Source of the DNA: Oikopleura dioica
Lineage: Eukaryota > Animalia > Chordata
DNA length: 64,000 bases
Direction: 5' to 3'
Assembly: GCA_907165135.1 (NCBI GenBank)
Contig: OU015566.1
Coordinates: 3,720,001 to 3,784,000, forward strand
In this document: positions 1 through 64,000 of the stretch, one piece after another
Position numbering within the stretch: the first letter of the stretch is position 1
Layout: each line of letters starts with the position of its first letter
Notes under the pieces: model-generated
Told to the model about the DNA's origin: nothing
What the model saw: only the letters and a program-made list of their open reading frames with translations
The model's database searches: none
Program-made: the position numbers and the translations under genes

Positions 1-252
1 AATTGTTTGTCTGAGAGGCCACAGTTTCGGGCAAAGCAAATTGCGTTTGCGTTTCGGCACAAGTGCTCGCAGAATGATATTTTTTCGTCCGATTTCCATG
101 CTCTGAACTGATTTTCGCCGAGGTGTTTATCAATTATTCTTTGGATGTCGTTTCGTCTATTTTCCTTTTCTTTATTTATTATTTTTGTGAATTTGTCCTC
201 TTTTTGCCAGTGTTTTCTCCTTCCGTTGCTGATTTCCCCCAAGTCTGGTTCG

Positions 253-444
253 TTATCCCTTTTTATAGGGCTTGGCTTGGGTTGATGGCTTTTTGTCAGA
301 CTTTGGTTTTGCCTTCGTGTCAGTTTCATCTTTTATTGTTGCTTCAGCGATTTTTTCGTGCTCCTCGTTTCCACTTCTTATTGGTCTAACGACTATCGTG
401 AGGGCTTCAATGATTGTATGAATGATGCGAATAATATTCCCCAT
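253..444 (-). CDS. Short orphan ORF (63 aa), hydrophobic N-terminus and basic tail
   Basis: ATG-initiated ORF MGNIIRIIHTIIEAL...KKG, last of a head-to-tail run of minus-strand ORFs; no recognisable domain. Confidence 0.3.
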   Translation of the reverse strand: MGNIIRIIHTIIEALTIVVRPIRSGNEEHEKIAEATIKDETDTKAKPKSDKKPSTQAKPYKKG

Positions 445-518
445 GTTGGATTTCGATTCTGAAAGAATGATACTAAGACTGATGACTCTACTTTGACTTG
501 ATTAGGAAGGTGCTTGGG

Positions 519-1112
519 TCAGCCCCGTCGTCGGCTAAAGCCTTCCGGTAGCTTTCCCGTGAACAGTAGTGGGCGTATGTTTTGTCCTTCAATTTCAATT
601 TGATGCCGATTTCTTCTAAATCCGGCCCGAGCAACCGCTTCACGCAATAGCCTTCGTTCTATGCGAGATGCTAGGCTTCGCAGGTTAAAATCGACAATTC
701 TTGCTACTTCGCAGTCGTCCAACTTCGCCTTGCTTAATATGTCCCATGTTTTTTCGTTGTCTATGTGTGCTCGGAAAAATTTCGCAGCCTCGCGTTGTGC
801 TTGTTGATTGTATGCTTCTGCAGTTTGGGTTGATCTGATTCTTAAAGCTACATGAAAATGCCAGTGTAGTAGCTCTTCGAGTGTTTTTGGACTTGCTTCG
901 TTTTGCAAAAACTTCTTCAGTTTATTCAATCCCTTTTGCGCGCTCATTTGTTGTAGCGTCGTGCTGTTTATTACTCTTGTTGTAAGCAATGCTATTGAGT
1001 CGATATTTCCTTCGAATTTTGAGATGACGTGGTACTGTTTATTTCTGTAGAGTATTTCTGGAATGAGGTCCAAGTATCGATTTCTCAAGCTTTGAAGGGT
1101 CTCTTGTTTCAT
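519..1112 (-). CDS. Orphan intronless ORF (197 aa), predicted helical
   Basis: Long ATG-initiated ORF in AT-rich DNA; overlaps the upstream ORF by 74 nt; no motif recognised. Confidence 0.45.
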   Translation of the reverse strand: MKQETLQSLRNRYLDLIPEILYRNKQYHVISKFEGNIDSIALLTTRVINSTTLQQMSAQKGLNKLKKFLQNEASPKTLEELLHWHFHVALRIRSTQTAEAYNQQAQREAAKFFRAHIDNEKTWDILSKAKLDDCEVARIVDFNLRSLASRIERRLLREAVARAGFRRNRHQIEIEGQNIRPLLFTGKLPEGFSRRRG

Positions 1113-1422
1113 TTTCGTCCTTAAGTTTATGGTAAGTTATGATGGTGATTGCTTTGGAGGCATTCCAATCGTCTCTTTTATTGTCCCAAGTCGAGATTTT
1201 TTCAAGGAACTGATCGTTACTCCCGACTTTAGAGTCTGTTATCAGAAGTTTAAATATTTTCCCACTAAGCTCATAACTTTTAATTTTGAAGTCGGTCCCG
1301 AGTGTTGAGGTGAAACATTCAGAAAACGTTCCGTCGGCAAATCGGATTAACAGTCTTGATCCATATTCGCTGAAGTTTTCGTTCATGAGTATCCTCAATA
1401 CGTGGTTGTATCTAGGGTTCAT
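1039..1422 (-). CDS. Orphan ORF (127 aa) containing a Rab-GTPase-like fragment
   Basis: LLIRFADGTFSECFTSTLGTDFKIKSYELSGKIFKLLITD resembles Rab1/Rab8 [40 protein letters not shown]; no P-loop and no DTAGQ. Confidence 0.45.
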   Translation of the reverse strand: MNPRYNHVLRILMNENFSEYGSRLLIRFADGTFSECFTSTLGTDFKIKSYELSGKIFKLLITDSKVGSNDQFLEKISTWDNKRDDWNASKAITIITYHKLKDENETRDPSKLEKSILGPHSRNTLQK

Positions 1423-1699
1423 TTAACAGTCTTAACTATTTGTAAAATGTCTCTTTTCCATCGAAAGAGGCGTTTGCGAAAGCATGGAAATCATCTCTTC
1501 CGCGCCTTCTAAGAGAGGGTTGCCATCTCTCATTTTTTCGGAATCTGTTTGTCTTATAGATATTCTCTTCAAGCGCAAGTTTTCCCAATCATTTGGCGTC
1601 CTATAAGTTATTATGTTTAAAAAAAATAATGCAATTAGATGAAAAGAGACGATTTTAATGATTTATCGTCTCGTCTGGAACAAAGAGATCATATTTGAG

Positions 1700-3000
1700 C
1701 TCAACTTTTATCTAGTTTGAGTTTAAGAATTCTAAAAAGATGTCCTTACGTTGAAATATAATGAAAAACCCGGATAAATTTTTTGTAACACGTAGACCAT
1801 GTGGCTTTGGCTCTTCTCGAGTATAACGCACATGTAGAACATCGCAGCATTTTATTGCTTTTCTTAAATTCCTCCTTTAAACGATAGAACTGTAGTTTAC
1901 ACGAAAAGACGAGGCTCTGATGATAAACACTCTCTTCCGAAAACGTTAAGTCATTATGCTTCTGCAAATAAATACCAAAATCAAAATGGAATGTATTTAA
2001 TATGTGCTGCCGAAATTTTACAATGCTTCTCGATATCTGTCATTCTCGAACGATCTCGGGCGTGTTTAGTTTTTTTCGTCGAGATGTTAAGGAGCTGTGA
2101 GGACATGGTAAATAGATCTTCCCCCTTTATTTGTTATCTCCGATGACTCTTTATTCAAAGAGAGAGAAGAACTGTTAAAAATTCTATCCTCGTTATCTAT
2201 GTCTGTTTTCTAATATCAAAGGGTTAACTTGACTAAAATGTGCCTAGTTTGACTTTAAAAATTTTGATTGCTCCTTCAGCTCGTCAAATTTTATTTATCG
2301 ATCATATTTGACCGCTTTTTTCTTTATTGTCTTCAAGAAGAGACGTTCGCCGAAATCCCTTTATGCTAGATCTCTCTTTTCTTCGATTAATAATCACACC
2401 ACGGATCTACTTGTGTTAGTTTGACTCCAAGAAATTTATATATTTGGTTCTTATTATTAAAAATTTAACAATGCTTCTCGATATCTGTCATTCTCGAACG
2501 GTCTCGGACGTGTTAAATTTCCCATTGAAAAATCCCAGGATAATCGCAGACTGAAGGATAAAGTTTTCAAGTTCTCGGTCTTTTTTGGTGACAAAATATC
2601 CTATTACTCTAAAGAAACGTTAACCGAATTTTCCTTATGTCAGAGGTCTCTTTTCTAAAATTAATAACATTAATACGAGTTAAACAATATTAGTTTGACT
2701 TCAATAATCTTAAATAATAGGTTTTTAATATTTTAAAATTCTATAATGCTTCCCGACATCTGTCATTTTTCCAGGATCCTGGGCATATTAAGTTTCTCCG
2801 CCGAGATTTTCCACGGGTTACGATGAAATTGTGAATGCGACATCTCCCTTTTTGGCTTAATTTCGATGACTATTTTTCCCAAGAAGAGACGCAAGAAACA
2901 TTTTGTCGTGATAAATAAGTTTCTTTCCTAAGCAAAAAGTCTTTACTAGATTCAAACACGCTTAGTTTGAGTTAAGAAAATTCCAAAAATTGTTTCCTTT
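1700..3000. repeat. Degenerate repeat block with ~170- and ~275-bp units
   Basis: TAGTTT(T)GA(C/G)TT motif near 1715, 2247, 2419, 2693, 2965; near-identical 45-bp segment CAATGCTTCTCGATATCTGTCATTCTCGAAC at ~2021 and ~2470, diverged copy at ~2745. Confidence 0.6.
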
Positions 3001-4913
3001 AGCTGGTCCTATTTTGTTCGAAAGTTGAGAATTAACTATTGGTTAATATTCAAATAGAACTCGTAACGGAAGAGGCTATTTTTGGGCGCTTTGGGAGGCC
3101 GTTTAGGTTCTTCAAGCAATTCAAACATCAATGAAAAGAGTCCCATAAAAATTCTTCTAATGAACCGATGTTCGTGTTTACCGGTTTTCCGAGCGTCACT
3201 GTTGCTGGATTAGATTCTATAGGCCTATAACGTGAAAATCTGGCAAGTGGCGACCCAGAATTCTGGACCCTTTTTCTTTTGGATATTCGGTTAGATCGTT
3301 TTTCCTTGTTGATTTCCCTCGAGTTTTTTTTCCCCGGAGAAGATCTTCAGACAGAAGTTATTCCCAAACTCGCTCCTGCCGGAAAATTAATGCGGAGGGG
3401 GGGCTTTTATGTCACTCTTTCCATTTTACTATGCAGTTCGATTTTTTGCGATTTTATTAATCCGAACATTGATAAACGCTGTGATGAACGTCTCTACTGC
3501 ATGCTTTCGATTTAATTTCTTCTGTTAATATGTTTAGCAATAAATTTTTGGGGATTATAATTTCGAAGATTTCACGTTCAATTCACGTTCACGTTGTTTC
3601 GTCTAAAGGTTCTTCTACTAAAATAACAGGTTTACGTTCCATCGAGTGTTCTTGCAACAAGGGTCAAAAATTTCTTTTGTCTTTTGTGAAAAATGGGCTT
3701 CTTTTGAACTCGGTGAGGGGTAAAAAGAGACTACCAGTCCAAGATTTGGCTTTGAGAGGCGTCACAGAAGGGATTCAAACTAATCATTGACATATAAAGA
3801 ATTCTGAACAGCTCCCTTTAGGTACCTCGACCGGAGTCAGAAATTTGCTGACAATCGTTGTTGACACCCTTACTTTTTCCCAGGGATAATAGAATTGATT
3901 CTTCGACGATGTCCCACTGCGCTCCGATTTTTCACTGATTAATCCTTTACTCCCCCTTTCAGGCGCAGGTGTTCTTGACTTCCGGCGCGGAGTTCGCATT
4001 TGAGAATGTTGGTTTGATCTATCGATATGGGTGTCACTGAATAGAGAATTTTCCCAGCTTTCAGAAAACATGTAATTTGGTATATAAACTCTGAAATTGC
4101 GAAATGTTCTTTCTAGCTGAGTAATTCAACTAGCGCTAGTGCATACGCGCGTCCATAAAAGATGCGTATCTTGTGGTCAAGATGAAATATATTCAGATCC
4201 GGGAGATTTTTGGAATCTTCATAAGCTTAATAAATAACAAGCAGATCATTCTGACTCTTTAATAACTCCTTAGCGCTAAGGAAAATTTAATTTCTATCAT
4301 TGAAATTAAACTTGTTGAGAGAAGTAACTAGGTGAATTCTTAATTACTAAACGACAAAAGACTGTCTTCTTGTTAAAGGGGGAGGAGCATTCTTATCAGC
4401 GGAACACTTTGACTGTCCGTTTTTTCCTTTTAAAGAGTCTTTTAAAAATATTTTAATTGTCGTAAAGAGGCTGTAACTCGCGGGCAAACGTCCCTTTTCA
4501 TTTATATATGGGCTTAAATTGATGCGAAGACTGGCGTAAAGAAAGTTTATCCGCGCTTTATTTTTTCAAAGGATGCTTTTTCTATTTTAAAGAGATTCGC
4601 CTTGGTTCTAGGGGTATCGTTCCTTTTCTGCTAGAAGGAAGGTTTTCATTGTTAATTTTATGCAGATCAATCTGCCACAAAAATCGTTTCTTCTGACGTT
4701 TATTCTGGTCTAAAGATGATTTGTCTTGATTGTTATAATCATGCCAGGTGTTCTTCTCTCTTTTCTTTTATTACTGTTATTAGGTCCGATGATCTTTGGG
4801 CTAATAAACTCTTTATTGGTTTTGGCGGTAGACTTTTTCTGGGGAACGCGGGCGCTATTTTCTAGCTAGTTATAATCCCCGGTTGGTGTGTTTTTCATCC
4901 ACAATTTTGCGAG

Positions 4914-5417
4914 ATGGGTATCGCTCGTAAGACAACTGCCTTGAAGCCAGTTAAACTGACGAAGATGCTGCGAAATCTTTCGCTACGCGAAGGAGAACAG
5001 CTCCAGATTGAAAGAGATGTTTTCGATGAAGACGGCCTCGTGTTTCTTGAGCTCGCAACCGCCACAACCGACGATTACACTCGTGGACTAGCGAGCTGTA
5101 TTACGAAAGATGGCGTTGATAAATTCTTCCTCGAGGATGACTACGGCGGCCCTCATGTTGCTGCACACTCTTCTGCCACAAACGTCGACACTAATCGTCC
5201 CGCCGCCGCTTCATCTCCGACTAATGCAGCCCTTGACGCTCTTATCGCCTCTTCTGACCCCGACCTTTTTTGTCAAATCGATCCGGACACCAACACGAAT
5301 GACGTCTTTACTCTGCCAAATGCCAGCTTTATCAACACGCTCCCTGAAGTTCCTGCAATTCGTCGATCTCAACGCGTCCGAAAATCCACCAGAAAACCCG
5401 ATTTTGCTTATTATTGA
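4914..5417 (+). CDS. Orphan intronless protein (167 aa) ending RRSQRVRKSTRKPDFAYY
   Basis: Clean ATG-stop ORF, more GC-rich than flanks; C-terminal motif shared with ORF 6591-6974. Confidence 0.6.
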   Translation: MGIARKTTALKPVKLTKMLRNLSLREGEQLQIERDVFDEDGLVFLELATATTDDYTRGLASCITKDGVDKFFLEDDYGGPHVAAHSSATNVDTNRPAAASSPTNAALDALIASSDPDLFCQIDPDTNTNDVFTLPNASFINTLPEVPAIRRSQRVRKSTRKPDFAYY

Positions 5418-5859
5418 ATCACTTAACCGGTTAATTTTCTTTTTTTTCTTTAAATATCTTTATTCTTTCCTTGATATTCTGAAAAAAATGATTTTTATTG
5501 TACCTAACTGTCAGGTAGCACTTTCTTATATTTTCCCATAAAATGATTACTTGGATTACTCAACACGTTTTTTCCCTTATTTTCCCAGACTCTATTTCTT
5601 ATTACCAACTTTACTTTCTTTCAATAAAATGAAATTTATAAATTTCTTCTCCTTATATAATGCTGCTTATTATAAAATAAATACTTTAAATTGTCAACCT
5701 CAAAGCTTGGTTTTTTTCGTCTCATCTTGCTCAAATTCTGGGTTTAATCCCGGGCAGAGATTACAGTCAGGTCTTGCAAATACGCGGTTTTTCTTTTTCG
5801 GGATTTTTGCCAAAAACCTCGTAATTGCGAGCCGCAATTTTCCGAAAGCAATCATAAAT

Positions 5860-6030
5860 GAACGGGAGAAATTCTCCTTTGGTAAAGATGCTGATTTTGT
5901 GTAGGGGAGAAGTTCTCCTTTTGTAAAAAATGCCGATTTTGTGAAGGGGAGAAGTTCTCCTTTACAAAAAATGCCGATTTTGTGAAGGGGAGAAGTTCTC
6001 CTTTTGTAAAAAGTGCCGTTTTTGTGAACT
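5860..6030. repeat. Four 41-42-bp tandem units, each with palindrome GGAGAA-(G/A)-TTCTCC
   Basis: Palindromes start at 5865, 5906, 5948, 5989. Confidence 0.9.
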
Positions 6031-6590
6031 GAAAAGATCTTCTTTGGAAATATTCATTTTTTGACAGAAAAAAAACCTTACCCTTTCATTTAATGGAAGT
6101 TTCCTTTGAAAATGAGCAAATTTTATTGGTCTTTTTCGCCTCTTTTCTTTCATCAAAAGATTTAGTGTTTGATTATTATAAAAATTTTTTCTTTCTAGAG
6201 GGTGTTTTTAAGGTTATGAAGAGGAATTTACTTTGAGGAAGCTAGAATAAAGCTTACCTAGCATTAGAGGAAAATGTGTAATTCCCAAATGTTAGAAATA
6301 CGATTCTTTTTGATCTTATAATTTTAAACACTAATTTCACGAACCCGCAGCGAGTATTCTTATTTACCGCGGTTTTAACATGAATCGGAAGGCTCCTACT
6401 TCTTTCATGTTCGTGCTACCTGGCCAGCTGGCCCTTTTCCCGAGTCTGTTTTTAGTTGCCGTTTATACTGGCAGTAACGAGTGGTGGGGCAAGATTATCG
6501 CTACTTATAATCGACAACGATTCGAAAAAAATTATCCTTCGAACTTATTTGGTTCAATTTAAGTTTCGTGATTTTTACTGCATTTTGATA

Positions 6591-6974
6591 ATGAAGGCTT
6601 TTGCTCGAAAAGGAGACAAAAAGGTCTCGAAGCACCTACGAAAAATGGTCACTAGCCCTGATCAGAAAGTTTCGAAGAGAATGCGTCGTATCTTGGATCT
6701 GAAAAAGCTCTGCAAGAAGCTAGATCGTCGCTCAGAGCGTCGCTGGAGAAAATTCCAAACTCTACCGCCATTTCCTTGGGAAAGACGATTGGGAATTTCG
6801 GCTTCGACAACGACAACTACTACTACCACGTCGGCGATTGCACGCCCGGCCACGCAACCAGCTGCTTCCGAAACAGCCTCACAACCAGCTGCGCGAAATC
6901 CTGTGCAGCCCCCGCTTCGCCGGTCCACCCGCGTCCGTAAATCAACGAAAAAGGACGATTTTCATTATTATTAG
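6591..6974 (+). CDS. Orphan basic protein (127 aa) ending RRSTRVRKSTKKDDFHYY
   Basis: ATG at 6591 (MKAFARKG...), Thr run, C-terminal motif shared with 4914-5417. Confidence 0.6.
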   Translation: MKAFARKGDKKVSKHLRKMVTSPDQKVSKRMRRILDLKKLCKKLDRRSERRWRKFQTLPPFPWERRLGISASTTTTTTTTSAIARPATQPAASETASQPAARNPVQPPLRRSTRVRKSTKKDDFHYY

Positions 6975-7299
6975 TAATTTTCGCGGTTTTCTTTACTGTA
7001 AAGAAACGTTGATTTCTGGTAATTCATTCGTCAATTGTCTCTTGTAATTGAAAATATCACTGTAGATATTTCTTTTTAGAACCATTCGATCATTGTGAGA
7101 ATAAAAATTGATTTGTCCGTATATCCGAGTTTGAGTTCCTTTTTGAAAATTATTGTTGTTTCTTTCCTTATATGCCGCAGAAGAGGCATTATCGAAGAAG
7201 AGACTAAATAGAGACCAGAATTTAATGATTCTCTCCTGGCCTTATCCATGTCGATTTTCTGAAAATAGACATCAATGATTCAGATCTTGTTTCTTTAAA

Positions 7300-8050
7300 G
7301 ATTCAAATATGTCAACAAGATTGTTTCGACTTAAGTTTGAGTTCAAAAAAATCAGAAATTTCCTATTTTAAGGGAACAAACCTTTAATGAATTTTAAAAT
7401 TTCCCCTGCTTCTTCTTCGGAGTAAATATCTCAAAAGAAGCATTTATCGTCATAATATCATTCCTTTTGTATGATAAACTTGTTAAACAAAACCGATGTA
7501 ATTTAGTTTGACTTTAAAAATCACATTTTCCCTATCGAGTTTTTGAAAAATTTAAATTTATTTTAAAATTTCCTTCTTGTTTTACTTCAGAGTTTGTTCT
7601 TTCGAAAGAAGCATTTTTCCTTCTGGTAACGTTTCTTTCTCCTGTTGAATTTGTTAGACGAGCTATCTGGTGCGTAGTTTGATTTTAAAAATAATGGCTT
7701 TCTCGTCTAAAACGACAAAACTAGAATTTATTTTAAAATTCTACTCTGCTTTTTCTTCGGGGTTCGAATTCTTGAAAGAACCATTTTGGATTATCGAAAC
7801 GTTCACTTTATGTGTTGAACGTGTCAATCAAGCCTTTTTAGACTTGATTTGCCTTTAAAAATAGTCGCTTTCCCGTCAAGGATGACAAAACTCAAAATTA
7901 AAATTAAAGTTTTCCTTGCCTTTGTTTGAAGTCTATATCTTGAAAAAAAACCTTTAAACCTAGATAAATGTTTCTTTTATAAAATAAACTCCTTTAATAA
8001 GTTCTATTGACCTTAGTTTGACTTCAAAAATTTATCTTAAAAAACTCGGT
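7300..8050. repeat. Degenerate ~170-bp tandem repeat, about 5 units
   Basis: GTTTGA..TT.AAAAA marker at 7335, 7506, 7677, 7846, 8016 (spacing 171, 171, 169, 170). Confidence 0.7.
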
Positions 8051-9579
8051 ATGAGTTCTGACTTTTTCTACTTTAATATTAGACGCTTCTCCAATAAAGC
8101 GAAGTCCGAGGCCGATGATTTTTAATAATTGTTCCTTTTTAAGTCCTCGTTCTAAGTTATATGAGGCTACGCTAGGTAAAGCGAGCTATTCGAACATCCC
8201 TATCGTAGGCAGTTTTGATTTAATCCGATCAAAGTTGAATGTCCCGACAAAAATTGCACCTTCTTTTGTTGAAGTCCCGGAGGTTTCTTTGATATTTTGT
8301 AAGAGGGGAGATAATTGTTCGGTAAAGCAGTTTGCTGAGGGTCCAATAAATCGCTTGCCCTTTTCATTTATTGTCCTTATCTGACACCTGTTTGGCGTTC
8401 GCCACGTGACCGCGATTGTTGAATAAATGATAACAGTAAACCTTCGATTGCAGCCGATCCCCGGGTTGCACCTGCGCCTTCCGTACCATCAATTGTAACT
8501 GGTTATTTAGGAAATTCCGTCTCTTCCGGCAATTTACTAATGCGCTTAATTTTATAAACTCTAAATCTTCTATTTGAAAATAATCAGGAAGAATTTCTGA
8601 TGAAAGACAAAATGGTGGGCAAGGAAGTTTTCGGTCGAAGCGCGCGGATTTTTGGAAGAGTATTTTCTTTCTTTAAATAAGCACCGTTTCCAATAAAAAT
8701 TGTCAGACATTTGTAATTCTTGCTAAAAATATAGTCTCTTCTTGGCGCTTCTTCTTATTAACAAAAGCATTAATTCTAGCGGCGGGAGTTCGAAACTTTC
8801 TGGTAAAACAGCGGCGACTGCAACTTGCCGCTGCAAATCCTCGTAATCGCTTGGCAGTCGCAGTTACGTTTTTAAGAACTAGCAATAACGGGCATCCATT
8901 AATTATTTGCTTATTCGGAAGATATTAAGTTATTCTTTTGGGCTTTTTGAAATTCCGCGCTTATCGCTTTCTTGCATCAAAAGAAACAATTTTGTTGGGT
9001 TCTTTAAATACGCTCATTTCGGTTAAAAATGAAATTAAAATGATCCAATAGATTTTTAGTTTTCACGTGAGTTTGGGGTAACTTCGTCTAAAGGAGGGTA
9101 TTGTTAATAAAAAATTTTTTCCCAGACAGATTGTATTCCATTTACCTTATCAAAAGAGGCATTTATACTTTGAATGATGTTTCTTTTATATCTTTAATTT
9201 GTCTTTAGGACTACTTTATCCTTAGTTTGATTTTAAAAATTCAAAAATTCTGAGTGCGTTAAATTTTACGATACTTCTTCCTTATCATTCAAACAAATAA
9301 AAGGCTTTGGCCGCCCTATTTTACGTGTCAATTATCGAATCATGGTTTGATCATGTGAAGGTTCGCTGGCTGGGGGATGCGATTATTCTAGCGTTCCAAA
9401 AAATTCTGAAGCGCGCGCCGCTTTTGATCATTCCTCGTTCGTTTTCTTGGAACTTTTATTGTTTTAAATGCATTCATTTTTAATAACTTTCTGTAAAAAC
9501 TCGACGGGATGTTCGTTTTACCACAGATTACAAACGATTCTTATCAAATAAAAAGTTTCTTTCGCAACCCAAAAAAAAA

Positions 9580-10322
9580 ATGCGCCGCTTTTTAAAACGT
9601 AAAAGAGACGACGGACCTACGATTTCGTATGGTTCCCGAGATGATCTGCCTCGCAAGCGGCCCTGCATTTTTGATTCCCGTGGCTATAACGAGTTGGATT
9701 CATCTGAAAGAGACTGCCCGACTTATCGACACTACGTGAAACAGATTTCGAGAAGCGAGCACATCTTGGGGATGAATCTTCAGCTCTTCGGCCTGTTTCA
9801 GCTCGCAATTCCTTCCCAGAATAGCAAGCCCGATTTCGGACGGACTCTTGCAAACGTCTACGAAAGACGGCGCGGTTCCATTTGGCTTCGCCTTTCGTCT
9901 CTTCCCCTTGCCATGAAGCCAGAAGTTGACAAATACCTCAACCGCTACGCGACTTTTGATTTTAATGGTATTCCCGCTCACTTCTTCGCCGACGTTCCAG
10001 TGACTCTAATTGTAAGTTTTACTTCGGTGTTTTCTTTTTTTCGTTTGTTATGATTAATCATTAAATATTATTAGTTATTTTGTAAAATAACTTTTAAATT
10101 AAGCCTGCTGCTTCTATTCCGCTCCCTCCCGATTCTTCAGAAGAAGACGAGCAGACAGACGATGAATCTGCTGCAGCAAATCAGCCCGAAGAAGACGACC
10201 TGATGGAAGTTGACCCGCACCCGAATCCGTTTGTGGATTTTGTCTTCGACAACTTGCATCAAATTATCTTTGAACCAGCGTTTTTCTTAGAGTCCTATGA
10301 CTCCGGTTTCGAGTCTGCGTAA
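9580..10322 (+). CDS. Orphan two-exon gene (216 aa), basic N-terminus and acidic C-terminus
   Basis: Exon 9580-10011, GT-AG intron 10012-10103, exon 10104-10322; phase-0 join gives a continuous frame. Confidence 0.6.
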
Positions 10323-13300
10323 TTTTTGCGCCCCTTTTTTCAGAATTTCCCGCTCTCGACTGATGCACAATTTTTTCTAGACGCCAAAATTTGTTTCCTT
10401 CTATTTTTCTTAAAATGTTTATCAACCAAAAAATAAACTTTATCTTTTTCTAATTTACCGCCCGTTTTGAAATTATTTTGTAGAATTTGGTGCATAAAAT
10501 TTTCCGCCTCGATGATCTTGTACGCAATTATTTTCCTTTCGCTTATCCTTCTTCCAACCGTAATTCTACTGTCTTAATCATTTTTGTTGTAATAAAAATT
10601 AAAAATTCAAAAAATAATTAAGCTTTTACTTGGCCTTTGCCGTTGTTATAAGCTACCAAGCAGATTTCCGCACGTGTTCTTTTAATTATAAACAGTTGTG
10701 AACAAATTGATTTACGACGGTCGGTAGAGTGTCATTTAATGATTCTCAATGAGAAAATGAAGGGGTTTGATCGACAAAAAATCAAAGCCGGCGAACATGA
10801 TGTTTCTCTTGAATTAATACTGTAGCTTGAATTTCCAATTAAGAGGGGCTTTTTTTTTTATTTTCATTATTCTAGGTTGTTTGTCATGCAAACATTCGTT
10901 TATTTTTGTTAAGAAAAAAATTTTCTTCAAAGAATTAAACTCAAACTATATTCTAACGACCTAAATAACCCTATTTCGGCATCGAAAGAGACGCTTCACT
11001 TAGTGAAAAATTGAAAAATTGGCTTTAATGAAGTCAACCTAGGTTTATATGAGAATTATCAATCCTCTGAGATTTCTAAAAGAGACGTTTTATAACGAAG
11101 GGGAGGAGAAAATTCGTCACTTCCGATGGGTCTGTTAGTAAGCCTCTATTTATTTTCAAGAAAAACAATCTGAATCAAAATCATGACTTTCCTTCGAAAA
11201 TTTTAAGCTTGCTTTTTGGGGTCGCTTATAACAATTTTGCTGCTTATAACAAAATTTGCTACAAGGATCGGGCAAGCTTAAGACCACATTGACTTCTATT
11301 TACCGATGATTTTTCCCTCCGAAGAGTCGGTGTTACCAAAATTAACGTATAATTTTCCGTTCTTTGGGCACATAGGGAAGGGGAAATTAACTCGAAATTG
11401 TTTCTTTTTACGAGAATATCGAATTATCATAATAGGGCCGATACATAATTACGCTTTTGACGCGGCGCGCTATTATAAGAAAAAGCGGAAGCGGCCTTTT
11501 TCTAGGAAAGAAATGTGACAAAAATAATGGTCAGTTAACTCAAGATTTTTCCCCGCCAGAACATCGAAATTTCCGAAAAATTTAGGCCCCTTTTTTTTTT
11601 ATAATTTCAAGGGCAGATAAAAATACTTTCCGAAAATCTCAAAGGGTCGGTTGAAAGCCTAAGATACTCAGCCAAATTTTTTCTTTCAGATAAGCGCGAG
11701 AAATCGGGTGTGCCGAAAAAATGTCGGAAAAGTGGGCCAGCCTGACCTGTCATCCGCAAAAAATATTTGTATGATTAGTGAGAAGAAAAATATTTTGGAC
11801 CATGACATATGCGCTTTTTTCATCCCGAAATAAAATTTTTACTCTACCTTAACTTTGACCCATTCAATTGGTGGAAGGGGCACGCTAGTTGCTTCGGGCC
11901 TAGCGCTGAATCTAGGACCAGCGTAGCTTTGATGCGATTTTTTGTTAGCAGAGGAGTTTATCGTGTTTATTTGCTTGGTCGTTGCTTGCTTCTTCATCCT
12001 TGATTGTAAATTGACGATAGAATTGCCGTTTATTTTTCGACTTTTTTTTTTTTTCAGAGCTACACTTATGATCTTGCTCTTCGTTATCCTTTTCCACCTC
12101 CCAGTGCTGTATTTATAGTGTACACTTTAATTGGCTTCAGAATACATTGTGACGCAACTTGGTTACTTCATTAATTATGAAAACTTGGCCACCGGCCTCT
12201 TTGAATTTTTAATTTTTCCGAAGCGGCTCACACCGCTCAGAATAATAAAAAATTCGTTGTGATTTTCCGGTGCCTTTTGTTCTTCCGCTGTCAATCATTT
12301 TCGCTTCTTCCACCATCGTGTCGGAAACGTTGAAAGACGTCTCGGAATAATGTGTCTTTGATCAAGAACAATTATTTTTGGTGGGCTGAGCGAAAAATTG
12401 TGTCGAAAAAATAATAAAGGTGATCTTTAGCCATAAATTATTTAAGATTTCATCTTAAACTGGGCGAATAATCAGATCTTTATTATGAGCGGAAGGTACC
12501 TTAACTTTCGCAGAAAAAATGAAAAAAATCGGTGTTGTAACTCTTAAAACGGGGTAAACGTATTTTCGCGTGAAAATTCTTTCCTTGTCAATAAAGTGTA
12601 GACTTTCATTAAGACGGGCGAAGAGGGGAATGTTAAAAAATTTTTTAAAGCATGGGTGAAATTAATTGGGTTCATCGTAAATTGACTCTTTTTCGCTAAT
12701 AATAGCCTTCTGTTTAAAGGGAACGTAGAAAAACGTTTCTTTCCCTTGAGTTATTTTTAAATAAGGCATATTTTTGAGTTTTCCTTTTCAAAAGAGACGA
12801 TCAAAAAAATTTTTTGATTAAGGGAGCCTCAGAAAATTTGAATAAGGTTTCACCTTTCTCCTACCGTATTTTTCTTCTATAAAGATCTTGATTCTTTTTG
12901 ATAATCGGTTTTGTGTTATTCTGCGGGCTTTTCCTAAAATGATTTTTCCCAACCTTTTTCTCTTAGGATTTTCAAAAAACATTGATTCTTACTTCTCTGG
13001 CTTATTAAGTCTAGGCTACAAAATGTGTAACAAAAAGAAACGGGGCGATCGGTAAGCAAAGATTCATCAATTTCTCCGCCAGCATTGGTTTCTTCACTTC
13101 CACTTCTTCTTTTTTCTTCTTATTTTTCTTCCTTCCCCCAAGCTGGGTTTTTGTGAAATGACGAAAGTGGATTTCCGTTTTCCGTTTTCGCGGAATCATG
13201 AATATTAAACGGTATCTTCAGGCTCAACTTCTGAGGAATCCTTTTAATAATTGATATTTTCGAGAGCATTTTTCCACGTGTTTTCTATTAACTATTCATA

Positions 13301-13489
13301 TTCTGACAGCCTGGTTGCTCCAGAAATTATTCCTTATGATCGTAAAATCTAAGCGCACCGTCTCGCGCTTCTCCTGAATTTTTAATTTTCCGAAAAGCTT
13401 GATCTCTTTGAAGATCATAAATTACTGAGCGCTTTTGGCGCGCCGCGCTTCGCGGGTTTTTCTTTTAATAGAATATTCTCATCATGCTG

Positions 13490-14250
13490 GATCTGAAAGA
13501 GACGAAATTAGAGATTCTTTTGTAGTTTGAGATTCTTTCTTCCTTTGGAATTTTCATTATTTCTTTGAACATCAACAGTCTATTCATATGAATTATCCAT
13601 TTCAGAGTCTCTTCTCTGCGTTTTTATGAATAATGAATAAACCTTCAGGTATCGTTGTTCTCAAAGAGACTGAATTATAAGTTTCTTCTGAAGTATCAAA
13701 TTATTTATTCCTTTGAAAGTTTCATAACTTCTTTGAGTCTGCCCGTTAATGAATTCTAATTGTTTCTTCAGACGTTTTGCTCAGTTTTTGATGAATTATG
13801 AATACGACTTAGCGCGTATCCGCTCGAGAAGAGACTGAGTTAACGTCTCTTTTGAACTTTCGCAGCGCGTATTCCTTCTCATGTTTCATTATTTCAAAAG
13901 CCTTGCAAGTCTATGAATTTTAATTCCTATTTCAGAGTTTCTAGCTTGCATCTAGATGAATAATAAATAATCCCCCAGGCATGCTCGCTTTCGAGAATCA
14001 TAAAATTTTGATGGTGTTTCAAAGACTTCTAGTGCTTTTATAAATTTAAATGTTTATTCTGAGCTTACACGTGTGGGGGTTTATAAATTTTTCATTTAGC
14101 TTTCATTATTTTTAGAGTCTCTTTTCCGCTTTTATGAATTATAAAGAAATCCTACACGCAGGTTCACTTTAGAAAATCATAAAATTTTGATGGTTTTTCA
14201 AAGACTTACCGCGTTTTGATGAATTGTTATGTTTCTTCTAAGCTACCAGC
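13490..14250. repeat. Degenerate ~165-180-bp tandem repeat, 4-5 units
   Basis: Recurring TTTCAGAGTCT...TTTATGAAT.ATGAATA near 13601, 13765, 13931, 14111; AATCATAAAATTTTGATGGT at ~13994 and ~14174. Confidence 0.65.
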
Positions 14251-14493
14251 GTGAAGATTCATAAATATTTTTACCTTTCTTAATATTTTCCTAAAATTCA
14301 TACCTGGCGCTGGGTTTGTTTATACTTCTGACACCAATGTTATGCGCTGCCTTGCAATGGTGTATCAATCTTGCAATAAAAACTAACGCATATTTTGGTA
14401 TAACGTATTTTGTGTTTTATTTCATGTCTTGCACATGGTATGAAATGAGAACGTTACTGATCTGAAGGAAGGTGTCTTCCTTATATACTGATC

Positions 14494-14617
14494 GCTGAGC
14501 CCCCAGGCTATCCTACGCTGCATCCCGAGCCATCCAGGTTCTTATTGGTTGATCAATTATGCACGACGCATATCGTCAGGATGGAACGAGATGCTCAGGC
14601 TAACCTGGGCACTCAGC
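14494..14617. other. GC-rich imperfect long hairpin (~38-bp arms)
   Basis: GCTGAGCCCCCAGG...CATCCCGAGCCATCC pairs with GGATGGAACGAGATG...CCTGGGCACTCAGC. Confidence 0.55.
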
Positions 14618-14775
14618 TGCATAAACATAAGTTATATCATAACACTCTCGTCCAATCAGAAGCCAGTATATATTATGTCAGCCAATCATAAACGAGCAAG
14701 GGCCGAAATTGGTCAAATCGTTGTTGACACCCTTAATTAAAAGTACTCCTGCTTGCATCATTTCTGATTCCATTC

Positions 14776-16568
14776 CTGAGGACGACAATGAGCAAGCTTG
14801 GAATATACATTTGAATGAGATAGTACCCCAACTCGCGGCGCAGAATAAAGCTCGCTTCGAGACATGTGTAGTTGCCACTAATCAGGGATAATCAGAAAAA
14901 CCAATCTCTCAGGAAGGCTTTTTGCCAACAATCTGTCTGTATATTCTTTTTTACTGTATTCGTCGATTTAGTAAAATGAAAGTTCAAAAGCAATTTTTTC
15001 ATAAGAAATTTTAACAATCAATTAATGAAATCCCCGTCCCTTGAGTACACAATCGAGCAGCTTTTGTATGTTGATCCCAATAATTTAAACTGTGGTAGAG
15101 TCAGGTCATCGGCCATGTCGAGCGGCTTTTTACGCGTCCACTCGAATACCACATCCCTCTCGTCGTAGCCAAATGACTCGGCGCGGATTTTACAGCATTG
15201 TACGTCCAAGGGAAATCGGTGCAAAAGCTTTTACGGGCTGACAAGCAGATTCGTAGATTCTTAATTTTCTGCATAGAATAATAATAGCTTCAAAAGAGGG
15301 TTATAATTTTTGCACAGTTTTGATCGTTTAACGCCCTTAATTTTCGGAGATTTTGGAGGGATACCCTTAAACTTTAAGGGTCAGGGTTAAACTTTAAGGG
15401 TATGCCTCCGAAATCCAATTAAATGGCGACCCTCTTGGGCCTCCATTGAGGGCCCCCTACCCTTAATCTATGAAAGACAAGATTTTTTTTCTGACAAGAA
15501 CAGACATTTTTGGCGGCCTCTTCAATTGTCAGAATAAATAACTCACAAATTTGATGTCACAAAAGAGGAAAAACAAATCGTATGTCTTCATCTTTTTAAA
15601 TATTCAAAAGAGACATCACTTTTTCGCCGAATCCCTATTTGTCTCAAAACAAACGCATCCTGCCAAAATCAGCCCTTACACAAATGGCAAGAAAGCACCA
15701 GCGAAAGCCTAATTGAAACATAGACATCGCCATGATTAGACACGCGGAGCAGGGTGTTATTCGTGATCATCTGGTGAATCCGCGCGCTTTTCTCGTTGGA
15801 AAAAAATAAATCCGGAATCCATATTTTGTCCATGACGTCGGGGTGGACAGTCATCACCCTGTTGCACTCTTAATTCCGTGATTAATTAATTTCGACGGGA
15901 AAACTCGCTGACTGTATTTTTGGCTCGAAGAATGAACAAAGAGAGGGACACTTGGTTATATTGCAAATTTCAACAAAGTCATTATTTTTCATTAAATTTA
16001 AAATTTAGACTTTTATTATGACTAGAAATCGCGTCTGCTGATTGGCCGATAGACCTCATACAAGCTTCTGATTGGCTGTTTTTGAGCATAAAACAGACAA
16101 TCAGAACATTTTTGTCAATAAGTTTGTACCTCTTCTACTCCCAGTACGCTCGATGCACTGAGTAATATTGCCCCAGCTGAGCCTCGGATCCTTCCAGCGC
16201 ATTCTCAGAAACAATCCCAATCTGTAATCCATTGCTTGTTCATCTACTGAGTCCAAGTTTGGAATATGATAGCTCACTCTTTCAAAGGATTATGCAGGTA
16301 GACTAGGGTTAAATCTCAAATATACCGCGAAAAAATAGCCAAATATGATAAGGGAAGATACAGAAAAAAACAGGTGAAAAATGGCCAAATCGTTGTTGAC
16401 ACCCTTAATTTGGGACTTTTTATCCTCTTTCCTGACTCCCGTCGGCGCTCGTTTTTCAAAAGGTCGAATTCTCTTATCATAGTATTTGATCTTCTCATAA
16501 ATATCTGCTTCGAATTCTGATCCATATACAGTCGAATACAGTAATAATTGAAAAAATGCATAAATCAT
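14776..16568 (-). CDS. Cys-loop anion channel subunit (glycine-receptor-like): ligand-binding domain plus M1 only
   Basis: Exons encode a signal peptide and YDKRIRP; [18 protein letters not shown]; [13 protein letters not shown]; Cys loop ...[10 protein letters not shown]; [35 protein letters not shown]2-M4 not found in the window. Confidence 0.9.
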
Positions 16569-17138
16569 TATCGAAAACCGATTTTCTTCTTTGTAATCAA
16601 GTCTTTATCTATTTTTTCACAATAATTTGTCCCTTTTTCTCACCCTCGGTATGAAGCTCTGTACCGCCATCTGCGCTGATCACGTGATCAATCCCAATCT
16701 TCAAGGACTTTCTTTGAAGGGCTGGTCAATCCTAATTAGTAAACACCCCAAAAGACTCCTTCCAAATCGATCTTTTGCTGCTGATTTGATTTTACTTTGT
16801 TAATTTTTGACTTTCGATTTTTAATTATGATTTGGCCGGCTATATCATCGACAGTTTCTTCGATTTGCCTTTGAATCGGCCCTTCTATCTCAATAGTCTT
16901 GTTGTCAAAGAAATTATTGACGCAAAATCAGGCAAGATATTGAATAAAATTGGGAGGTAAGGAAGGTCACTGACCTCTAAAATTATCAAAGAGAGCATTT
17001 TTTTAGAAAAAAAAAACGATAAATTTCACGAAAAAAATGGCGGCTTCTTATTCGCTGGTAGGCGAAATACGGGCTTCTGATTGGCTGATTTTTTCGAAGA
17101 TTATTTTTTAAGAAAGTGTTGTTTTTGTCTGTTATCAG

Positions 17139-18085
17139 TAGGTAAACTTGATGAAAAATGAGCTCTTTTTAGAGCTTATAAATCAGGGAGTATAATACAG
17201 TTTTAGAATTCTCAGAAGCTGGGGATCATTTTGACTATTGACACTTGGGGGTTTTGCTCATGCCCTGAGGGGTTTTAGGCCTTCCAAAGTCCCAAAATTT
17301 GGCCAATCTCGGTTAGAGGCTCATAACTTTTCTTCTCCCCACTTCTGGAGAAAGCCCACTATATGAGCTTGTAGAGGAGGCTCTAACGGTTCAGAATATG
17401 TATAGAAAACTACCGGACACCCCCCATTCTAGAGCCTCTGGAAGGCCCGGAAGTTGGGGAAGTCACAGGAAAATCAGTACATTTTTACGGAAATAGAGTA
17501 AAAGTGCAATATTTTCATCGGAAATCGTAAAAAAACGTATTTACTGATTTTATGACGCACAAAATTTAGTCTGGGGTCCTTTCGAGGTGAGTTTTTACGA
17601 AATTCAATTTTTTCTCACAATATGACCCCACGTGACCTCAAATGAACCCAGAGTAAATTTTGTGCGTCAGAAAGTCAGTAAAAACGTTTTTCTAACGATG
17701 TCCGATAAAAATATTGCACTTTTACTCTATTTTCGTAAAAAAAGTACTGATTTTCCTGTGACTTCCCCAACTTCCAGACCTTCTAGAGCCTCTAGAATGG
17801 GGGGTGTCCGGTGGTTTTCTATACATATTCTGAACCGTCAGAGCCTCCTCTACAAGCTCATATAGTGGGCTTTCTCCAGAAGTGGGGAGAAAAAAAGTTA
17901 TGAGCCTCTAACCGAGATTGGCCAAATTTTGGGACTTTGGAAGGCCTAAAACCCCTCAGGGCATGAGCAAAACCCCCAAGTGTCAATAGTCAAAATGATC
18001 CCCAGCTTCTGAGAATTCTAAAACTGTATTATACTCCCTGATTTATAAGCTCTAAAAAGAGCTCATTTTTCATCAAGTTTACCTA
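17139..18085. mobile_element. Non-autonomous hAT-type foldback element, 947 bp, ~440-bp TIRs
   Basis: Ends TAGGTAAACTTG...CAAGTTTACCTA; perfect 8-bp TSD GTTATCAG at 17131-17138 and 18086-18093; outer arms almost perfectly complementary. Confidence 0.92.
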
Positions 18086-18290
18086 GTTATCAGCCCTTAA
18101 AATAGAAGCTTATCAATTATTTTCACGAAAGCAACAAAAAGCTGATGACACGTGACTGTCCCTAGTTTTCTGTGATGTAGAATTTCGCGGTGATAAAATG
18201 AACCTGAGCCTCTTGGTATGTTATTTTTGTATGGTATATTAAGCATAGAAACTGCATAAATTATGAGCTCTTAGCGAGATGAATTTGCAA

Positions 18291-19440
18291 TCAATGGTCG
18301 TTCCAATCGTTTTTGACCTTGAACTTTTGTTCATTTCGATTCGAAAGCAAGTTCTCCTTTTTCGACGCTTGAAAAGGACAAAAATGCTTTCGAAAATAAA
18401 TTCTCTTCGTTGATTTCCAATGTTTTTTTCCTTCATTTTCATCTTCAAGGATGCCAAGAAGAATATAAAAGAAATATTGAGCTTGAGGTTTATTGAACAA
18501 TTATTCTATTTACAGTTTGAAATGTACAGTTTTTTGCTTTTTTATGGATAAAAATCCTGCTGAGGCAAAGTCGCGCGTCTCGGATACGCTGAAAAAGAAC
18601 ACTCTGATTCCGAGTCGGAATTTCGCGGCAGAGAACCATCATCGTTCATTCCCGAATCAGAGGTTGAAAAACGGGTCTTGGACTTTTTCAACTGAAAGGC
18701 AACTTGATCGGTTTTGAATTTCGCTGTCTTAAAAAACGGCTTTTCTGGTGTTCAAAACCTTCCTTCAAAAGCTTGTCCAAGAGCCATCAGAACTCGTTCT
18801 GTATGAAGATTGGTTGAACCCTTGAAACTGTGGCACATGTACCGGCGTTTTTCTTGGACAATGAAGCTTTTTCGGGATTTTTTACTTTGCCAAGGACACA
18901 ATGGAAAATGAGTTGGTTGAAAAATAATGTGATTCTTCCTTGATTTCAATCCCGATTCCTGAAAACAAACTCCAAATTGGTATCCTGAGCTGCAAACGCA
19001 ACATTTTGGACTTTGAACTTTTTCGTCACTTTATCTGTTTCGTCGGAGACCAGACAAATCGACGTCGCATTTATCCTGAGACGGATCTTTTCCGGGCGAG
19101 ACATTTCGCGCATCAGATTCGTGTTACAGTCCGTTACTGCTTGCTGATTTGATTGGCCGTAGCACTAGAAAATTTTTACTAAACGAATATTTTTGATTTA
19201 ACTTACGTCTTCTTTTCCAAGATATAAAACAGTATATTCCACCGAGCTCTTGAGCAGCCTGTAAGTCGGGTAGATCCAGTCCAATTGCTTCTCTGAACCT
19301 GAAGTTGTCCCATTTTCTGAGTATTCTGTCGTGGAAGAATCCGAAGAGAGCAGACAGTAAGGTGACCTTAGCGGAAGGTCGAGGTAATCGCGCGGCGGAT
19401 CGGGGAGGTATAGATTTGAACTGCAGCTTTTATGAGTTAT
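18291..19440 (-). CDS. PTB/PID-domain adaptor protein (GULP/CED-6, ARH or Numb-like), multi-exon
   Basis: Exons encode WIYPTYRLLKSSVEYTVLYLGKE; KIRLRINATSICLVSDETDKV...VAFAAQD; FIVQEKRRYMCHSFKG...VLMALGQAFE, the usual PTB pattern. Start codon and 3' exons not resolved. Confidence 0.75.
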
Positions 19441-20344
19441 TCTTTGCTGAATTCGGTTTCGGAAGAAAATTTCGCCGAAAATTGACTCTTTTGAGAAAAA
19501 ATTGTCAGAAAAATGGTAAAAATTGCAAAAAAATTCTCCAAAATTTTGGCTCAAAATTTCATCGAAAATTGTGCACCAATCGAAAACATCGAAAATCGGC
19601 AGTTTCTTTTTTCCGTCTTTCGAGCTATTTTTGACAGAGAATATTAAGGGTGTCAACATCGATTTCATCATTTTTGCGCACCTAACCTTAACCCTTACTC
19701 AATCGATGTTGAAACCCTTAACAGTCGAAAATCTCGGTTCAGACCCCCTAAATCAGCGTTCGCTGAGTAGGAAATGGTCGATTAGCTTATCAAATCACAA
19801 CAGTAATTCTTCATTATCGTCTCAATCATATTTCCGCTCCCAGCTCATTTCAGCCAAGCGAACAACGTTTTACCAAACGCGATAAGCCGTAGTCTTACGG
19901 GACCCGTAATACGGGTTTATCAGAGCGGAAATCCTCTCCGGTCGATTTTTCTTATTTTATTTTTTTACTATCGTGTGACTTTTCGTTTGTCGATTTGAAT
20001 TATTCAGAATGAAAAACAGGTGTTCATTTTGGCCCTGTTTCAAAATTAAAATTGACAAACTGATCATCAGGCTCCCTTGTTCAATGAAATTAATAAAAAA
20101 TCGATATCTTATTTCAAATTAAAATTATGAAAAATATGCGCGTCGAAAATCCTCAGTCAAGTAGTCAGAATGTCGTTCAATAAAAAAAAATATTTTTGAT
20201 GAATATTTCTGAGTAAATTTCGACTAAAAAGTCAAGAAAAGGTCGATTTCTTGAATTTCATGGCAGTTTCTTAGTCAAAAATTGTCAAAAAATTTGGTCA
20301 AAGCTGCAAATTTTACTTTTTAATGGCGAAAAAAGGGTTAACAG

Positions 20345-20450
20345 TTGATTTTTATTGAAAATAAGGGTCTACCTGTGCTTATTTTTGGAAAAAGAAATAT
20401 TCAAATACCTTTAAATTCGCAGTGAACCCCTTATTTTCAATAAAAATCAA
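20345..20450. mobile_element. Small MITE-like element with 23-bp terminal inverted repeats
   Basis: TTGATTTTTATTGAAAATAAGGG ... CCCTTATTTTCAATAAAAATCAA; no clear TSD. Confidence 0.55.
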
Positions 20451-22234
20451 GTTCAAACGCTCATATTGTCAATTTTTACGGGAAAATTTTATATATTTCA
20501 TATTTTTTCATTTATCTTGAATAGCAATTTCCGTAAAATTTCAAAAACAGCATTTTCGGAGTAAAAAAAAACGTGTGTTTTTCTTACCACATTGTTTTTT
20601 CAACAAGCCGTTAGTTGACAAACCACGTATTCTCGTTTGTTTAATTCAATAAAACCGCACTTGATTTGATTTTCGAATCATAGTTTTATAAACAGCAAAG
20701 AATAACCCTTTCCTGACCAGGTTTTCCGGGGGCAGGGTTTTTCGCGGAAAGGGGCGATGCAGTTTGAAGGAGGAAAAATCAGTTGTTCGCTCGGTGATGT
20801 CTTCCATACTCCGTTGTCTAAAAAGATGATGATTTTTCTGATAAACTAGGTGAGGGTTAGGGTAAGGGCTAGGCCACCAGCCTAAGATAAGGAACCGACA
20901 AATAATCCCGACAAATTTTGCATGGAAATTTTCAGCCAACCAGAAGCATTTATTCGGGAATGCGGCCAATCAGCAGCCGAATAGCCGCCCAAGCAAAATT
21001 TGTCAAGATTTTTTACGATTCGTGACAAAAAACTGACAGAATTATTTTTCAGAACAAATAAAAAAGTCGTGGTCAAATTGAAATTCTGAAAATTCAGTAA
21101 TCGAATTTGAATCTCCAGGAATGCGAATAACGTAAGCAAGGGTTGAGCTTCAATGGGAACCGGAAAGCGTATTCGACCGGTCGCATAATCCAGCCACCGT
21201 TGTTTCTCTTTTTCAATTCCTGATCCACCCATTTTTCGATTCCTCGATTTTCGAGGAGTCAAATGGAACAATTTGATTTTTGCTTAGTTTTCTAAAAACT
21301 CATTAATTGAGTCTTCCCCACGTGCCTGGCTTTGATCTGACGCAAGTTCTTGTTAAATAAAATGAAACGAGATTAAGAAAACTTGACCATTGGAATCATT
21401 ACAAGGAAACATTATTTCAACAAGAAATTTTTCAATTGCGGAAAATCGCAGTTTTCATGGACTCAATTTTCTTTTCATTTGAAAAGATTGAGCTCAGCGG
21501 AAAGTTGAACAATCCTTCTAATTTGAATTTTTAACAAAATAGAAGGTCCCCATTTTAACGCGAAAAAATTGCCTGTTAATGTGGGGACCTTCTTTTTGTC
21601 TATCTCTTTTCTCTCAAGACCGGCAAAGTTGATCTTGTTTTTGTGAAGTTTTAATGTTGAACGTATTTTTTGTTTGACTCCGTTAAACCACTAAATTGTT
21701 TCGCGGTTGAATATTTTCTTCGATAAATTATTCTAATTAGACCCCTGCATAAATTGTTTAAAATTTTGCGTTTCAATTAGCAATATCAAGTTCGCGAAAA
21801 AGTGTTTAAAAAAAGTGTTTTTGTGAAAAAATGTTAGAAATTATTATTGATAGGGAAATCCTTGAAACAACGATAGAATCTTCATTATCCCAGCAAAACC
21901 ACTCCGGGTATCCGTCATATTTGCTCGAGCTTATCGAAAACTCTCGCTCCACGTATTTTGCGCTGAAAATACAGCTGTGCTGAGGTTTCGATACCGTTCC
22001 TTATCGTGCTTTGTTTTCGCGTTTTTAGTTCTTTGAAATTAATCTTTTTTGAAAAATTTATTTCGAAAGTTATTTTTTGCGCGCAGCGGCTAAAATAAAA
22101 AACCGTTGCGAAAAACATGTGTTTTAGATTTTTAGAGCTAAGTTTACAGTTTTTTTATAAATAGAAGTGACAGTTTTAATTTTCTAACGAAAAATTCTTA
22201 AATAAAATCATTGTTCCTAAATTCTCAAATATAG

Positions 22235-22690
22235 AATTTTCAACTTAAGGATCCCCCCGACCTTGTCGAAATTTTTAAACAGCTTTTTCTCCCCGTAAAT
22301 CCCTAGGAGGCCTTAAGATTTTATTATCAAAATGAAGCTTATGATGGGTTCTAGAGCAAACAGGAGTTACTTTATTGATACCCTTAAGTTATTACTGTCA
22401 AATTGGCCAAAAACGAAATAGATCTAGTTCTAGAGACTCTAGACTAGAGTTATTTTAAAATATTGTCTTTTTCCTTAATTATTTAATAAGAAGATTTCAA
22501 CTTAAGGAACCCCTCAACTTTGTCTAATCTTCAAACAGCGTTTTCTCCCTGTATACCCTTAGGAGTCCCTAAGACTTTATAGCCAAAACGTAGCTTATGA
22601 AGAGTTCTAGAGCTTGAATGAGTTAATTTATGGATACCCTTAAGACTTAAGGCTTAAGTAATAACCATCAAATTCGCCAAAATCGAACGG
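22235..22690. repeat. Diverged tandem duplication, ~255-bp unit
   Basis: TTTCAACTTAAGGA...TTCTAGAGC...GATACCCTTAAG...CAAATT.GCCAAAA occurs twice (from ~22238 and ~22496). Confidence 0.7.
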
Positions 22691-23264
22691 GAGAAAATTC
22701 TACTTCTCCAATTTGCGTGTCCCTTATTAGAACATATATTTGCTCATGGCGGGCATCAGACGTACCCGTATTTGGTTTTAATGAGATAAGCTCCTGCCTT
22801 GATTTGATAAGATCCCTTGATCCCGAGTCAAAATGAAAGAATTAAAAATTCCAAATTCCAAGTTTTCTAAAACGCGAAAAATCCGGTAAGAAGCTCCGCG
22901 CAGCTCACAGCTCATCTCGTTATACAGCGACCTTTGGGGATGATAATTATGAAGAAAAATCATGTTTCACAAATTCATGAGATCACGTGGTTGCGACAGT
23001 AGCAAAAAAGAGGAGACCACGCTGACCGGTAAATGACCTCTGCTGAGAAAAGGATACACTAATTGACTAATTTTGGCCGCGGAAGAAAGTCAAAAATAAT
23101 TAAGGGATGAGGAGGGGCCATTATGAACACAACTTTGGTCTTTCCGAAGGCGTATTTGATTGAAACCTTCAGATTGGCTCGAAAAAATAACGAAGTGATA
23201 CCCTTATTTAACTTCTAAAAACGAAATTTTAAACCTTAGTAAGGATAAATGCTTGGCTCGAAAA

Positions 23265-23428
23265 CCTGTGTAGAAAACCTGAGTTAGGTTCTGAAAGAGC
23301 AAAAATGAAAAGCCGCGTAGCGGCTTTTATCAAAATAAAGCCGCGCAGCGGCTTCGATTTCATAAAAGCCGCGACGCGTCTTTTCAAATTTTGCCTCTTT
23401 CAGAGCCTGACTCAGGTTTTCAACACAC
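23265..23428. mobile_element. MITE family X, copy 1 (TIR ~CCTGTGTAGAAAACCTGAGTCAGG, internal AAGCCGC-N3-4-GCGGCTT palindromes)
   Basis: AAAACCTGAGTTAGGTTCTGAAAGAG / CTCTTTCAGAGCCTGACTCAGGTTTT; three internal palindromes. Confidence 0.7.
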
Positions 23429-23762
23429 GTTACCGAGCGAAGAATAAGTTTCCTAACTCTTATCACGGTTGGGTTAACCATCATTATAAAACCGATCTTA
23501 TCAGCAAATAAAAACAATAGAAAAACGCACGGTCTCTAGTCACGTCATTCAATCTGCTCGGATGATCTGCCAAGCTCGATCCAATTATCATTACGTTTAC
23601 TTTACCTTGGCTCTAAGAATGCGAAAAATTGAGGGGGTAAAATGACGTGCGATTAAATCTGAACCAGCGGGTTTTGGATAAAGGAAGGGATTGGAATTTC
23701 ATATCGGAAAATTTAAAAAACTGAACTTTTGGCCAAATTTGGGGAAAAACTGGGTTCAGGAA

Positions 23763-23912
23763 CCTGTGTAGAAGACCTGACTCAGGGTCGTAAAGAACAA
23801 AGGGAAAAGCCGCGTTGCGGCTATTATAGAAAAAAAGCCGCAACGCGGCTTCGCCTGAATTTAAAACTCTCCTGAGTCCTGACTCAGACCCTGACTCAGG
23901 ATTTCTACACAG
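23763..23912. mobile_element. MITE family X, copy 2
   Basis: CTGTGTAGAAGACCTGACTCAGGGTC ... GACCCTGACTCAGGATTTCTACACAG; two internal AAGCCGC palindromes. Confidence 0.75.
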
Positions 23913-24279
23913 CTTCACTCGAAAAGGAGAACCTGAAAAACAGCTGTTCTCATTTCCTATTCAACGATGATGATGATTGCGCTATTGATTTATCACTCTG
24001 CCAAGTCACAAGTGCTTGACTATTGATTTTCCTTCAAAAATAGATTCAATTTCAATATGCCTTGAAAACAGAACATTTTTGGAGGATGATCTTTTTTTCG
24101 GCCAGAAATCAATTTGACGCGCAGTTGGCGCGAATGATGGACAATGACGGAAATTTATGGAAATTTTTTGGAGCCCGCGAAAATCATCATTTTCCGATCC
24201 TTTCGTTTTCTCTGTTTACTTTGAAGGAGGGAAAAACGACCAATTGAAGAATAAAGATCAAATGATGATTGAAAATCAA

Positions 24280-25260
24280 GAATTCGCTTGCGGCTTCGAG
24301 TTTGAGAGAAAATTAAAAGCCGCGCTTACCGCGGCTTGTTTCTTATTCACTCGAAGCCGCAAGCGAATTTTCAATTATCATCGATATTTCTAGAGATTTT
24401 CTTCAATTGGTCAAAAAAAACTAGCCGCGAAAAAGCGCGGCTTCTTCATTACTCGAAGCCGCAAGCGGCTTCTCGCACCGATAAATGCTCATTGTCAAAT
24501 GGCTTCCAATCAAATAAAAAAAAAAGTTTTTTTTTCGAGTCAAAAAGCTTAAAAAAAATCATTGATTAAAAAAAGGTATCAATTAAAACTGGTATTTGCT
24601 GCTTTCTCCAAAAATGCATAATTTTGATGTGAAAATTACATGCTTCTGTGTTGCCAATAATATTTTTATGTGATTTTGCTTGAACTGACCATGTTTTTTA
24701 ACGACTTGCTACAAAAAGAAAAACTTGCCATTTTCCGACTTGCGGTTTACTTCATTTTCAACTTAAAATGCAGGAAATTGGATTTAATGATAATTCAAGG
24801 TCAGGAAAAAGAGGGAAAAGTGTTTGCTCACGTCTGTGCACGAGATGAGATGATTTCTCGATTTGAGAATGGGATGTGCAAATACAGTAATGATTCTAAG
24901 AATGCGGAGCATAAGCATTTTTTCGACAAGATTAATGGTAAAAACGAAAAGCCGCTTGCGGCTTTGAACGATCTTAGACAAAAAAGCCGCGCTTTCTTTT
25001 TTGACTCGAAGCTTCGCTCGAATAACTGAGTAAAATCCCTGTGTCAGGATTCTGATAGATTTCAAATGAAAAGCCGAAAACAATCGTTTCGAGTTCCGGA
25101 CAAGCCGATTCGCGGCTAAGTTAAAAAAAGCCGCTGCATGGCAATGTTATTAAAGATCTCGGGGTTTTCGGGCGAAGTTTTGAGTCAAATAGAAAAACAA
25201 GAAAAGTGCAGTTTTTTTGTCAAAGATCCCTCGAAGCCGCTAGCGGCTTTTTTTAGTAAA
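24280..25260. repeat. Cluster of nested AAGCCGC/GCGGCTT palindromes (family X relics)
   Basis: 21-bp inverted repeat AATTCGCTTGCGGCTTCGAGT / ACTCGAAGCCGCAAGCGAATT at ~24280-24370, with further palindromes to ~25250. Confidence 0.6.
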
Positions 25261-26181
25261 ATCAATATTTTTATTGATATTTTTTATCTAATTTTCTTAT
25301 TTTCTTCGAATTTTATTTTCGCTTTTTTAAAAAATTTTATATAATAATATTTCTACCTTTCATCAAATCCAGAACAACAGCTAGAAAATAAACTCCTCGC
25401 CGTTTTTATCATCTTCTTTTTCTTCGTTTATTCAACTCTCTCCTTTTTTAATTCTTCAATTTCGTCTCTTATTCGCGGCGAAATGAATGAATGAAGTGTT
25501 TAAAATTGCAATAAGTTGGGATTATTAAACCTCTCGATAACGCTGAGAACGGAGCCGCTCGATTTTTTCGATTTCTTCTCTTTTTTTGCAGCGCTGCGAG
25601 TTGACGGCGCAGCGCGGAGGGCGCCAGAGTGAGAAACAGCGCATTTTTGACATTTTTATCAGGGAGGGATTTTATAACTGTAATTGACCTGTTATTGCAA
25701 TTTTCGATCATCGGAAAAATCAGGGCAAAAAAAATTTTTAGATTTTACAAATTTTAACGTCAAAAATTCGAAAAAGACATCAAAAATTACCAATTTTTAA
25801 GAGGTCTTTTCTTCCAAAATTACCATGATGATACCCTTATTTTCTTCCATATATCCTAAGCTCGAACCCTTATTTGAAGATTCTATAAGCAAAAAATAAA
25901 CAAAAAAATTCGGTAGAGTTTTATTAAGGGATCCCAAGGGACCTAATTATGAAACTTTACCAGCAGTTAGAAAAAAGGGTGCAGTTGTTTCATGGTAGCT
26001 GATCAAACTCGCCGCTACTTCCTTATGAGCTTCTCGCCATCTGTGACTACACTCTCGAGAGCACTCAGACTCGATTCAATCAGACCGCCTTTTTGTCACT
26101 TCCTTTTTTTTGGTCACGTGCTTCTCCTTCAGAAGTTTAAGGAAATTGAAGATATGACATCCTAAGCCTGGAAACATAAGA

Positions 26182-26393
26182 AGAAAGCCTAAGTCAGGGT
26201 CTAATAGAACTGAAATGAAAAGCCGCGCAGCGGCTTTCTGAAAAACGAAGCCACAAAGCGGCTTCGCTCATTTAGCCATTACATTCTATCGAAAATTCTG
26301 GCGAAGCCACTACGCGGCTTCGTTTTTGAAAAAGCCGCTGCGCGGCTTTTCATTTTAGTTCTTTCTGACCCTGTCTAAGGCTTTCTACACAGG
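26182..26393. mobile_element. MITE family X, copy 3
   Basis: AGAAAGCCTAAGTCAGGGTC ... GACCCTGTCTAAGGCTTTCTACACAGG; four symmetric AAGCC(G/A)C palindromes. Confidence 0.7.
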
Positions 26394-26950
26394 TTGTCCA
26401 GCCCTTTATCGTAAATTATACAGTAAAAAAGCCCTGTTTAGCCATTTCCGCTTCTGAGTTTATCCCCGGGTTTCCTGCCCCCCGAAACGCTTTCCTGTTT
26501 CATTTTCTTAATTGCGAGTAGATTTGGAACGCGGCCAAATCGCAGATGTTTCTGTCAATTTGGCGACACAATCGACAAATAAGCAACATGCAAAAAATTG
26601 ACATCTTTACGACCTTTTCATTCTAAATTTGCGCCGCTTCCTCTCTCACCGTCTGATTTTGCACGTGAGGGAGAATTTCAAAAACAATATTCTTTATTTC
26701 ATTAGAAAATTTATTTTTCCCTTTTTTGATAAAAAAGAATCGAAAATTTCCACTTGAAATTGAAAAGTGCTCTCGAAAAGAATTAAGGGGCTCCAATCAG
26801 GGACTTTTTGAAGCATACTCATGGTACTTGGCAAGAATTACAAGATTTGGTGAAAATCAACCTTTTTGAAGAAAAAAATGAAGTTCCAAATTGAGCAAAA
26901 GTAGAGCCCTTCCGATTTTCAAGGTTAGGGTTAGAGTGTTTATTGGCTTT

Positions 26951-27070
26951 TTGACGACATTTGGCAACATTCGGCGACATTCTTCGACATTCGGCGAAAT
27001 TTGGCGACATTTTGCGACATTCGGCGACATTTTGCGACATTTGGCAACATTCGGCGACATTTTGCGACAC
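26951..27070. repeat. 10-bp minisatellite x12 (consensus TTGGCGACAT)
   Basis: Twelve in-register decamers ending (G/C)ACAT; preceded by GGTTAGGGTTAG. Confidence 0.95.
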
Positions 27071-27314
27071 AAAAAATGTCGTCTATTTTCAAAAATATCT
27101 ACAAATTTCATATTTACAAAAGAAATCCTCTGAATAACCCTCGGAAATCCCTTCTTTTTCACAGAAATGCGCAATAAAAATCTGATAAGGATCGAACCAC
27201 CATCTGTTCAACCCTTTTTTTCTCACCCAATATCACGGTCAAAATCAAGCTCCTCCAATCACCGCGCTCTCATCCCTTCTATTTTCGTCACTCACCCGCG
27301 ACGATCGATTTATT

Positions 27315-27359
27315 GTATAGTAATCACGCATTAATAAATATGGTAACAGGAATATTCCC
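27315..27359 (-). repeat. Split direct repeat B2 (45 bp, 3' terminus of element)
   Basis: Identical to 27750-27794: GTATAGTAATCACGCATTAATAAATATGGTAACAGGAATATTCCC. Confidence 0.95.
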
Positions 27360-27487
27360 GAGCACGCGCAATTACAATACTATGGAAGACTCTGGCCGTT
27401 TTGAGTCTAGGTTATGGCTTGGGTAGTATGTAAGCGTGTGCTCGTTTACCTACATACTAACGCTTATTCTAGGGACGGAGGGCGGGT

Positions 27488-27794
27488 GTCTTTGAGAGTT
27501 GATTAAATTCTCGGCTTTGCGAGTTTGGAGGCTCTCAAAGATTCTCTTAACTTTTTCCCTGTGAATATTATAGCCCTAGGCTATAATTTTCGGTTCTGGC
27601 TTGCGTGATTCTATGCAGCCGCTTAAGTGTCTCGCTCTCTTGCGCCTGTATCACCTCCCGTTTTGGAAATGGGTCACGGCACTGTCGGTTCTTTAGTTGC
27701 TAATCCGAGTCCACCGATGCTTGAAGCTGCTAATCCGAATCCTATATTCGTATAGTAATCACGCATTAATAAATATGGTAACAGGAATATTCCC
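27488..27794 (-). repeat. Internal B1-A2 junction (A2 27488-27749, 262 bp; B1 27750-27794, 45 bp)
   Basis: A2 matches 42050-42311 and abuts B1 directly. Confidence 0.95.
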
Positions 27795-27844
27795 TCCCCT
27801 ACCATTTTTGTTATTCTCATCATTGCTAGGTCATTATGGCAATT

Positions 27845-29067
27845 TTATTTTGGAAATATTGGCAGTTTGAACGAAGGTTTTACCAGAGGCTTATTATTCC
27901 GTTTCGCTCTTCTGCTTCTTAGCTTCTTGAGCATCTTCCGGATCTTCGGAGTCTGATCCTGTCTTAGACTTATTTTAAATATATTTTCAGGCTTAATTCC
28001 TACCTGCTGTGTCTCAGGTTGTTCTTTGAGGCGCCTCTTAGCTGCTCGAGCCTCTGCAATTGATGCTGGGGCCCCGTTATCGGTGCATTCCAGCCAGCAT
28101 CGTTCGTAATAGTCTGGCATGACGCTTCCTGGTGCCCAGCGCATCGTGTGAGCCAGTGTGTTTTGGGCTTGGCCGGCCCTGCGGCCCTCCACGTAGAAGC
28201 TGACTCGGCCTGAGTGGGCTGATACCTAGATTTTGGCATAAAATATTTTTTTTTCGGTTAGCGTAGCTCTTACCTTTTTGTCGAGTCCTGCCTTTTCACT
28301 GTAGCGTCTCAGATAGTCGCCCGCGATGCTTGTTTTTCCTTCTAGAAGCGGAAACACTAAGCCTTAAGGTTTTTGATGCTTTGGGGTTTGCGTGGTGCTG
28401 TTGTACCTTTTGCTTTGTCACGTAGTTGGTGTCGAAGCTCTGTTGTGATGGGTGCTCCGTGTTCTATATCCATTGGAACGTTGAGCGTTTCCATTCGTTT
28501 GCAAAAAGGGTCTGTTTTGCTGCTTCTGATGTGGAAGCGCCAGTACTCCTTGCCATTTTCTTTGAGGATGCTTCTGTCCTCAATTCGGAGATTCAGAACT
28601 TCGCCCATTCGAGCCCCCGTGACGTAGGTGAAGAAGAAGGCCATCGCTGCTTCTCGAGGCTTGGGTTTTTTAGTTTCCATGAGCTCGTGCCAAAGCTTAA
28701 CTGCTTCCGATTCTTCCAGGACTTCTGCTTGCTGAAATTTGGGTTTTTTTTTTTGGTTTTTCCGTTCGCTTACCTTGGGGAATTGAAGCGATTCTTTGGC
28801 AGATTCTCTCGCTCTGTGTTCGCACCAGAGCTTTATTTGACGCTTTTCTTTCTGGCTAAGGGCCTTGTTTAGTTTTAGGGCCGCTACATCTTGGATGAGG
28901 GTTACCCCTTTGCCATAAGCGTAGGCTTTAAGCTGCGGTCTGACTAGAAGCCTGTCCAGGAAATGTTGGATGATATCTTCGTGGGAAGCTTCCTGGTAGT
29001 TGAAGCTTGCCAAAGCCTCGGCGATGTCCCAGAGTTCTTTGAGATTCTCGAGTTCCAGCCAGGTCAT
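27845..29067 (-). CDS. Tyrosine recombinase, 3 exons, 374 aa
   Basis: Exons 29067-28407, 28356-28274, 28225-27845; GT-AG introns of 50 and 48 nt. Spliced product has R (GARMGE), K (RSSKTD), HxxR (AHSGR), W (MRW) and Y (DYY). A further in-frame 45-nt intron near 28000 is possible. Confidence 0.93.
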
Positions 29068-29243
29068 TTCTGAAACTTCAGGGGTTAAGAAACTGCCACA
29101 ATTCTTAATATATTTTTTTTTTTAGGAATGGTGGGCTAATCCCTTTTACTGTTTAATTGAGGGGCAGTTTTTTTTTTAAAGGGTTTTTATAGAGTGGCTA
29201 TGGGGCAGTTTTATTTTGCGCTGGCTGTCTGAGGCTTGACGCT

Positions 29244-30485
29244 TTACTCGACGCCTCCTTGATCTTGAAATTTCTTGGGAGCGTCATTGTTGCTGCTGTT
29301 TCCTCCTCCGCGACCTCGTCCTCTGCCTCGTCCTCGGCCTCTGCCTCTGCCTCGGAAGCCTTTGTTTTTCTGGTCATCCGTATTATCAGTTTTTTGGCCG
29401 TTGTTGTGGTCTCCACGCGGCTTTTTGGCTGAGCCTGCATCTGAGAAACCGCCTCGGCGACCCCTTTTGCTGCCGGAGTCTTTTCCTGTGAGTCTCCAGT
29501 CTTCTGAGCCGTCCATCGCCGCTTGTAGCCATTTTTTGTGATGCGGTGTGGTCATGTTCATGTTTAGGGAGTGCTCGAAGTCCATTTGGGTGTTGGCGGT
29601 CATAAGGGCTGAGCATCGAAGGAGGGCTGTTCTCCGAGGCATGTCCGGGGTTTTGATCAGGAAATCCATGATGGCCGTTACCACTGGCTTTGCTCGCTTC
29701 TCAGGCCCCATAGCCGCTTTGTAGCGTCTTAGAAGCTCCATCAGCTCGTGCCCCTTGAACATTCGCTGCTTCTTCGCGTCTGTAATGAAGTGGCGGAATC
29801 GTCGGCCCATTTCGTCCAGGTTTTCACCTTCGCCTTGGTTAAGGTCAACCGCTCCGATCTGGGTCTAAAAGAATTCGTTTTTCTAGGATTCTCTTTTTGG
29901 TAGTTTTACCCTGTAGTAGGAAGTGATGCCTGTTGTTGGGCAGGTTTCCGAGTGAATTGCCGCTGTCTCGCCTTTCTTATGAGTCAGGTCGGAGATTTCC
30001 GCTTCCCGAATCTTGATCGCCTTGAGCATGGTGGACTTCGCTGCGTAGCGCTCCATTTTCTTGACGCTTAGTTTTTCGAGTGCCTCCGCTATTTCTTTAG
30101 GGTTGTTGGCATCGTAGAACTTGTTGTCCTCGGCAGATCGCTTTCTTGCATTTGGCTCTGCTTCCTTGATTTCGATGCTTTTTTGGCGATTTTCGGCGAG
30201 AGTCTTCATTTCGGCCTAAAAATCATCTTTTTGACGACTTAAGGTTAGTGGCTAGGATCTTACGATGAGTTCGTCCGTCATAGAATCGTGGAAGACGAGG
30301 TCGTTGCGTATGTCGTCGATTTCGAGTCTTAGCCGCTTTATCTCTTCCGAAGCTTCGGGGGATTCTTGGTCGGCTTCGTAGTCGGCCTGCGTGATGGCTA
30401 TCCGCGTAGCTCGTGTTCTTGAATCATGCTGCGTGGACGTAAAGTGCTCCTTCAACATTGACAACACATTATGATGGTCGCCCAT
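29244..30485 (-). CDS. Element ORF-E, 3 exons, 382 aa, coiled-coil with C-terminal (GR)n tail; putative nucleic-acid-binding/structural protein
   Basis: Exons 30485-30264, 30215-29910, 29864-29244; GT-AG introns of 48 and 45 nt, both phase 0 and frame-joining; GFRGRGRGRGRGRGRGRGG near the end. Confidence 0.85.
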
Positions 30486-30602
30486 ATTGGCAGGTTGATG
30501 CGGCAATCTGAAGAAAGGGTTCGAGTCAGCTGGGTTATAAAATTGGGGCTGCGATTTTGTGTGATGCAAGATAGAAAATATAGTTCTCAAAGAGCTGCTA
30601 AT

Positions 30603-33112
30603 TTAGAGTCTATTGCAGATAATTTTTATGGTGGATATATTCGATGCTATTTTCCAGTAACCAGCTTCTGTCTTTATTTTCGAAGGCGTGAGGATAGAGT
30701 CTGCTGGAATGTCGAAGATTCTTAGGCCTCTAAGCCTTGCTTCAGCGACAACCGGTGTTTCCGCCTCATAGATGGTGATAACAAGCGCCCATGGAGTTGG
30801 GATCTCCAGGAGTCTTTTGAAGAATTTGTATGCTATAACTTGTGGTGGGAAAGCATAAAGGACTCTTCCAATCAATTTATATATTGGGAAGCTTAAAAAG
30901 TCAGCGCCCAACGCGTGTGCGGATTCTCTGCGTGCAATGAAGTCTTCGCATCTCTTGTTAATTTCCTGAAAAGTTGGCCGCTTTATTTTTGAACTGGTGC
31001 TTTTGCTCGATGCTTACCGTTGCTGCCACGTCGACATCCAGCGTCTTTGAGAGATGAGATTGCAGATATGCGAAGCCGTTGTTCGTCAGCCGCTGTTCTC
31101 TCGAATCGATGATTCTGGAAGGCGCGTCTGCCAGCTGCTTTTTTGTGGAAACCCAGTCGACCTTCATATCAATATTGAATCTCTGGGCGACTTCCCAGAT
31201 TCTGACTAAGATGCTGTTCATTTCGAGGTCTTTGCTTCCCACCATGATGCCTTGTACGACCGAGTCGTTGTCGCAGAGGCAGAGGATTCGCTTGTTTTCT
31301 AGCTTCGGTCCGTACCATTCTACGACATAAAGGATAGCCATGGCCTCTTTTATGCAGATGTGGCTGTCTGCTATTTCTTCGTCCCATGCAAATTTTTCTT
31401 CCAAATTCCATTGTTCTATAACGATTGCTCCCGCGTGCATAGATGCATCTGTATAGATAATAATGCCTGATTCTTGACGGTTATGCTGCGTCCAGATTCT
31501 CGAAAGTCCATTCTCTTCAAGTTTCCTCCACTTGGCCCACTCGCTTCTGACCTGATCTGTAAGCTTCGTGAATTCTTGATCTTTGTGCATGGCCTGGGTT
31601 ATTAGGAGCGTCGTTTGGCGGATTAGAAGCCTCATGTTGGAGAAGACTTCTGCCATGCTTGCCATGGTGCCTCTGATTCTTTCTAGCAGCTTGGTTTCCA
31701 CTTGCTGCTTTTCTAGGGCTTCTTGCATGAGGTTTATCAGGGCGTTCCAGCGTTGAGGAGGTATTTCTACCGTTTCTTTGACTGTATCCAGAATGAAGCC
31801 TAGGAATTCGATTCTTTGCGTCGGTTTGAATGTGCTTTTCTCGATGTTCACATAGCCGCCAAGGGAGATCAGAGTAGCTGCTGTCGCCCAGACTTCTTTG
31901 CAGATTTTTGTACCGTCTAGAAGCTGTCTTCTTTCCTCGTCTGATGCTGGTGACACAATCAAGAGGCGATCATCGAGGTAGAGCGTGATTTTTACCCCAT
32001 TTTTTCTCAGAAAATTGACGCCACAGAGGTTCATGAGCTGGTAGATGCCTGGAGCGGCTGGTATTCCGAACGCCAAGATGTTATTCATGAATCTTTGGCC
32101 TCCCCATTCGAAGCAGGCCATTTTGCGGCTTTCTTCTGAGATCGGCAGCTGATGAAAACCTAAATTTTTCAGTTTTTTTTTTTGTGGCAAAAAATTTCTC
32201 GCCTTTTTTATCATCAAACTTGAACAGCAAGTCGCCTCTGTTGAGCATCTGAATCGCTGTGCCTACTGCATCTAATTTGCAGGGGAAGGTAAACAATTGA
32301 AGTGGTTTGAGGATTCCTCCGTTGAGGCAGACTCTTGTTTCCTTTCCGGGCTTGTCCACTAGAATGAAGCCTGATTGCAGCCAGCAGTTTTTCGATGCTT
32401 CTGGAAGCCTTGAGATTGAGCCCATCTTGCACCAGGTGAGGATTTGGTCGATGATTTCTTCGTTTCTAGACAGGACCGCTTCTTGGCTCGCTACGGTAAG
32501 ACTCTTGAATCTTTTCCCGATTTTCTCGTAGGGCTTTGGAACGAATTTTGTGATGCGCAGGCGGCCGTTTTTCCAAGTTTTGTGGTTGCCTCCGAGCTTC
32601 TTGAGGGTTTCTGAGTTTGCGTGATGTCGTTTCCAGCGCGTAACCAGCATCTTTTTCTTGAATTTTTCTGGCTGCTTGTGCGAGATTGGCTTGAGGTTAT
32701 AAAATAGATCGGCCCCGTTCATGACGAAGTGGTAGATGAGAGGCTTGATTTTTTCTGGCATCTGATGAATCAGGGTTCTCCAGTTGTCTTTATTGTGTGT
32801 CCAAATGCCGGCGATGAAGTCCGATTCTTTTTTGAAGAAGAGTGAGCTCCAGTCTGGCTTCTCGCGGCCTTCTAAGACTGCAACGACTCTTTCTAGCAGC
32901 TTTGATTCATAGATTTTCCATTCTTGCAGTGAGTTTGGGCCTTTAACGTGTGATTCTTTTAATGTGACAGGTGTGATGAGGCTAGTTTTCAATGGCTCGA
33001 ACGCGCCTTTATTAGCTAGAGCCGTCATTTGCGACTCGATGCTCGCCCAAGTCGTCGCCTTCTTCGGTTTCTTCTCTTTTTCGCTTTCCTCCTTGTCTCC
33101 AGGCGCCTGCAT
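30603..33112 (-). CDS. Pol: reverse transcriptase, RNase H and DIRS-type adenine-methyltransferase-like domain, 3 exons, 804 aa
   Basis: Exons 33112-32203, 32159-31018, 30965-30603. Motifs FDDKKG|FHQLPI, LAFGIPAAP, YLDD, IEFLG; RNase H YTDAS, IKEAMA, CDN, LADAPSR; MTase LDVDVAAT|EINKRC...LGADF...YAFPP. Introns: 43-nt GC-AG and 52-nt GT-AG. Confidence 0.95.
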
Positions 33113-34483
33113 GGTCGTAGTTTTTAGGAATAGGGATTCGCCAAAACAGCTTTTCGTAAGTCGTGCCGCTCAGTGACGCTGGATTCTCTAAGCCTCTTTC
33201 GATTCTGTCGTCGATTCCACTTAGATTGAGGATCTTGTATTCGGCCTCCGGGATGTTTTGGCGGTTTGGCCAGATTCTTCGTAATGATAAGATTGCGTCC
33301 CAGGCTGTAAACTCCGGGTTACAATCCACATTTGCCAAGAAATCCTTAAGAATGATGCTGATTGGGTTAGCTTCACCCAGTAGGGAGTTCAAATGCGTCC
33401 AGGCCGATCTTGCCGCGCTTGAAAGGAGTCTCGGGAAGATGCAGCGGGTATTCGTGATTTGGAAAAGGATTTCTCCAAAGATTGCGTTCGCAATGGCTGC
33501 AGCCATCTGTCTTTCGTTTGAGAAGGAGGCACTTCTTTCCTCCACCCTTCTGTTCAGGACTTGTTTGAATCTTAGGTTCCAGATGTGGGAGTAGATAATG
33601 AATCTGACTGACGCTTTAGAGTTCGAGGCTGCTAGTTTCTCGCATTTGGCCACGGCCATTTTCAGGATAGCTTCTGCTGGGTGGCCCCAGAGCCTTCCTA
33701 TTATCCAGAAGATGGCTTCTTCTAGCTTCTGAAGATCTTCTCCGCTTATTGAGTCTTGTTCAGTAGGCGCCATCGTAGTTGCCCAAAACACCAGCTCTTT
33801 GGACCGGAAGATTTCCGAATTGTGGACTTGCTTCATCAGATTCTCCACTAGCGGTCTTACTTTCCCTTCGATTGTGTTCTGAATCGCTTCTACTTCTATT
33901 TTATTAGTAGATGCTATGCGTCTGTTGATGTTGATTGACGTGCTGTGGAGCAGTGTTGCAATAGCTTGGAAAGCCTCTGTGGATTCGGCTGCTTCTGTTT
34001 CCTCTTCTTCCATTTGTCTGAGGATTTTTTTTACCGCGTTTGGAGCTTCTTGGGATTCTGAGAATATTTTCAGCGCTTCTTTGACGAGGTTCGTCATTTT
34101 TGCCTCTACCGTTTCTCCATAGCAAGCGACTCTTTTAGGAGGCACCGCTGCGTTCGTGTTGAGGCTATTTTGGATATCCCAGATTAGGGCTTTTAAAATT
34201 TCCAATTGAAGAGTTGTTCTTGCTTCATGAGCGGTTGGAAGGGTGGCTGGTATTTCGGGGACTTCCTCTGCTGCTTCCTCATCCGATTCTGCTGAGATGC
34301 TCTCCGAGAGGGATTCCTCTTTTTAAGGATAAGAAGCTTTGCACCATAAATTTAGATTCTATGTGAAAATGTGGACTTACTTCCAGGTTAAAGCTTCGAC
34401 TCTAAGTGATTAATTCAAAAAATAGAATCAGTCCTGATCTCAATGACCTCTTTTTTTTTTTGGCTACTGAAGCTTCCGTGCAT
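33012..34483 (-). CDS. Element ORF-C, 3 exons, 453 aa, probable Gag-position protein overlapping pol
   Basis: Exons 34483-34448, 34401-34381, 34316-33012 (GT-AG introns of 46 and 64 nt) give one frame; 3' end overlaps the pol start by 101 nt in another frame. Gag identity inferred from position only; the two small 5' exons are less certain. Confidence 0.75.
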
Positions 34484-34862
34484 CAAAAGCTAATCCAAAA
34501 CTTTATATCTATCCTTCTCCTGAGGCTGAAGGCATCTGTGAATCTTTTGGGGGGACTTCGCATGATCCAGACTCGAGTTTCATTTGCCCTTCTAAACTTT
34601 TGTCTTTGAGTCTCTTTTTTTTTGACTCTTGTATTCTTAAAAGGTATTTCTTTTTGAGACTTAGTGCTACATTTCTTTTGCCAGTAAAGAGTCGAATGTC
34701 TTCTATTGAGACTTGCTTATTTATTTTAGCACAGTTGGCTATTTGCCTAAGTAAAAGTTTTTTCCGTTAAAAAATTTGAAGATACAGATGATTAATAAGA
34801 GGCTTTTCCTATGATGAACAACTTTTCGTTGTTTTTGAATCTTCTTGCTTCTTTTGGCAGCA

Positions 34863-37205
34863 TCAGTAGGTCGGGGCAGCTTCGATGTTGATGGCAGGGA
34901 TGCTGATTTTGAGGTCGTTGAGGCATCGGACGAACATTTGTCTGATGAATTTGACGAGTTTGCCGCCGACTATCTTCATTGTGAAGCAGATGAGGATGTC
35001 CAGACGCTTTGGGTTGATGAAGCCGGCTTCTAAAGGCAGATTTGTTAATTTATGTTTTCATTGGTTCTAACTTACGGTAAGCTTCTTGGAATCTTTTCTT
35101 GATGCCACGGTAATCCATCCATTCGAAGATGTAGTGCATGACGCGGATTTCCTTGCTTCGGATGAGGCTGGATGCTTTGAAGGGCGGCTCGTCCTTGATT
35201 GTCCAACCACTGCGGCTGTGGTACTTTGCGAGTGATCGGCCCTCCTGCTGCGAGCTGATGAGCTTCTCGTGGCTGAGGCTGCTGTACCAGGCTTCTTTGA
35301 TCGCTTCTCGTTCAGCGTAGGAGAGACCATTTTCTTTCGGGGCGCCCAGGGCTTCTCTGACGCTATCCTTGCTCATGAGCTTGGCTTTTTTAAAAGGTCA
35401 CTTTTTGGTTTCTATTTTTAAAAGGTTTTTTTTTTTAGATTATTTTTATTTCTGCTTCAAAGTGACCCTTTCCTTGGCTTTTGGTCAGGAAGTAGTGATT
35501 CCCGGGTCGGCCCGTGTCTGCCACGTCGTAGATGCTGATGCGAGGCTTGAGGAGCGGCTTCTCTTCCTTCTGGGCTTCTTTTAGCTGCTTTTCGCGTTCT
35601 TCTTTCTCCTTCTGCTGGAAGTACTGCTGGCGGATCCTGGTGTTTTCTTCCACTTGACGCTGAGCCGCAGCTTTGGCCTCTTTCTTTCGTTGTTGTCGAG
35701 CCAGTTCTTCTTGCTCCTTCTGCTGCTGTTCTTGGCGCTTTCGAGCTTCTTCCTCCTTCTTTCGCTCTTCCAACTTCCGCTGGCGCTCAAGCTCCTGCTG
35801 CTTTTGTCTTTCTTCCTCTTCTTGACGTTCCATCTCCATCTGGCGCTCACGTTCCTGCTGCTTTCGCTGCTTTTCTCGCTCCTCTGTCTGTGAGGAGGCT
35901 TCCGCTTGTTGGAGAAGCTCTTCGGTGAGGCCACTTCGGCGGCTGAGCTGGTGTCTTCGTCTTCGCTCCATCATCTTGGCTCTGAAGCTTGTTGTAGTTG
36001 GCTGCTTTGGCGGATCTGCGGCTGCGGGTTCGCTGAAGCCTTCTAGCTGTGGCTCTTCCGCTGCTGAGAAGAATTCTTCCTCGAGGATTTCTTCTTTTTC
36101 TTCGTCATCGCCGCTGGCTCGTCTGAGTTTGCTTGGGTCGATCTTGACGGGCGGGTTGAACTGGCCTGGGTCTTTATAGAGGATTTTAAAGCCGTTTTAA
36201 TTCTAGAGAAACTTCACTTTTCGTTTTTATTTGGCTATAAGAATCCTTTCCTGACTGCGCGTTGAAAGAATCTTCATCGTCGCTGTCGTTTTCTGCGCTG
36301 TCCGTGGCTGCGACGACGTCGACGGCTGCGCTGGCTTCACTTTCAGGCTGCTGAGGCTCAGGTTCAGGCGCTTCCGGCGGTTCTTCCAGCTGCTGAGACT
36401 CTTTTTTCAAGGATTATAATGTTTGCTTTAAGACTATTTGAGGCTTAGCGATTCTGCTGACTTTTTAAATCCTTTCCTTGTTCTGTTTGGACTTCCTGAT
36501 GCTTGAGCTCTGCTGCTGGAGGGTCCAAAGTCTGAGTTGAAGCATCTTCTGGAAGCTCGAGGAAGAACTTCAGTGCGTAGGAAGCTGCTTTCGTTTCTTC
36601 CCAGCCTTTCTCTCGGATCATCTTCGCCTTGACTTCGCTCCTCATGTCCCTTCGCTCATCCTTTGAAGGGACTCTGTCTTTCTTGAATCTGAAGCCAGTC
36701 TTTGCCTTGAGATCGGCGATTCGTTCCCAGTAGACTGGCTCGGCCGCTTCGTCGAAGTTCTCGCCTTCTTCCAGGTATGCGAGGCAGACGATCCAAGGGA
36801 TGTCGATGTGCGCTTTGGTGACGTTCAGGCAGGAGTAGAAGAGGCTGGGGACTGAGAGATGCTTGTGTTCTTCTTCCAAGTCTCCGTACTCGTCCCGGAC
36901 GAGTTTTGAGAGGATTTTGGATGCTTTCTCCATCGCTTCCATATGCTTCTTGAGAGTGAGCTTCATGTCCTTGTCCATGAGGCCTTTTAAATGAGTTTAA
37001 AAGTGATCTTATGATCTTCATTTCAGATTATTAAGGGTTTCTTTTTAAACTCTTTTCCTTTGATCAAGGTTTCAGTAACCTCTAGAAACTTCTGGGCCAC
37101 TTTCGCTCGGTGCCTCTGGAAGATGGCATTGCCTTTCTCTTTCTTTTTCTCTTGCTTGAGGATGGGCTTGGGCATCTGCTGCTTGTTGCTGCTTTTGCTG
37201 CTCAT
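34863..37205 (-). CDS. Element ORF-B, 6 exons, 659 aa, unknown function, long E/R/K/Q coiled-coil
   Basis: Exons 37205-37058, 36983-36477, 36400-36251, 36171-35473, 35384-35076, 35029-34863; four GA-AG introns (74, 76, 79, 88 nt) and one GT-AG (46 nt), all phase 1; total 1980 nt with no internal stop. Confidence 0.8.
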
Positions 37206-37812
37206 AATTCCGTGTCTAGAAAGAAATTTCGATTAATTTTTTTTTTTGAAAATTTTGAATTTTTGTTGGCACGGAAAGAAAAAATTTGAGTACGAGCGGC
37301 AAATTTTAAGTTTTATCAAATAAAATTTTGTTTTGAGCAGCTAAAGCGGGAAAAATTCTCTCGGAAGCTTCTTTTTTTTTTTGATTCTCTTTTTTGGGGC
37401 GAGCGATTCTCTTTATTTTGTTTCAATTCTCAGAATTTCCAATGATCTGAGTTCGCGGCGCGCCCGCTCCTGATTGGCTGGCGCTCGCTCGCCGCGGGAA
37501 TTTTCCCACGCTCGTTTTTTCTGCTTTGGAATGGGTTTTTCCTTTCTTTTTATAAAGGATGCTTAATTGTATTTTGATTCACTGGCTATGAACCCTTTTC
37601 CTGGGATTTTTGCTGCTTATTTGGTTTCTGGTGTGAGGCTTTATGGATTTAAAATTTTTCTGGGCGATTTCTCTTTTAAGGGGACAATTTAACTGGCTGG
37701 AGTTCGGTTCGAGCCGATTAGATTCTCTAAGCTTCTGTCGCTTTTCTATTGTCTCCCTTCTCCTGAAGAGTGTGAAAATTAGAAGTGGGGTCAGGGTTTC
37801 TCTGGACAGGCG

Positions 37813-40800
37813 CTAATGTTGCTTGGCTTCCGTCTGACGTAGGACTCTAGCGATTCTTTCTTCAAGCTTCTGTAGCGCTGGCGTCCAGACATTCGGGAAG
37901 AAATTTTCTGCCTCAGCTGCTGGAGCTTCTTCCTTGGATAAAAAGTGGCTTGCCGCTTTTACTGCGTCCATCAGAATGTCGCGAATGTGGGTTGTGAATG
38001 GCCCGGCGATGCTGATGTCATGCTTTTCTGCCGCTATTTCTTCCCAAGATGCATTCGCGGATCTGAGAATTTGTTTAAGCTTCTTTTTTCTAGATTCTGT
38101 TAGAGCCGGATTCTACATATTTTCAGCTTATCATTTTGGGGCTCTTCTTTAGTAAAATAAATGTAAAAAATTACATATTTTTTACCCAAGGTTTCTAAAA
38201 AAATTTTAATTTATCTGAGGCTGAATTTGTAAGAAATTACTAATTTCTTACCGAGGGCGTATCGAGTCTTTATTTTTGAGGCCCCTTTTTTTTTGTTAAC
38301 AAGATGTAAAAAATTACTTATTTTTTACCGAGGGCTTTTCAATCTAATTACTTGAGTAAGTAAATTGTAAAGTTTTACTTTTTTCTTACCACAAGCTTCT
38401 GGAGCTTCTTTTTGAGGCTCTTTTTTTTTGACCTGTATAAAATATACTTATTTTTCCTGGAGGCTTTATTTTTTATTTACCTGAGGCTGATTTTGGTGGA
38501 AATTTCCATCGGCCAGGGGCGCGAGGCTTCGCCATTGCAGGTTTTGAACATTTCTCCTGCAACTTTGGGGTGTGCCCAGCAAGGCGTCTGAATCGAGTCA
38601 TATTCGCCATCGCAGCCGAGTGTGTAGATGTTCCATACGATGGTAAAGGCAGGGTTGAGCTCGGCGAATTTTTAGGCGTGACAATTCGCAGATTGTAAAT
38701 CGCGTGAAACGATAGCTGCTGTTTGAAGCTTTTTGCATCTTCGTTGCTTGGGAAAACGATGGTCAGGTAGCTTCGTTTTGACGCTTCTGTTGCGATCAGA
38801 GCCGCTACTTCATTCCAGTCGCCTTTTTTGACGTCTGAAATTTGGATTGCGAGGGTGGAGAGCGGCTCAAGTGCGGAATTGGCCCCTTTGCCAATCGGAA
38901 AAGCAGAGAAGCTGTTTCTGGCGTATTGGAGCGCGTCGTGGTAGATGATTAGGCCTTTAAGAAAGGGATCTTCGGCTCTGTTTCTTTTCTTGACGGCCGA
39001 GTCTAGCGAATTGAATCTTGTCACGAAGTCGAGGAGATTATCCCATCCGCTGCTGAGTAGGATTTCCGTCGCTTTCCAGGCTTCAATGATTGAATCGAAG
39101 CCCTCCACCTCCGTTTCTTGGATCTTTTTGATGAGGTTTTTGGTGGCCGCTGCGTTCGAGTCGTTTTTGAAGATCTGCGCAAGCTCCTGATGTAAGCTGT
39201 GCCATTCGGGGCTGTCGATTCTGATGCTTCTTTCTTTGAGCGCGTCGGCCAGGGCTGGCGGGAATCTTTCTTCGTGATTCTTGACGCAGTCGCGTCTCCT
39301 GCGCTCCAGGACTTCTAGCTTCATGCCCTTATTTTGGCACCATGCTGCACGGTCTTCTTCAAGTGGCGATTCGCAGCCTCGATCTTCTCGTGCTTCGGGC
39401 GATTCTTTCAGGCTGAGCCTTGCTTCTTCTGTGACTCTGAGTCTGTGGTAAAGCCAGCCCAGTGTGAACTTTTCGATGCTTGGATCCGGGCTGAATTTGC
39501 CTCCTTTTGCCCATTTCCAACCTGTGGTAAGAATTTTGAGATTGTGGATGACATCTCTGGCGTCTGGGAGCCTCTTTGTTTCATTCACCACTTTCACCAT
39601 CGTGTCTAGCAGTTTTAGCTGAGTTGAAGATGGCCGTTTGAGTCCTACGACGCACCTATCGTTTCTCCAGAAGTTCTTGTCGTTGTTGAAGCTTTCGATT
39701 CCTTCTTTGCAGCTACTTGTCGTCCAATCCGTGAGAGCTAGCTTCTTCAGCGCCGCTGCCTCAGTTGTGTTGAGCATCGGATGATCTGCTAGGGCTAGAA
39801 GCGCTTTTTCCTGTCTGCTGCTTGGGGCGGGATCTAGGTTGAAAATCCATAGCTGTGGAGCTGCCCTGCACGGGATCCACAATACCCAGTGGTATTCGCC
39901 TCTTCCTATTTCTTTGATTCGGAGAGTAGTGCCGATGGGGCAGGTCTTTTTAGCCGCTGCACCGAGCCACTTTTCCAACGACTCTGATTCCGTGAGTTGC
40001 TTCCATTCTGAGTGCCACTGGGTGATCATTTCTCTGCAATCACCGTCTTGTCCAATGATGCTATCGTTGAGAAGCTGTTTGTGAGCCACGTGCAGGATGA
40101 GCTGCGAGAGAATTCGCGTAAGCGGTGTGGCTCTTGGAAGTTTTCCGTCTTTTTTCTGGAAACTTCCGATGACTTCCGGAATCCAGGCATCCGCATTCGC
40201 TGGTTCTCGTCTGGTCCAGCTGGTTTCTGGCTTCTTTTTGAGGGAGATCCAGGCGTTTTCTTGGTGGCATATTGTGTGCCAGTTTTTGGACGCTTTCAGC
40301 CATTGCAGCTTTTCGAGCATTTCTGCTGGGCTTGGATGCGCTTCGATTCTGAAAAGTGCTTCGAAGACTTCTTCAAGCCCTTTGGTTATAAGCTTCGTTA
40401 ACCATGAGCGGCTGCGGAAACCTTGAAGCTCGTAGTCTGCTCTGGCCTTGGTCATGTTTTCTTTGATCACGCGGATACAGATTGCGTGCCAGAAACCTTC
40501 GTCGAGGATGTCCGCGTGGTCCAGCATCTCCCACTCATTGAACCAATCTTCTGAGCGCAGCTTGTTTCGACGCTTGAATTCCTCCAGGACTGAGGTTGGA
40601 AAGAGGCGATTAGCTTCGTCTGGATCCGCCGGTGTTAGGAATCTGAGGTCGTTGCCCGAATCATCTTCAGTTGGGAGTCTTTTGGCTACGATTCTCAGGG
40701 CGTTTCCTCTTCTGCCCTCTGGTCTTGCGTTGGCGTCAAAATCTGCTATAGATTCGAAGCTTCTCAAGTCGAGGCTCGGGCTAAAGCTGCACCCCTCATT

Positions 40801-41388
40801 CGTTGAGAGTTTCGTCGGACTGATAGCTGGGCTAAATGGGTATGGCGCTAATTCTAGCTGCCAATCTTCTGCGGCTTTTCCTTCGGCTGCTGCTATTTTT
40901 GAAGAAATCGCTTGGAGCGTCTCCGTTGGGCAGCTTGATTCTGGTGTGAGCCAAAGTGATTCTTTGCCCGATGTTGAGCAGAATATGATCTTGGCCTATG
41001 ACGCTAGCTCTTCGAATTGACGCTTCGTCTTTTCGGGCGTTTTGGGATTGAAAGCCAGATTCTGGTCGGCCAAGAGGCTGTGGACGTCTGAGAGAACTGC
41101 GAGTCTGATGATTTTCGAATCAGGTCCTTCTGGGAGAAGGATTGTTCTTGAGATTCGTGACCAATCGATCATTGCGTCTAGGACTAGATCATTTCTAATG
41201 GGCTCATCAGTCATTCTCTTTTTGACTCTAAAAGGATTCAAAGCGGAGCCTTTCCTGAGGATAGCTGCTTCTAGTGTTTGAAGCTTCCTGGGCGTGTGCT
41301 TGATTGGCAGTTTTGGGTGTGCATCTGAGGCTGTGCCCACTTTCGGCGCGTAATTTTGGGCTGCTTTCCCGAATGCCTCGCCGAACAT
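37813..41388 (-). CDS. Element ORF-A, ~1060 aa if the single in-frame TAG is bypassed; unknown function
   Basis: One frame runs from ATG 41388 to 38481 with a lone TAG at 40998-40996; donor CAG|GTAAAT at 38480 joins in phase 1 to terminal exon 38096-37813. Confidence 0.7.
38163..38457. repeat. Array of five 23-bp palindromic units (GTAA(A/G)AAAT-N5-ATTT(T/C)TTAC) spaced 61-77 bp
   Basis: Units start at 38163, 38229, 38306, 38367, 38435; first three near-perfect, last two degenerate. Confidence 0.75.
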
Positions 41389-42049
41389 AGCTGAATAAAG
41401 CTTGATTGAGCAAGGATTCTTAATTTTGTATAGAAATATCCTCAAGGTACAGGAATGCGGTGGGTTGCAGTCTCAGAAATTCTAAAACGCGCAGCTGCCG
41501 ATTCGTTCTTGATCGGTCTTTTAACCAGGGTTTCTCTGCCCCGGGGCTAGCAGCTCCGAATCGTTCTAGTTCGGAATCTTCTTAGCTTCTCTAAGGTGTG
41601 AAAATGATGCTTATGCTGCTATCTTCTCCTTTCCGGGAGCTTCAGGCTTTTTTTTTTAGATCTCGTTCTAGGATCTGCCTGGAATGGGGGATTTTTGGTG
41701 CATCGCGCGCGCTCGCTCTGATTGGCTACGGCTTACCGCGCCTTTATATGAACTTGCGCCGCTTATGCAGGTGCCGCTTTTTCCTTTGAGTGAAGCGGGA
41801 GGCCGTTACTAGAGTGTTGGCCTCATCCCAGAATCTTTTAAGGTCCGTAGACTCGAAATTTAAGCATCTTTTCTTCCGCAATTCTTGTAGAATAAGCGTA
41901 TAAGTCCAGGGGACTTTTAGTTTTTATAGTCCCTTGGACTGAGTTTAGAGTCTTTGAGACTTTTAAGGGTGGGCAAGGTGCCCAAACAGTTTATAGTCTT
42001 GAAGGACTTGGGAATAACTGGTAAAACCTAATGATGGTCTACCTTAAGA

Positions 42050-42311
42050 GTCTTTGAGAGTTGATTAAATTCTCGGCTTTGCGAGTTTGGAGGCTCTCAA
42101 AGATTCTCTTAACTTTTTCCCTGTGAATATTATAGCCCTAGGCTATAATTTTCGGTTCTGGCTTGCGTGATTCTATGCAGCCGCTTAAGTGTCTCGCTCT
42201 CTTGCGCCTGTATCACCTCCCGTTTTGGAAATGGGTCACGGCACTGTCGGTTCTTTAGTTGCTAATCCGAGTCCACCGATGCTTGAAGCTGCTAATCCGA
42301 ATCCTATATTC
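42050..42311 (-). repeat. Split direct repeat A1 (262 bp, 5' terminus of element)
   Basis: Matches 27488-27749; contains hairpin ATTATAGCC-CTA-GGCTATAAT and 9-bp inverted repeat CTTTGAGAG/CTCTCAAAG. Confidence 0.95.
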
Positions 42312-42328
42312 TTTGCGATTTTGGGAAA

Positions 42329-43457
42329 ATGCAAGAGAAAAAATCAACAAAAAATGATTCTTTTCGAAGAAAAAGGGTTTCATTCATTCGACTGACTTTT
42401 GGAGAAAAGCACAAAATCGCGAATTTTATTAAGAAAAATGAAAATGCTTCTGTTGCAGAACTTTCAAAACATTTCTCGACGGCTTTGAAGCGAAAAGTTA
42501 CTGTGCGGTAATTCCAAAAATATCTTTTCATTAATCATTTTGGTCTTCAGGCAAATTGGTTCGATAAAACAGGACTTGCAAAAATGGCTGAACATAGCGT
42601 TTAAAAACTCGAAAGAAACGCACTACAAATTTCTTGAAAATGACGAAGAAGGCGAAGACGAAAGTCCACTAGCAATAAAGAGAAGGCCAAAAGTGCATTT
42701 GTCGGAAGAAGACAAGAAGGAAATATCAAAATTTCTTCTAAAAAAGAGGTGAGAAAAGAAGCGATTTTCGATTTATGATTTTTTTGTTGACGCATTAATT
42801 TTAGATCAGAATTGACATTGAACGAGATCGCAGAAGAATTTGCCGAAAAGCTTGGTAAAGATGTGAGTAGAACCCACATCGCTACTATCAGAAATCGCCT
42901 CCAAAGGAAGAACAAAACCGACAGTGAGCTCAAGGCTCGTCTGGGCAGTTCGAGAAAGACCACCACAAAAACCGAAGAAAAGAGCGCGGCTCCGCTTGAA
43001 ACTGAAATCAAGGAAGAAAATCAACGAAAAAGATCGCTTCGGTCGAGCAAAAATGAAATTTTTCAAGATGACTTCGTCTTTAAAATCCCTGAACCTATGG
43101 TGGTTCCGTCTCCAGGGTGAGTCATACTTTCATATTATTCTAAAATCCATTTATACAAGAAAAATCGTCCTCTTTTCAACCCGTCTTTTCAGGATCAACA
43201 AGGAGATTCATGAAGATTCGCCTTCGAAGAAAACAAAACTTCGAAAGCGAAAAAGAAAGAACTTGAAAATCAAGGGTCGTCGACTCATCAACCGAGTGAT
43301 GCACTACAACTGCCAAGAAATCAACGAAGACGGAGCAGTTTCAGAACGATGGTTGCCTGTTTTTGAAGTTGAGGATTTCAACGATGTTGTTGAGTTTGAA
43401 AAGTACGTGGGCAAAGTGAGAATCGGATCTGAAGAGGATCTCTTTACACCGGAATGA
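42329..43457 (+). CDS. Protein with two CENP-B/Psq-like HTH motifs and a C-terminal chromodomain-like region, 4 exons
   Basis: RKRVSFIRLTFGEKHKIANFIKKNENASVAELSKHF; RPKVHLSEEDKKEISKFL...LTLNEIAEEFAEKLGKDVSRTHIATI; IKGRRLINRVMHY...ERWLPVFEVEDFNDVVEFEK; three GT-AG introns join the frames. Confidence 0.65.
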
Positions 43458-43505
43458 AAAAATAACTGACTTGCTTCGGAAAATTCAATAAAGATAAATT
43501 ATGTT

Positions 43506-44010
43506 TCAAATCGCTTTATTGGTTATTTTCTGAATTATGACGAGAAAACCAATGACGAGTAAGCAAATCAGTTGAGTGACCAAGCACCACTTGTAGAAAT
43601 CAGTCTGAAATCCGAAGTTGTAGGTGTGCACGGGGTCGGAGATGTTGCGCTGCTCTGAATTTCAGTCGTTGAGTTTGTTGTATTTAAAAAGGTTGCTACC
43701 AAGTTGGATGGTATTCAGGCCACAGTTAGTTCCATGTGCTTCTTTACAGTGGTCTCTCGCGGCTTGTCGTTTGTGGTAGATGGTGAATTCCTGCAACAAG
43801 CCGAGAGGAAGTGTTATTACTGCCATAATCATCCCTCTGAAAGGATATTAACGAAAATAACCCAATGGCTCAATTGACGGTTCGAGGTCCTTTTTATTGA
43901 TGAAAATCGAATCTTACATGATGTTGAAGAAAATTCCAACATATCCATTGTCGGAGCCTGTGTCGACATGCACTTCTGGTTTCCATTTAGGGACTTTATG
44001 GGGTTGAAAA
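43506..44010 (-). CDS. Small multi-exon membrane protein, 5' end unresolved
   Basis: Three exons joined by GT-AG introns give YVGIFFNII|GMIMAVITLPLGLL...CKEAHGTNCG...WCLVTQLICLLVIGFLVII. Confidence 0.4.
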
Positions 44011-44145
44011 TAAATAACAGGACTCAATTTCTCGATCTCATTTATTCTCGATCAAATTATCTATTTCATTAATGTTGAATCATTATCAAACATCTTTATC
44101 CATCTCGTTATCCATCTCATTATCCTTCTCGATCGTGGTATGGGC

Positions 44146-44680
44146 TGATTCTTCGGCAAGACCGAAGAATTGATGCTTTAAATAACACTGATTCTTCGGC
44201 TAATTGAGAATTGCCTTGAACCGAAGGATTTATGATAAACTTGACAGTGATTCTTCGGCAAATTTTCTAGAATCCATTATCGAAATTCTTTTGATAGATC
44301 TTTGATTGTCAAATATGAGTCATAATAAAAAGGACATTTTCTAGAGAAAAAACTCATTTTAGCAATAAGTATTTTCTATAATTTGAGGCTAGTGTTAGGG
44401 GGCACTGAGCAAAGTGACAGAACAAACTCACCCGAGGGGGATAGGCTAGGGTTAGTTAGGGTTACTGAAGGTAACCCTAAGTAACCCTAGACTAGACCCC
44501 GGCATTTTAGGACCTAAGGGGCGGAGCCCCTTGGTAAGGGGCACAGGAATCTGTGAATAAATTCACCTTAGCCGAAGAATCAGTGCATCTTCTATCACTT
44601 ATTCTTCGATTCTTGCCGAAGAATCACTGTTCTTTCACGAATCAATCCTTCGGCCTCCAAGCCGAAGAATTAGGCCGTAT
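44146..44680. mobile_element. Degenerate foldback element with subterminal GATTCTTCGGC repeats
   Basis: Three GATTCTTCGGC on the left mirrored by three GCCGAAGAAT on the right; centre has TAGGGTTA/TAACCCTA inverted motifs. Confidence 0.5.
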
Positions 44681-46504
44681 CACCTTCTCGATAATTATTT
44701 TGCAAACACAAGACATATTTAATGCAAAAATTTTATATAACATTATTTTTGACTCTCACTTATGGTGTTCTCTTTGCGATTAAAAACACTTCTATAAGAA
44801 AATTTTCAACCCTTTTTCTTTCGAATTCGTATGCGTGGTCACGACAAAATCCTGCGCCGGAAAGTACTCCGCCATTATCTCTTGTTTCATTCTTCCCCTT
44901 TTTCTTCTTTTCTCTTCCCCACTTCTTCAAACTCTCAGAAATCGAAGACTATTGGAAAGCAAGGCATATCCTCTCCGCGGGATATTAAGTTATATTAGCG
45001 ACAATTATCGGCCGGCGGCCACTTTGCGGCTCATTCTCGAACTCTTCAGGAAGATAATTTCGTTTGTCGGTCTTCGATTTTTAAATATGGATTGAGCGTC
45101 GAAGCGGAAAATAATCAAAAACAAAACAAGCTTATTTTTGTGAATGGCTACTGTTTGCTACAGGTGGCGAAATGAAGACTTGTCGTTTCAAGACTGCTTG
45201 TCGTGATTGAATCTGATTCCTTGATTAATTAGATTTGAGAATAGTATTGGGGCTCTTTATTTTTAAAACCGCGGGAAGAGCTCTTCTTTTAATCAGGAAA
45301 ATTGAAACGGGTCGAGTTCTATCGGACCTAGGGGAAGAATAAAAAACTCTTTATGACTCTTATTTTGATAAAATAAAGGACCAAAGCATTTGAATCTTAG
45401 ATATTACTGTCCATTTAGTGAATTTTTGCTTATTGGAACCAATAATGAACCTTTTTAAGGGTACGGGTGTCCAAATGGCTCTAACCATGGCCCTATTCTG
45501 GGAAATCTAGATGAATTGGAGGCTTGAATCTTTTATTTTTAGTAAGTTTTGACCTAGAACTAGAATTGTATAGAAGAAAATCTCATTTTTATAATCGTTT
45601 TCTTGTCAAAAAATCGCTCAAAAGTTGGCATCTTGGACTAAAATCGGCTTAAACTGGCTTCAATTCCCAAGAATCGACCTTATAAACCTACTCTTTTTAA
45701 ATTTTCTCATAAAATTTCAACCCTTTTTGAAACTTTTAATAGAAAAAAATCCAAAATTCAAGAAATTCCAGCTTCAGAAATCCCTCGGAGAAAGCAAGCT
45801 TTTCACTGAACTAAGAATAAGCATTTGATGACCGATTCTCAGACCGGGTCGCAAAAAGAGTCATGCACCTGTGCTTACTCAAAGGGCGATAGCTATCACC
45901 GGTGACGTAAGAAAAAAAATTAAAGCTCTAGCGCCAGCGGCGTTTCACGAGACCGAAAGACTATTAAGCCTTCTTCCTAAGTTTCAAGCCAGTCAAACTA
46001 TTCCACAAAAATGAAAGAGAGCCTCAACGAGAAAGTTTTCAATCGAGTCGTTCAAATCTTCAGCTGCGGATCGAGCAACTTTGAGAATCAAAATCAAGAG
46101 GAAGAGGAGAAAATGAAAATCATCGAAAACGAAGTTGATTCCGGATTTGAATTGAGAAGAACTTCCATTCATTTTTCAATGATGCTTGATCATTTGAAGA
46201 GTCTATGACTCTCGCACCATAAGAACAACAAGCCGACCCCACCAGAGAAGATCCTTTTTTTTGATAAATTTCGCTCTTTTAAATCCCAAAAAATGGCGAA
46301 AATACAATTTTTCCGACAAGTTTTGCACGGATATTTTCAACCAATCAGAAGCCGGCGTTTTGCTGACCGGCCAATCAGAAGCCTAGTAGCCGCCTACGCA
46401 AAATTTGTCGAGATTTTTCGTCGATTCGTGATATCATCTGGTATCTTTTCATTCTGTAATTTTAACTGTAAATAAACCATTCAATTCTGAAAAGGACCAT
46501 TTAT

Positions 46505-48021
46505 TCAACTCTCCAGCTTCAGATATTTCTCAGGAAATTTGTGAAATTCCGCTTCGTCTTCTGCAGAAAACCTCGCAGGAATCGGCGGCTCCTGGCTCTT
46601 CTTCTTCTCAAACTCTTCCTGTGTCATTCTGAACCATTTCGTTTCCTCCAAAAACTCTTCTAGAGAAATGATGGTTTTTCCGTTGAACAAGATTGGTTCG
46701 CGCTGAAAATCGACTTGGATGAACTCTTCGTTTTTGGCGTTTTTGTAAAAGTAGAAGTCGATGTGGGCGGAGTAAGGAGGATAGACGCATAGTTTGCCAG
46801 TTTCTTTTACTGTTTTGTGCGTGAGGGCTTGGTGCATTGGTCCGAGGGTTGTATCGTGAACACTGGGAATCAAGAATGTGTAATTTGGCTATTATTCGTT
46901 GTTACCTGAGGATTGACAAGGGCTTTTTCAATTCAGAAACAATGTATTGAAGCAATCTTCCTGCTTTGAGCGACAGAACAAATTGTCTTTCTTCGTCGCT
47001 AAAAATCAAAATCAACAAGAACCAAACTTAGGGTTAGTACGAAAAAACGTCGAAAACAAACCTTATTCCATTGATGATATGTTTGGTCAAAACAGCCAGT
47101 TCCTCCAAATCTTTCGCCACCGAATCCATTTTGTCTTCATTGTTAATTTTAAACCCATGCTCTTTTCTTTTCAAGAATTCACCGAAAATCCTCCTCTATC
47201 TATGATTTCATCTGGTGATCCTTTCCTGCACATATAATCATCATAAACTCCGATCGGCAAAAATTGTCTTTGCTCTCCTTCAGGTCTTTTCTTCAAAATC
47301 TCGACTTCTTTAATAATCTTCGACATTTTCCCCTGAAAAGGTTCGTATAGGCAAGTTGCTCCCCAGGGCCATTGAAGATTTTCTAGGGCGGCTTTTGCTG
47401 ATCGATGAAGGGTCAAAAAATCTAAAGAAAAGAAGAGTCAAAATAACGAAACGTAAATCTTACCATCTTCATCATTTGCAGGAGTTTCGATAGTAACTTC
47501 CATTTCTTTATCGAAAAATCCAGCGACGATTGCTCTGACTTATGCTTATCGCGGAAGAATTAAGTTAAAAAAATAAAGACAATGATTGGTATAAGCCTTT
47601 CCTTGCGCTTTCCACTGTTCTAGTAGTATTCGTGCTCCGGACGTAAACATCCTCTTCCTTGATTTCCCCAAGTTGCGTCTTCAGGTACTTTCCAATCTTT
47701 GCGTTTCCTTCGTATCCCCTCACTGTCAGTTCTCCCCGCTGACCTCCGCAAGGAAGGAGTCCTCCGGAAAATTGAGCCTTTGGAGGATCTCCGCCGCCAA
47801 CATCGGTCCAGTTGACTTTGACTTGTTTCACATGATCGGGAGCTTCGAAGAGTTTCGGGTCATTCCATGTTGATGGTCCTGCATAAAAGATCAGCATTTT
47901 TCTTGATGAAAAAACGCAAGTGTTTACCTAATTCTTCCAAATAGCAAAGCGTGCTTCTCGCCCCATGTCTCGCCAAAACAACAGTTCTGACAAGCTCCAA
48001 ATCTTCTGGATTTTCTCTCAT
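46505..48021 (-). CDS. Histidine acid phosphatase (ACP6/lysosomal acid phosphatase-like), multi-exon
   Basis: VVLARHGARST (RHGxR motif); GELTVRG; VYVRSTNTTRTVESA; PPYSAHIDFYFY. Confidence 0.88.
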
Positions 48022-49833
48022 TCCGACAAAAAAAAAAGCTCTTGTAAAAATTTATGATGTGCTTGAGAGCGTGTGAATGAGTGTTTGTTCTTTGGTCCAG
48101 TCAGTCGGACCATTTTTCTGACGTAATCGCCTCCCCTGGGCCAATTATTGAAGGCCGACCTTTTTGAGGTCAAGTTCATTTTTTGACCTCAAGTGACCTT
48201 AAAAAACGCTCCGTTTTAATCTTTTTGTTTTCGATTTTAAATCCGATGTTTTAGATTTTATTTATGAAAAATATTTTTTTCAGGCATCTTCAATTTAATT
48301 CCCAAAGAAAACGATTGTTTTGCCTTTCATCTAATCCCGTTCTTTGCATTTGTTGCCTTCTGAGAATCGCGTCATAGCTTTTCTCAGAGCCTAAGTAGCA
48401 CCCCTGCACCAAGCTAGGGTCCCCACGCAACCTTTGTTTCTTTCGTACGTCACTTATCTGACGGAATCTGAGTGCCCGAGAAAAGGGATTAATGAACGGC
48501 GAATTTTCTTAATTGAGTGGCGCACGTTTTTTTTTCTCGAGTCATTGTCCGCGATTAACGAAAACTTAAGGGTCTAAAGTCGATAGCGAAATCATCGAAA
48601 CCACCCTTAGGTTAAAACTTTTGACTCAAAAGAAGAGATGATCTTCTCGATTTCTTTATTAATAAAAAATATTTTTTAATTAAAAAATAATTTTAGTTTT
48701 TATTAAAAATTATTTTATTAAAATTATTATTCTTCTCAATTCGCAAAGCCCTTCCTTTCCTTATCGATTTGCTCCTATGGTGCACCCTAGCTGCACCTCC
48801 ACCTTCTAAAGCGCAAGCTCGGCAAAGCGCTTTGGCCCGGGGGATACGCAGAAGGTACGCGCGGGGGTCTCTCGTCTCCAACTGCTTCTCCTCGTTTCAT
48901 AACTCCTTCTGCCCCCATTTCGAGCGCGCAGGTCGACCCCTCAAGGCCAAGGTTCACGGTGTTATCTTTCACTACAAGTGCAAGTCTTAGAAAGAAACAG
49001 AGAAATTCGATAATGACAAGAGCAAGAGTGAAGTGAAGATTCAATTCGAGTAAGAGATCGTTATCGTTCTTTGGGGGCTCTCCGGATCTCGAGTTTTTGA
49101 GTGCCGCGAAATTTCTAATTATCGAAAATGAAAAATTTCAAAATCGTGAACCAGCCAATCAGAAAGCGTTGAACAAACGCCTACAAGTCCTGAGGATCAA
49201 CCAACTGGTCACTCCATCCTCTTTTTCAACCCTCTTCCTCTATCAGACGAATACAGTAACCCGATCAGCACGAAACTCCAAACCTAGAACGAACGAACTA
49301 CTGTAACAGAAAAATAGAAACACAAAAAAGGGAAAACAAAAAAGAAGAGAGAACTTCGTAAGCTGAACTAAGCCAAAATACGAGTTCCTGGGCCTGGACC
49401 AGCGCTGGAAATTTTAATTGTTTTTTTTTCGTAAAGGTAAGAAATTGGCTCATATTTTTGGTTGCCTGAAATCTGATCGGACGGGTTATCTTGTCAACCG
49501 CAAATTATCACATCAAAATACCACTGACTAAAACATGCATCAGCATCGATCAATTAATTTTCGACGGCTGAAGCCTTAATCAAGCGCTAGAATTTCTTTG
49601 AACTGAAAAAAAAAACTGATGCAAAGCTCTTTACAGTCCCGAATAAGGACAAAGAAAGGCAATTTAGACAAGTTTTAGTGCAATACATAAGCTCAAATCA
49701 TCAACCTTGTTTTCTCGCTCTGGATAATTGCCAGAGATTATATCTCCGGGCAAGTTATTTTTTTTTCTTGCTTTTTTAAATTCTCAATTTTCAATTCCCA
49801 TCTTTCAAAAGAGAAAAATAGTTTTGATTTTAG

Positions 49834-51782
49834 GAACTTTCGCATCAGTAATTCTAACGAATCCTACTTTTGGCGATTTTCCTGCAGCTTCAAATTTCAA
49901 ATTCGCTCAACTCCAAATTCAAACCAACTCCAACTCCGATTCTTTTAATTCGAATTCGCACGTGACCGTTGCTCCAAAACTGCGCAGTTTGGACCAGCTC
50001 CTCATTGTTTCCGGTTTCGACATTCCGCAAATCATCATTCCCCCCTCGAAAGAGAACATCATCATCACGAATACAGTCGTCCAACCAGTAATCCAGTCAG
50101 AAGCAAAAATGTATATCGATGACAGTGCAGCTCCTCCACCATCTTTTTTGAATAATTTCGGCGACATTGGAACTACCGCAGCGACATTTCTAGACCTCGA
50201 AAATGAAGCTGGAACGCCTCCATCATTTTTGCCAGGCTTTGAAGATTTATCCACAACACCACGTAAGATTTCAACCACTGAAATTGTACCTCATCCTTGT
50301 TCTAGAGCAAGACCTTCTGCTGCAAGAAGACTTCGTTCACGCAAAACCCGGACTCTCAACTGGCGGTAGATTCCTCGAATTCGCCGTGAATCCAGAGCAA
50401 ATGATCCCCGATTGGGTAAAAAGCGATGTTCTGAAGAGAGAAAATCTTCCGAATGACACGATCAATCCACTCCACAACCTAGAAATGGCAAATCCACAGT
50501 GCAATCCATTCCCGTTTTGTGACGAAAATGGATGCGAGCAGTGGCAATTGATGACGTTAATAGTTTTTCAATTGTTATTATTGATGCTTATTGTGATCAG
50601 TAATGTAACGATTATTTCCGTCATTTTTGATATGAACAAATCGTCAAGAAATAGAAGGAAAGGGGTTGATTTAGTTGAAATTTTTCTTAAGAAAATTTCT
50701 TCATTTTCGTTTTTTCTAGCTTTTTTTGCAAAAAATGATTCCTTTTCAAAGTTATCGTTCCGCAAACATCTTCAAACTTTCCCTCGCCCTCGCGGATTTA
50801 CTACTCGGGTTGAGTATACTCCCGCCTTCATTGAAAAACACCATCAATCTTCTCATCAACGAAGATTTCCACGAAAAAATGGCGCAAGAACAAATCAATT
50901 CTTTCGGCTCCCCAATCGCGATCATCTTCGGCGCTGGAGCCGTCATAGCCACGATTGCCTCGATCTGGTCGATTTTTGCGGTGCAATTGGACTTGTTTCT
51001 TCGAATGCGCTGGCCGGTTAAGCAGCACGTGGGCGGGATTCTCAATACCAACCGGGCGAGATGGCTGACCGGACTCATCTGGGTCTTCGCGATTGGCGTG
51101 ACTTTTTCCCTCCTCGGATTTGGCATCAACTTTGGTCTCAGTCGATCGACCCTGTCTTACGGCCCTATTGCGGATGAATACAGTGAAGAAAACGATCAGT
51201 CAACGAAATTCATCATCTTCACCGTTTTGGTCTGGGGCCTTCCGTTTCTGCTGACCCTTCCGCTGGGCGTCTATTTGGTCGTTTTGATCAGAAATGCAAG
51301 CAAGAAACTCGCGCTGAGAGCAAATCAAAGCTATGTTCGAAGACATCCAGATGTCCAGGATAAGAAAAAGAGCTTGAAGAAGAGTTGGGAGGCGACTTTG
51401 AGGACGATCACTGTTGAGGTAAGATTTTGACGATGATTTCTTGTTTCTGACCGTTTTTTAGGTCATTTTCTTCATCACTTTCGTCCCATCCATCGTCGCC
51501 CGTATCCTGTACGCGTACACCGACGGTTGCGACCCAATCATCAACACTCTTTCCTTCATCGCCACTTGCATCCTCTGCATTGGCTCCTTCGCCAACCTCT
51601 TCGTCTACCATCTCATGTGGAAAGACTTCCAGGAGCGACTCACAGCTCTCGTCTGCATGGTCAAGAAAACCGATGCCAGCCCGATCAGCTCGATCAAAAG
51701 TCCAAAAACGACGAGGACGGAAGCCAGCTTATCGGTCAAAATAAACATGTCGTACGACATCAAACGCGAACTTCCAATCTAA
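49834..51782 (+). CDS. Class A (rhodopsin-like) GPCR with long Ser/Thr/Pro-rich ectodomain; start unresolved
   Basis: TM1 ...LIVISNVTII; TM2 FKLSLALADLLLG; TM3 end QLDLFLRMRWP; TM4 W; TM5 WGLPF; TM6 FFITFVP; TM7 SFANLFVY. Confidence 0.88.
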
Positions 51783-52057
51783 ATCGCAAAAAAAGAAATA
51801 AAGAAAGATGCTGCTACACTTCTGAAAATATTGAAAAAATACCTACTTTCACTGCACATATTGCCCAAAACTGAAAATAATTACTATGGATACCTCACGG
51901 GAAAAAATACTGTAAATGGTGATGATTTGAAGATTTCACCAGAAACGATGATTATTTTTTATCTCTATGCACATATAATAAAAATCACACTACATTCAAT
52001 TTTGAAATTCTCTAGAAGCATGCAGTACGGAAAAATATTATTTCCTCGGCTTCAGCC

Positions 52058-53267
52058 ATGTTTAGCTCTACTTTCTTTTTATTGGTCATTGCAAATGTTC
52101 GGTCAGATATTATCTTCACGGAATGCCAAGCTTACTTCCTCCAGGTTTGATTTAAATAGGAAATGAATTGTATTATTTTATAAGAACCAACCGGGAAATG
52201 AAAACATAAATTTCTCGACAGACGACATTCCATGCTCTCAACAAGCTCGGGGAGCGACTGTATACGACAGATGGACTAATTACCTAGAGGACGGTAAGTC
52301 GATTTTATTTCCGAAAAAAAGTAACCATCTCGAATCAGGATTTTACGTCGTCCCGTATTTCTTCGAAGATGATTATGAAAACCATGTCTATTCAATTTAC
52401 AACTCGACTGAGTCGGTGGCAAATATGGAGGAACTTCTTGGTCTTTTCGAGCAACATACTTGCGTGAAGTTTAAAAAATTGACGACTGAGGAAGAAAAGG
52501 CATTGTATGATTACAAGCTTGAAATTATCTGGAATGGAGTGACTGCTGCTGCGTCGTATGTCGGTGAGTAAGTCCCTTTCGGTCAACTTTTGAAAGCGAA
52601 TTTTAAGGTCGTTTGTCTTCATATTATCAACCTCAGCCGCTTTGGATGCGCCCCGACGCCTGGAGCTGGAACGGAAACACAACGATGCAGCACGAAGCCA
52701 TGCACGCTCTTGGATTTCTTCACGAGCATCAACGAATCGATCGAGACAACCACATCGAAATTCATCCAGACTACGCCAGCAGTAGTAACTACGCACCAAT
52801 GGCGACTGAGGACTGGTTGAATATGAGTTCACCATACGATACCAATAGCATCCTTCACTACTACGCGTATTCGCTTGGAGATGGAACCTACTCTTTATCT
52901 ATTCCTGGAAGTAATTTTACAGTTCCTCTGCCTGTCAGCAGAACGTATCCGATGTCTGAGCAGGATATCTTTCAAATCAATGAAATGTACGGTTGCGAAG
53001 GAAATGGTTTTGTTATATTTTTTCGTATTGATTAAAAGTCAGATCACTTCGTATAAATTTCCGAAACCATCGAAAGAATTAACATCTACGCCTGCACCAT
53101 CAACAACAACTTCGTCAACAACATCTTCCACGACATCGACAACAACGACATCAACAACCAAATCAACCACTACAACAATGATGAGATCGACGGAAGTTCC
53201 ATCTTCGTGTGGAAAAATGACGCTTCATTTTGTTTTCATAATCATCTGTTTCTTTTTGTTCATATAA
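52058..53267 (+). CDS. Astacin metalloprotease copy 1; Thr-rich stalk and C-terminal hydrophobic (GPI-like) end
   Basis: Signal peptide, YTCVKF-type segment, HEAMHALGFLHEHQR, Met-turn position SILHY. Confidence 0.88.
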
Positions 53268-53352
53268 AGATCTCATTATTAATAAATTTTTTTCAGTCAT
53301 TATTTCTAGAGTTGTTTGATTAGGGATATCTGTTTGATATTTATCTTCAGTT

Positions 53353-54844
53353 ATGCTTTCAATTCTTGTTATTTCCTTTCTTTTGGGAAAAACTCGTTCG
53401 GATATTATTTTTACGGAATGCCAAGCTGAGTACTATCGAGTGAGTTGTTGACTTGAAAAGGAGAGTAGTAAATGATCTTCAAGAGTTTACCCGGGAACGA
53501 AAATGTAAGTTTTACGACCAACAATATTCCATGCGCTCCATCTGCTCGAGGAGCGACCAATCTACAGCTTTGGACAAATGTTCTTGAAAATGGTAAGCTT
53601 ATTGATAAAAAAATAGATATTGAGGGCTATATTATATAACTTATGTAGGATTTTTCATCGTTCCGTATTTTTTCGATGATGGTTATGAAAATCATATTTA
53701 CGAGGACTGGGACGCATCTGAATCACTGACGAAAATGGAGGAGCTTCTTGACCTTTTCGAGCAATATACTTGCGTGAAATTTAAGAAATTGGAAACTGAA
53801 GAGGAGAAAAACATGTATGATTACAAGATCAAAATAATTTGGGACTCAACTGTTGAGTCTCCTGGAAGGGCTCAGTTAGGTAAGATTATTTAGAATAACG
53901 CTACTGGTAATTAATTGGTTGTTTTTCTAAGGTCAATATCCTTTGTCGGAACAGCCACAGTGGATCTCGATGCGTCCTGACGCATGGAGCAATAATGGCA
54001 ATACAACGATGCAACACGAAGCAATGCACGCTCTTGGATTTTTTCATGAGCATCAGCGACTCGATCGTGATAACTATGTTGAAATCCATCCTGACTACGC
54101 GAATAATGATAATTACGTCAAAATGTCTTCAGATGAATGGAATGACTTGAGCTCCCCCTATGACTTCAATAGTATAATGCACTACTCTTCAAAGTCGACG
54201 GATGATGGCAGATGGTCCTTGTCGATTCCAGGCAGTAATTATCAAATTCCTGTTCCCGGCAATAGAACTTATCCCTTCTCGGAGCAAGATATCGCTCAGA
54301 TAAACAGTTTGTATAATTGCCAAGGAATAAGTTTGAAACTGAAGTTTTTCTCGTGATTTTCATTTTAAACTCAAATAAAGACCCTGTTTTAACAACATCA
54401 ACACCGACAGTAATCCCTCCTATAACTGAAGACAACGCAGTACCATATATTGCTAACATTATGTTTATGTTACTTTTTATATATGCTTGCTTTCCAAGTT
54501 TCTTATCAAAAATCAAGAAATTATTCACTCGTATGAAAAAACAGTCCGTCGAGCCAGAAAACATATCTTCAAATGTGTCAACGGCCAGCTATATTGATCT
54601 CGAATCAGTAGAACCGCCCGCAAAATTATCAAAATCATCAAATGAACCCCCTAAAATACTCGAAAATTCCACGAAAGATACGCCAAAAAATCCATCAAAG
54701 ACAATCTCTCAAAAATTTCCAGTCAGTGAGACTGCGAAAAAGAAAACCACCAAAAAGTCGCCAAAGAAAGCTACTAAAATAGTCTTTGAAGACGACGGGC
54801 GAAGAAAAAAAGCCACCAAAAAGTCAGCAAAGAAGAAGCCTTGA
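53353..54844 (+). CDS. Astacin copy 2; TM segment and Lys-rich tail
   Basis: HEAMHALGFFHEHQRLDRD, SIMHY, TM VPYIANIMFMLLFIYACF. Confidence 0.9.
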
Positions 54845-55002
54845 TTTGTTCGTCTTACTTTATTTTTTCTTTCAATGCTTTATTAAATATATTCAATCAT
54901 CTGTCTCTTTTTTCAACCGAAAATTTTTTTTATTAAAATGAATCTTTCATAAATTTTCTAGAGTGACAGCATCGAGCCTGACTGTTCTTTGTTTATCTGT
55001 AG

Positions 55003-56432
55003 TTATGCTTTCATTATTTTGCATTTCAATTATTTTTGGAATTATTCGGTCGGATATTATTTTTACGGAATGCCAAGCCGATTACTATCGAGTAAATTGA
55101 TGATTTCGTACCAAAAATAGTTATTTCGCTTCTAGAGTTTACCGGGGAACGAGAATATCAATTTTACGACTGACAGTATTCCTTGCTCACCATCTTCTCG
55201 AGGAGCGTCCTATAATCAGCTCTGGACAAATATCTATGAGGATGGTAAGTGATTAAAAATATCACTTCATTAATTAAATATTAAAGGGTTCTACATCGTT
55301 CCGTATTTCTTTGAAGATGGATATGAAAATCATGTTTATGAGGATTGGGATGCCGCCGAGTCGATGGTTAAAATGGAGGAGAGGCTTAATTATTTCGAAG
55401 AATACACATGTGTGAAATTCAGAAGGTTACATACTGAAGAGGAAAAAGATCTGTATGATTACAAGATTGAAATTTTATGGGATGGTATCACTCACGGAGC
55501 ATCTAGATTAGGTAATTATGCCAATTAAAATAAACATTTTTTTCAAAAAATCCGATAAGGTCGTACTTCCCTATCAGATCAACCTCAGCCCCTTTGGATG
55601 CGTCCAGATAAATGGGCAAAACGTGACCATACCACGATGCAACACGAAGCAATGCACGCTCTTGGCTTCTTTCATGAGCATTCGAGGCCTGATCGCGACG
55701 AATATGTTGAAGTTCATCCAGACGACGCCAATGATAGTAATTTCATGAAAAGGCCAATCGATGAGTGGAATGATCTTAACTCTCCGTATGATTTCAATAG
55801 CATCATGCATTATCCCGCGAAAGATCGAGGAAATGGCCAGTGGTCTTTGTCCGTTCCAGGCAGTTATTATCTGATTCCAGCTCCTGCCGTCAGAACTTTT
55901 CCGATTTCAGAGCGCGATGTTATTCAAATTGAAACGATGTATAATAATTGCCAAGGAAACAGTTTCAATAATATTTTTTATTGTTAAATCTCGTCGTTTA
56001 TTTTTGATAGAAAACATGATTACAGAACCGACAACGACTACAACTACAACGACGACGACAACAACGGTCTCGACAATGATAACATCGACAGAGATGGCCA
56101 CTACAAATTCATCTCCAACAACCGAGACATCTTTAACGAACAAATACCCGCTTTTTTATATTATCAATATTTTCCTTATTCTGATTTTCTGCATGACTTG
56201 GTCGAGGCGCCTTTTCTCCAAATGCAGAAGACGTAAAGTACATCAGAGCCCTAGCGATTCGGAAATTCGACAGAAAGCTGAATCAAAAACAAAATCGTCG
56301 AAACCAGACAATAATTCACCCAAAACAATCAAAAATCCAGCAAGTGTCCAGTCAAAAATTCAATCAAAGACTCTTTCTCAAAATTTTCCGTTTTTACGGA
56401 ATGCCAAGCTGAATATTACCGGGTACATATAA
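55003..56432 (+). CDS. Astacin copy 3; tail truncated by deletion junction at ~56390
   Basis: HEAMHALGFFHEHSRPDRD, SIMHY, Thr stalk, TM; after SKTLSQNFP the sequence switches to exon 1 of the next copy. Confidence 0.85.
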
Positions 56433-57890
56433 GAAAAAGTGTTTTCCATTTCTATCACCGATTTAAGACCGTACCTGGGAATGAAAATATTAATTTTACG
56501 ACTGACAATATTCCTTGCTCTCCATCTTCTCGAGGAGCGTCACAAAATCAGCTCTGGACAAATATCTACGAAGACGGTAAATTTCGGAATCCTTCATTCA
56601 TTTAAAGCTCCAAATAAGGGTTTTACATCGTCCCGTATTTCTTCGAAGATGGATATGAAAATCATGTTTTTGAAGATTGCCAATCTTAGATTGGGATGCC
56701 GCCGAATCGATGGTAAAAATCGAAGAGAGGCTTGATATTTTTGAAGAATACACATGCATAAAATTCAGAAGGTTACAGACTGAAGATGAGAAGGATTTGT
56801 ATGATAACAAGATTGAAATTTTATGGGATGGAATCACTCATGCAGCATCCTACGTTGGTAAATATGACAGTTGAAGACACATTTTTTCATATCTGATAAG
56901 GTCGACTGTCCCTATCATATCAGCTTCAGTCGATGTGGCTGCGTCCAGATTTGTGGTCAAATAATGGTGGAACGGTGCGACACGAAGCAATGCATGCTCT
57001 TGGCTTTTGGCATGAGCATCAGCGGCCTGATCGCGACGAATACGTTGAAGTTCACCCAGACGACGCCAATAACGATGCTTATATGAAACTACCAATGGAT
57101 GACTGGAATGATCTCAATTCTCCCTACGATTTTCAAAGCCGCATGCATTACAGCCCGACTGATCGAGGGAATGGCGAGTGGTCTTTGTCAGTTCCCGGCA
57201 GTAATTATCTGATTCCGGCTCCTGTTGACAGAACATATCCGCTCTCAGAGCGTGATTTAATTCAAATTGAAATGATGTATAATAATTGTCAAGGAAACAG
57301 TTTCAATACTTATATTTATTTTAAATTCTCGTCTTATATTTTAATGAAATATGGCTGAAGAACCGCCAACGACTACAACTATAACGACAACAACGGCTTC
57401 GACAGTGACAATATCGACAGGGATGGCCACTTCAACAACAGAAACACATGCATCATCAACAACAAATTCATCTCCAGCAACCGAGACATCTTTAACGAAC
57501 AAATACTCGCTTTTTTATATTATCAATATTTTCCTTATTCTGATTTTCTGCATGACTTGGTCGAAGCGACTTTTCTCCAAATGCAGAAGGCGTAAAGTAC
57601 ATCAGAGCCCTAGCGACTCGAAGACTGAATCAAACTCAGATCAAAAATCTTCCGAACCCAAAAGACCTCCTCCAAAACCGTCGAAATCCAGCAATAAATC
57701 ACCCAAAACAGTCAAAAATTCAGCAAGTGTCCTTCCAAAAAGTCCATCGAAGACTCTTTCTCAAAAATTTCCCGCCACCGACAGCACCAAAAAGAAAGTC
57801 GCGAAGAAGTCACCAAAGAAACCTTCTAAAAAAGTCTCGGATGATGACGGACGAAAACAAAAAGCCACCAAAAACTTGTCAAAAAAGTAG
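56391..57890 (+). pseudogene. Astacin copy 4, probable pseudogene
   Basis: ATG and signal peptide deleted; 14-nt insertion at ~56680-56693 creates a TAG; HEAMHALGFWHEHQR and SRMHY retained. Confidence 0.8.
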
Positions 57891-58012
57891 CCTTGATTAT
57901 TTTCCCTTTCTTTTATGCAGCTTTTGAACTGAAAATACTTGAATAAAGTCTGTGCATATTTTTTTCTAGAGTGATAAGGTTGTGCAAAGTTGCTCTTTGT
58001 TTATTTACAGTT

Positions 58013-59648
58013 ATGCTTTTAATTTTCTTCATTTCATTTCTTTTTGGAATTATTCGATCGGATATTATTTTCACGGAATGCCAAGCCGAGTTTTACCGAG
58101 TAAGATCATGGCTCAAAATTAGCGAAAGTATCTCACTTACTAGAGGCTACCCGGAAATGAAAATTTGAATTTTACGACTGATAATATTCCTTGTTCTTCA
58201 TCAACTCGAGGAGCAACAGAAGGTCGTGAGCGTTGGACAAATGTATTTGAAGACGGCAAGTTTTAAAATTTATTAAATAAATCTTTATTTTATAAAGGAT
58301 TTTACATCGTCCCATATTTTTTCGAAGATGGCTATGAAAATCACGTTTACGAGTCTTGGGATGCAGCACTTTCGATAAGACAAATGCAGTATTATCTTGG
58401 TCTTTTTGAACAATACACCTGCGTCAAATTTAAAAGATTAACGACTGAAGCTCAAAAAGATTTGTACGATTACAAGATAGAAATAATTTGGGATGGGGTC
58501 AATCGAGCAAGATCTTACATTGGTTCAGCTTCTGTAAGAAAAATCTCTTGTTCATCAAAAATTCAGGTCAGATTTCGTTTTCAAGGCAGCCCCAAACATT
58601 ATGGATGCGACCTGACGCTTGGAATATGAATGGCCAGACAACGACGCAGCACGAAGCAATGCACGCTCTTGGATTTTTTCATGAACATGCGCGGCCTGAT
58701 CGCGATTCTTATGTCGAAGTTCATCCAGATGACGCTGGCGACAGTAACTACGCGATGAAGTCCGCTGATGATTGGTGGAATATGAATTCGCCATACGATT
58801 TTAACAGTATCATGCATTACATTCCGAGTTCGAGAGGTAATGGACAGTGGTCGTTGTCACGACCCGGAACGAATTATTTTGTTCGTGCTCCTGTGAGCAG
58901 AACCTTTCCTTTGTCGGATGAAGATATTGCTCAAATAAATTCGATGTACAATTGCCCAGGAAATGATTTTAATAAAAATAATCATGCTGATAAGGAAGAG
59001 TATATAATCTTGAACAGGAGCTCCATATTATATGGACCATATACCACGACAACTACAACTACTACAACGACAACAACGACTACGACCACGACCACAACAA
59101 CCTCGACGACGACGACAACTACTTTTACAACTTTGACAACAACGACAGTGACAACCACTTCAACGTCAGAAAATGTTGAATCCTCATCAACAACAGCGAC
59201 TCTATCATCATTAACAACAACTGAAACATCTTCGAGGAATAGCAGCCAACTTTTTTATATTTTCAACATATTCCTGGTTCTGATCTCCTGCGTGACCTCG
59301 ACGAGGTTTCTATTCTCAAGATGCAGAAGTCGAAAAGTTCGTCAAAGCCCTAGCGATTCGGAAATTCAACCGGAAGCGGAATCTGAAACAACTCCAGAAT
59401 TGTCCGAATCGAAAAGAACTCCTCCGAAATCGTCAAAACCCGAAGATAACTCACCCAAAACAGTCAAAACTCCAGCAAATGTCCTGCCAAAAATTCAATC
59501 GAAGACTCTTTCTCAAAATTTTCCGGCAACCGAGAGCACCAAAAAGAAACCACCGAAGAAGTCACCAAAGAAACCTTCTCAAAAAGTCTTGGTAGATGAA
59601 AGTCGAAGAAAAATAGCCACCAAAAAGTCATCAAAGAAAAAGCCTTGA
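58013..59648 (+). CDS. Astacin copy 5; long Thr stalk, TM and Lys-rich tail
   Basis: HEAMHALGFFHEHARPDRD, SIMHY, TM LFYIFNIFLVLISCV. Confidence 0.9.
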
Positions 59649-59790
59649 TTCCAATTTATTTAGCTATTTTCCCCCAACCATGTTGTATTTCTTCCATTCC
59701 TTTTCATCAAATAAAGCTAGTTTTGAATCACCCGCGTTTGTTCAGAAGAGGCCAATCGAGAAGGTACTTGCAAATAAAGAAAGCTAAGAA

Positions 59791-61423
59791 ATGTTGCGTA
59801 TCTTGTGCAGAGAGAAAAGCTTGTTGGCCCGTCATTTATCTTCCCTTCCAATAGGTTTGCAAGAAATTTTTGCCTTCATAAAACTTGCTTAGATGATCAG
59901 TTATTCGCTCTTTCTTCCGAGGAAAGAGGTCTTCGCCAGAACTTCCGAAATTTCTTCGAAACCGAACTCGCTCCTCACGCTTATGACATCGACAAAAACG
60001 ACCATTTTCCTCAACTCAAAGACTACATCAAGAAATGTGGAGATATGGGTATTCTAGGGCTGACTGTCCATGAAGAATACGGTGGAACGAATCTTGGATA
60101 CTTTTCCATGGCTTTGGCTGCGGAAGAAAATGCTCGAGTAAACGCTGGAATCGCAATGACAACTGGCGCTTGCAGCAATTTATTCATCAATCAAATTGTT
60201 CGAAACGGAAACGATGCTCAAAAGTCCGCCTTTTTGCCTGATCACGTGGCTGGCAATCTTATTGGAGGACTTGCCATGACCGAGCCGAATGCAGGGAGCG
60301 ATGTGATGTCGATGAAAACGAATGCCGTGAAGAAGGGAGATTATTACGTCATCAATGGGAATAAATTTTGGATCACGAATGGACCGGTAGCGGATCATAT
60401 CATATTGTATGCAAAAACCGATCTTTCAAGGAAAGGGTTGAAATTTCGATGATTTTGTCTTTTTGAGAATTCATTTTCAGAAAAATCAAAAAAGTGATTT
60501 TCAAATTTTCAGCCCAAAACAAGCAATGATGGAAAATCAATCACCGCTTTCATCGTCGATACAAAAACTGAAGGCTTCAGTGCTCAAACGATTCCGGGAA
60601 AGCTCGGGATGCGAGGATCCCCCACTGGCGACCTGACTTTTGAAAACATGAAAGTTCACGAAAGCATGGTTCTCAGAGGAGAAGGTCAGGGAGCAGCAGT
60701 GTTGATGTCTGGACTGAATATTGAGCGAATTCTCGCGGCGGCTATTCCCATCGGTATTGCTCAAGGTATAGTCAGGGCTGCCCAATCGGACAAAAAATCG
60801 ATCCGACAGGGATCCGAATTTGCCGATCGGAAATTGCGATCCGATTTTACCGATCGGAACCGATTTTCCCGATCGGACATGACAGAAATTTTTTATCCGA
60901 TCCGACCGATTACCGATCCGATTCCGATCGGATTCTGATCCGATTGGGCAGTCCTGATATAATTTGGAATTTTCTTCTGCGGCTAGTTCTATTTTTAAGC
61001 CGCGGTGGACTGTTCCTTCGAATACGCTCATGAACGAAAGCAGTTCAACCAGCGAGTCGGCGAGTTTCAACTCATCCAAGGCAAGATGGCCGACATGTAC
61101 ACCTCCCTCTCTGCCTGTAGGTCATACATGTATAACATCGCCCGACATGCAGAAAAATTCGAGCCGACGAATCACGACTGCGCTGGGCTGGTTCTGTACT
61201 GTGCTGAGAAAGCAACTCAAATTTGTCTCGACGCGATTCAGATTTTGGGCGGAAATGGCTACAGTAAGTGCTTTAATTTTGAGCTTATTAGCAATTTGAT
61301 TCAGTCAATGACTACCCAACAGGAAGATATTTGCGCGATGCGAAATTGTGGGAAATTGGAGCTGGAACAAGTGAAGTTCGAAGACTCATTGTCGGCAGAT
61401 ATTTCAATTCTCTGTACAAATAA
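59791..61423 (+). CDS. IVD: Isovaleryl-CoA dehydrogenase, mitochondrial
   Basis: Transit peptide; [18 protein letters not shown]; [12 protein letters not shown]; [11 protein letters not shown]; KLGMRGSPT; ERKQF...IQGKMADMY; [32 protein letters not shown]. Confidence 0.95.
60773..60956. mobile_element. hAT-like MITE (184 bp) in an IVD intron, filled with CCGATC/GATCGG repeats
   Basis: TIR CAGGGCTGCCCAATCGGA / TCCGATTGGGCAGTCCTG; no clean TSD. Confidence 0.75.
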
Positions 61424-62092
61424 AATTTCATTTTGACTTTTTCAATCAAAGAAATTTCGATTTTTTTTCAATGAAACAACGAATCAATCGCAGTTTGGCA
61501 AGCTTCAATTCCTTTCAATATTAAATTACCCAATCAGCAATTATTTCCAAGCCTTTTGGCTTATCATTCTAGCGTGCCGGGGTCGCGATCCTGCCCGCGG
61601 CAGATTCAGTCTCCGACGGTCGTACTCAAATAATCGATCTTAGTAAATCTTCTCATCTCCTGCAGATTCCTCTCGTTTCCTTTTTTTTCAAAAGAGATTT
61701 TTGCGAAGAAGAGTTTTTATGTCGGATGGAAGAAAAGATAGAGCAATGAGGATTCCTTTTAATCGAACAAATGTTATTTTAGGAAAGCGAGCTAATTTAA
61801 AATTCGAAAATTTCTCTGAAAGGAAAATAAAATTTCAAGCTCGGAAAAGGAACTGTTCTGGTGATATGCTTTGCGGGAGTGATACACCATCTTGCGGTTT
61901 TGAGAAAAATCAAAGTCGCATTCATTCAAAATGAGAGAACGCAACCAAAAGTCAGCCCGCTGTGGTCAACAAAATGCAAAAAACCAGAGGTACGCTTAAA
62001 ATTGCAAATAGAAGACAATTTTTCCTAAAGTGCTGTCTATGTCAGATGCAGCATATTCATTTTATTGTCAGGAATGAAATAATTTCTTTCAA

Positions 62093-62918
62093 TCACATAA
62101 TAAAGCATCCAGGAGTGGTTATTGGGCCAGCATGCACTTCGGGTACGCCTCGTTTAATAGCAACACCGAATTTAAACCCGGCTCGGAGCGCAAAAGGCCC
62201 AGCTTGAACTTCTGCAAGTGATGCTCCAGCTTCATAACCAGTGAACTCGTATCCGAAACCAGCACGAGCACCTGCTTCTAACACAGAAGCGCTTGCACTC
62301 GCACCAGGAATGTAGTCAACACCGGCCGTTACTTTACAAATTAAAAAGAATCCTTATTTTAAAATTACTCTTTCCAGCTCTAGCACTTGCTTGAAAATCG
62401 CCCAATTGCCCCTTCGGTGCTTCGTAGTTGGCGCCAGCTTCAGCTTTGAACAAATCGCCATCAACATTAGCCTCCACAATCTTCAATACTTTTGTATTTG
62501 CACCAAATTTTTTAACAGCGGCTTGCGCACTAGCAGTTGCTATAAAAGGGTTCGCACTTGTTTGAGCGGAAGCGTGGTTCTCATCTATGGTTATCTCTGC
62601 TGAACCAATGTTCGATTCGAGTTTAACAGCTTCACAAGAGTTATTTATTATATATCTAACGTAAGCATACATCCGTGGCTTTCAGAGCCGCCCCAAGATT
62701 TTTCGACATGTTGTTCATTTTCTTTCATCTTCTCTTCTACCCACTTTGAGAAAGCTCCTCTTAATTTGATTTAATTTAAGGAACAATTTTATTAATTTTT
62801 TGTTCTTAATTTTAATAACACAAACGTACAACCCTTTGTCAATAGCTTTGTCGATTGCCTCATCCTTGAGATCCTCAAATTCATCACTCGAATTCTCACG
62901 ATTCTCGGTATCAGCCAT
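62093..62918 (-). CDS. Ala/Gly-rich beta-strand-repeat protein ending in CaaX-like CFIM, multi-exon
   Basis: Acidic first exon MADTENRENSSDEFEDLK; later exons ASAQTSANPFIATASAQA, AEAGANY, ASASVLEAGARAGFG...GPITTPGCFIM*; exon joins not fully verified. Confidence 0.55.
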
Positions 62919-63149
62919 CACTCTTAAATCTGAATACTATGAACTATTTTTCCTCTTGAAAATTTTACTCAATGCGGTTCCTGAAATTGAAATTTTTGAG
63001 TCGCCTCACTCAGAATAAATACAGTTTTCCTCTATCATATTTGTCGATGTCAAACTCGTTTCCGCAAGAAACATTTGCTATTCATAAAGAAGTCATGGTT
63101 AAAAATTATTTTTGAATTTGCATGCCATCAGATCTCAATATTTACAATA

Positions 63150-64000
63150 CTTTGAAGGGCTATGTCTTTTTGAAAAAACACAAGACAGCTTCCACTACCT
63201 TCCGAGGAATCATGGCTAATGTCGGCAAAAACCTCTCCTTCGATGGCGAACACAATTGGCTTGGACCACAAGGTGGTTGTTATCCGGCTCCATTCGGTCC
63301 AACTTGCTGGCCATACAGGTATTCTTTCAATTAAGCTAAGGAAATTAATTTTCCTCAGTGAGGATGGATCGCATTTGGAAAAAATTGAAGCCCTCAGCTA
63401 CCATTTTCGCTGGAACTTGGACTACATGCCCAAATTACTTGAAAATAATCGGCAAAACATAAGGGTAGGTCTTTCCACTTCAGCTGATTACTCATCAGAT
63501 TTTCAGACAATCACAAGCATTCGCGATCCACTGGAAACCTATCGCTCTGTCTTCAACTATTTCTACGGCGCCAAACGGAAAGGCCCTCACGACAAGTGCG
63601 ACATCACGTGCTTTGGCGAACCTTATTGGTCCTTGACAAAAAACGAAAATCTGACAATCGGAGAGTTTCTCGACGACTTAGATGACATCTACACTGATGA
63701 AGCTCCCTATGCCTTCAGAACAAAGAGCATCCAAGCGTATGAAATGGGCATGGAGTTGAAGAAAATGGACGATCCTAAATACGTCCGGCAGTCCTTGATT
63801 GAGATGGATAAACAGTTTGATCTAGGTATGTGGCGAAATTGCGGAGCTATTTTCATCAGTTCTACTGTAGTTATCATCACCGAACATTTTTGGGAAAGTA
63901 TCGTCTTACTGGCTCATCTAATGTGCGTTGAATACAGTACTTTATACAGGAAAGGGCTCGAAAATCAGAAGCATCTATTTTTTCGGACTAAAACAAAAAA
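63150..64000 (+). CDS. Galactose-3-O-sulfotransferase-like, partial (runs off window; 5' exons unresolved)
   Basis: YVFLKKHKTASTTF (5'-PSB motif), HFRWN, TITSIRDPLETYRSVFNYF (3'-PB motif). Confidence 0.85.

Follow-up and report, generated by a model that had tools for sequence, protein, structure and literature searches.

A ~15-kb, six-gene, intron-bearing tyrosine-recombinase retroelement bounded by split direct repeats in Oikopleura dioica

Tyrosine-recombinase (YR) retrotransposons are usually small, three-gene elements and constitute, to our knowledge, the least understood class of retroelements. In O. dioica, whose genome is the most compact of any animal that we know of, the original prediction described a YR retroelement of ~15 kb with six genes and introns, each part of which held on closer analysis. 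Is this locus a single mobile unit or an assemblage, to which group does it belong and how might it move? The DNA analysed, called the window below, is a 64-kb stretch of the OKI2018_I69 assembly (chr1:3,720,001-3,784,000); coordinates refer to it and the element's genes all lie on its minus strand.

The element occupies positions 27315-42311 (14,997 bp) and is bounded by split direct repeats arranged A1...B1A2..B2. Repeat comparison within the 64-kb window gave two pairs of copies, A of 262 nt (plus-strand positions 27488-27749 and 42050-42311) and B of 45 nt (27315-27359 and 27750-27794). Both pairs are 100% identical, as had been predicted, and an exact repeat of 262 nt cannot arise by chance within 64 kb. 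The PAT/Ngaro-type order anticipated for these repeats was verified on the coding strand. A1 (42311-42050) forms the 5′ end and starts with GAATATAGG, a start kept in the related copies L001, L002, L005 and L008. At the other end, B1 (27794-27750) abuts A2 (27749-27488) without a gap, and a 128-nt spacer (27360-27487), the final 22 nt of which are conserved across subfamilies, leads to B2 (27359-27315), the 3′ terminal repeat and end of the element. Together B1 and A2 reproduce the circle junction inside the element, with ...ACTATAC followed directly by GAATATAGG... L008 has the identical B sequence, which is ~85% conserved in L001, L002 and L005. The window repeat search detected no inverted terminal repeats at the element ends and no second set of terminal repeats inside, the element has no target-site duplication, and none was seen in any of the seven insertions examined. 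The element has 41-51% GC with a strongly negative AT skew; most of the flanks have ~35-41% GC.

Between these repeats lies the predicted enzymatic core. The pol gene (30603-33112, 804 aa when spliced, without stops) carries a reverse transcriptase (RT), an RNase H and a DIRS-type methyltransferase-like (MT) domain. RVT_1 (E 1.2e-8) and RT_RNaseH were both matched in Pfam within 30958-32217; the RT carries YLDD and the D-E-D-D columns of the RNase H are conserved in the alignment. The MT-like domain, with the motif DVDVAAT...N...FIAR...LYAFPP and conserved D..A(T)..N and YxFPP columns, had no direct above-threshold match to the Pfam Dam model and was identified by profile comparison: in hhalign it matched the part of P0019, a DIRS-type Pol, that is hit by Dam (95% probability, E 3.8e-8). 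The recombinase gene (27894-29067) encodes 332 aa when spliced, again without stops and equal in length to the annotated gene; the spliced models of Pol and ORF5 likewise agree with the annotated lengths. It has a weak Pfam match to Phage_integrase (28357-29067), and the complete catalytic set claimed for it, R...K...HxxR...W...Y, can be read directly from the sequence: the Arg of GAR(M)GE, the Lys of SSK, HSGR, a Trp 23 residues past the HSGR Arg and a Tyr 9 residues past the Trp, a spacing that we take to resemble that of Cre. Pfam searches revealed no protease, integrase or envelope-like domain in any ORF of the element, and no transmembrane segment was present.

The four other ORFs had predicted sizes (~1060, 659, 453 and 382 aa) that agree with our models; ORF1, ORF2 and ORF5 contain no domain known to Pfam. 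ORF5 (29244-30485), present in all copies, has a spliced model of 382 aa without stops, as long as the L001 gene, and ends in an Arg-Gly (RGG-type) repeat, a tail suggesting that the protein probably binds RNA. ORF3 (33012-34322; annotated CDS 33012-34097, 361 aa) lies directly upstream of pol, a gene position from which it probably acts as Gag. Its open stretch is 436 aa long, the window copy lacks the conserved start codon and identity among copies is 41-75%. The AF2 model is all-alpha (pLDDT 68 overall, 77-92 in the core), with no match in PDB or BFVD and no recognisable fold, capsid-like or other, and the gag-position ORF of none of the copies has a zinc knuckle or CCHC motif. ORF2 (34863-37205, ~620-660 aa) shares homologous blocks with all copies and has a central region rich in Glu, Lys, Arg and Gln; its stop lies where the annotated gene ends, and its gene model is uncertain. 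ORF1 (37813-41388) is an orphan protein of ~1050 aa in intact relatives, collinear with their uninterrupted ORFs (971-1016 aa in L001, L002, L010 and L011). A profile search of 1.84e9 proteins returned 18 matches only, no Pfam or PDB match was obtained and the AF2 model (mean pLDDT 53) had no Foldseek match and no recognisable fold. The size predicted for ORF1 stands and its intact frame does not: the window copy is broken at three places, for an in-frame stop lies at 40996-40998, the frame changes within 38652-38668, and 391 nt with GT..AG ends and three 58-nt hairpin repeats inside are inserted at 38090-38480. This copy is either non-autonomous for ORF1 function or already decaying.

Several of these genes are interrupted. 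The RT intron (32160-32202, 43 nt, GC-AG) separates KKG from FHQLP within an RT motif, and the MT intron (30966-31017, 52 nt, GT-AG) directly follows DVDVAAT. ORF5 has two GT-AG introns (30216-30263 and 29865-29909), YR has introns at 28357-28406, 28226-28273 and probably 27927-28003, and ORF2 has several candidates, among them a GT-AG intron at a conserved position (35030-35075). We considered whether the frame changes might instead reflect overlapping ORFs expressed by programmed frameshifting or readthrough, or simple decay. ORF3 and pol do share 101 nt, read in different frames, pol and ORF5 share one frame with a single stop between them, and the frame change of ORF1, which sits in a run of A, is a genuine frameshift. 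The RT site nevertheless makes this reading very improbable: in six copies FDDKKG and FHQLP are split at the identical codon position and phase by unrelated stretches of 40-60 nt, with GT-AG ends in five copies and GC-AG in the window copy, and no fewer than three of these six interruptions shift the reading frame or contain a stop. The MT site, at a position common to four copies, and the sites in ORF5 and YR show the same pattern, and the lengths agree with the host median intron length of ~49 nt (PMC8008620). The RT, MT, ORF5 and YR coding regions thus contain spliceosomal introns at conserved positions.

Is the 15-kb unit a single element? An ordinary 5-7-kb YR retrotransposon joined to an unrelated ~8-kb nested insertion or host gene block, or an assembly misjoin, would account for a size two to three times the usual and for three ORFs without known domains, and the window genome assembly is Nanopore-based (PMC8008620). 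The other copies speak against such a chimera. Collinear elements of 14.5-15.2 kb with all six genes were found at no fewer than six other loci of the Okinawan and Norwegian genomes, with 24-78% amino-acid identity; counted together, seven or more loci carry the six genes in collinear order within these repeats, and they come from both the Okinawan assembly (Nanopore) and the Norwegian one (Sanger). The repeats and all six genes occur at the Okinawan loci L001/L010, L002, L008 and L011; the Norwegian loci are L004, L005, L006 and L007, of which L004, L006 and L007 are recorded as collinear. Repeats and additional ORFs, whose co-occurrence at independent sites the original prediction had made its test, thus travel together at L001/L010, L002, L008, L011 and L004-L007. 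The split direct repeat layout is shared by L001, L002, L005, L008 and L011, and the order of the six genes is unchanged in every full-length relative. Moreover, two full-length members of one subfamily, L010 on chr1 and L011 in the PAR, lie on different chromosomes and are 99.2-99.4% identical over 14.5 kb, and their similarity breaks off exactly where A1 starts and B2 ends.

The six-gene, 15-kb unit therefore transposes whole, as one piece, and we consider a composite origin scarcely credible, the more so as there is no inner second set of terminal repeats and the additional genes are under selection. Indeed, pN is well below pS in all six genes; dN/dS values, which are rough since synonymous sites are saturated and the blocks were picked by protein similarity, were 0.04-0.16 for pol, 0.04-0.11 for YR, ~0.09-0.18 for ORF3, ~0.10-0.20 for ORF5, ~0.15-0.23 for ORF1 and ~0.23-0.34 for ORF2. 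Because all six genes recur at other loci and the 99.3% identical pair is bounded by A1 and B2, the extra genes belong to the family, are under purifying selection and are mobile with the element. The predicted ~8 kb of extra coding sequence is thus real, and its reading as captured host cargo gives way to one of conserved element genes under purifying selection. The proposal of recent movement holds as well. The identity of the A and B pairs, which is also 100% within L010 and within L011, is a weaker clock than that of LTRs, since DIRS elements are modelled as rebuilding their ends from the internal junction. The nearest relatives outside Oikopleura are metagenome proteins.

We then compared layout, domains and gene order with the published definitions of related groups (PMC4157794, PMC3266345), on which a provisional assignment as PAT-like rests. 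PAT-like elements (Pat1 of Panagrellus, the echinoderm form SpPat1, Toc3) share the A1...B1A2..B2 layout with internal repeats downstream of YR, the order gag-position ORF, RT-RNase H-MT, YR with YR in direct orientation, the MT-like domain and the lack of a target-site duplication. They are roughly 4-6 kb long with three genes, whereas the element has ~15 kb and six genes, with ORF5 lying between pol and YR and two large genes upstream of gag, and it has conserved spliceosomal introns. The zinc finger that defines the Gag of the Pat1 subgroup is lacking in its gag-position protein; PAT elements without a zinc knuckle have been reported solely outside Metazoa (PMC4157794).

An earlier survey had placed O. 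dioica elements among DIRS1-like elements by similarity (PMC3266345). The element has in common with DIRS-1 of Dictyostelium and DIRS1-like elements an RT-RNase H-MT protein with a tyrosine recombinase, low copy number and a circle junction repeated internally; experiments have shown that DIRS-1 cannot do without this internal junction (PMC7192593). However, DIRS1-like elements have inverted terminal repeats with an internal complementary region and overlapping gag, YR and pol ORFs, as opposed to the direct split repeats found here, and we rejected this assignment since no inverted terminal repeat exists at the element ends. They are also shorter, 4.8 kb for DIRS-1 and 4.1-6.2 kb in Xenopus (PMC9210276) against ~15 kb. 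Ngaro elements share the A1...B1A2..B2 layout and lack an MT domain; the MT-like domain of the element led us to reject Ngaro. In some Ngaro a fourth ORF encodes an SGNH hydrolase (PMC9210276), and Pfam found no hydrolase among the extra ORFs here. An LTR retrotransposon such as Tor (Ty3-gypsy) was also rejected: it requires two complete LTRs, an integrase, a protease and a 4-6-bp target-site duplication, whereas the element has split repeats and none of the rest.

Enlargement by added ORFs does have parallels. Terminons and Penelope-like elements have grown in this way (reviewed in PMC6431247), and Tor of Oikopleura has added a third gene expressed by special transcription (PMC4402516). Retroelements that keep introns are also on record (Arkhipova et al. 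2003, as cited in PMC6431247). The enzymology differs, with a Penelope RT and GIY-YIG or LTR elements with integrase on the one side and neither of these, nor an envelope-like protein, on the other. The 2019 review of giant transposons (PMC6431247) mentions no DIRS or Ngaro element, and our search of published papers found none describing this architecture.

Taken together, we regard the locus, with a probability of roughly 0.88, as a member of an Oikopleura-specific lineage of the DIRS order, with PAT-type split-repeat termini, a DIRS-type RT-RNase H-MT Pol, ~15 kb in length and with six conserved genes where three are usual. By analogy with the DIRS-1 model (PMC7192593), the template for reverse transcription would be an unspliced, almost full-length RNA that extends from A1 to B2, the internal B1A2 junction would template the joining of the ends into a circle and the tyrosine recombinase would cross the B/A junction with the target, leaving no duplication. 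The conserved introns suggest that the copied RNA would have to be unspliced and that Pol, ORF5 and YR could be translated only from spliced messages, so that the element, like retroviruses, would rely on splicing being partial. Host operon-type processing may serve the expression of the six genes.

A different route would be Crypton-like, the recombinase excising the whole unit as a circle through its two ends and re-inserting it, with the RT accessory or vestigial. Such DNA-mode mobility would trivially explain how introns persist at conserved positions in RT, MT, ORF5 and YR, and it fits the absence of target-site duplications and the presence, in the integrated element, of both half-sites and a full internal junction. 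We nonetheless hold it to be unlikely. RT, RNase H and MT are, with YR, the most constrained parts (rough dN/dS 0.04-0.16), which is hard to square with dispensability. Retroviruses and other retroelements retain introns by packaging unspliced RNA. The internal B1A2 junction, moreover, is precisely what DIRS-1 requires for restoring its termini from cDNA (PMC7192593).

For the biology of the family, the retention of ~15 kb and six genes across lineages, down to 24% identity in ORF1, means that the YR class, like LTR and Penelope elements, is able to grow, and here it has done so in a genome under extreme shrinkage pressure. In public annotation the element genes are listed as ordinary hypothetical host genes, some of them fused differently, which calls for masking and curating the family. 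More tentatively, and with somewhat more doubt than conviction, we suggest that a YR-retrotransposon lineage may have independently gained a 'complex retroelement' lifestyle, its coding capacity tripled by the orphan ORF1, ORF2 and ORF5 that are found nowhere else, with regulated splicing, perhaps aided by host operon expression or trans-splicing, yielding six genes from one unspliced genomic RNA; the introns could be an adaptation by which the element passes for host genes, with ORF1 and ORF2 as new factors for replication or host interaction. The introns of RT, MT and YR offer a direct handle on how retroelements separate the RNA that is copied from the RNA that is translated, and ORF1, ORF2 and ORF5 are candidate proteins for new functions in replication or in interaction with the host.

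A repeat finder recovered exactly the split direct-repeat layout of the original prediction. The B pair (27315-27359 and 27750-27794, 45 nt) and the A pair (27488-27749 and 42050-42311, 262 nt) are both 100% identical. In coding orientation, A1 is followed by about 14.2 kb of genes, then by B1 abutting A2 and, after a 128-nt spacer, by B2, for a total of 14,997 bp (about 3,747,315-3,762,311 on OU015566.1, chr1 of OKI2018_I69; element coordinate x corresponds to window position 42312 - x). The long ORFs between the repeats all lie on the minus strand, and no inverted terminal repeats were detected at the element by the repeat finder. GC content is 41-51% in the element block versus about 35-41% in most of the flanks, and the block carries a strong strand-specific AT skew. 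No further element copies were found elsewhere in the 64-kb window, and neither Rfam nor tRNA scanning returned a hit there.

The same A1...B1A2..B2 layout is common to three Okinawan relatives, L001/L010 (chr1, 3.35 Mb; 14.5 kb; A of 267 nt, 100% identical), L002 (chr1, 4.06 Mb; 14.7 kb; A of about 270 nt, 98%) and L008 (PAR, 10.1 Mb; 14,988 bp; A of 265 nt, 100%, with a B identical to that of the window), and to the Norwegian L005 (FN653022; 15.2 kb; A of 240 nt, 99%). The Norwegian L004, L006 and L007 are likewise collinear; their ends were not all captured, the 3′ end of L004 lying beyond the fetched locus with its terminal repeats outside view. Translated pieces of the window element match L001/L010, L002 and L004-L008 in the same order for all six genes, with amino-acid identities to the window of 24-58% for ORF1, 38-66% for ORF3, 59-78% for RT and 40-84% for the YR exons. 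The strongest evidence that the extra coding sequence belongs to the element is a second copy of the L001 subfamily on a different chromosome, L011 (PAR, 13.15 Mb). The two are 99.2-99.4% identical across all 14.5 kb, from the first base of A1 to the last base of B2, and their flanks are unrelated. Because the similarity spans exactly A1 to B2, the unit of about 15 kb, including the supposed cargo, is what transposes. The original prediction had turned on whether the extra ORFs accompany the repeats at independent insertions: they do, both in this pair and in the collinear order found at the loci above.

All six genes show pN far below pS (Nei-Gojobori). Between L001 and L002, dN/dS is 0.15 for ORF1, 0.23 for ORF2, 0.09 for ORF3, 0.04 for Pol, 0.10 for ORF5 and 0.04 for YR, values which are rough since synonymous sites are saturated and blocks were picked by similarity; the direction of the estimates is clear all the same. 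The window element, L001/L010 and L002 (OU015566.1 at 3.75, 3.35 and 4.06 Mb) represent three subfamilies of about 65-75% nucleotide identity to one another within 0.7 Mb. This clustering on chr1 could point to a favoured region, which may be pericentromeric as with DIRS-1. Further family copies are present on the PAR, and related genes on XSR, YSR and chrUn_4. Another locus, L003 (FN653076.1), carries a 453-nt direct repeat, 100% identical (7785-8237 and 16381-16833, 8,596 nt apart), which encloses no more than ORF1, ORF2 and the beginning of ORF3. The locus contains 2,334 N; it is a deletion derivative of the family, or else Sanger reads were misassembled.

The enzymatic core was identified by Pfam, with RVT_1 and an RT-type RNase H at 30958-32217(-) and a weak Phage_integrase match at 28357-29067(-). 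Aligned with nine relatives, the YLDD of the RT and the acidic residues of RNase H show no variation. About 130 residues C-terminal to RNase H carry the motifs DVDVAAT...N...FIAR...LYAFPP. The Pfam Dam model gave no direct score on this methyltransferase (MT)-like domain; it was accepted as DIRS-type because its profile aligns to the part of a database DIRS-type Pol (P0019) that Dam does score (95% probability, E 3.8e-8). Once three short introns are removed, YR is a 332-aa protein without stop, the annotated gene being equally long. It possesses the catalytic Arg in GARMGE, the Lys in SSKTD and the HSGR motif, followed by a Trp 23 residues past the HSGR Arg and a Tyr 9 residues past the Trp, a spacing which is that of Cre. 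Among the element products, Pfam detected no protease, integrase or envelope-like families, and no product has a transmembrane-type hydrophobic segment. In the window and in L001, and not in L002, Pol and ORF5 share one reading frame with a single stop between them (window 30603-30605, element 11707-11709), so that a Pol-ORF5 fusion by readthrough or splicing is possible in some subfamilies.

Spliced genes were first sought ab initio with a dynamic-programming script allowing permissive non-canonical donors. These models were dropped, the whole element having been chained into one gene, and homology-anchored introns alone were kept. In the RT, 43 nt intervene between ...KFDDKKG and FHQLP, and six copies, drawn from two genomes, share this site to the codon phase. 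Across these copies the interruption measures 40-60 nt, its sequences are unrelated, the 5′ end is GT in five and GC in the window, and the 3′ end is always AG; it carries a stop or shifts the frame in no fewer than three copies. Another intron follows DVDVAAT of the MT-like domain in four copies, and homology-anchored GT-AG introns of 45-52 nt were found in ORF5 (two), YR (two or three) and ORF2 (at least one). These lengths agree with the host median of about 49 nt (PMC8008620). Eight introns in total are well supported, with perhaps five more. Translation of Pol, ORF5 and YR requires spliced RNA. The introns outlasted the divergence of the subfamilies and therefore the RNA which is reverse-transcribed must be unspliced. 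A route through DNA only, the recombinase excising and reinserting the element, would likewise keep the introns; that RT, RNase H and MT are so strongly constrained speaks against this being how the element chiefly moves.

For DIRS-1, the internal junction copy is essential and cDNA intermediates have been isolated (PMC7192593). By analogy, we infer a retrotransposition cycle in which the element would be transcribed from A1 to B2, this RNA would be reverse-transcribed, B1A2 would be used for joining the cDNA ends into a circle, and the recombinase would mediate insertion. No target-site duplication was present at any of the seven insertions examined. A starts with GAA(T/A) in all subfamilies, and the host sequence 3′ of B2 starts with GAA in three of the seven insertions, TAA in two, AAT in one and TTT in one. 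According to a proposal summarised in PMC7192593, DIRS crossover occurs within a trinucleotide common to the circle junction and the target; the trinucleotides observed here fit it loosely and are suggestive only. At the B|A junction, the window copy has a palindrome (CTATA-CGAA-TATAG); it was rejected as a recombinase site because other subfamilies do not conserve it.

In the flanks, a 10-nt TTCGGCGACA-like unit is repeated in tandem about 14 times at 26940-27079, 235 nt from the end of B2. Two further features resemble small foldback or MITE-type elements on either side of the insertion: an inverted repeat whose 95-nt arms are 83% complementary around a 33-nt loop, and a cluster of inverted and direct repeats, 41-45 nt long, with a common CCGAAGAAT...ATTCTTCGG (26173-26395 and 44159-44656 for the two together). 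The sole tested flanking ORF with a Pfam family is a rhodopsin-family GPCR exon at 50726-51430(+) (7tm_1, E 1.8e-9).

None of ORF1, ORF2, ORF3 and ORF5 belongs to a Pfam family. ORF3 occupies the gag position, 5′ of pol with a 101-nt overlap, and lies downstream of ORF1 and of the Glu/Lys/Arg-rich ORF2; ORF5, between pol and YR, encodes 382 aa with two introns removed and ends in an Arg-Gly repeat. A profile built from three aligned ORF1 copies retrieved only 18 matches among 1.84 billion representative proteins. Those of traceable origin come from O. dioica, where a single one lies outside the fetched elements, or from metagenomes; the remainder are untraced fragments. One metagenome protein, P0027 (764 aa, on a 5.1-kb contig of JGI metagenome 3300072015), shares 23% identity with ORF1 along about 690 residues, which shows that the orphan ORF1 family reaches as far as a much more distant marine organism. 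The AlphaFold model of ORF1 is poor (pLDDT 53, 9-sequence alignment), and nothing usable came from Pfam, a PDB profile search or Foldseek of the model against PDB. The ORF3 model is moderate and all-alpha (pLDDT 68 overall, 77-92 in the core). ORF3 has no zinc knuckle, and its assignment as a capsid was rejected, the model having no significant Foldseek match in PDB or BFVD. Pfam DUF851 appears, weak and sub-threshold, in five of the nine members of the ORF3-family alignment, over about 35 residues (best E 5e-4). Public models at the window's own locus (L009) fuse an out-of-frame ORF1 tail to ORF2 (708 aa, 38551-34863) and pol to ORF5 (945 aa, 32761-29244); in the annotation of the Okinawan copies, ORF1 is present merely as a 126-aa C-terminal fragment.

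An ORF of about 1060 aa had been predicted for ORF1. An uninterrupted ORF1 does exist in intact relatives (971-1016 codons), but that of the window is broken by an in-frame stop at 40996-40998, where relatives have a sense codon, by a frame change within 38652-38668, inside a run of A, and by a 391-nt insertion (38090-38480). The insertion starts with GT, ends with AG and could be removed by splicing. It includes three 58-nt repeats (38142-38403) bearing the hairpin GTAAAAAAT..ATTTTTTAC; each unit resembles on the coding strand a mini-intron (GTAAAA...AAAG), pointing to an intron-like module duplicated in tandem. An intron explaining the stop and frameshift was rejected, as splicing would take out sequence that is homologous and coding in relatives. 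ORF3 of the window is without the conserved start codon, public annotation beginning 75 codons downstream, and pol, ORF5 and YR are intact. Since not one of the 307 nt of the A and B pairs differs, the source copy probably already had the ORF1 and ORF3 lesions; if so, the window copy would be non-autonomous for ORF1. Alternatively, the ORF1 frameshift is a sequencing error in the homopolymer.

In the scheme of PMC4157794, an MT domain defines the DIRS group, Ngaro being without MT, and within this group split direct repeats define PAT and inverted repeats DIRS1-like elements. With its MT-like domain and split direct repeats the element therefore keys out as PAT-like in this structural scheme. 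As in the echinoderm form of PAT, the internal repeats are downstream of YR; unlike Pat1, the element has no Gag zinc finger. DIRS1-like elements in O. dioica were first reported in 2004 (Volff et al., as cited in PMC3266345 and PMC5240408), and a later survey counted two families from RT, MT and YR fragments (PMC3266345). Such elements typically measure 4.1-6.2 kb (PMC9210276) or 4.8 kb (PMC7192593). The literature searched yielded no description of the 15-kb six-gene form, of the extra ORFs or of introns in these elements, and a review of giant eukaryotic transposons makes no mention of the DIRS order. The finding is real, and its interpretation as a giant intron-bearing YR retrotransposon whose extra genes are mobile with it is supported. 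The element, damaged in ORF1 in the window copy, represents a PAT-type YR retrotransposon family that is greatly enlarged, bears introns, includes three orphan genes and was recently active in O. dioica.

Follow-up and report, generated by a model that had tools for sequence, protein, structure and literature searches.

The window, a stretch of 64,000 nucleotides of Oikopleura dioica DNA, contains one complete retrotransposon of the DIRS order, which is specific to larvaceans and unusually large. The element is a multi-gene unit of about 15 kb with at least six co-oriented genes (Table 1). It starts with GAATATAGGA and ends with GATTACTATAC, has a GC content of 45–50% against 34–41% in the flanks, and is collinear over its whole length with three related loci (L001, L003 and L002). 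No target-site duplication was found at the ends of the window copy. The repeats follow an A1...B1A2...B2 plan of split direct repeats, 100% identical, in which B1 opens with the palindrome GGAATATTCC and adjoins A2; L001 and L003 show the same plan, and the B sequence is kept in L001, L003 and L002. In an alignment of the leaders of the window, L001 and L003, which have diverged elsewhere, the leader block is the longest run of invariant columns. It is a candidate 5' splice donor or may act as another cis element.

Table 1. Features of the element in the window, in element order (5' to 3')
Feature	Position	Strand	Details
Complete element, DIRS-order, PAT-type retrotransposon	27315..42311	-	14,997 bp; Oikopleura dioica window
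A1, 5' arm of split direct repeat	42050..42311	-	262 nt; 100% identity to 27488-27749
Conserved leader block CTCTTAAG/GTAGACCATCA	42032..42050	-	split after CTCTTAAG; just past A1
ORF-A, lineage-specific protein	37813..41388	-	~1000 aa; broken in window copy
Candidate intron or insertion in ORF-A	38090..38480	-	391 nt; GTAAAT...TCTAG
ORF-B region, one to three genes, partly E/K-rich	34860..37200	-	conserved coding segments
ORF-B intron	35075-35030	-	46 nt; GTAAGT...CCTTTAG
Gag-position ORF	33012..34322	-	~400 aa; ~100-nt overlap with pol start
pol (RT, RNase H, DIRS-type MT-like domain)	30603..33112	-	804 aa once two introns removed; MT-like call moderate
RT intron	32202-32160	-	43 nt; GC-AG; phase 1; AAG/GCGAGA...TTTAG/GT, inside motif A
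MT-domain intron	31017-30966	-	52 nt; phase 0; GTAAGC...TTTTCAG, after DVAAT
ORF-X	29244..30485	-	382 aa after two introns (30263-30216 and 29909-29865)
Tyrosine recombinase (YR) gene	27845..29067	-	345 aa once four introns removed
YR intron 1	28773-28732	-	42 nt; in frame, stop-free in window copy
YR intron 2	28406-28357	-	50 nt; GTACAA...CTTAG
YR intron 3	28273-28226	-	48 nt; GTAAGA...TCTAG, directly before VSAHSGR (HxxR box)
YR intron 4	28003-27959	-	45 nt
B1, internal copy of 45-nt B repeat	27750..27794	-	100% identity to 27315-27359
A2, internal A repeat copy	27488..27749	-	100% identity to A1
Unique spacer between A2 and B2	27487-27360	-	128 nt
B2, 3' terminal B copy	27315..27359	-	

The RT region of pol matches Pfam RVT_1 (E=1.2e-08). 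The protein is 75% identical to two O. dioica proteins (P0001 and P0002), and its relatives carry the UniRef name ribonuclease H. The RT intron splits a Gly codon past its first base (FDDKK/G-FHQLPI). In silico splicing of pol gives an uninterrupted ORF with FDDKKGFHQ, YLDD, YTDAS, DVAATEIN and YAFPP; both introns lie exactly where the original prediction had placed them, and their removal restores the frame. The MT-like region (DVDVAAT..N..YAFPP) aligns to the PF05869 (Dam)-bearing region of a relative (P0019, E=6e-05). The Pfam Dam profile itself had no match in the Oikopleura proteins, and the assignment of a DIRS-type MT-like domain is therefore only moderate.

In the recombinase gene, introns 2 and 3 were likewise recovered at the predicted coordinates, and introns 1 and 4 were found beyond them. 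The spliced 345-aa frame is open and carries R (TGARMGE), HxxR, W and Y (PDYYER). Its exon pieces match Pfam Phage_integrase at E=8e-04 to 1e-03, below the Pfam cut-off; precomputed Phage_integrase matches exist on relatives, including L011. Introns 1, 3 and 4 are common to the window, L001, L003 and L002, and intron 2 is missing from L002.

For the Gag-position ORF, ORF-A, ORF-B and ORF-X, the searches yielded no assignable function. ORF-X has a C-terminus rich in RG/RGG (about 29370-29300) and annotated homologues in L001 (382 aa) and L003 (384 aa), both with a third intron that the window lacks. The Gag-position ORF is about 58–60% identical (translated) to an intronless L001 gene (8569-9753); it had no Pfam match, and its AlphaFold model is all-alpha at low confidence (pLDDT 50). 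Within the ORF-B region, conserved coding segments switch frame relative to L001 and L003. The interval matching the ORF-B intron holds GTAAG introns in L001 (7765-7845) and L003 (7828-7876), as approximate gene-model reconstructions.

ORF-A is intact and uninterrupted in L001 (1820-4867), L003 (1524-4493) and L002 (1001-3499). The window copy has an in-frame stop (40998-40996), a frame change near 38677-38671 and the 391-nt stretch, which might be an intron or an insertion (38480-38090). This stretch is absent from relatives and contains four related repeat units, three of them with a perfect or near-perfect GGTAAnAAA...TTTnTTAC hairpin; its removal would connect a conserved segment in frame 2 with the conserved C-terminal part. 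ORF-A homologues are O. dioica uncharacterised proteins, short unnamed fragments and one JGI metagenome protein. Searches against Pfam, PDB sequences and folds gave no match, and a bacterial SPOR-repeat match was set aside as spurious. The window copy may be non-autonomous, since its ORF-A is broken and it alone has a GC donor at the RT intron.

The window element has nine high-confidence small introns of 42–52 nt, with 33% GC against 47% in pol exons. The original prediction counted at least 13, a figure verified only in part: beside these nine there is the 391-nt candidate, and several frame changes in the ORF-B region (~37,000-35,400) have only weak candidates, without convincing splice sites. 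The interruptions of pol, ORF-X and YR all open with GT or GC, close with AG and are AT-rich, and in silico removal of the four introns first noted and the five others opens all three genes. The RT, MT and YR-2 introns have lengths not divisible by three, and the remaining introns except YR-1 hold in-frame stops; intact proteins are thus impossible without intron removal, as had been proposed.

The RT motif-A and MT intron sites recur at the same codon and in the same phase in about ten related loci from O. dioica and marine metagenomes. The RT site is common to the window, L001, L003, L002, L005, L008, L009, L011 and L012, and the MT site to the window, L001, L003, L002, L006, L008, L009, L011 and L012. 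Such sharing goes far beyond chance. The introns mapped or read in relatives are all GT...AG and about 40 to about 60 nt long; GC at the RT donor is confined to the window copy. Intron sequences are 52–69% alike under forced global alignment of short AT-rich stretches without a shuffled control, which is best read as no detectable conservation of sequence, with the splice dinucleotides kept. The set of intron sites also differs among families: the motif-A intron is missing from L007, L002 has no YR intron 2, ORF-X intron 3 does not occur in the window, and motif A is uninterrupted in more distant metagenome relatives. These differences may be gains or losses; the tree is compatible with either. 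Across families, the RT-RH exon (1140 nt) is saturated at synonymous sites (pS 0.72–0.73) with dN of 0.09–0.20, and is under strong purifying selection.

Host introns have a median length of 48–51 nt, which the element introns match, and 11–12% of them are non-canonical, which makes a GC donor at the RT site plausible (PMC8008620). The O. dioica gene models that splice at these sites are RNA-seq-hinted predictions. Together, these data support reading the interruptions as spliceosomal-type introns that lie in the coding sequence for the RT, the MT-like domain and the recombinase, within a retroelement that is genuinely mobile. The original prediction was right about the introns but overlooked the broken ORF-A, the variation of intron sites among families and the 15-kb multi-gene unit.

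Placement in the DIRS order is supported by an RT followed by RNase H (RVT_1, YLDD, YTDAS) and by a tyrosine recombinase in the position of a DDE integrase (R/HxxR/W/Y after splicing; Phage_integrase sub-threshold). No integrase family matched any scanned ORF in Pfam. The internal junction mirrors the joined ends, and the termini are non-LTR and lack a target-site duplication. Purifying selection on RT-RH and the repeat architecture are indirect signs that mobility may run through an RNA intermediate. Split direct repeats and an MT-like domain after RNase H (a moderate domain call) indicate a PAT-like element. A DIRS1-like element sensu stricto was rejected, as terminal inverted repeats were not found and the repeats are direct. 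A Penelope-like element was also rejected, the RT being of RVT_1 type, followed by RNase H and accompanied by a tyrosine recombinase; GIY-YIG had no match in the Pfam scan of ORFs, and no Rfam family, ribozymes included, was found in the window. A spliced-leader trans-spliced operon of the Oikopleura type is a possible way of working: the genes are co-oriented, and in three to four diverged loci the start codons of ORF-X and YR are preceded, at a distance of 2–22 nt, by TTTYAG acceptor-like sites, which are candidate acceptors.

PAT (Panagrellus) and kangaroo (Volvox) share with the element the order of RT-RNase H and MT-like domain, the tyrosine recombinase and the A1...B1A2...B2 plan. PAT-like elements also lack target duplication, and the scanned ORF pieces gave no Pfam match to an aspartic-protease family, a further likeness. 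PAT-like DIRS elements are usually 4–6 kb long. The Oikopleura element departs from their compact three-ORF anatomy in its size, its at least six genes (including the orphan ORF-A, the ORF-B region and the RG-rich ORF-X), its at least nine spliceosomal introns, several inside catalytic motifs, and its A2-B2 spacer. DIRS-1 belongs to the same order, and differs in its inverted terminal repeats with an internal complementary region and in its three overlapping ORFs in about 4.8 kb without natural introns.

Two pairs of recently transposed copies, representing two O. dioica families, lie on different chromosomes of a single genome. L001 matches L009 with 99.2–99.4% identity across 14.5 kb, and L003 matches L010 with 99.26% identity across 14.7 kb; in both pairs homology stops at the element termini. 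L009 carries both pol introns at the L001 sites (this pair was mapped), and neither pair shows an intron-sized deletion between its members. The concern that the window copy might be a one-off is thus answered: dispersed full-length copies of about 99.3% identity exist, and the mapped copy keeps its introns. No intron-less copy was seen among the few sampled. The flanks of five copies are mutually unrelated and without target duplication, and L011 holds extra tandem [B-A-spacer] modules that resemble a recombination product. Since near-identical dispersed copies and synonymously saturated families keep introns, copying from an intron-containing template is well supported.

Because the near-identical copies elsewhere retain introns, the element is most likely copied from unspliced RNA, and its enzymes made from spliced RNA. 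A complete cycle of this kind, with an intron-bearing DIRS element, an unspliced template and spliced mRNAs, seems probable. The element would be transcribed into a single long primary RNA, a fraction of which would be processed into mRNAs by removal of the small introns. Access to the downstream genes would probably come from the conserved unpaired 3' splice sites that closely precede their start codons. These sites would serve in spliced-leader trans-splicing of the host-operon kind, which in O. dioica needs only an unpaired acceptor (PMC6883708), or else be joined to the leader donor. The processed mRNAs would give Pol, the recombinase and accessory proteins, which would work in trans on whatever full-length RNA had escaped splicing. 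This RNA would be reverse-transcribed, the cDNA circle closed with the internal B1A2 junction as bridge, and the circle inserted by the tyrosine recombinase without target duplication. The unspliced fraction would most likely be secured by element-encoded RNA-binding proteins competing with the spliceosome, for which the Gag-position ORF and the RG-rich ORF-X are candidates.

Active selection or protection of the unspliced precursor, invoked by the original prediction, may operate, but a passive leak of unspliced RNA could suffice, because DIRS-1 of Dictyostelium discoideum, which retrotransposes through RNA, makes cDNA from both unspliced and spliced tagged RNA (PMC7192593). An RNA route without protection is possible, if rather unlikely: splicing of a 15-kb RNA with at least ten introns would be incomplete, rare unspliced molecules would serve as templates, and intron-losing copies would be lost or unsampled. 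Differences in intron presence between families at five or more sites would be expected if partly spliced RNAs were sometimes copied, and the RT donor of the window is of the weaker GC type. However, the motif-A and MT introns have persisted in all main branches of the larvacean clade, although synonymous divergence is saturated, and both near-identical pairs are free of intron-sized deletions. Host introns of 42–52 nt are, moreover, normally removed efficiently. If spliced RNAs served as templates at the Dictyostelium rate, intron-less copies should be more frequent than in the few copies sampled, which included none.

A DNA-only route is markedly less probable. Here the recombinase would excise and re-insert, or replicatively integrate, double-stranded DNA in the manner of Cryptons, with the RT not acting as the copying enzyme. 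Introns would then be kept trivially, a complete tyrosine recombinase is encoded, direct repeats could recombine, the tandem modules of L011 look recombination-made, and near-identical copies alone do not separate RNA from DNA routes. Crypton DNA transposons do share with the element a tyrosine recombinase, common introns and the lack of a target duplication of the ordinary kind; they differ in having no RT, RNase H or split direct repeats. Against this route, RT-RH is under strong purifying selection across saturated families, the repeat plan is of the kind that cDNA circularisation accounts for, and the type element DIRS-1 has been shown to move through spliced RNA (PMC7192593). Decay of a dead copy by indels and stops, or domestication of the cluster as a host locus, is scarcely credible as an explanation of the interruptions: the stop and frame change in ORF-A are real damage, but the uniform splice-type ends, lengths and base composition of the pol, ORF-X and YR interruptions and the fully identical terminal repeats speak against this reading, and it is contradicted by the recurrence of most sites, with codon and phase unchanged, in independent loci (a few vary) and by multi-copy relatives with unrelated flanks.

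The favoured cycle, copying of unspliced RNA by proteins made from spliced RNA, has partial parallels. DIRS-1 shows the properties that it needs, including trans action of its proteins, as its authors conclude (PMC7192593). Penelope-like elements, cited in the original prediction as the standard exception among retroelements, are indeed counted as exceptional in that they retain spliceosomal introns (PMC4209133), but they are not the sole case, since retroviruses and some LTR elements, Oikopleura Tor3a among them (PMC4402516), keep splice sites. Penelope-like elements and the rotifer Terminons, which are giant multi-ORF retroelements (PMC6431247), differ in their telomerase-like RT clade, GIY-YIG endonuclease (present or absent), target priming and hammerhead ribozymes. 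In retroviruses and env-bearing LTR elements the unspliced RNA is the genome and spliced sub-genomic RNA expresses downstream genes, as proposed here; the env mRNA of Oikopleura Tor3a arises by splicing that starts in the LTR and uses a GA donor (PMC4402516), and the C. elegans element Cer1 depends on a protein of its own for the export of its unspliced genomic RNA (PMC10309623). Gag-Pol of these elements, Tor3a included, is translated from unspliced RNA, so that genome and message are the same, whereas the unspliced RNA of the Oikopleura element, which has neither LTRs nor a DDE integrase, cannot encode Pol or the recombinase.

No published intron-rich, 15-kb, multi-gene DIRS element was found in the literature. 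The genes of this element appear to have acquired tiny spliceosomal introns of host type, which are now heritable parts of the element, and its build apparently represents an undescribed form within the DIRS order.

The element (window 42311-27315, minus strand) is a GC-richer block of 14,997 bp, delimited by split direct repeats in the order A1...B1A2...B2 and lacking a target duplication. Pfam identifies RVT_1 in pol and a weak Phage_integrase match in the last gene, and the region 3' of RNase H can be aligned with a Dam-type domain found in a conventional DIRS relative. The split repeats, the two Pfam domains and the Dam-type alignment therefore assign the element to the DIRS order, PAT type; it is neither a Penelope-like element nor an LTR element nor a Crypton. 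The 15-kb layout is collinear across the window copy and three related loci (L001, L003 and L002).

Several features of the repeats and flanks accompany this architecture. No non-coding sequence of the family is better conserved than the B repeat, which starts with a palindrome (GGAATATTCC in the window, GGGAATATTCCC in the same three relatives) and is a candidate core site for the recombinase. With four B repeats at 15274-16573, the 3' end of the Bergen copy L011 holds more tandem [B-A-spacer] modules than that of L002, which otherwise appears to be the same locus on another haplotype. A 10-nt unit (TTCGGCGACA-like) is repeated in tandem ~15 times at 26940-27089, about 230 nt past the 3' end of the window element. 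Several inverted-repeat pairs in the flanks (44159-44656 and 26173-26395; arms 42-95 nt, 71-83% complementary) may be small MITE-like elements. Host-gene exons on the plus strand encode an astacin-type metalloprotease domain (58488-59648) and acyl-CoA dehydrogenase N-terminal and middle domains (59805-60452).

The catalytic regions of the element are interrupted by introns. The original prediction had placed spliceosomal introns in the RT, the methyltransferase-like (MT-like) domain and, twice, the recombinase; reading of the sequence located all four exactly there, and further introns were found in the recombinase, in ORF-X and 5' of pol (see table). All nine are 42-52 nt long with GT/GC...AG boundaries, and they are poorer in GC than the pol exons (33% vs 47%). 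Scripted removal of the introns in silico yields an open pol of 804 aa (33112-30603, minus strand), an open ORF-X of 382 aa (30485-29244, minus strand) and a recombinase of 345 aa (29067-27845, minus strand) in which the R, HxxR, W and Y boxes are all present. Introns were placed by homology and by exact mapping of annotated proteins. Calling from splice-site score alone was dropped as noisy, having chosen a wrong RT intron and given an opposite-strand control that was also rich in matches. Gene models of neighbours built by dynamic programming from product lengths were ambiguous for the ORF-B genes and were used only at canonical, shared splice sites. In the O. dioica host, the median intron measures 48-51 nt and 11-12% of introns are non-canonical (PMC8008620); the tiny introns of the window copy are in keeping with this host.

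Introns, ORF-A lesions and terminal repeats of the window copy
Feature	Position	Strand	Remarks
RT intron	32202-32160	-	43 nt, GCGAGA...TTTAG; after FDDKK and the first base of the Gly codon, followed by GT-TTT-CAT-CAG (G-FHQ)
MT-like domain intron	31017-30966	-	52 nt, GTAAGC...TTTTCAG; after DVAAT
Recombinase intron	28406-28357	-	
Recombinase intron	28273-28226	-	immediately 5' of VSAHSGR (HxxR box)
Recombinase intron	28773-28732	-	beyond the original prediction; in frame, stop-free in the window copy
Recombinase intron	28003-27959	-	beyond the original prediction
ORF-X introns (two)	30263-30216 and 29909-29865	-	
Intron 5' of pol	35075-35030	-	
ORF-A in-frame stop	40998-40996	-	sense codon in three relatives
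ORF-A frame change	~38677-38671	-	within an A-run
ORF-A insertion	38090-38480	-	391 nt, bounded by GTAAAT...TCTAG; only in the window, absent from L001, L003 and L002
A1	42311-42050	-	identical (100%, 262 nt) to A2, 27749-27488
B1	27794-27750	-	identical (100%, 45 nt) to B2, 27359-27315; B1 adjoins A2

Related loci share the two pol introns. The closest proteins all come from O. dioica (75% identity to Okinawa models, 64% to Bergen models), and additional relatives occur in marine metagenome and Logan contigs. These homologues rule out a nematode host, which TTTCAG acceptors and introns of ~48 nt had suggested. A search with the flanking astacin exon gave no close protein; the window most likely belongs to an Oikopleura lineage absent from the protein collection searched, and it is not human. 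When annotated O. dioica proteins were mapped exactly to their own loci, the intron in RT motif A (FDDKK/G-FHQ) and the one after DVAAT were found at the identical codon and phase in six related loci (L001, L003, L002, L009, L011 and L012), all with GT...AG boundaries and lengths of 40-61 nt. Three metagenome contigs (L005, L006 and L008) have matching intron sites; tabular tblastn suggested L008 as an intron-less copy, but in its alignment the introns appear as gaps that keep the frame. The intron sequences are 52-69% identical when these short, AT-rich stretches are forced into a global alignment; the figure was obtained without a shuffled control and amounts to no detectable conservation. 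In the 1140-nt RT-RNase H exon, pS is saturated at 0.72-0.73 and dN is 0.09-0.20. More distant relatives (35-40% identity) have an uninterrupted motif A, and in the tree such relatives fall outside a strongly supported larvacean clade.

Near-identical copies at different loci bear directly on inheritance. L001 (chr1) and L009 (PAR) are 99.2-99.4% identical across the full 14.5 kb, and L003 (chr1) and L010 (chr2) share 99.26% identity over 14.7 kb; in both pairs the flanks are unrelated and homology ends at the element termini. Intact copies are found at OU015566.1 ~3,347,004-3,361,514 (L001 positions 1109-15619) and within OU015568.1 13,147,097-13,169,261 (L009). Dispersed copies without introns, which the original prediction had named as an outcome that would count against it, were sought, and the opposite was found. 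L009 keeps the pol introns of L001 at matching sites (59 and 45 nt vs 60 and 45 nt), and L010 aligns to L003 in one contiguous stretch that accommodates no intron-sized gap. Since these dispersed copies are nearly identical and carry introns, the introns were therefore copied in recent transposition.

Intron content nevertheless varies between families. L007, a further related locus, lacks the motif-A intron and has a different one ~75 residues further downstream; its position at the base of the clade is not settled by the tree, so intron gain and loss are not polarised. An extra intron in the RT-RNase H linker is common to the families of L002, L008, L011 and L012, recombinase intron 2 is missing from L002, and a third ORF-X intron is present in L001 and L003 and absent from the window copy. 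Two explanations suit these differences: RNA that had been only partly spliced may now and then have been copied, or introns may have been gained. Intron gain is frequent in the Oikopleura host, whose animal lineage is known for the fastest intron turnover.

Unspliced RNA cannot be translated into Pol or recombinase, yet the copies bear introns; the copying template must therefore contain introns, and Pol and recombinase must act on it in trans. The earlier proposal that unspliced RNA is the template is thus upheld in part, namely for an intron-containing template. Dictyostelium DIRS-1 offers a precedent for both an intron-containing template and trans-acting proteins (PMC7192593). The favoured account of how full-length RNA is spared from splicing is capture by element-encoded RNA-binding proteins, which would be the products of the Gag-position ORF and of the RG-rich ORF-X. 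The main alternative is a passive leak of unspliced RNA in place of protein capture. Purely DNA-level mobility through the recombinase is a less likely route, fitting poorly with selection on RT-RNase H and with the repeat architecture.

ORF-X ends in a C-terminal RG/RGG run (29300-29370, minus strand) that is kept in relatives, e.g. at the C-terminus of the homologue P0004; RG/RGG repeats are a motif typical of RNA-binding proteins. Upstream of pol lie ORF-A, a poorly resolved ORF-B region and the Gag-position ORF, for which an AlphaFold model is helical and of low confidence (pLDDT 50). ORF-A (~1000 aa) has no Pfam, PDB-sequence or word-index homologue match, and its relatives with a source name are uncharacterised O. 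dioica proteins. Beyond such proteins, a full HMMER scan gave one JGI metagenome protein, some short pieces with no name and a single bacterial SPOR-repeat match that is spurious. Its AlphaFold model (pLDDT 61) gives no fold match at E<=1e-3, a weak ubiquitin-like/UBX resemblance being the sole hint.

ORF-A is broken in the window copy, which therefore may need proteins of intact copies. Either it is, as seems probable, non-autonomous for this gene, or the frame change is a homopolymer assembly error. The 391-nt insertion in the same gene comprises four related repeat units of ~60-75 nt each, with the hairpin GGTAAAAAATAnGTAATTTTTTAC perfect or near-perfect in three of the four, and splicing it out would restore the conserved reading frame; it looks like an intron gained recently from a repeat. 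Within its ORF-B coding region, L009 carries a 91-nt segment (6592-6682, relative to L001:6686; GAAAGG...GAAAAG) with ~12-nt terminal inverted repeats. This is its sole large difference from the 99.3%-identical L001, and the window copy also lacks the segment. This segment may be a MITE-like insertion, possibly acting as a GA-AG intron.

Signals for expression of the downstream genes were also observed. The recombinase and ORF-X genes each have an acceptor-like TTTYAG site, with no donor nearby, 2-22 nt 5' of the start codon (29068-29075 and 30506-30514, respectively, minus strand). These sites are kept across families at homologous positions in L001, L003 and L002; they are candidate acceptors for the 40-nt spliced leader or for leader splicing. 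Directly after A1, a conserved block, CTCTTAAG/GTAGACCATCA (42032-42050, minus strand; AAG/GTAGAC), is shared with L001 and L003 in otherwise diverged 5' leaders and is a possible splice donor. Together, the acceptors and the A1/leader block suggest that sub-genomic RNAs express the downstream genes. Such RNAs might arise by SL trans-splicing, like host operons (PMC6883708), or alternatively by leader splicing, like Tor3a env (PMC4402516). A second leader block conserved in the window, L001 and L003, the CCAAT-box-like GCCAATCAG (41718-41726, minus strand), precedes the start codon of ORF-A by ~330 nt.

A bolder reading, the 'retro-operon', is rather unlikely. On this view the element would be built entirely in the manner of host genes, its introns being tiny and its downstream genes operon-like and SL- or leader-spliced; its enzymes could therefore not be translated from the genomic RNA. 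To keep a 15-kb RNA with at least 10 introns from the spliceosome and hand it to the RT, the element would rely on its own proteins that are specific to the lineage, namely those of ORF-A, the RG-rich ORF-X and the Gag-position ORF.

Retrotransposons are regarded as nearly intron-free by definition, and annotation pipelines seek uninterrupted RT, MT and YR ORFs. DIRS1-like elements were already known in O. dioica (PMC3266345, PMC5240408), and an earlier ORF-based survey reported just four such sequences (PMC3266345). In a full-text literature search, introns in DIRS elements, a 15-kb size and accessory genes were not found described; an older mention is possible. Here, an entire clade of active-looking DIRS-type elements retains introns in the catalytic core of every enzyme across many transposition cycles. 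The clade also shows that a DIRS element can be as long as 15 kb and carry several orphan genes. Compared with retroviruses, the 'message' and 'genome' roles of retroelement RNA are more fully separated in these larvacean elements. How an intron-rich RNA escapes splicing and nuclear retention thereby becomes a question open to direct test in a chordate that can be cultured and for which RNA-seq, CAGE and long-read resources already exist. The family also provides natural material on intron gain and loss in Oikopleura, and if the 'retro-operon' reading were true, the gains and losses between families would be a dated record of intron turnover within a mobile element.
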